The notes below the pieces were generated by a model, which saw only the letters and a list, made by a program, of their open reading frames with translations, searched no databases and had not been told where the DNA came from. Both the position numbers and the translations under genes were made by a program. Positions 1 to 19,670 of a stretch of DNA of 19,670 nucleotides are shown here, piece after piece. How positions within the stretch are numbered: position 1 is the stretch's first letter; each line of letters begins with the position of its first letter. Source of the stretch: Pseudomonadota bacterium (GTDB lineage: Bacteria; Bdellovibrionota_B; Oligoflexia; Oligoflexales; RGVZ01). Location: NCBI GenBank assembly GCA_041178085.1, contig JBEGVZ010000013.1, forward strand, positions 1-19,670, given 5' to 3'.

Positions 1-41
1 TGGATGGGCGCCAACCCCCCGTTTTGACAGAGCCGCCCAGC

Positions 42-57
42 TGGCACAAATCTTTCA
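42..57 (+). promoter_or_regulatory. Possible sigma54 (-24/-12)-like site upstream of the LysR gene, with a non-canonical -12 element
   Basis: TGGCACAAATCTTTCA versus consensus TGGCACGNNNNTTGCW. The -24 element is good and the spacing is correct, but the conserved GC at -12 reads TC. It lies about 50 nt upstream of the LysR ATG. Confidence 0.3.
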
Positions 58-105
58 TGGGTAATCTGGTTCGTTCAAGTTTAACGCCATCGACAGGCGG
101 TGCCC

Positions 106-975
106 ATGCATCAACTGAGACTGCTCAACGTTGATGATTTCATGATCTTGCGAGGCCTCCACGAGGGGTTGAGTGTCACTTCGGTTGGACACAAGCTCGG
201 CCTGTCCCAGCCTGCGATCACCCAGCGCATACGAAAGATGGAAGATGTCTTCGGCATCAAGTTCCTGGAGAAAGAAGGGCGTGGAGTGAAACTGTCCCAT
301 GACGGACGTCGAATCGCCCTGAAAGCCTTGAGCGCCCTCGAAATTTTTGAACAAGAAGACGCAGCGCCGAGCCGCCTTGAGGTCAATGTCGGAGTCCGCT
401 CTGACCTTGGCATGCAGTGGGTATTTCCGGCGATCCTCAAAATGCAGGAAGATTATCCCTACGTCCGGGCGAATCTTGTGCCATGCGAAACAGACAAGCT
501 GGTCGAAAAGCTGACCGATGGCGAACTGCACGCGGCCATCATGCCTTCAAGCCTGGCGCTACTCGACTTCCCAGCACTGGAGATTGGCGTGGAACGTCAC
601 GTGATGATCGCCCCTGCGAAGATCGCTGAGGCAATTTCATCGATCGCAGACCTGCAGGGCCAGACACTGGTAGAAATCGACAAATCCCTTCCCTCACTCA
701 AGCGCTTTCCCGCGTTGGTGCGCGAAAAACTGAAGTTCAAGGATATCTGGTTTGTCGGGGCCTCGAGTGCCGTGCTGCGGGCCGTTGAAGATGGGCTTGG
801 CGTCGGGGTCGTGCCGGACTATCTGGCGGCAATTCCGTTGCAATCCGGCAAGGTGCAAATGATCCTTCCGGAGATCGAATTGACGGAAGAAAAGGTACGG
901 CTTCTTTACAACCGAAAATCACCAGCCGCGTTTTATTTTGAGGCACTCGCCAAGGCGCTAGCCTCGGTCACGTGA
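106..975 (+). CDS. LysR-family transcriptional regulator (~289 aa)
   Basis: N-terminal LTTR helix-turn-helix (SVTSVGHKLGLSQPAITQRIRKMEDVFGIKFLEKEGRGVKLS) and a C-terminal substrate-binding domain (VEDGLGVGVVP). Length is typical. ATG at 106 is preferred; GTG at 100 is the alternative. Confidence 0.93.
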   Translation: MHQLRLLNVDDFMILRGLHEGLSVTSVGHKLGLSQPAITQRIRKMEDVFGIKFLEKEGRGVKLSHDGRRIALKALSALEIFEQEDAAPSRLEVNVGVRSDLGMQWVFPAILKMQEDYPYVRANLVPCETDKLVEKLTDGELHAAIMPSSLALLDFPALEIGVERHVMIAPAKIAEAISSIADLQGQTLVEIDKSLPSLKRFPALVREKLKFKDIWFVGASSAVLRAVEDGLGVGVVPDYLAAIPLQSGKVQMILPEIELTEEKVRLLYNRKSPAAFYFEALAKALASVT

Positions 976-1928
976 CCGATCACCCAGAATTTTTCTCTGG
1001 CATCTTTCAGGAAGGCTTGGGCCCTTGCAAGATCTCCTGTTGCAATGACCAGACCGACTCCCATGTTGAAGGTGCGACGCAACTCCTCATCGGGCAACCC
1101 TGAACGGTGTACGATCTCTGCCATGAAGGCCGGAAGTTCATCGCGACGCGGCAAGCCCTCGATGTGATAGCCAAGCTTTTCGTTCATGCGCGGGATGTTC
1201 TCCATCCCAGATCCGGTGATGTGAGCGATGCCATGCAATTCGGTGCCGAGCACCGCCTTCATGCGATCCACCAGGTCAACGTAGATACGGGTTGGACGCA
1301 ACAGATCGTGGGCAAGGCCCCCGGCACGGAAATCATCCTCACGAAGCAGTCGGCGCAGCAACGAATAGCCGTTCGAATGAAACCCGGAACTGGCGATGCC
1401 AATCAGGGCGTCCCCGGGCCTTACGCGGGATCCGTCCAGCAGGTCTTCGGTCTTCACTTCACCCACACAAAAACCGGCAAGATCGTATTCACCAGGACGA
1501 TACATGCCGGGCATCTCTGCTGTCTCGCCCCCGATCAAGGCGACGCGCGCCTGGTTGCACCCTTCCACCACACCTGCGATCACTGCCCTTGAAACCTCCA
1601 TGTCGAGCTGGCCAGAGGCCAGGTAATCCAGGAAGAACAGGGGCCGGGCACCGGTGCAGATCACATCGTTGACGCACATCGCGACCAGATCGATACCGAT
1701 CGTGTCATGGATACCCAGCCTGGAGGCCAGCATCAACTTGGTGCCGACACCGTCCGTCCCGGAGGCCAAGTACCGTCCGTCGCCCATGTCATAGAGGGCG
1801 GCGAAACCGCCAACACCGGAAACCACACGGTTGCGACAAGTCGATGCGGCCTTTTGCCGCACCCAGTCGACAAATCGGTCTGCCTTGTCGATGTCCACTC
1901 CGGATTCGCGGTAAGTCGTTGCACCCAT
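933..1928 (-). CDS. purM: Phosphoribosylformylglycinamidine cyclo-ligase (AIR synthetase)
   Basis: Motifs TYRESGVDI, GTDGVGTK, GIDLVAMCVND, GGETAEMPG, SSGFHSNGYSL, HITGSG and TFNMGVG. A GGAGG RBS precedes ATG 1928; ATG 1949 is the alternative start. Confidence 0.97.
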   Translation of the reverse strand: MGATTYRESGVDIDKADRFVDWVRQKAASTCRNRVVSGVGGFAALYDMGDGRYLASGTDGVGTKLMLASRLGIHDTIGIDLVAMCVNDVICTGARPLFFLDYLASGQLDMEVSRAVIAGVVEGCNQARVALIGGETAEMPGMYRPGEYDLAGFCVGEVKTEDLLDGSRVRPGDALIGIASSGFHSNGYSLLRRLLREDDFRAGGLAHDLLRPTRIYVDLVDRMKAVLGTELHGIAHITGSGMENIPRMNEKLGYHIEGLPRRDELPAFMAEIVHRSGLPDEELRRTFNMGVGLVIATGDLARAQAFLKDAREKFWVIGHVTEASALASASK

Positions 1929-1949
1929 TAAGAGACCCTCCAAAAACAT

Positions 1950-3554
1950 TCAGTGGCGGAAGTGCCTGCGACCCGTCAACGCCATCGCAACACCAAGGCG
2001 GTTGCAGGCATCAACCACTTCCTGGTCACGGACACTGCCACCTGGCTGCACGATAAATCTGATTCCTGCTTCCGCAGCAGCGGTGACGGTGTCGGCAAAG
2101 GGGAAAAAGGCGTCCGAAGCGAGCACCAGATCGGCCTCGCTGATGGCAAGACGGTCCAGGTTACCCTGAGCGCGGGGCAGGGCAAGTCGCACCAAACTGT
2201 CGATCCGGTTGGGTTGTCCCATGCCGGCGCCAACCATTTCGAATCCGTTTGCAGTCTTCGCTGCCAGCACAATTGCGTTGCTCTTAAGGTGTTTGGCCAG
2301 GATGACAGAGAAACTGGCAAGCCGTTTCTTCTCTGGCGGAAAGGCGGCCTGCGTTGCATTGAACCATTCGAGGTCAAGACCATTGTCCTCTTGCTGCAGA
2401 AGCTGGCCGCCTGATATCGAGCGCACCTGCCACTCAACCTCGTCTTGCAGGAGCGGAAGTTCAAGAACACGGACATTTTTTTTGCCGGCGAGAATCTTCA
2501 ACGCTGCTTGATCATATCCGGGAGCAAGGACCACTTCGACAAAACGCTCTGCAAGGAATTCCGCCTCCGCACCTGTTACGAGGGACGTGAAGGCAAGAAC
2601 GCCACCGAAAGCACTGACCGGGTCCTGGGCCCAGGCCGATTCAAGGGCTGCCGTGAGTTCGCTTGAGACGGATGCACCACAAGGATTCCCGTGTTTGATG
2701 ATTGCAACGCCCGGGCAAACCTGGGAATTCCCGCTATCGCTGGCAAATCGGTGCAGGTCACTGGCAAGGCGCCACGCGGAATCAGCGTCAAGCAAGTTGT
2801 TCCAGGACAGTTCCTTGCCTTGGATCACACGAGCACCGGCAACACCCACCTGGCCGTTGCGCAGGAGAAACGCAGCTTGGTGGGGATTTTCTCCATATCG
2901 AAGCTTTGTTCTTCCTTGATGGTCCCCCTCCTTCGTAAAGCGAGCTGAAAACTCTGCCGCAATCGCCGAATCATATGCCGCCGTAGAGGCAAACGCCCTT
3001 GCCGCCATCCTACGTCGGAAATGGTGAGACACAGCACCTTCATTGGCCTCGAGTTCAGCAAGAACGGGGCGATAGTCAGTTGGATCCACGCAGACAAGCA
3101 CCGAATCAAAATTCTTTGCCGCAGCACGGATCATGCAGGGCCCACCGATGTCGATGTTCTCGACCAGCTCGTCGTCGGCAGATCCAGCAGCGACATGCTT
3201 CTCGAACGGATAAAGATTGCAAACAACCATATCGATGCCAGGCATGCCCAGCCGGGCAGCATCGGCGACATGAGAAGGATTGTCGCGACGATAAAGCAGC
3301 CCGCCATAAATCGCTGGAGATAGTGTTTTCAGACGGCCTCCGAAACACTCAGGAAAACGCGTCCACTCCTCGACCATGACGACCGGAACGCCAGCCTGCT
3401 TCAGGGTACGGGCGGTTCCACCCGTGGAGATGATCTCGACCCCAAAGTCCGCCAGCTTCTGAGCCAGTTCCACCACGCCCACCTTGTCAGATACGCTGAC
3501 CAGTGCGCGCTTGATTTTCACGAAATCCACCCCATGGACGCCCGTCAATTCCAT
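1950..3554 (-). CDS. purH: Bifunctional AICAR transformylase / IMP cyclohydrolase
   Basis: Motifs RALVSVSDK, STGGT, GGRLKTL, ENIDIGGP, LRYGENPHQ, KHGNPCG, ASDAFFPF, QPGGSVRD and the terminal RHFRH. The start overlaps the purQ stop (TGATG). Confidence 0.98.
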   Translation of the reverse strand: MELTGVHGVDFVKIKRALVSVSDKVGVVELAQKLADFGVEIISTGGTARTLKQAGVPVVMVEEWTRFPECFGGRLKTLSPAIYGGLLYRRDNPSHVADAARLGMPGIDMVVCNLYPFEKHVAAGSADDELVENIDIGGPCMIRAAAKNFDSVLVCVDPTDYRPVLAELEANEGAVSHHFRRRMAARAFASTAAYDSAIAAEFSARFTKEGDHQGRTKLRYGENPHQAAFLLRNGQVGVAGARVIQGKELSWNNLLDADSAWRLASDLHRFASDSGNSQVCPGVAIIKHGNPCGASVSSELTAALESAWAQDPVSAFGGVLAFTSLVTGAEAEFLAERFVEVVLAPGYDQAALKILAGKKNVRVLELPLLQDEVEWQVRSISGGQLLQQEDNGLDLEWFNATQAAFPPEKKRLASFSVILAKHLKSNAIVLAAKTANGFEMVGAGMGQPNRIDSLVRLALPRAQGNLDRLAISEADLVLASDAFFPFADTVTAAAEAGIRFIVQPGGSVRDQEVVDACNRLGVAMALTGRRHFRH

Positions 3555-4309
3555 CAGTGAGTCTCCTTCACATACTTGTAAGCATTTTCAAATACCCGAA
3601 GGCCGCGAGCACCACCGATGCGTTTTTGCGGATGCAAAACATCGTGCAATGCGGCCTCCGGATGAGGCATCAGACCGAAAACCAGGCCTGTCGGATCACA
3701 CAGCCCGGCGATCCTGCCGGACGATCCGTTGATGTCTTCAGAATATCGAAGCGCCACACATCCGGGTGGGATCTCTCCTTCGATCATCACCCGTCCTTCA
3801 CCGTGACGGACCGGAAAATCACACCCCTCCAGGCCCCGCGTCCAGATGCAGTCCGATTCTGGAAATTCGACGGCGACCCAGCGATCAACAAAAACGCCCT
3901 GCGAGTTATGCGCAAGCGCCACCCTTCTTCCAGAGGCAGGATCGTTGAAGAGTCCCATCTTGGCCAGGGTTTGAAAGCCGTTACAGATCCCAATGACGGG
4001 TTTTCCGTCCGCAACAAATTGACGGATCTGCTCACCCAGAAGGACCGAGAGCTTGGTGGCCAGGATCTGGCCGCTGCCAAGTTCATCCCCGAAAGAGAAA
4101 CCGCCCGGCAAGGCCAATGCTTGAAACTCACCGAGAGCCGCGGGTTCCGCAGCAAGGCGGTTCAGATGACAGGCCGAAGCAGCAAATCCTGCAGCAGCGA
4201 AGGCTGCCACAGTTTCACGCTCGCAGTTGATTCCGTCACCGCACAGCACAAGCGCCCTTGGTGTGCCGGCCTGATAAGTTGCATTTTTCAAGGTCAGCAC
4301 CTCCACCAT
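3554..4309 (-). CDS. purQ: FGAM synthase glutaminase subunit
   Basis: Motifs GINCERET, PGGFSFGD, catalytic GICNGFQ, RHGEG and GLMPHPE (Cys-His-Glu triad). 251 aa. Confidence 0.96.
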   Translation of the reverse strand: MVEVLTLKNATYQAGTPRALVLCGDGINCERETVAAFAAAGFAASACHLNRLAAEPAALGEFQALALPGGFSFGDELGSGQILATKLSVLLGEQIRQFVADGKPVIGICNGFQTLAKMGLFNDPASGRRVALAHNSQGVFVDRWVAVEFPESDCIWTRGLEGCDFPVRHGEGRVMIEGEIPPGCVALRYSEDINGSSGRIAGLCDPTGLVFGLMPHPEAALHDVLHPQKRIGGARGLRVFENAYKYVKETH

Positions 4310-7300
4310 TTTGCAATGTCCATGACTGGAACATTGAAGATCTCGCGCCCATCACCCGTGAGGATGACCTCCGGTGAATTCTCATGGGTTTGACCGATCT
4401 TCCTGAATGGAACACCGTCCATGATCCGCTCAAAGGCAGCAACTTCCCCGGCGTCGACTGACACGACAAAACGCCCCGGACCCTCATGGAACCACCAGCT
4501 GTGATCCCTTGGTCCTTCCACCCGGCATCCGATCCTGCCGCCGATGGCGGACTCACAGATGGCTGACGCAAGGCCGCCATCGCTGACATCATGGCAGGAG
4601 AGAAGAAGTCCCCCCATCATTGCCCGGTGCACTTTCCGGTAGATCGCGATCTGCAGGGGCAAATCCATCCGGGGCCAAACCGCACAATCGCGCAGCACCG
4701 GGAATGCGCCAGCGTATTCAGTGCCTTCCATGGGCCAGCCATGGTCCGCACCAACCAGATAAATCAAGCTATTTGGCGATTTGAAATCCGAGCCAGCAAG
4801 GCGCCGGACATCAGGCACCTTGCCAACAGCTGTGACCAGAACCGTCGGCGGAACGCTGATTTTGACTCGCTGACCGGCTTTTGTCGTGCCAGAGAAATCA
4901 TTCTTCATGCTGTCTTTGCCACTGACAAATGGCATACCCCAGGCGATGGATGTCTCCGCCAAGGCGCGGGCAGAACGCACGAGCTGCCCCAGCTTGTGGG
5001 CTGCGTCAGGGTTTGATGATCCTGGCAATGGGTCGGGCCAGCAAAAGTTGTCGACCAGGCACATCATGTCAGGATCAGCGCCGGATGCGACCGCGTTGCG
5101 GACCGCCTCATCAAGGGAGAACTGCGCGGAAAGCCAGGTGTCAACGTGGGCGATCTTTGGATTGATGCCTGATGCAACCGCGACTCCCGACCAGGGATCC
5201 GATGCTCCGTGCGGGCGCAGCCAGATCACACCGCCATCTGCTGGCCCATCTGCTGCGACTCCTGTGAACGGCTTGCCAACCGTCGCAGCTTGAACTTCGT
5301 GGTCAAAGCGCCGGACCAGCGATTCTTTTGAACGGACATTCGGACGACCAAGTACGGTTTTTAGCGCTTCGACCATATCGGGTGCTTCGCCCGATGGAAC
5401 TTTTGCGGATCCGTGAGCAGGCTTTCTCTCCACCCAATTGGGTTTCGGCTGCGGGCCTTGCCAGACCGCCTCCAAGCGCATGGGTTTGAGTTCCTTGTGC
5501 AGGAAATGAATTGGCAAGGAGGCGACCGGCTTGCCGTTCCAGCGAATACGGAAGGCGCCACTGCCATCGAAAGTGCCGATGTTCGTGACCTCAACGCCGT
5601 GAACACGAGCAAGGTCCGCCAGGGCCTTCCATTTCTCTTTCGGCACGGCAAGGGTCATCCGCTCCTGGCTCTCACTGACAACGATCTCCCAAGGATCAAG
5701 GCCCTGGTATTTCAGTGGCACCAGCGCGGCATCGATTGTCGCCCCCCCGGTGAACTGACTCATTTCCCCGACACTGGAACTTAGTCCGCCGGCACCATTA
5801 TCGGTGATACCTGAATAAAGGCCTGCGTCGCGCGCTTCGATGACAAAATCAAGCAGACGCTTCTGCGTCAGGGGATCACCAATTTGCACGGCTGAGCACG
5901 GAGATGCTTCGTTGAGTTCAAGGGAGCTGAAGGTTGCACCGTGGATGCCATCCTTGCCGACGCGACCGCCAGCCATCACCACAAGATCACCGCATGCAAG
6001 ATATTTCCGTGCGCCATCCCGCCCATCAGGAAGTCTTGCGGGGGATACTCCGATGGTCCCGCAATAGACGAGGGGCTTGCCGCAGTACTGATCATCGAAC
6101 ACAAAGGCCCCATTGACTACCGGAATGCCGCTCTTGTTACCGCCGTCTTGAATGCCTCGATGCACCCCCTCCATCACATGCGATGGATGCTTGAGGCCAA
6201 CTGGAAGCAGATCTTCAACTTCCGCCGGTGTCCAATCGGGCAAACCAAAACAAAGGACGTCCGTGTTCGCCACAGGACGGGCTCCCATGCCGGTTCCAAG
6301 AATGTCCCGGTTGACCCCAAGAATCCCGGTCAGGGAACCTCCGTAAGGATCAAGGGCGGATGGACTGTTGTGAGTTTCTACTTTGATGGAAACATCAAGA
6401 TTCTCATCAAAGCGCATCATGCCAGCGTTGTCAGAAAAAGTACTCGACAGCCATTTGATTCCTCGACGCGCCTCGATTTCCCGGGTGGCCCGGACTATTT
6501 CTGATTTGAACAGGCCGTTGATCCTGCTCGCGCCAAGTTGCGTATGTCCAGAAGCCGCCGCATCAAATTGTTCGCGATAATCGATTTCAGCGGCAAAGAT
6601 CTTATGTTTGCAGTGTTCACTCCAAGACTGGGCGATGATCTCCATTTCGACATCAGTGGGACCTTCGGGAAGCCCGGATTCGTGGCGGGCTACCTGGATA
6701 TCCGGCCGCCGGTAATGTTGGATCACAAGCAGCAATTCATCCCGCGAGAGGGCCCAATGACAGTCGCTGGAAATCTTCACCCACTCATCGATATCCAGGT
6801 TGACCGGAAAACTTTTAACATTGCCGGAGGTATCGTCCGCCGGGGCATGCGCTGCTGGCCCGAATGCCGGCAAGTCATCACGAAAGAACACACCCTGGAC
6901 GAGGGGATTGTACAAACCACCAGCTGCCAGAAGAGTCCGCAAATCCTCTTTCATCTTTGATGCCTCGACATTGACCTTCGCGTTGGCGCTGAGCCAGCCA
7001 AAGACGATTTCTCCCGAGGAGACCTGTGGCTTCTGGCCCCAATCCCGGGCGATGGCGATGGATTCAGCTGCGGCATTTCCACAGTTGTCGGTGACACCGT
7101 GCAACCAGCGAATTTCAAGGACGAAATCCGGCTCCTTCTTGATCGGGGAAACCAAAGTTTCAAGCACCGGATCGTGCAACAACCGGGCAATATTCCCGGT
7201 GAATTCTGCCGACGATTCGGACACTGCTGGATGCGTCACCCAGTATCCGCGCGCAACTTCTACCTTTTCCAGCCATGTCGAAAGCAAGGACTGGATTTTT

Positions 7301-7371
7301 TCTGCCCGCGCGCAGAGGGTACCGCGACCGGGAATGTCGTGAACTTCAATGATCGCCGTGTTGGTGCTCAT
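4294..7371 (-). CDS. purL: FGAM synthase synthetase subunit (1025 aa) with N-terminal PurS-like segments
   Basis: Motifs QSWSEHCKHK, DNAG, KVETHNSPS, GKDGIHGATFSS, DNGAGG, SESQERM, SGKDS and HDVSDGG. No glutaminase domain (purQ is separate). About 200 aa of N-terminal extension. Confidence 0.96.
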   Translation of the reverse strand: MSTNTAIIEVHDIPGRGTLCARAEKIQSLLSTWLEKVEVARGYWVTHPAVSESSAEFTGNIARLLHDPVLETLVSPIKKEPDFVLEIRWLHGVTDNCGNAAAESIAIARDWGQKPQVSSGEIVFGWLSANAKVNVEASKMKEDLRTLLAAGGLYNPLVQGVFFRDDLPAFGPAAHAPADDTSGNVKSFPVNLDIDEWVKISSDCHWALSRDELLLVIQHYRRPDIQVARHESGLPEGPTDVEMEIIAQSWSEHCKHKIFAAEIDYREQFDAAASGHTQLGASRINGLFKSEIVRATREIEARRGIKWLSSTFSDNAGMMRFDENLDVSIKVETHNSPSALDPYGGSLTGILGVNRDILGTGMGARPVANTDVLCFGLPDWTPAEVEDLLPVGLKHPSHVMEGVHRGIQDGGNKSGIPVVNGAFVFDDQYCGKPLVYCGTIGVSPARLPDGRDGARKYLACGDLVVMAGGRVGKDGIHGATFSSLELNEASPCSAVQIGDPLTQKRLLDFVIEARDAGLYSGITDNGAGGLSSSVGEMSQFTGGATIDAALVPLKYQGLDPWEIVVSESQERMTLAVPKEKWKALADLARVHGVEVTNIGTFDGSGAFRIRWNGKPVASLPIHFLHKELKPMRLEAVWQGPQPKPNWVERKPAHGSAKVPSGEAPDMVEALKTVLGRPNVRSKESLVRRFDHEVQAATVGKPFTGVAADGPADGGVIWLRPHGASDPWSGVAVASGINPKIAHVDTWLSAQFSLDEAVRNAVASGADPDMMCLVDNFCWPDPLPGSSNPDAAHKLGQLVRSARALAETSIAWGMPFVSGKDSMKNDFSGTTKAGQRVKISVPPTVLVTAVGKVPDVRRLAGSDFKSPNSLIYLVGADHGWPMEGTEYAGAFPVLRDCAVWPRMDLPLQIAIYRKVHRAMMGGLLLSCHDVSDGGLASAICESAIGGRIGCRVEGPRDHSWWFHEGPGRFVVSVDAGEVAAFERIMDGVPFRKIGQTHENSPEVILTGDGREIFNVPVMDIAKWWRC

Positions 7372-8020
7372 AAAGCTCCTTGGTGATTTGAAAGTCAGTC
7401 AGTTTCGCCAGGGCTTGTCCGAACAACCTGTGTTCAATCTGGCGTCCGCGCGCCGCAAAGGCTGCGAAATCATCATCGGGAAGGCGTGGAAACGATTCCT
7501 GGACGACAACCGGGCCAGAATCTACCCCCTCATCCACCAGATGAACGGTGATCCCGGATCGTTCCGCACCGTCGTTGAACGCCCTGCGCAGGGCGTCCTT
7601 TCCTGGATACTCAGGTAAAAGTGAAGGGTGGATATTGACCACCCGGTAATAGCCGCCTGGCGCATGAGCAAAGCGAGAAAGGAACTCCCCGGATAAGATG
7701 CGCATGTAACCAGCCAGCAAAAGCCATTCGCCACCCAGGTCTTCGACTGCCTGGGCGACAGCATTTTCATGGGCTCGCTTGCGGGCCATGAAGCCATCCG
7801 GAAACATCTCCTTTTCCGGGAAGCAAATGCATATGCAAGGAATTCCAAGGCGCTCGGCGCGCTGGATCACACCTGCCTGTGGATTGTCTGTGAGTATTGC
7901 CCTCACTTCCACCCGGCCCGGGTTCGCTCTTGCCCACAGGACAATGGCTTCAGCGTTGCTGCCGTCCCCTGAAGCAAGGATCACGGCACGCATGGGCTTT
8001 GCCATCACCGGGACTTTCAT
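7346..8020 (-). CDS. purN: Phosphoribosylglycinamide formyltransferase
   Basis: Motifs ILASGDGSN, LAGYMRILS, VNIHPSLLP and GITVHLVDEGVDSGP. ATG 8020 forms an ATGA overlap with the purD stop; later Met starts are possible. Confidence 0.96.
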   Translation of the reverse strand: MKVPVMAKPMRAVILASGDGSNAEAIVLWARANPGRVEVRAILTDNPQAGVIQRAERLGIPCICICFPEKEMFPDGFMARKRAHENAVAQAVEDLGGEWLLLAGYMRILSGEFLSRFAHAPGGYYRVVNIHPSLLPEYPGKDALRRAFNDGAERSGITVHLVDEGVDSGPVVVQESFPRLPDDDFAAFAARGRQIEHRLFGQALAKLTDFQITKELYEHQHGDH

Positions 8021-9315
8021 CGTGCGATATCCCTCCGCCACTGGGCCCCGTCAAAGTTCACTGCGGCGAGACCTTCGTATGCACCTGCACTGGCATCGGC
8101 CAGTGAACGTGCCACTGATGTGACACCCAGCACGCGCCCACCTGCGGAGACCAGTCCCCCACCGCCCGATGGGTCCTCGGCAACGCCAGAATAAAAAACG
8201 ATATGGTTACCACCAGGATTGGACGATTCGATCCGGGCGCCGGACTCGATGGCCGCACCGTCAATTCCAGGATAGCCTCGAGCAGCCTTGACCACGTGCA
8301 CGGCGCTGGCCGGGCGCCATTTCAATCCACGCGCGAATTCCTGCCCCAATTTTCCGTCCATCGCGGCTGCGAGTAATTGCGCAAAATCCTCGTCCAGCAG
8401 GGGCAAAAGAACCTGCGTTTCCGGATCACCGAGCCGCACATTGAATTCGAGGACGTTGAAATCTGTCGCTGTCTGCATCAATCCGGCGAAAAGAAAACCC
8501 CTGAACGGGCAACCAGACTCGGCCATCGTCGCCAGGACCGGCGCAAAAATCCTTTCACAGATTCCATTGCGCGCACGTTCATCAAGCCAGGGAGCCGGTG
8601 AATAAGCACCCATGCCGCCGGTGTTGGGACCCTTGTCACCATCACAAAGACGTTTGTGGTCACATGCGGAACCAAACCAGACGAAGTCCTTGCCGTCACA
8701 AAGAATAAACGCAGAGACCTCGCGACCAGGAAGCAACTCCTCACACACCAGGCCATTCGATAGCAGGGTCCCCCCTGAAGACTTGTCCATGGACTTGAGG
8801 GTTTCTACCGCCATTAAGGCTTCTTCACGCGTCTGGCAGACAAAAACTCCTTTCCCTGCAGCAAGGCCATCTGCCTTGATCACCATTCCGCGCCGCCACG
8901 GCCATGCCCTCACAAAAGCAGGCAAGTCGCTGACCGATGGGACAATGCGATACTCAGGCCCGGGCGCTCCCGCCTTGTCGATCATGCGGCGGGCGAAGGA
9001 CTTCGATGCCTCAAGGCGGGCCGCGGACCGTGATGGCCCGAGCACCCTTATGCCTGCGCATTCGAGTTCATCTACGATGCCTTGCGCCAACGGTGCCTCA
9101 GGGCCGACGACCACGTGGTCACATCCATTCCGGCGACAGAAATCCACCGCCGAAAAATTGGGCGTGACACCCAGCGGCACGGTCTTTCCACCTGGGGTTG
9201 AGCTCATCCCCGGATTGCCAGGCGCAACAAAAACACGATGAACCAGGGGTGACTGCGCCAGTTTCCACGCAATCGCATGTTCTCGTCCGCCCGATCCAAG
9301 CACCAACCAATTCAT
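8017..9315 (-). CDS. purD: Phosphoribosylamine--glycine ligase
   Basis: Motifs MNWLVLGSGGREHA, VVGPEAPL, KADGLAAGKGV, GPNTGGMGAYSP, EFNVRLGDPE and GGRVL. ATG 9315 forms an ATGA overlap with the upstream stop. Confidence 0.97.
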   Translation of the reverse strand: MNWLVLGSGGREHAIAWKLAQSPLVHRVFVAPGNPGMSSTPGGKTVPLGVTPNFSAVDFCRRNGCDHVVVGPEAPLAQGIVDELECAGIRVLGPSRSAARLEASKSFARRMIDKAGAPGPEYRIVPSVSDLPAFVRAWPWRRGMVIKADGLAAGKGVFVCQTREEALMAVETLKSMDKSSGGTLLSNGLVCEELLPGREVSAFILCDGKDFVWFGSACDHKRLCDGDKGPNTGGMGAYSPAPWLDERARNGICERIFAPVLATMAESGCPFRGFLFAGLMQTATDFNVLEFNVRLGDPETQVLLPLLDEDFAQLLAAAMDGKLGQEFARGLKWRPASAVHVVKAARGYPGIDGAAIESGARIESSNPGGNHIVFYSGVAEDPSGGGGLVSAGGRVLGVTSVARSLADASAGAYEGLAAVNFDGAQWRRDIAR

Positions 9316-11021
9316 GCGAGGCCTGCCTCCCTGACGCGACCAACCAGTTGACTCAAATCCCACGCAGCGGGGAATGGCGTCCTCTCACCGAAGGCACGGG
9401 CCAGAGAGTTCGCGATTGACGGATAAATATTCGCCGCGATGTTTGATATCTCGGGGGTCAGAGGTTCCGGCTTTTCCCCGAGTTCATCAGCGCAAACCGC
9501 CCGCCAGTCACAGGAGCGTTCCGCGGCAATCTTTTTGGCGCGCGCCACGGCTGCATGCCAGCTCCCGCCCACGTAGTACTGACGCAGAATCTCCTTTGAT
9601 AGCTGCACACCGTCATGGGTGAGTCGAAGCTCATCCGGGCCAATCGAATCCACCAGGATGAACTGCCTGCCAACGGCGTCGTCAACAGGTGAAGCGAAGG
9701 CAAATTCCAGCTTTCCGTCTTGCAAATCCAAGCCGGCACTCCGGAACAGGTCACGAAGGGTTGTGGCGATCGACAAAGCCAGTTCCTCAAGCCGCGCAAA
9801 TTCGTCCCGGGTTGTCCCCGAAATGCGACGCGCCTCGGCCCGCGATAAATAGCGATCAGAATCCTCGAGCTTGGTCGAGAATTCGATGACGGGTTTGTTA
9901 AAACATGCTCCAAGCTCAGGAACCTCAAAAAGGCCGATATCTTTCATGTAGACCGGATCCGCCTTTAGCCGCCCGGGCAAGGAGCTACCAACAGGCACGC
10001 CAAATCGGAAGACCACTTCCAGCGGAACCAGGCAGTTAACGGGTGCATTTTCATAAGCGGAATAATCCCAGCCGCGCGGTGTCCGCCCTGGGCGTTTCAC
10101 ATCGACTTCATCGACTGCCAGAAAGCGACTGCCAACTGCGACCAGGCCCCTGCTGTGATGCCGGGTCCCGACATGCCGGAAGATAGTGTCCGCAATCGCG
10201 GCCAAAGCCTCACCCTTGCCCAGGATCAGGTCAGGCATGGGACCCCAGTCAAAAACGGAGTAGCGATCACTGTATTCAAAAAGAAGGGTGCCGGGGGTTG
10301 TGCCGCGAAAGACATTCTTGACTGAACCGCGATAGATCATTGCCGGCCCAGGACGGGTAGTCGTGATTCTTGCGGCAAAAACCGCTGCGCTGCGCAGATT
10401 TCCTGCGCCAAACCAAAGCCCGCCCGATTTCATTTTTTCTTGCAGAAGACTCGCCGCCTGCGGATCTGACTTCCCCTGGAAATCCAGCCATGGAACGAAA
10501 ATAGAAACTGGTGCGCTGCCGTTACCATTTTGTTTTGCAGGGGGATCCTTTTCATTGAGGGGAACGATCTGGATGTTCAATGCATCTGGTTCAGGCACTG
10601 GCCCGATCGAGAAGTTCACACCTGCAGCTGTCGCCACCTCGCGAAAGTGCCGCAGCTCGTCCTGCATTGACGGATCGGACTCCACCGCAACGCCAAGGCT
10701 CAAGTGGATCCGGCGAACGGGATATCCCATCGCCAGCCGCAAGCCACTAACGATCGGCAGGGATGATTCTGACCCGACTCCTGCGAAATAGGCGTCGCAC
10801 AAAGGGTGATCATCCCCCGAATGAGGCTGTCGGCTGCGCTGACCAGTCAACTCAGCCGAGTCAGGTAGTGCCGGAAGGTGACACAAATCCACATCCAATC
10901 CACATTCATGCAACAAGTCGATCAGCGGTTTGGCGGCGTTCCCATCTGGGGCGCTACTGGAATAAAATCCGATGCGGCACTTCTGCGCCAAACCCATGAA
11001 GCTGGATGTTTCCTGACTCAT
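9312..11021 (-). CDS. purC: SAICAR synthetase with a ~227-aa N-terminal degenerate PurE-like extension (569 aa)
   Basis: The C-terminal 342 aa carry PurC motifs YRGSVKNV, YSDRYSVFDWG, PLEVVFR, IEFSTK, DGKLEF, DSIGPDELR and LSKEILR. ATG 11021 forms an ATGA overlap with the purF stop, which supports translation of the whole extension. Confidence 0.9.
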   Translation of the reverse strand: MSQETSSFMGLAQKCRIGFYSSSAPDGNAAKPLIDLLHECGLDVDLCHLPALPDSAELTGQRSRQPHSGDDHPLCDAYFAGVGSESSLPIVSGLRLAMGYPVRRIHLSLGVAVESDPSMQDELRHFREVATAAGVNFSIGPVPEPDALNIQIVPLNEKDPPAKQNGNGSAPVSIFVPWLDFQGKSDPQAASLLQEKMKSGGLWFGAGNLRSAAVFAARITTTRPGPAMIYRGSVKNVFRGTTPGTLLFEYSDRYSVFDWGPMPDLILGKGEALAAIADTIFRHVGTRHHSRGLVAVGSRFLAVDEVDVKRPGRTPRGWDYSAYENAPVNCLVPLEVVFRFGVPVGSSLPGRLKADPVYMKDIGLFEVPELGACFNKPVIEFSTKLEDSDRYLSRAEARRISGTTRDEFARLEELALSIATTLRDLFRSAGLDLQDGKLEFAFASPVDDAVGRQFILVDSIGPDELRLTHDGVQLSKEILRQYYVGGSWHAAVARAKKIAAERSCDWRAVCADELGEKPEPLTPEISNIAANIYPSIANSLARAFGERTPFPAAWDLSQLVGRVREAGLA

Positions 11022-12460
11022 GAACGAGCAACCCCCTCGATGCTGACGCTTTGACAAGGAACAGGATAATTGCCGTCGAGGCATGCCGTGCAGAGGGATG
11101 GCAGGCCGATGGAGGCGCGTAACGAGTCGACGTCCAGGTAAAATATCCCATCAACACCGATCTCTCGGGCCACTTCGTCCTCGCTGCGTTCATGGGCCAC
11201 CAGGCCACGCGCATCAGGAAAATCGATCCCGTAAAAGCACGGATGACGAACGGGTGGGCACGTGCTGGCCAAAAACACCTGACGTGCGCCTGCGGAACGC
11301 ACCAGCGAGACAAGCCTGCGGGCCGTTGTGCCGCGAACCACGCTGTCATCGACCAGCAAAACGGACTTCCCAGCGATTTCCGACGCCACTGGCGCAAGTT
11401 TGATCCTCAACGCTTGTTCGCGATCTTGCTGGGTATTCAAGATGAAACTGCGGAATACATAGCGGTTCTTGATCAGCACATCGCGGTAGGGAATGCCCAG
11501 GCTTTCCGCCAGGGAGATCGCTGCCGTCCGGCTTGTGTCTGGCACCGGGACCACCATGTCGAATGGTCCTGCGGCGCGGCTTTTAACCAGCCTTGCCAGG
11601 GCGCGTCCCAGGTCAAGTCTGGCCCCGTATACACCCCGACCCTCAATGACCGATTCGGCGCTGGCGAAGTAGACCCATTCAAACATGCATGGCGCCTTCC
11701 GCTGAAGGGCTGTACCAGCGACCTTTCGTGAGTGAACTGCTCCGGATTCTTCGACAAAAACAATTTCGCCCGGTTCGATGTCACGAACCAGGCGATGTCC
11801 CATGATATTGAAGGCAGCTGTTTCAGAGGCGATCGAGACGCTGCCGTCCTCGTCACGCCGGCCAAGGACAAGGGGCCGGATCCCACTCGGGTCACGGAAA
11901 GCGTACATCCCCTGCCCCGCGATGATTCCGACCACGGCGTATCCGCCGCGCGCCGTGTCGAAAACAAAATCGACCGCACGGCAGAATGCCTCAAAATCAA
12001 AACGGCCCGGGAGAATTTCCCGGGCCGCTTTGGAAGAAAGTCCTTCCGCGAGGAGGCACTGAAGTACCTCCAGGTCATTTCCGGTCTGGAGGTACCGGTT
12101 CTGGGAAACGCGGATCCGCTCCGCGAGCTCGGTGTAATTTGACAGATTGCCGTTGTGGGCCATGCCAATGCCATAAGGCTGAGGCAGGATAGAGGGCTGG
12201 ATGTCCCGCTCCTCTGCGACGCCGACCGTGGAATACCGGGTGTGACCGATTGCCGCCATGCCACCAAGTCCACCCATTGCCGGCTGGTCAAAAGCCTGCG
12301 AGACAAGCCCAGCACCCCGGACCAGATGAAACTTCTTGTGGTTGAAATCGAAGGAAAGAATGCCCGCGGCGTCCTGTCCGCGATGCTGGAGGGCCAGGAG
12401 GCCCGCATACACATCCCGGGAAGCTGATTGGCTACCGATGACACCCACAACACCGCACAT
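11018..12460 (-). CDS. purF: Amidophosphoribosyltransferase, probably the 4Fe-4S-containing type
   Basis: N-terminal nucleophile MCGVVG; motifs LQHRGQD, GHTRYST, HNGN, RDPSGIRPL, PRPP-binding VDDSVVRGTT; Cys motifs PCMFEWVYF, PCFYGID and LCTACLDG. The start is fixed at 12460 by the Cys2 requirement. Confidence 0.98.
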   Translation of the reverse strand: MCGVVGVIGSQSASRDVYAGLLALQHRGQDAAGILSFDFNHKKFHLVRGAGLVSQAFDQPAMGGLGGMAAIGHTRYSTVGVAEERDIQPSILPQPYGIGMAHNGNLSNYTELAERIRVSQNRYLQTGNDLEVLQCLLAEGLSSKAAREILPGRFDFEAFCRAVDFVFDTARGGYAVVGIIAGQGMYAFRDPSGIRPLVLGRRDEDGSVSIASETAAFNIMGHRLVRDIEPGEIVFVEESGAVHSRKVAGTALQRKAPCMFEWVYFASAESVIEGRGVYGARLDLGRALARLVKSRAAGPFDMVVPVPDTSRTAAISLAESLGIPYRDVLIKNRYVFRSFILNTQQDREQALRIKLAPVASEIAGKSVLLVDDSVVRGTTARRLVSLVRSAGARQVFLASTCPPVRHPCFYGIDFPDARGLVAHERSEDEVAREIGVDGIFYLDVDSLRASIGLPSLCTACLDGNYPVPCQSVSIEGVARS

Positions 12461-12524
12461 GCGAGGGTCTCTCAATGTGGCAAATTCGCGGAAAGTGTAA
12501 TCGCAATTTAACAACGAAATCCAG

Positions 12525-12530
12525 TATAAT
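12525..12530 (+). promoter_or_regulatory. Candidate sigma70 -10 element (TATAAT) for the rightward operon
   Basis: Perfect TATAAT in the AT-rich divergent intergenic region, about 90 nt upstream of ATG 12621. The -35 is poor (TCGCAA at 12501-12506). Confidence 0.45.
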
Positions 12531-12544
12531 CCGATGCGAGGTAG

Positions 12545-12588
12545 AAAAATCCCTGGCCGCAAGGCCGGCCGCAGGGTTCGGGGTTTTT
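12545..12588 (+). promoter_or_regulatory. Structured leader or terminator-like hairpin upstream of the oxygenase gene
   Basis: GGCC-GCAA-GGCC tetraloop hairpin (12555-12566). CCCTG (12551-12555) can pair with CAGGG (12572-12576). AAAAATCCC (12545-12553) can pair with GGGGTTTTT (12580-12588). Confidence 0.4.
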
Positions 12589-12620
12589 GTCGCTCTCAAA
12601 CACCATCCAAGGATGCCACC

Positions 12621-13532
12621 ATGAGCACGATCCACACCGCCAAGGCAGGGCCGAAGACCAGCGAACTCCGCAAAAGGCTCGCCAACCTTGACCGCTGGGA
12701 CAAGATTGTCCGCCTTGACCTGTATCCGGTCCACGATCCTGGTTGTCCAGCAGCGCGGCAGCTCGTTGCACGCTGCCAGGAACAGATGCTAGGCGGCGCC
12801 TGCGAATTGCCAGATTTCCTGACCAAGGATGCTGTCGAAATCCTGCAACTCGAAAGCGCCATCATGGAACACAAGGCATTCTTCAAGCCTGTGGTGGGAA
12901 ATCCATATCTGACGCCTGAAGATCCGAAACTACCCGCCGACCACCCCAACCGCATGACGGAAACGACACGCGTTGGTGTACTGGCTTATGACGAATACCC
13001 GACCGACTCGTTACTGCGCCAGATCTACGAATGGGACCCGATGATGCATTTCATCGGCCAGGTCCTGAAGCTGCCGCAGATCCACCGCTATGCCGACCCG
13101 ATGGGCGGACTGAACCTTTCCGTGATGCAAGATGGTGATTACCTGCGTTGGCACTTTGACCAGACGGATTTCGTCTCTTCAATTTCGATCCAGACTTCGA
13201 CCGAGGGCGGTGAGTTTGAGTACGTGCCAATGATCCGCACGGAAAAAGACGAGAATTACGGCGAGGTCAGCCAGTTGCTCAAAGGAGACCGCAGTAAAGT
13301 CGCAACCATCACCAATCATCCGGGCACGCTGCTGTTGTTCAGGGGCCGCTGGTCCATCCACCGTGTTACACCGATCAAGGGTACGCGCAGCCGCCTGATG
13401 GGACTTTTTGGCTTTGATTCAAAGGCTGGCGTCAAGAGTTCCCCGCATCTTTATGACATTCGCTATGGCCGCAGCAAACCAATGAAAACACCCCCAAGTT
13501 TCGAGGACTACGAACATGCAGGCAAGAACTGA
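12621..13532 (+). CDS. Fe(II)/2-oxoglutarate-dependent oxygenase, BesD/HalD-like, hydroxylase-type triad (303 aa)
   Basis: HxD motif WHFD (13149-13160), EGGEFEY, distal His in GTLLLFRGRWSIHRVTP and a downstream 2OG-binding Arg (TRSRL). AAGGA RBS precedes ATG 12621. Confidence 0.82.
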   Translation: MSTIHTAKAGPKTSELRKRLANLDRWDKIVRLDLYPVHDPGCPAARQLVARCQEQMLGGACELPDFLTKDAVEILQLESAIMEHKAFFKPVVGNPYLTPEDPKLPADHPNRMTETTRVGVLAYDEYPTDSLLRQIYEWDPMMHFIGQVLKLPQIHRYADPMGGLNLSVMQDGDYLRWHFDQTDFVSSISIQTSTEGGEFEYVPMIRTEKDENYGEVSQLLKGDRSKVATITNHPGTLLLFRGRWSIHRVTPIKGTRSRLMGLFGFDSKAGVKSSPHLYDIRYGRSKPMKTPPSFEDYEHAGKN

Positions 13533-15015
13533 CGCGCTGCGCTGGATCAGCGCCAGCCCCAAGAAAGCCTGGATAAACGGAACGTGGGCGGACGTGAAGG
13601 GCGCGGGCTCTAGCTTTCCCGTCATCAACCCGGCGACGGGCGAAACGCTGTGCGAGCTCAACGAATCCGGTGCGGAGTTGGTTGACGCCGCAGCGCAAGC
13701 TGCGCGCTCTGCCTTCAATGATGGAACCTGGCCGGGGATGACGCGCGCCGAACGCGCCTCAGCACTGAACCGCATTGCAGCAGTGATCCGGAAGCACCAG
13801 AACGAACTCGCGGCCCTTGAAACCCTTTGCAATGGCAAGACTTTCAAAGAATCCCTCTACGACGACTTGCCCGAGTCTGCATCCGTATTCGAGTACTACG
13901 CTGGATGGATCGACAAGATTTACGGTGAGACTTGCCCGGTGGAACAAGGGTTCGTAAATTTCACGCTACGCGAACCCGTCGGTCCCTGCGCACTCATCGT
14001 ACCGTGGAATTTTCCGCTGCTGTTGGCCTGCTGGAAGATCGCGCCTGCCCTTGCCATGGGCAACACCGTGGTGGTCAAGCCGTCGCCGATGACATCGCTG
14101 ACCATGATCCGCCTGGCCGAAATCATCCATGCAGAAGGTATCCTGCCCCGCGGTGTGTTCAACGTTGTCACCGGCGGCCGTGAAACCGGTGAGGCACTCA
14201 CGCGGCACAAGTCGATCGCCAAGGTGTCCTTTACGGGCGGCACTGATACGGGACGTTCGATCCTGAAGGGCTCCGCGGAATCAAACCTGAAGGCCGTGAC
14301 ACTTGAGCTGGGAGGGAAATCTCCCAACATCATTTTTGAGGACGCAAAAAATCTTGAGGCCGTGATTGATCGCTCTTTCCAGGCAATGTTTTCCCACAAG
14401 GGCGAAAAGTGCTCGGAACCAACGCGCCTTCTGGTTCATCGCAGCCTGCATGACCGTGTTGTGAAGGCGCTCGTTGAAAAAGCAGAGAAAGTACGCTGTG
14501 GCGACCCCTTCGCAGACACGACAGAACAGGGACCGCAGTGTTTTGAAGATCACATGAAAAAAATCCTGTCCTACATCGAATCGGGACTCAAGGAAGGGGC
14601 GCGTTGCGTTGCCGGCGGCAAGCGGGACGATTCAGCAGAATGCAAGAAGGGCTTCTTCGTACGACCGACCATATTCACCAACGTCACGCCGGCCATGAAG
14701 ATCTTTCAGGAAGAAATCTTCGGACCAGTGCTTGCGGTCAGTGTCTTTGACACGGAGGAACAGGCGATCGAACTGGCCAATGCCACGCGCTACGGACTGG
14801 CTGCTGGCCTTTATACAGCGGACGCGGACCGTGCGATGCGTGTTGCACGCAAACTCGAAGCCGGCATGGTTTTCGTCAACCGTTACGGATGTTACGACTT
14901 TGCCAGCCCGTTTGGGGGCTACAAGGAAAGCGGTTGGGGCAAGGAAATGGCCATCCATTCGCTAGAGGCCTACACCCGTCGTAAATCCATTTGGTTCACT
15001 GTCGCCAAAAATTAA
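13516..15015 (+). CDS. Aldehyde dehydrogenase family protein (499 aa)
   Basis: Motifs INPATGE, PWNFPL, WKIAPALAMGN, FTGGTDTG, catalytic Glu in LELGGKSP, catalytic Cys in GEKC, EEIFGP and PFGGYKESG. GAGGA RBS; 17-nt overlap with the upstream gene. Confidence 0.96.
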   Translation: MQARTDALRWISASPKKAWINGTWADVKGAGSSFPVINPATGETLCELNESGAELVDAAAQAARSAFNDGTWPGMTRAERASALNRIAAVIRKHQNELAALETLCNGKTFKESLYDDLPESASVFEYYAGWIDKIYGETCPVEQGFVNFTLREPVGPCALIVPWNFPLLLACWKIAPALAMGNTVVVKPSPMTSLTMIRLAEIIHAEGILPRGVFNVVTGGRETGEALTRHKSIAKVSFTGGTDTGRSILKGSAESNLKAVTLELGGKSPNIIFEDAKNLEAVIDRSFQAMFSHKGEKCSEPTRLLVHRSLHDRVVKALVEKAEKVRCGDPFADTTEQGPQCFEDHMKKILSYIESGLKEGARCVAGGKRDDSAECKKGFFVRPTIFTNVTPAMKIFQEEIFGPVLAVSVFDTEEQAIELANATRYGLAAGLYTADADRAMRVARKLEAGMVFVNRYGCYDFASPFGGYKESGWGKEMAIHSLEAYTRRKSIWFTVAKN

Positions 15016-15029
15016 TTCAAGGCTCGCCA

Positions 15030-16322
15030 ATGTCTTTCCTGCCGAAAATAGAACGGATCCTGATCGCACGGGGACCAGGGTCTTGCTGGCAAGAAGACAT
15101 TTCCGCCATCAGATCCCGATGGATCGCTCCGGGCGACCGCTGGGTCACACCTGCGCAGGCACCAGGCTTCAAATTTGTCAGGCAACCCGCCCGCGTCATG
15201 TCGATCGGTCTGGACATGGGCAATGGTCAAATCGCATGGGGCGACTGTGTTGGCGTTTCGTTTGCCGGCAAGTCTGGACGTGACCGGGCCTTTACTGGCT
15301 CTGCATCCGACCAGCTGGGTGACGCCGGGTTCACAAAAAAACTTCTTTCCGTCCTGCACGATTGCGCAGGCATGCCGATGGATGCGGTCGAACAAAACAT
15401 CCAGGCGCAAATGCCTGATCAACCCTCAAGCGTCGCATTTGGGATCAGCCAAGCCCTCGTCAATGCAGTCGCGGCCCAATCAGGGAAGTCTGCATGTCAG
15501 GTTTTTGCCGAAATCCTGGGAAGCGCGCCTGATTGGTCGCAAAGACTGGGCCAAATTGAATTCCAGGGGTCTTGCGGTAGCAACTGGCACGACGCAGTCG
15601 AGCGGATGATCGTCCAAGGAATCAGGTACCTGCCACAAGGACAGTTTGAAGACCTCCCCCGTGAACTCGGGGCGGATGGAAGCAAGCTTTTCGCTTACAT
15701 CGACTGGTTGAAGTCACGCATGGCCACATTTGATGCGGCAAGGGGTCCGGCACTGCCCGCACCACAACCACGGGTGATCACTCTAGACTTTCACGGTGCC
15801 GCCGGAACTCTGTTTTCTAACGACCCTGCAAGACTTGCTGCCTTCATCCTTGAGCTTGAGGGTCGCTGCAAGCCCTTTGCCTTGCACATTGAAAGTCCGA
15901 TTGTCATGGACTCGTTTGAGGAGCAGGTTCCAGCCTTGGTCTCCCTGCGCAGGGAACTTCGTTTGCGGAATTCGAAAGTCAAAATCATCGCAGACGAATG
16001 GGCCAATACTTTGGGTCAGATGGAGGCCCTTGCCACGGCAGGCGGAGTGGATGGAATCCACATCAAGATGCCCGACACAGGTTCGCTGCTGGACTCCGGC
16101 CGGGCAGTCCAACTGTGCCACCGCCACAAACTCTTTGCGCTGCTTGGGGGAAGCTGCACGGAGACTGCGGTTTCAGCCACCCTGGCCGTTCACCTTGCAG
16201 CAGCAACCTGCCCTGACGCATTGCTGGTCAAACCAGGTATTTCTTTCGATGAAGGATTCAGCTTGGTGTCGCTCGAGATGTCAAAAATCAAGGCTCGTTT
16301 CGGAGCCGGTATCTCTGACTGA
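15030..16322 (+). CDS. Methylaspartate ammonia-lyase-like enolase-superfamily enzyme, divergent (430 aa)
   Basis: MAL-like segments run along the whole length: GFKFVRQP, GQIAWGDC, SGRD, FGISQAL, LDFHG, LHIESP, IADEWANT, IKMPD, GGSCTET, LVKPG and DEG...EM. Confidence 0.85.
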   Translation: MSFLPKIERILIARGPGSCWQEDISAIRSRWIAPGDRWVTPAQAPGFKFVRQPARVMSIGLDMGNGQIAWGDCVGVSFAGKSGRDRAFTGSASDQLGDAGFTKKLLSVLHDCAGMPMDAVEQNIQAQMPDQPSSVAFGISQALVNAVAAQSGKSACQVFAEILGSAPDWSQRLGQIEFQGSCGSNWHDAVERMIVQGIRYLPQGQFEDLPRELGADGSKLFAYIDWLKSRMATFDAARGPALPAPQPRVITLDFHGAAGTLFSNDPARLAAFILELEGRCKPFALHIESPIVMDSFEEQVPALVSLRRELRLRNSKVKIIADEWANTLGQMEALATAGGVDGIHIKMPDTGSLLDSGRAVQLCHRHKLFALLGGSCTETAVSATLAVHLAAATCPDALLVKPGISFDEGFSLVSLEMSKIKARFGAGISD

Positions 16323-17341
16323 TCGAGCTCCAGCCATTCATGGATGTGCGGATAAACATCGTGTTCCACATGCATGCCCAGCACGATGTCTGAATGCCCG
16401 TAATCGCTCCGGTGACCGTGGGCTTTGCCAATGATGACCAGATCTTTCCAACCACCGGCTGCACGCCACGCAGCGTCCACGGCTGAAGCTGGAACCAGCA
16501 TGTCGTGACTTGCACGGATGAAACGCAAGGGCACCGGTGATTGTGCAAGCGCGGACGTGTAGTTGATTGAACCACACGCAGAGTAGATTCCGTCCCTGCC
16601 GGCCCACGACTTCACTTGCCTCAGCAAGTCTCTTGAAATGTCCGCGCCGATGTGGCGGATCAGCTGCTTGGCGAATCCGAGTTCGTAGTTCGATTTGAAT
16701 CCAAGCGACGGTTCATTGCGGGGAGTCAAAAGCGGAAACAAGAGTCCCAGCACAGCCAGCCATGCGCGATTGGGCAGCCGGTGCAATGGCAGTCGCGTAC
16801 ACAGCTCGAGCATCATTCGTAGACGCGGAGGCAAGCCGCTGATGCGACCAGGGCCTGCAATGGCGACGCCCTTGCGAATGCCGACGCCCCCGACTTGCCC
16901 GCGATGGTGTCCAGCCAAGGCGTAAAGGATCGTTGCGCCCATCGAATGCCCAACCCAGTCGACTTCATCGTGCCCGGTGAGTTGCCTCACGCCAGCCAAC
17001 AATGCCGGGACATCTTCCTGGACGTAGGAATCAAAGTTGTAGCGCCACGCGGCGGAACGATTTGCATCGGGAGTAAGATCGACCGAGCGACCAGCGCCAC
17101 GCAGTTCGACCACGCACACATCCCTCCCGCGGCTGGCAAGCCAGCGCGCCAGGCTGGTCCGGTAACCGGGGGCCAGATTGAAGCGATTCGCACCCAGCCC
17201 GTGACAAAGCACAATCGGGGGCTTCGCTGGTGCCCTCAACGGACCAGGTCGAAAACGATAGATAGGCAACACCCAGCCATCGCGTGTTGTCACGGTGGTT
17301 TCTTCGTCTGCCCCTGTGCTCCACGATCCGGGGTTTTCCAT
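16190..17341 (-). CDS. Alpha/beta-fold serine hydrolase (lipase/esterase, PhaC-like fold; ~383 aa)
   Basis: Motifs TRDGWVL, oxyanion LCHGLGAN, ELRGAG, nucleophile elbow WVGHSMG, acid in SHDMLVP and His in YGHSD. GAGGGAG precedes ATG 17341. The longer ORF start at 17530 runs through the intergenic region. Confidence 0.88.
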   Translation of the reverse strand: MENPGSWSTGADEETTVTTRDGWVLPIYRFRPGPLRAPAKPPIVLCHGLGANRFNLAPGYRTSLARWLASRGRDVCVVELRGAGRSVDLTPDANRSAAWRYNFDSYVQEDVPALLAGVRQLTGHDEVDWVGHSMGATILYALAGHHRGQVGGVGIRKGVAIAGPGRISGLPPRLRMMLELCTRLPLHRLPNRAWLAVLGLLFPLLTPRNEPSLGFKSNYELGFAKQLIRHIGADISRDLLRQVKSWAGRDGIYSACGSINYTSALAQSPVPLRFIRASHDMLVPASAVDAAWRAAGGWKDLVIIGKAHGHRSDYGHSDIVLGMHVEHDVYPHIHEWLELDQSEIPAPKRALIFDISSDTKLNPSSKEIPGLTSNASGQVAAAR

Positions 17342-17473
17342 GGCCCGATTCGTCTCCCTCAATCCCGGAACAAGCGGGAAAAATGTGATCCAGTGACCAA
17401 AAAGTCTACATGGACGGCGAAAATCGCGACGTCTTAACTTCCTGTAATGACCGGTAATAAATTGTTGCTCATC

Positions 17474-17489
17474 CGGCACGGATTCTGCA
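17474..17489 (+). promoter_or_regulatory. sigma54 (RpoN) -24/-12 promoter
   Basis: CGGCACGGATTCTGCA matches YGGCACG-N4-YTGCW with exact GG-N10-GC spacing, 62 nt upstream of ATG 17552. It is preceded by an AT-rich tract (about 17445-17465). Confidence 0.7.
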
Positions 17490-17551
17490 ACTCCAGGCAC
17501 ATCCAAATCGGAAACTGCACCGGGTTCCATCTTTCACGAAGGGTATTGGAC

Positions 17552-18292
17552 ATGTTGAAATCGGCTTCAAAAACTGTAGTAAAAACGGCAATTTCGATCT
17601 CTATTTTGGCGACCATGGCCACGGCCTGCGGGGCTCCCAAAAACAACGCTGCGGGGCTTGACGGGACTGACAACCCACCCCTGAACCGGGCCGAACTTCG
17701 CCGGATCAGCGGCGTCGTGTCGGATGTGAGCAACGCCTTTGCCAATATCGCGCCAACGATACCGCGAGAACTTCTCCGTTCCGCCCAATGCGTCGCGGTG
17801 CTGCGCACCGTTCAGGCAGGCTTCATTTTTGGCGGAACCGGTGGAGACGGAATGGCCACGTGCCGCATGCCTGACGGGTCGTGGAGTGCTCCGACCTTCC
17901 TGGCGCAGGGCGGGGCATCCGTTGGCCTGCAGATCGGCGGGGGCGTGGTCGAAACCGTCCTTCTGTTCATGAACGACACCGGGCGTCAGGTCCTGGAGCG
18001 CGCAGAGTTCACCGTCGGAGCCGGCATCGGCGCCATGGTCGGTCCGATCAGCGGTGGTTCTGGTTCAGCCGTATCACCGACTGCGAACATCCTGACTTGG
18101 AGCCGGGGCGTGGGCCTTCAGGCGCGCCTTGTCATCGATGGCGTGGTGATTTCGCATGCCAGCCAGCGCAACTACAAGGTATACCAGAACCTCGGCACAC
18201 CCGCGGCGACGGACATCCTCAAGACGCCCGCTGCCTTGACGCCGATGATTGCGACTCCGTTTGTAGATACCGTGATGCGACTGTCCATCTGA
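17552..18292 (+). CDS. Ysc84/SYLF-domain lipid-binding lipoprotein (246 aa)
   Basis: SYLF motifs IPRELLRSAQCVAV, AGFIFGGTGGDG, GSWSAPTF, GASVGLQIG, TWSRGVGL and N..VY. The signal peptide ends in a lipobox-like ATA-C (Cys26). Confidence 0.88.
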   Translation: MLKSASKTVVKTAISISILATMATACGAPKNNAAGLDGTDNPPLNRAELRRISGVVSDVSNAFANIAPTIPRELLRSAQCVAVLRTVQAGFIFGGTGGDGMATCRMPDGSWSAPTFLAQGGASVGLQIGGGVVETVLLFMNDTGRQVLERAEFTVGAGIGAMVGPISGGSGSAVSPTANILTWSRGVGLQARLVIDGVVISHASQRNYKVYQNLGTPAATDILKTPAALTPMIATPFVDTVMRLSI

Positions 18293-18314
18293 TCGCTTCG
18301 CAAGGACTGAAACC

Positions 18315-18345
18315 AACGGGTCTGCACTTGCAGGCCCGTTTTTTT
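18315..18345 (+). terminator. Rho-independent terminator
   Basis: AACGGGTCTGC-ACTT-GCAGGCCCGTT stem-loop with one G-U pair, running into a T7 tract, about 22 nt after the lipoprotein stop. Confidence 0.85.
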
Positions 18346-18362
18346 ATCAGGGATTTTCAACC

Positions 18363-19568
18363 ATGAATTTTGCGCTGGTCACGTTTCTGTTTTTCGCCTG
18401 GGGTTTCATCACTTGCCTTAACGACATCTTGATCCCACATCTGAAGTCCGTTTTCTCCCTGGGATACACCGAAGCGGCACTGATCCAGTTCGCATTTTTC
18501 ATCGCCTACTTCATCGGCGCCATTCCAGCGGGCTCAATCACCGCACGGCTTGGCTACCAGAAGTCACTGGTCACCGGACTTGCCACTTGCGCGGTTGGAG
18601 CCGTGCTGTTCTATCCCGCAGCGCAGATTGAATCTTTCCCGATGTTTCTGGTTGCGCTTTTCGTCCTGGCGCTTGGCATCACCACGTTGCAAGTCGCAGC
18701 AAATCCATACGTAACGTTGCTTGGTGCGCCTGAAACCTCCTCCAGTCGACTAACCCTGACCCAGGCTTTCAATTCGCTCGGCACGGCGGTCGCGCCCTGG
18801 ATCGGTGGATGGCTGATCCTCCAGCAATCGACCGCAGGTAATGCAGGGGCCCAGCAAGTTCAGGGACCATACCTTGCAATGGCATTTATCCTGGCCACGC
18901 TTGCCGTCGTGTTCTCGCGGACAAAATTGCCCACCGTTTCCGAAAAAATTGAATCATTCTCTTTGCATACTGCGCGTCAGGCGCTGGAACACAAAACCCT
19001 GCGTCTGGCCGTGATCGGCATTTTTGTTTACGTCGGTGCTGAAGTTTCCATCGGCAGCTTCCTGGTCAACTACCTGACCGGGGTTGCCCGGATGGCCTCC
19101 ACGGAACATGAGGCCGCACGCTATGTTTCGCTTTACTGGAGCGGCGCCATGATCGGCCGGTTCATCGGCGGAGCCCTGATGCAAAAAATATCGGGCGCAA
19201 AAGTGCTGGCCGCAGGCGCCCTGACAGCTGTGGCTCTTCTAATCACAGCGAACCTGTCTACCGGCCAGGTCGCAGGTTACGCACTGATCGCTGTCGGCCT
19301 TTGCAATTCAATCATGTTCCCGACTATTTTTGCGCTCGGAGTCTCTGGCCTTGGCACCCTGACCAGCATCGGTTCAAGCCTGCTGGTCATGGCCATTGTC
19401 GGTGGCGCGCTGCTGCCTCTTGTCGTCGGCGCGGTGGCCGACACCTCTGGCCTGCAAGCAGCCCTCGCATTGCCCGCGGTCTGCTATGGATACATCGCCT
19501 GGTTTGCCTGGCAGTGTGCCGGTGACGGCTCGCCCAAATTCATCTCAGCGAAAAAGGGCGGCCATTGA
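18363..19568 (+). CDS. Sugar MFS transporter of the FucP/GluP (glucose/galactose/fucose:H+ symporter) family
   Basis: Motifs LFFAWGFITCLNDILIPHLK, QFAFFIAYF, LQVAANPYV, QAFNSLG, YVGAEV, YWSGAMIGRF, NSIMFPTIF and MAIVGGA. About 12 hydrophobic segments. Confidence 0.95.
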   Translation: MNFALVTFLFFAWGFITCLNDILIPHLKSVFSLGYTEAALIQFAFFIAYFIGAIPAGSITARLGYQKSLVTGLATCAVGAVLFYPAAQIESFPMFLVALFVLALGITTLQVAANPYVTLLGAPETSSSRLTLTQAFNSLGTAVAPWIGGWLILQQSTAGNAGAQQVQGPYLAMAFILATLAVVFSRTKLPTVSEKIESFSLHTARQALEHKTLRLAVIGIFVYVGAEVSIGSFLVNYLTGVARMASTEHEAARYVSLYWSGAMIGRFIGGALMQKISGAKVLAAGALTAVALLITANLSTGQVAGYALIAVGLCNSIMFPTIFALGVSGLGTLTSIGSSLLVMAIVGGALLPLVVGAVADTSGLQAALALPAVCYGYIAWFAWQCAGDGSPKFISAKKGGH

Positions 19569-19592
19569 TTTGATGCCGGTTTAGACGGGGGT

Positions 19593-19670
19593 TTAGCGGC
19601 TCTTATTGGCGAGCAGATCGCGAATTTCCGTCAGCAACTTTTGTTCAGCAGTGGGACCTGGTGCTGGAGC
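19593..19670 (-). CDS. mscL: Large-conductance mechanosensitive channel, 3' end only (gene continues beyond the window)
   Basis: The minus strand translates to APAPGPTAEQKLLTEIRDLLANKSR*. LLTEIRDLL is the characteristic MscL C-terminal helix. It is not in the ORF track because it is truncated. Confidence 0.88.
   Translation of the reverse strand, partial: APAPGPTAEQKLLTEIRDLLANKSR

Follow-up and report, generated by a model that had tools for sequence, protein, structure and literature searches.

The window, by which we mean the whole stretch of 19,670 nucleotides that was analysed, carries three co-directional genes predicted to encode an Fe/2OG oxygenase, an aldehyde dehydrogenase (ALDH) and a lyase resembling methylaspartate ammonia-lyase (MAL) (Table 1). 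As the original prediction had described, the first two genes overlap by 17 nt (13516-13532) and a gap of 14 nt (15016-15029) separates the last two; our coordinates, taken from an ORF listing with translations, agree. The divergent region and the convergent gene said to bound them were likewise recovered: purF lies 5' of the cassette on the minus strand, with a likely start at 12460 judging from its MCGVVG N-terminus, and an alpha/beta hydrolase gene covers the last 133 nt of the 3' end of the MAL-like gene.

Table 1. Positions of the cassette genes and flanking features in the window.
Feature	Position	Strand	Remarks
Spacer between divergent purF and oxygenase genes	12461..12620	.	160 nt
Fe/2OG oxygenase gene	12621-13532	+	303 aa; AAGGA precedes ATG
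ALDH gene	13516-15015	+	499 aa; GAGGA 9-13 nt before ATG
MAL-like lyase gene	15030-16322	+	430 aa; AAGG precedes ATG
Alpha/beta hydrolase gene	16190-17530	-	convergent with the MAL-like gene; lipase-type N-terminal region

The spacer between purF and the oxygenase gene is presumably the site of the cassette promoter. Its minus strand has, at 12555-12570, a GC hairpin plus T-run; no sigma-70 consensus site, Rfam match or BCCT gene remnant was found in the spacer. Since both the purF-oxygenase junction and the overlap of the lyase and hydrolase genes are spanned, free of indels, by contigs that derive from the runs of two other studies, an assembly artefact was ruled out as the source of this arrangement.

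Predicted functions of the three enzymes

The oxygenase matches Pfam HalD at 43.6 bits as well as 2OG-FeII_Oxy_3, and its HxD...H triad (H178/D180/H247) and Arg258 are invariant across 65 relatives. The best Foldseek matches of its AF2 model (pLDDT 95.2) are HalB, HalD, BesD and HalA together with the hydroxylase 7JSD (TM 0.6/0.71), and in the ESM Atlas it falls within HalD/BesD clusters. Given this fold and the HxD motif, we read it as a predicted hydroxylase of the HalD/BesD type. According to PMC10041140, such enzymes attack C4 or C5 of free Lys or Orn, with the alpha-carboxylate and alpha-amine anchoring the substrate.

The ALDH matches Aldedh at 567 bits; models of the betaine-aldehyde dehydrogenase (BADH) type are its top scorers, yet it stays under their own cut-offs. 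Its motifs are FSHKGEKCSEPTR around the catalytic Cys, which is found in 31 of 33 oxygenase-linked ALDHs, and ELGGKSP. It is 66-77% identical to oxygenase-adjacent ALDHs elsewhere versus at most 46% to its own-genome paralogues, and by these comparisons belongs to a dedicated, cassette-specific orthogroup that is NAD(P)-dependent by prediction.

The lyase matches MAAL_N and MAAL_C (Pfam) and the MAL structure 1KKO (E=1.4e-57), but its TIGR01502 score of 257.8 is under the cut-off of 286.15. In MAL numbering, D238, E273, D307, K331 (Lys346 of the window's protein), C361 and L384 are retained, while Q73S, Q172S, H194Q, Q329H and T360S are altered and Trp occupies positions 66 and 177. The combination Q73S+Q172S+Q329H recurs in 23 of 24 rows of MAL-like partners; five of six true MALs keep Q/Q/H/Q. 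Aligned to solved relatives, as was done for the pockets of both lyase families considered here, the protein appears to be a MAL-family member of the enolase superfamily with its catalytic core kept and its leaving-group pocket remodelled, both amine-binding Gln residues now being Ser. A Q73A variant of MAL takes alkylamines (PMC7586795).

Conservation, lyase replacement and linked genes

Two phyla share the oxygenase-ALDH-lyase gene order. It is found on the same strand in all seven MAL-like loci with enough upstream DNA, i.e. at least 2.5 kb (L001, L002, L004, L005, L006, L010 and L011, belonging to Bdellovibrionota and Polynucleobacter); in two further MAL-like loci the contig breaks off within the ALDH. 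In a phylum sample of 131 genomes, the oxygenase occurs in 22, the MAL-like gene in 15 and both in 13, and the ALDH adjoins the oxygenase in 11 of 11 additional phylum loci. With the order kept in 7/7 loci and the oxygenase present in 13/15 MAL-like-positive genomes, a chance grouping of the three genes was rejected, and the co-occurrence check proposed with the original prediction came out in its favour across genomes and phyla.

Among 80 metagenome loci, a lyase lies within 4 kb of the oxygenase in 47 (6 MAL-family and 41 aspartase-like) and an ALDH in only 20, a low count to which the shortness of many contigs may contribute; in the 49-54% identity band of oxygenase loci, the ALDH is found in 1/24 and the lyase in 21/24. 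As the ALDH is near few of the metagenome oxygenases, the aldehyde step is not universal. The oxygenase is without any partner in 7 of the 22 loci having at least 3 kb on each side.

More remote relatives pair the same oxygenase with a short aspartase-like lyase (~420 aa, no C-terminal domain), which matches AspB (1J3U) at 2.6e-78 and scores 414.8 against the aspartase cut-off of 510. Of the residues compared in 31 full-length copies, S140, T187, S318, K324 and N326 are retained in all, T141 in 29 and S319 in 30; N142 has become Ala, H188 Cys and T101 Ile, Val or Phe in every copy, and M321 is changed to F/Y. N142 and H188 touch the amine, as PMC11744663 describes. Because the window's lyase comes from a different superfamily, the aspartase-like gene represents a non-homologous replacement of the MAL-like gene.

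The window's own putative operon is without a transporter gene. In the closest relatives (L001, L002, L011, L024-L026), a BCCT gene lies directly 5' of the oxygenase, and in L125, L128, L129 and L032 an OpuAC-type betaine ABC transporter lies 3' of oxygenase-ALDH. The importer in this genome is probably a BCCT encoded on contig C80; it shares just 35-37% identity with the in-operon BCCTs, and a DddP-like M24 gene comes next. The latter shows 49-71% identity to oxygenase-adjacent M24 genes elsewhere, and the five M24-positive genomes of the 131, from five genera, are all oxygenase-positive.

An esterase/lipase gene is found within 4 kb of the oxygenase in 19 of the 80 metagenome loci; a patatin-like phospholipase gene is directly 5' of the oxygenase in L126, a GDSL lipase gene adjoins the cassette in L129, and one linked esterase has a lipobox, as judged by eye. 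These neighbours are of different families and could reflect coincidence or lineage synteny. The window's convergent hydrolase matches Abhydrolase_1 at 56.5 bits and Abhydro_lipase at 26.8 bits versus a cut-off of 27. It occupies the equal position in L001, L002, L024 and L025, and its L001 orthologue has, by eye, a signal-peptide-like N-terminus. It is a possible accessory esterase of uncertain membership in the system, and its position may be lineage synteny only.

Proposed route and its alternatives

The same kind of pocket change in two unrelated lyases, together with the betaine transporters, points to an N-alkylated aspartate, probably trimethylated, as the lyase substrate, with fumarate and the amine as products. 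We place about even confidence in the cassette being a conserved catabolic set that takes an imported quaternary-ammonium (betaine-type) compound with a four-carbon amino-acid skeleton to fumarate. The oxygenase would hydroxylate C4, the O-bearing carbon, of an N(alpha)-trimethylated 2-aminobutyrate unit, and the hemiacetal or gem-diol would collapse to 2-(trimethylammonio)-4-oxobutanoate, which the ALDH would convert to (S)-2-(trimethylammonio)succinate ('aspartate betaine'). Lys346 of the MAL-like lyase would then take the C3 proton, with Mg2+ stabilising the enolate, and trimethylamine would leave to give fumarate. By chemical logic only, homoserine betaine is the leading, speculative substrate candidate, be it free or present as the deacylated head group of the betaine lipid DGTS, glyceryl-homoserine betaine, which esterases would free.

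'Aspartate betaine' was not found as a metabolite in the literature searched under variant spellings, and the M24 protein, which the betaine route leaves unaccounted for, is a point against it. In the 131-genome sample, trimethylamine monooxygenase is above cut-off in 0/22 oxygenase-positive genomes, and the three genomes that have it are all without the oxygenase; any trimethylamine released would therefore not be used via that enzyme. The original prediction had proposed an aldehyde arising by hydroxylation or by oxidative cleavage, its oxidation to a carboxylate, and then a Mg-dependent beta-elimination that expels an amine, onium group or water, as would suit the breakdown or tailoring of a modified amino acid or of a quaternary amine or sulfonium compound. 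The pocket changes and the two unrelated betaine-transporter families in relatives' operons support this outline, whose steps we infer. It had also known of no characterised pathway, and literature searches found none published with this trio. If true, a betaine-type compound, possibly a betaine-lipid head group, would reach fumarate by a route so far undescribed.

BCCT and OpuA/OpuC-type systems are also the known ectoine importers, and the linked transporters are of these types. In this unlikely alternative, the oxygenase would hydroxylate the N-adjacent CH2 in the ring of ectoine or hydroxyectoine, the ring would open to N-acetimidoyl-aspartate semialdehyde, the ALDH would form N-acetimidoyl-L-aspartate, and the lyase would yield fumarate and acetamidine, a loss paralleled by the release of a guanidine by argininosuccinate lyase. 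The stereochemistry agrees with L-aspartate, and a bigger, less polar amine pocket suits an amidine as well. The M24 family includes the ectoine hydrolase DoeA, but the M24 partners match DoeA weakly (32-39 bits) and are much nearer DddP (213-417 bits); similarly, a PhyH dioxygenase gene (the ectoine hydroxylase family) is directly 5' of the oxygenase in 5 of the 80 loci, but without a match to any NCBIfam ectoine-hydroxylase model. Moreover, this route would not account for the esterase/lipase neighbours of the 19 loci, nor for the patatin or the GDSL gene, and HalD/BesD substrates are open-chain amino acids. The betaine/carnitine-type transporters and a gene make-up resembling the Acinetobacter cnt operon would suit hydroxylation of (acyl-derived) L-carnitine at C4 to trimethylamine and malic semialdehyde, with the ALDH giving malate, the lyase dehydrating it to fumarate, and the esterases serving as acylcarnitine hydrolases. 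We consider this quite improbable: D-malate is expected from the configuration of L-carnitine, whereas both lyase families retain the carboxylate-binding residues and base of L-aspartate-type anti-elimination, a geometry that would exclude the D-enantiomer, and both have lost the polar or acid residues for a hydroxyl leaving group (H188C, H194Q). A similarly low probability attaches to C4 hydroxylation of a 4-onium or 4-amino 2-aminobutyrate (S-methylmethionine, 2,4-diaminobutyrate or a canavanine-like compound), which would release the side group and aspartate semialdehyde, leaving the ALDH to make L-aspartate for an ordinary aspartate ammonia-lyase. HalD/BesD enzymes do attack C4/C5 of amino acids whose side chains are cationic, sulfonium chemistry is hinted at by the DddP-like M24, and DoeC of ectoine catabolism is an ALDH that turns aspartate semialdehyde into aspartate; but the residues that hydrogen-bond a free amine are gone (N142A and H188C in 31/31, Q73S with Q172S in 23/24), the MAL-like protein is under the MAL cut-off, and a dedicated lyase would be superfluous for aspartate.

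The MAAL_N and MAAL_C domains, the 1KKO match and the retained metal ligands and K331 would fit a genuine 3-methylaspartate ammonia-lyase of glutamate/methylaspartate metabolism with unrelated neighbours. This is hardly credible given the sub-threshold TIGR01502 score, the alteration of Q73, Q172, H194 and Q329 alike, and the conserved oxygenase and ALDH linkage; true MAL genes cluster elsewhere, with CoA-transferase, HpcH lyase and mesaconase-type fumarase genes. No glutamate mutase is encoded in the window, as the original prediction had stated, and the 96%-complete genome likewise has no Met_asp_mut_E match (mutase E subunit). Very improbable, too, is a biosynthetic direction, in which the lyase would add an amine to fumarate and the other two enzymes would tailor the resulting N-substituted (aminocarboxylate/opine-like) aspartate. 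Lyases of the MAL and aspartase types work reversibly and serve to make N-substituted aspartates in vitro (PMC7586795); the ALDH reaction, however, goes toward the acid, and the genes linked to the cassette are uptake transporters, esterases and TetR and LysR repressors, with exporters and biosynthetic partners absent. The cassette is also patchy within the window's genus, being carried by 3 of 6 other genomes, which is typical of accessory catabolism.

Relation to known systems

MAL (EC 4.3.1.2; Citrobacter amalonaticus 1KKO/1KKR, Clostridium tetanomorphum 1KCZ) has the two-domain enolase-superfamily fold of the window's lyase and shares its Mg ligands (D238/E273/D307), S-specific base (K331), C361 and L384; the predicted chemistry is alike: an enolate forms adjacent to a carboxylate, and a nitrogen group in the beta position departs. 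However, the R-specific base H194 is Gln in the window's lyase, and a linked Fe/2OG hydroxylase and ALDH stand in place of glutamate mutase and mesaconate genes. An alkylated amine is predicted to leave, as in the engineered Q73A enzyme (PMC7586795). The aspartase-like partner of other lineages shares its catalytic SS loop and its two carboxylate pockets with AspB/AspA, and its predicted product is likewise fumarate, but it differs by T101I, N142A, H188C and M321F/Y. The aspartase/fumarase superfamily also includes EDDS lyase and argininosuccinate lyase, C-N lyases that likewise form fumarate.

The HalD/BesD halogenases and hydroxylases (6NIE, 7U6H-J, 7JSD) are the closest structures to the oxygenase, although only 12-16% identical. 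The latter has HxD rather than HxG, which predicts a hydroxylase and no halogenase, is ~50 residues longer, and has a catabolic context and a different putative substrate. TauD/TfdA-type Fe/2OG enzymes hydroxylate a heteroatom-bearing carbon, and the unstable product falls apart to an aldehyde; the chemistry proposed here is alike, in a different Fe/2OG subfamily. As with betaine-aldehyde dehydrogenase, a BADH-like ALDH would act on a trimethylammonio aldehyde, but the cassette ALDH carries KGEKCSEPTR instead of NQGQxCxAGSR. Finally, the Acinetobacter carnitine oxygenase operon comprises CntAB, malic semialdehyde dehydrogenase, D-malate enzyme, BCCT and LysR genes, and shares the logic of BCCT import, oxidative cleavage to an aldehyde, an ALDH and entry of a C4 dicarboxylate into central metabolism. 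Its oxygenase is of the Rieske type whereas that described here is Fe/2OG, its last enzyme is a dehydrogenase instead of an aspartate-type lyase, and nitrogen is lost there at the first step, while here its loss is predicted at the last.

Arrangement and conservation of the three-gene cassette

The window comprises one entire contig (C13, 19,670 bases) from a genome of 3.0 Mb that is 96% complete. The three cassette genes lie as the original prediction described them: both the 17-nt overlap between the oxygenase and aldehyde dehydrogenase (ALDH) genes and the 14-nt gap before the lyase gene match the ORF coordinates exactly. A Shine-Dalgarno-like purine run precedes the start of all three, and both outer junctions of the cassette are spanned, without indels, by contigs from two other studies' runs. 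The lyase gene overlaps the 3' end of the convergent hydrolase gene by 133 nt (16190-16322). Tail-to-tail overlaps of 103 nt (L001, 9227-9329) and 109 nt (L002, 9260-9368) are found in two related species; hence, the overlap is conserved.

Genes of the window, with the basis of each assignment
Feature	Coordinates	Strand	Basis
Purine operon (purM, purH, purQ, purL, purN, purD, purC, purF)	933-12460	minus	profile matches
Fe/2OG oxygenase, 303 aa	12621-13532	+	ORF translation
ALDH, 499 aa	13516-15015	+	ORF translation
MAL-like lyase, 430 aa	15030-16322	+	ORF translation
Alpha/beta hydrolase, convergent to the lyase gene	16190-17530	minus	ORF listing

The promoter scan of 12300-16700 found no sigma-70 consensus. 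Terminator-like hairpins number 10 in the same region (shuffled sequences, 4.9 ± 2.4), and none of them is informatively positioned. The minus strand of the purF-oxygenase spacer carries a GC-rich hairpin with a T-run after it (12551-12570); its orientation is terminator-like, yet no minus-strand gene ends there. No Rfam family matches anywhere in the window. The purine operon is complete, in the order purF-purC-purD-purN-purL-purQ-purH-purM. Its purC ORF (9312-11084) is extended at the N-terminus by 245 aa that match no Pfam family, the L001 counterpart being only 364 aa long, and the N-terminal region (~300 aa) of the 1025-aa PurL includes the FGAR-AT linker, although PurQ is encoded by a separate gene.

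The conservation search, covering 5.8 billion proteins, returned 12 clusters with identities of 51-75%, below which the next matches are at 42% or less. Among species-representative genomes, 11 loci contain a relative at 37% identity or more. Seven of these have sufficient upstream DNA (Pseudobacteriovorax-type, Oligoflexales and Bdellovibrio MAGs and two Polynucleobacter MAGs), and all seven show oxygenase, ALDH and lyase in unchanged order; two others are truncated within the ALDH gene and the remaining two start within the lyase gene. Across 131 genomes of the phylum, the oxygenase occurs in 22, the MAL-like gene in 15 and both in 13. The two MAL-like-positive genomes without the oxygenase are one in which the gene sits at a contig edge and one whose gene is a 30%-identical MAL. 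The anticipated co-occurrence of the three genes in other genomes therefore held, both in the complete loci and in the phylum sample. Only three of the six other genomes of the window's genus possess the oxygenase, which makes the cassette an accessory trait.

Upstream of the oxygenase, the proteins of Polynucleobacter- and Bdellovibrio-type loci belong to no Pfam family and are unalike by eye. The plasmid collection yielded only oxygenase-like genes of 31-36% identity, from Pantoea, Klebsiella, Caballeronia and Pseudomonas. On plasmids of Pseudomonas sp. MPC6 (L104) and Caballeronia (L106) the gene is paired with an M24 'Xaa-Pro peptidase', and on Pantoea vagans pPag3 (L105) with a DUF2817/M14-like protein and an amino-acid SBP. 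Such pairs may represent related modules that act on different substrates.

The oxygenase and the aldehyde dehydrogenase

The oxygenase matches the Pfam HalD family (PF23169) with 43.6 bits (gathering cut-off 26), and the ESM Atlas clusters that contain it are 98-100% PF23169. A fold search was needed, since a sequence search against PDB chains gave a best hit of only E=0.071 (HalB). With the AF2 model (pLDDT 95.2), the best Foldseek matches are HalB, HalD, BesD, HalA and the hydroxylase 7JSD, at probability 1.00, TM 0.6/0.71 and 12-16% identity. The triad H178-x-D180...H247 (WHFDQTD) and R258 are invariant in 65 aligned relatives. The halogenase signature HxG/A is absent and replaced by HxD. 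Given this Asp in the triad, the protein is, as judged from sequence and modelled fold, a hydroxylase of the HalD/BesD fold and not a halogenase. PMC10041140 describes HalD/BesD enzymes as binding free lysine or ornithine through the alpha-carboxylate and alpha-amine and attacking at C4 or C5. The substrate proposed below for the present oxygenase comes from genomic context only.

The ALDH translation (PF00171 family) contains the catalytic Cys, the general-base Glu (ELGGKSP) and the Asn (PWNFP), with an unusual loop, FSHKGEKCSEPTR, around the catalytic Cys. This Cys motif is found in 31 of 33 oxygenase-linked ALDHs, and ELGGKSP in 32 of the 33; in contrast, paralogues from the same genome carry the usual NQG..C.AGSR. 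The enzyme shares 66-77% identity with the ALDHs of other cassettes, versus at most 46% with own-genome paralogues. Betaine-aldehyde dehydrogenase models score highest against it, both under the equivalog cut-off (TIGR01804, 528.9 against 668.6; NF009725, 510.3 against 593).

Two lyase families beside one oxygenase family

The third protein has the two domains of methylaspartate ammonia-lyase (MAL), MAAL_N and MAAL_C (PF05034, 79 bits; PF07476, 217.7 bits; enolase-superfamily fold), and aligns over its whole length with Citrobacter MAL 1KKO (E=1.4e-57, residues 6-420). Its TIGR01502 score of 257.8 bits is under the equivalog cut-off of 286.15. In MAL numbering, the Mg2+ ligands D238/E273/D307 and the base K331 are kept in the window lyase and in 30/30 aligned rows, and C361 and L384 are also retained in the window lyase. 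Alignment to Citrobacter MAL reveals the substitutions Q73S, Q172S, H194Q, Q329H and T360S; in MAL, Gln73 and Gln172 bind the amine, His194 is the second base and Gln329 binds the enolate. S/S/H at positions 73/172/329 recurs in 23 of 24 tier-1/tier-2 rows, whose genomic context was read except for the nine database-only rows, and true MALs from other clusters keep Q/Q/H/Q at positions 73/172/194/329 in 5/6. In MAL itself, Q73A is a mutation that admits alkylamines, according to PMC7586795.

Public sources name these lyases 'methylaspartate ammonia-lyase'. The original prediction noted that no glutamate mutase lies in the window, and Met_asp_mut_E has no match in the 96%-complete genome either. 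Partner genes of the mesaconate type lie around the canonical MALs of loci L012-L021 only. A true MAL role, that of a 3-methylaspartate ammonia-lyase, is therefore ruled out for the window lyase by the sub-threshold TIGR01502 score, the altered pocket residues and the lack of MAL-type partner genes, with no glutamate mutase match in the 96%-complete genome, and we give it almost no credence.

The L012-L021 loci (Burkholderia, Paraburkholderia, Pseudomonas, Bradyrhizobium, Glutamicibacter) combine the canonical MAL with an ALDH, a GMC oxidoreductase or class-I fumarase, a family-III CoA-transferase, an HpcH lyase and an amino-acid permease; the stretches read around these MALs contain no glutamate mutase. 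They look like a mesaconate/citramalyl-CoA route distinct from the pathway of the cassette, in which methylaspartate would appear to be made from an amino alcohol or aldehyde and degraded via mesaconate and citramalyl-CoA. Three further MAL arrangements were seen. A Planctomycetaceae MAG (L017, 1395-3527) encodes a natural fusion, a single 710-aa ORF with a PhyH-type Fe/2OG dioxygenase domain and a MAL domain that keeps the canonical amine pocket (Q73, Q172, H194). Variants with a hydrophobic amine pocket occur in L032 (5712-6935; Q73V/Q172M), divergent from oxygenase-ALDH-OpuAC genes, and in L022 (7938-9245; Q73I/Q172S), adjoining a TPP enzyme, an ALDH and an MmgE/PrpD protein.

A metagenome scan with the oxygenase alignment found more than 400 relatives. 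Neighbouring genes were counted for the 80 best loci.

Genes at most 4 kb from the oxygenase, best 80 metagenome loci
Neighbour	Loci
Any lyase	47/80
PF00206 (aspartase-like) lyase, ~420 aa	41/80
MAL-family lyase	6/80
Cassette-type ALDH	20/80
Esterase or lipase	19/80
SBP_bac_5	7/80
BCCT or OpuAC transporter	4/80
M24	4/80

Where at least 3 kb is available on both sides (n=22), a lyase is present in 15 loci and no partner at all in 7; the ALDH is absent from most distant oxygenase loci of the metagenome set. The PF00206 partner is nearest to aspartase (NF008909, 414.8 bits, cut-off 510; AspB 1J3U, 2.6e-78). The serines of the catalytic SS loop and both of the carboxylate pockets are conserved among 31 full-length copies: in aspartase numbering, S140, T187, S318, K324 and N326 are kept in 31/31, S319 in 30/31 and T141 in 29/31. 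N142 is replaced by Ala and H188 by Cys in every copy, T101 by Ile, Val or Phe in 31/31 and M321 by Phe or Tyr in 30/31. PMC11744663 gives N142 and H188 as amine-contacting residues of aspartase.

Thus, one oxygenase family has recruited two unrelated lyase families, MAL-type and aspartase-type, and both partners are without the hydrogen-bonding residues of the amine pocket. The sole chemistry common to the two families is loss of the C2 nitrogen from aspartate, giving fumarate. Given this common chemistry and the two stripped amine pockets, we infer from sequence that the lyase acts on an L-aspartate with a bulky nitrogen unable to donate hydrogen bonds. In a quick tree of the 65 oxygenases, the window falls in a clade (support 99) whose 7 rows are all MAL-linked, itself nested in a supported 24-row set that also holds aspartase-linked rows; the lyase partner has therefore been swapped at least twice.

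Transport genes, proposed substrate and alternatives

In the window's closest relatives (L001, L002, L011, L024-L026), a BCCT gene lies immediately upstream of the oxygenase, while in three other phylum genomes and one metagenome locus an OpuAC-type betaine ABC transporter follows oxygenase-ALDH. Linkage to two unrelated families of quaternary-ammonium importers points to a betaine-type substrate. The window's operon has no BCCT or OpuA/OpuC-type uptake gene, and the purF-oxygenase spacer, when aligned to the 3' ends of the L001 and L002 BCCT genes, revealed no BCCT remnant. The single BCCT gene of the genome is on another contig (C80), where it overlaps a DddP-like M24 gene by 17 nt; the pair spans 16813-19696. 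This M24 protein scores 213 bits against the DddP model (cut-off 600) and shares 64-71% identity with the M24 that immediately precedes the L029 oxygenase, and 49% with that of L057. M24-positive genomes number 5 of 131, from five genera, and all five have the oxygenase. Given the pairing on C80 and this co-occurrence, the cassette is probably split in the window's genome, with the BCCT-M24 pair as its detached first half. The nearest named relative of this M24 protein eliminates dimethylsulfide from a beta-sulfonium carboxylate; the protein may, speculatively, be a third kind of onium lyase.

In general terms, we consider it moderately likely that the cassette converts a betaine-type compound to an N-alkyl aspartate and then to fumarate. 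The oxygenase would hydroxylate C4 of an N(alpha)-trimethyl 2-aminobutyrate unit to give an aldehyde, the ALDH would oxidise this to 2-(trimethylammonio)succinate (aspartate betaine), and the lyase would release trimethylamine by E1cB elimination, leaving fumarate. Homoserine betaine is an abundant natural compound with this skeleton; algae, mosses, fungi and phosphorus-starved bacteria contain it in their betaine lipid DGTS, joined to glycerol through an ether bond. In a more specific and less likely form of this reading, exported esterases would remove the acyl chains of DGTS, a BCCT or OpuAC system would import glyceryl-homoserine betaine, and the BesD-fold hydroxylase would cleave the ether bond at the ether carbon, yielding glycerol and the aldehyde. 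TfdA- and TauD-type enzymes carry out a comparable hydroxylation that releases an aldehyde from their own substrates.

That the substrate is indeed the DGTS head group or free homoserine betaine, degraded via aspartate betaine by a new class of trimethylamine-forming lyase, we put forward only tentatively, on circumstantial evidence. Esterases and lipases near the oxygenase are in keeping with such a substrate. A PHB-depolymerase-type esterase is immediately upstream in 13 loci (with a lipobox, by eye, in one), alpha/beta hydrolases occur in 6/80 metagenome loci (4 ABH-type, 2 of the window's type) as well as adjoining the window's own cassette, a patatin-like phospholipase is directly upstream in L126, and a GDSL lipase adjoins the cassette in L129. 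Against the proposed pathway stand the lack of the ALDH at most distant loci, the oxygenase relatives without any partner, and the absence of 'aspartate betaine' from the papers searched. A further point against it is that trimethylamine monooxygenase is found in none of the oxygenase-positive genomes, the true Tmm occurring in 3/131 phylum genomes, all without the oxygenase; an FMO-like gene on contig C37 was rejected as a candidate (111 bits versus 675). DUF3419, the BtaA-type family of DGTS synthesis, has no match in the window's genome, but as the control genomes are likewise without a match, this carries little weight.

Other routes would also reach the lyase step. Ring-opening of ectoine would likewise yield an N-substituted L-aspartate, although the lipase neighbours are then left without explanation, and we regard this route as unlikely. 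Still less probable is a carnitine route: it would end in D-malate, which should not suit the conserved L-type catalytic geometry. We place a plain aspartate route, contradicted by the loss of the amine contacts, at the same low level.

As the original prediction had supposed, a characterised pathway with this trio could not be traced: the full-text literature search, whose coverage excludes subscription journals, found no publication on it or on DGTS head-group catabolism, and no paper on 'aspartate betaine'. If the general reading is right, the cassette would close a gap in quaternary-ammonium turnover in soils and fresh waters, as a new source of trimethylamine (or a related amine) that depends on oxygen, with direct entry to the TCA cycle. 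A single metagenome scan yielded more than 400 oxygenase relatives. Should the homoserine-betaine reading prove true, this would be the first catabolic pathway for the free compound or the DGTS head group, and in the latter case the first known degradation route for an abundant phosphorus-free membrane lipid, with aspartate betaine as a new metabolite. The lyase activity would then have at least two independent origins, in the unrelated MAL-type and aspartase-type folds, with the DddP-like M24 perhaps a third.

The two partners offer a clear case of non-homologous replacement inside one pathway, and the public label of the MAL-type lyases is a systematic misannotation that is corrected here. 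If our reading is right, the MAL family and the aspartase family would each gain a natural N-alkyl-aspartate lyase; protein engineers had to obtain such activities through mutations at the same positions that differ in these proteins.
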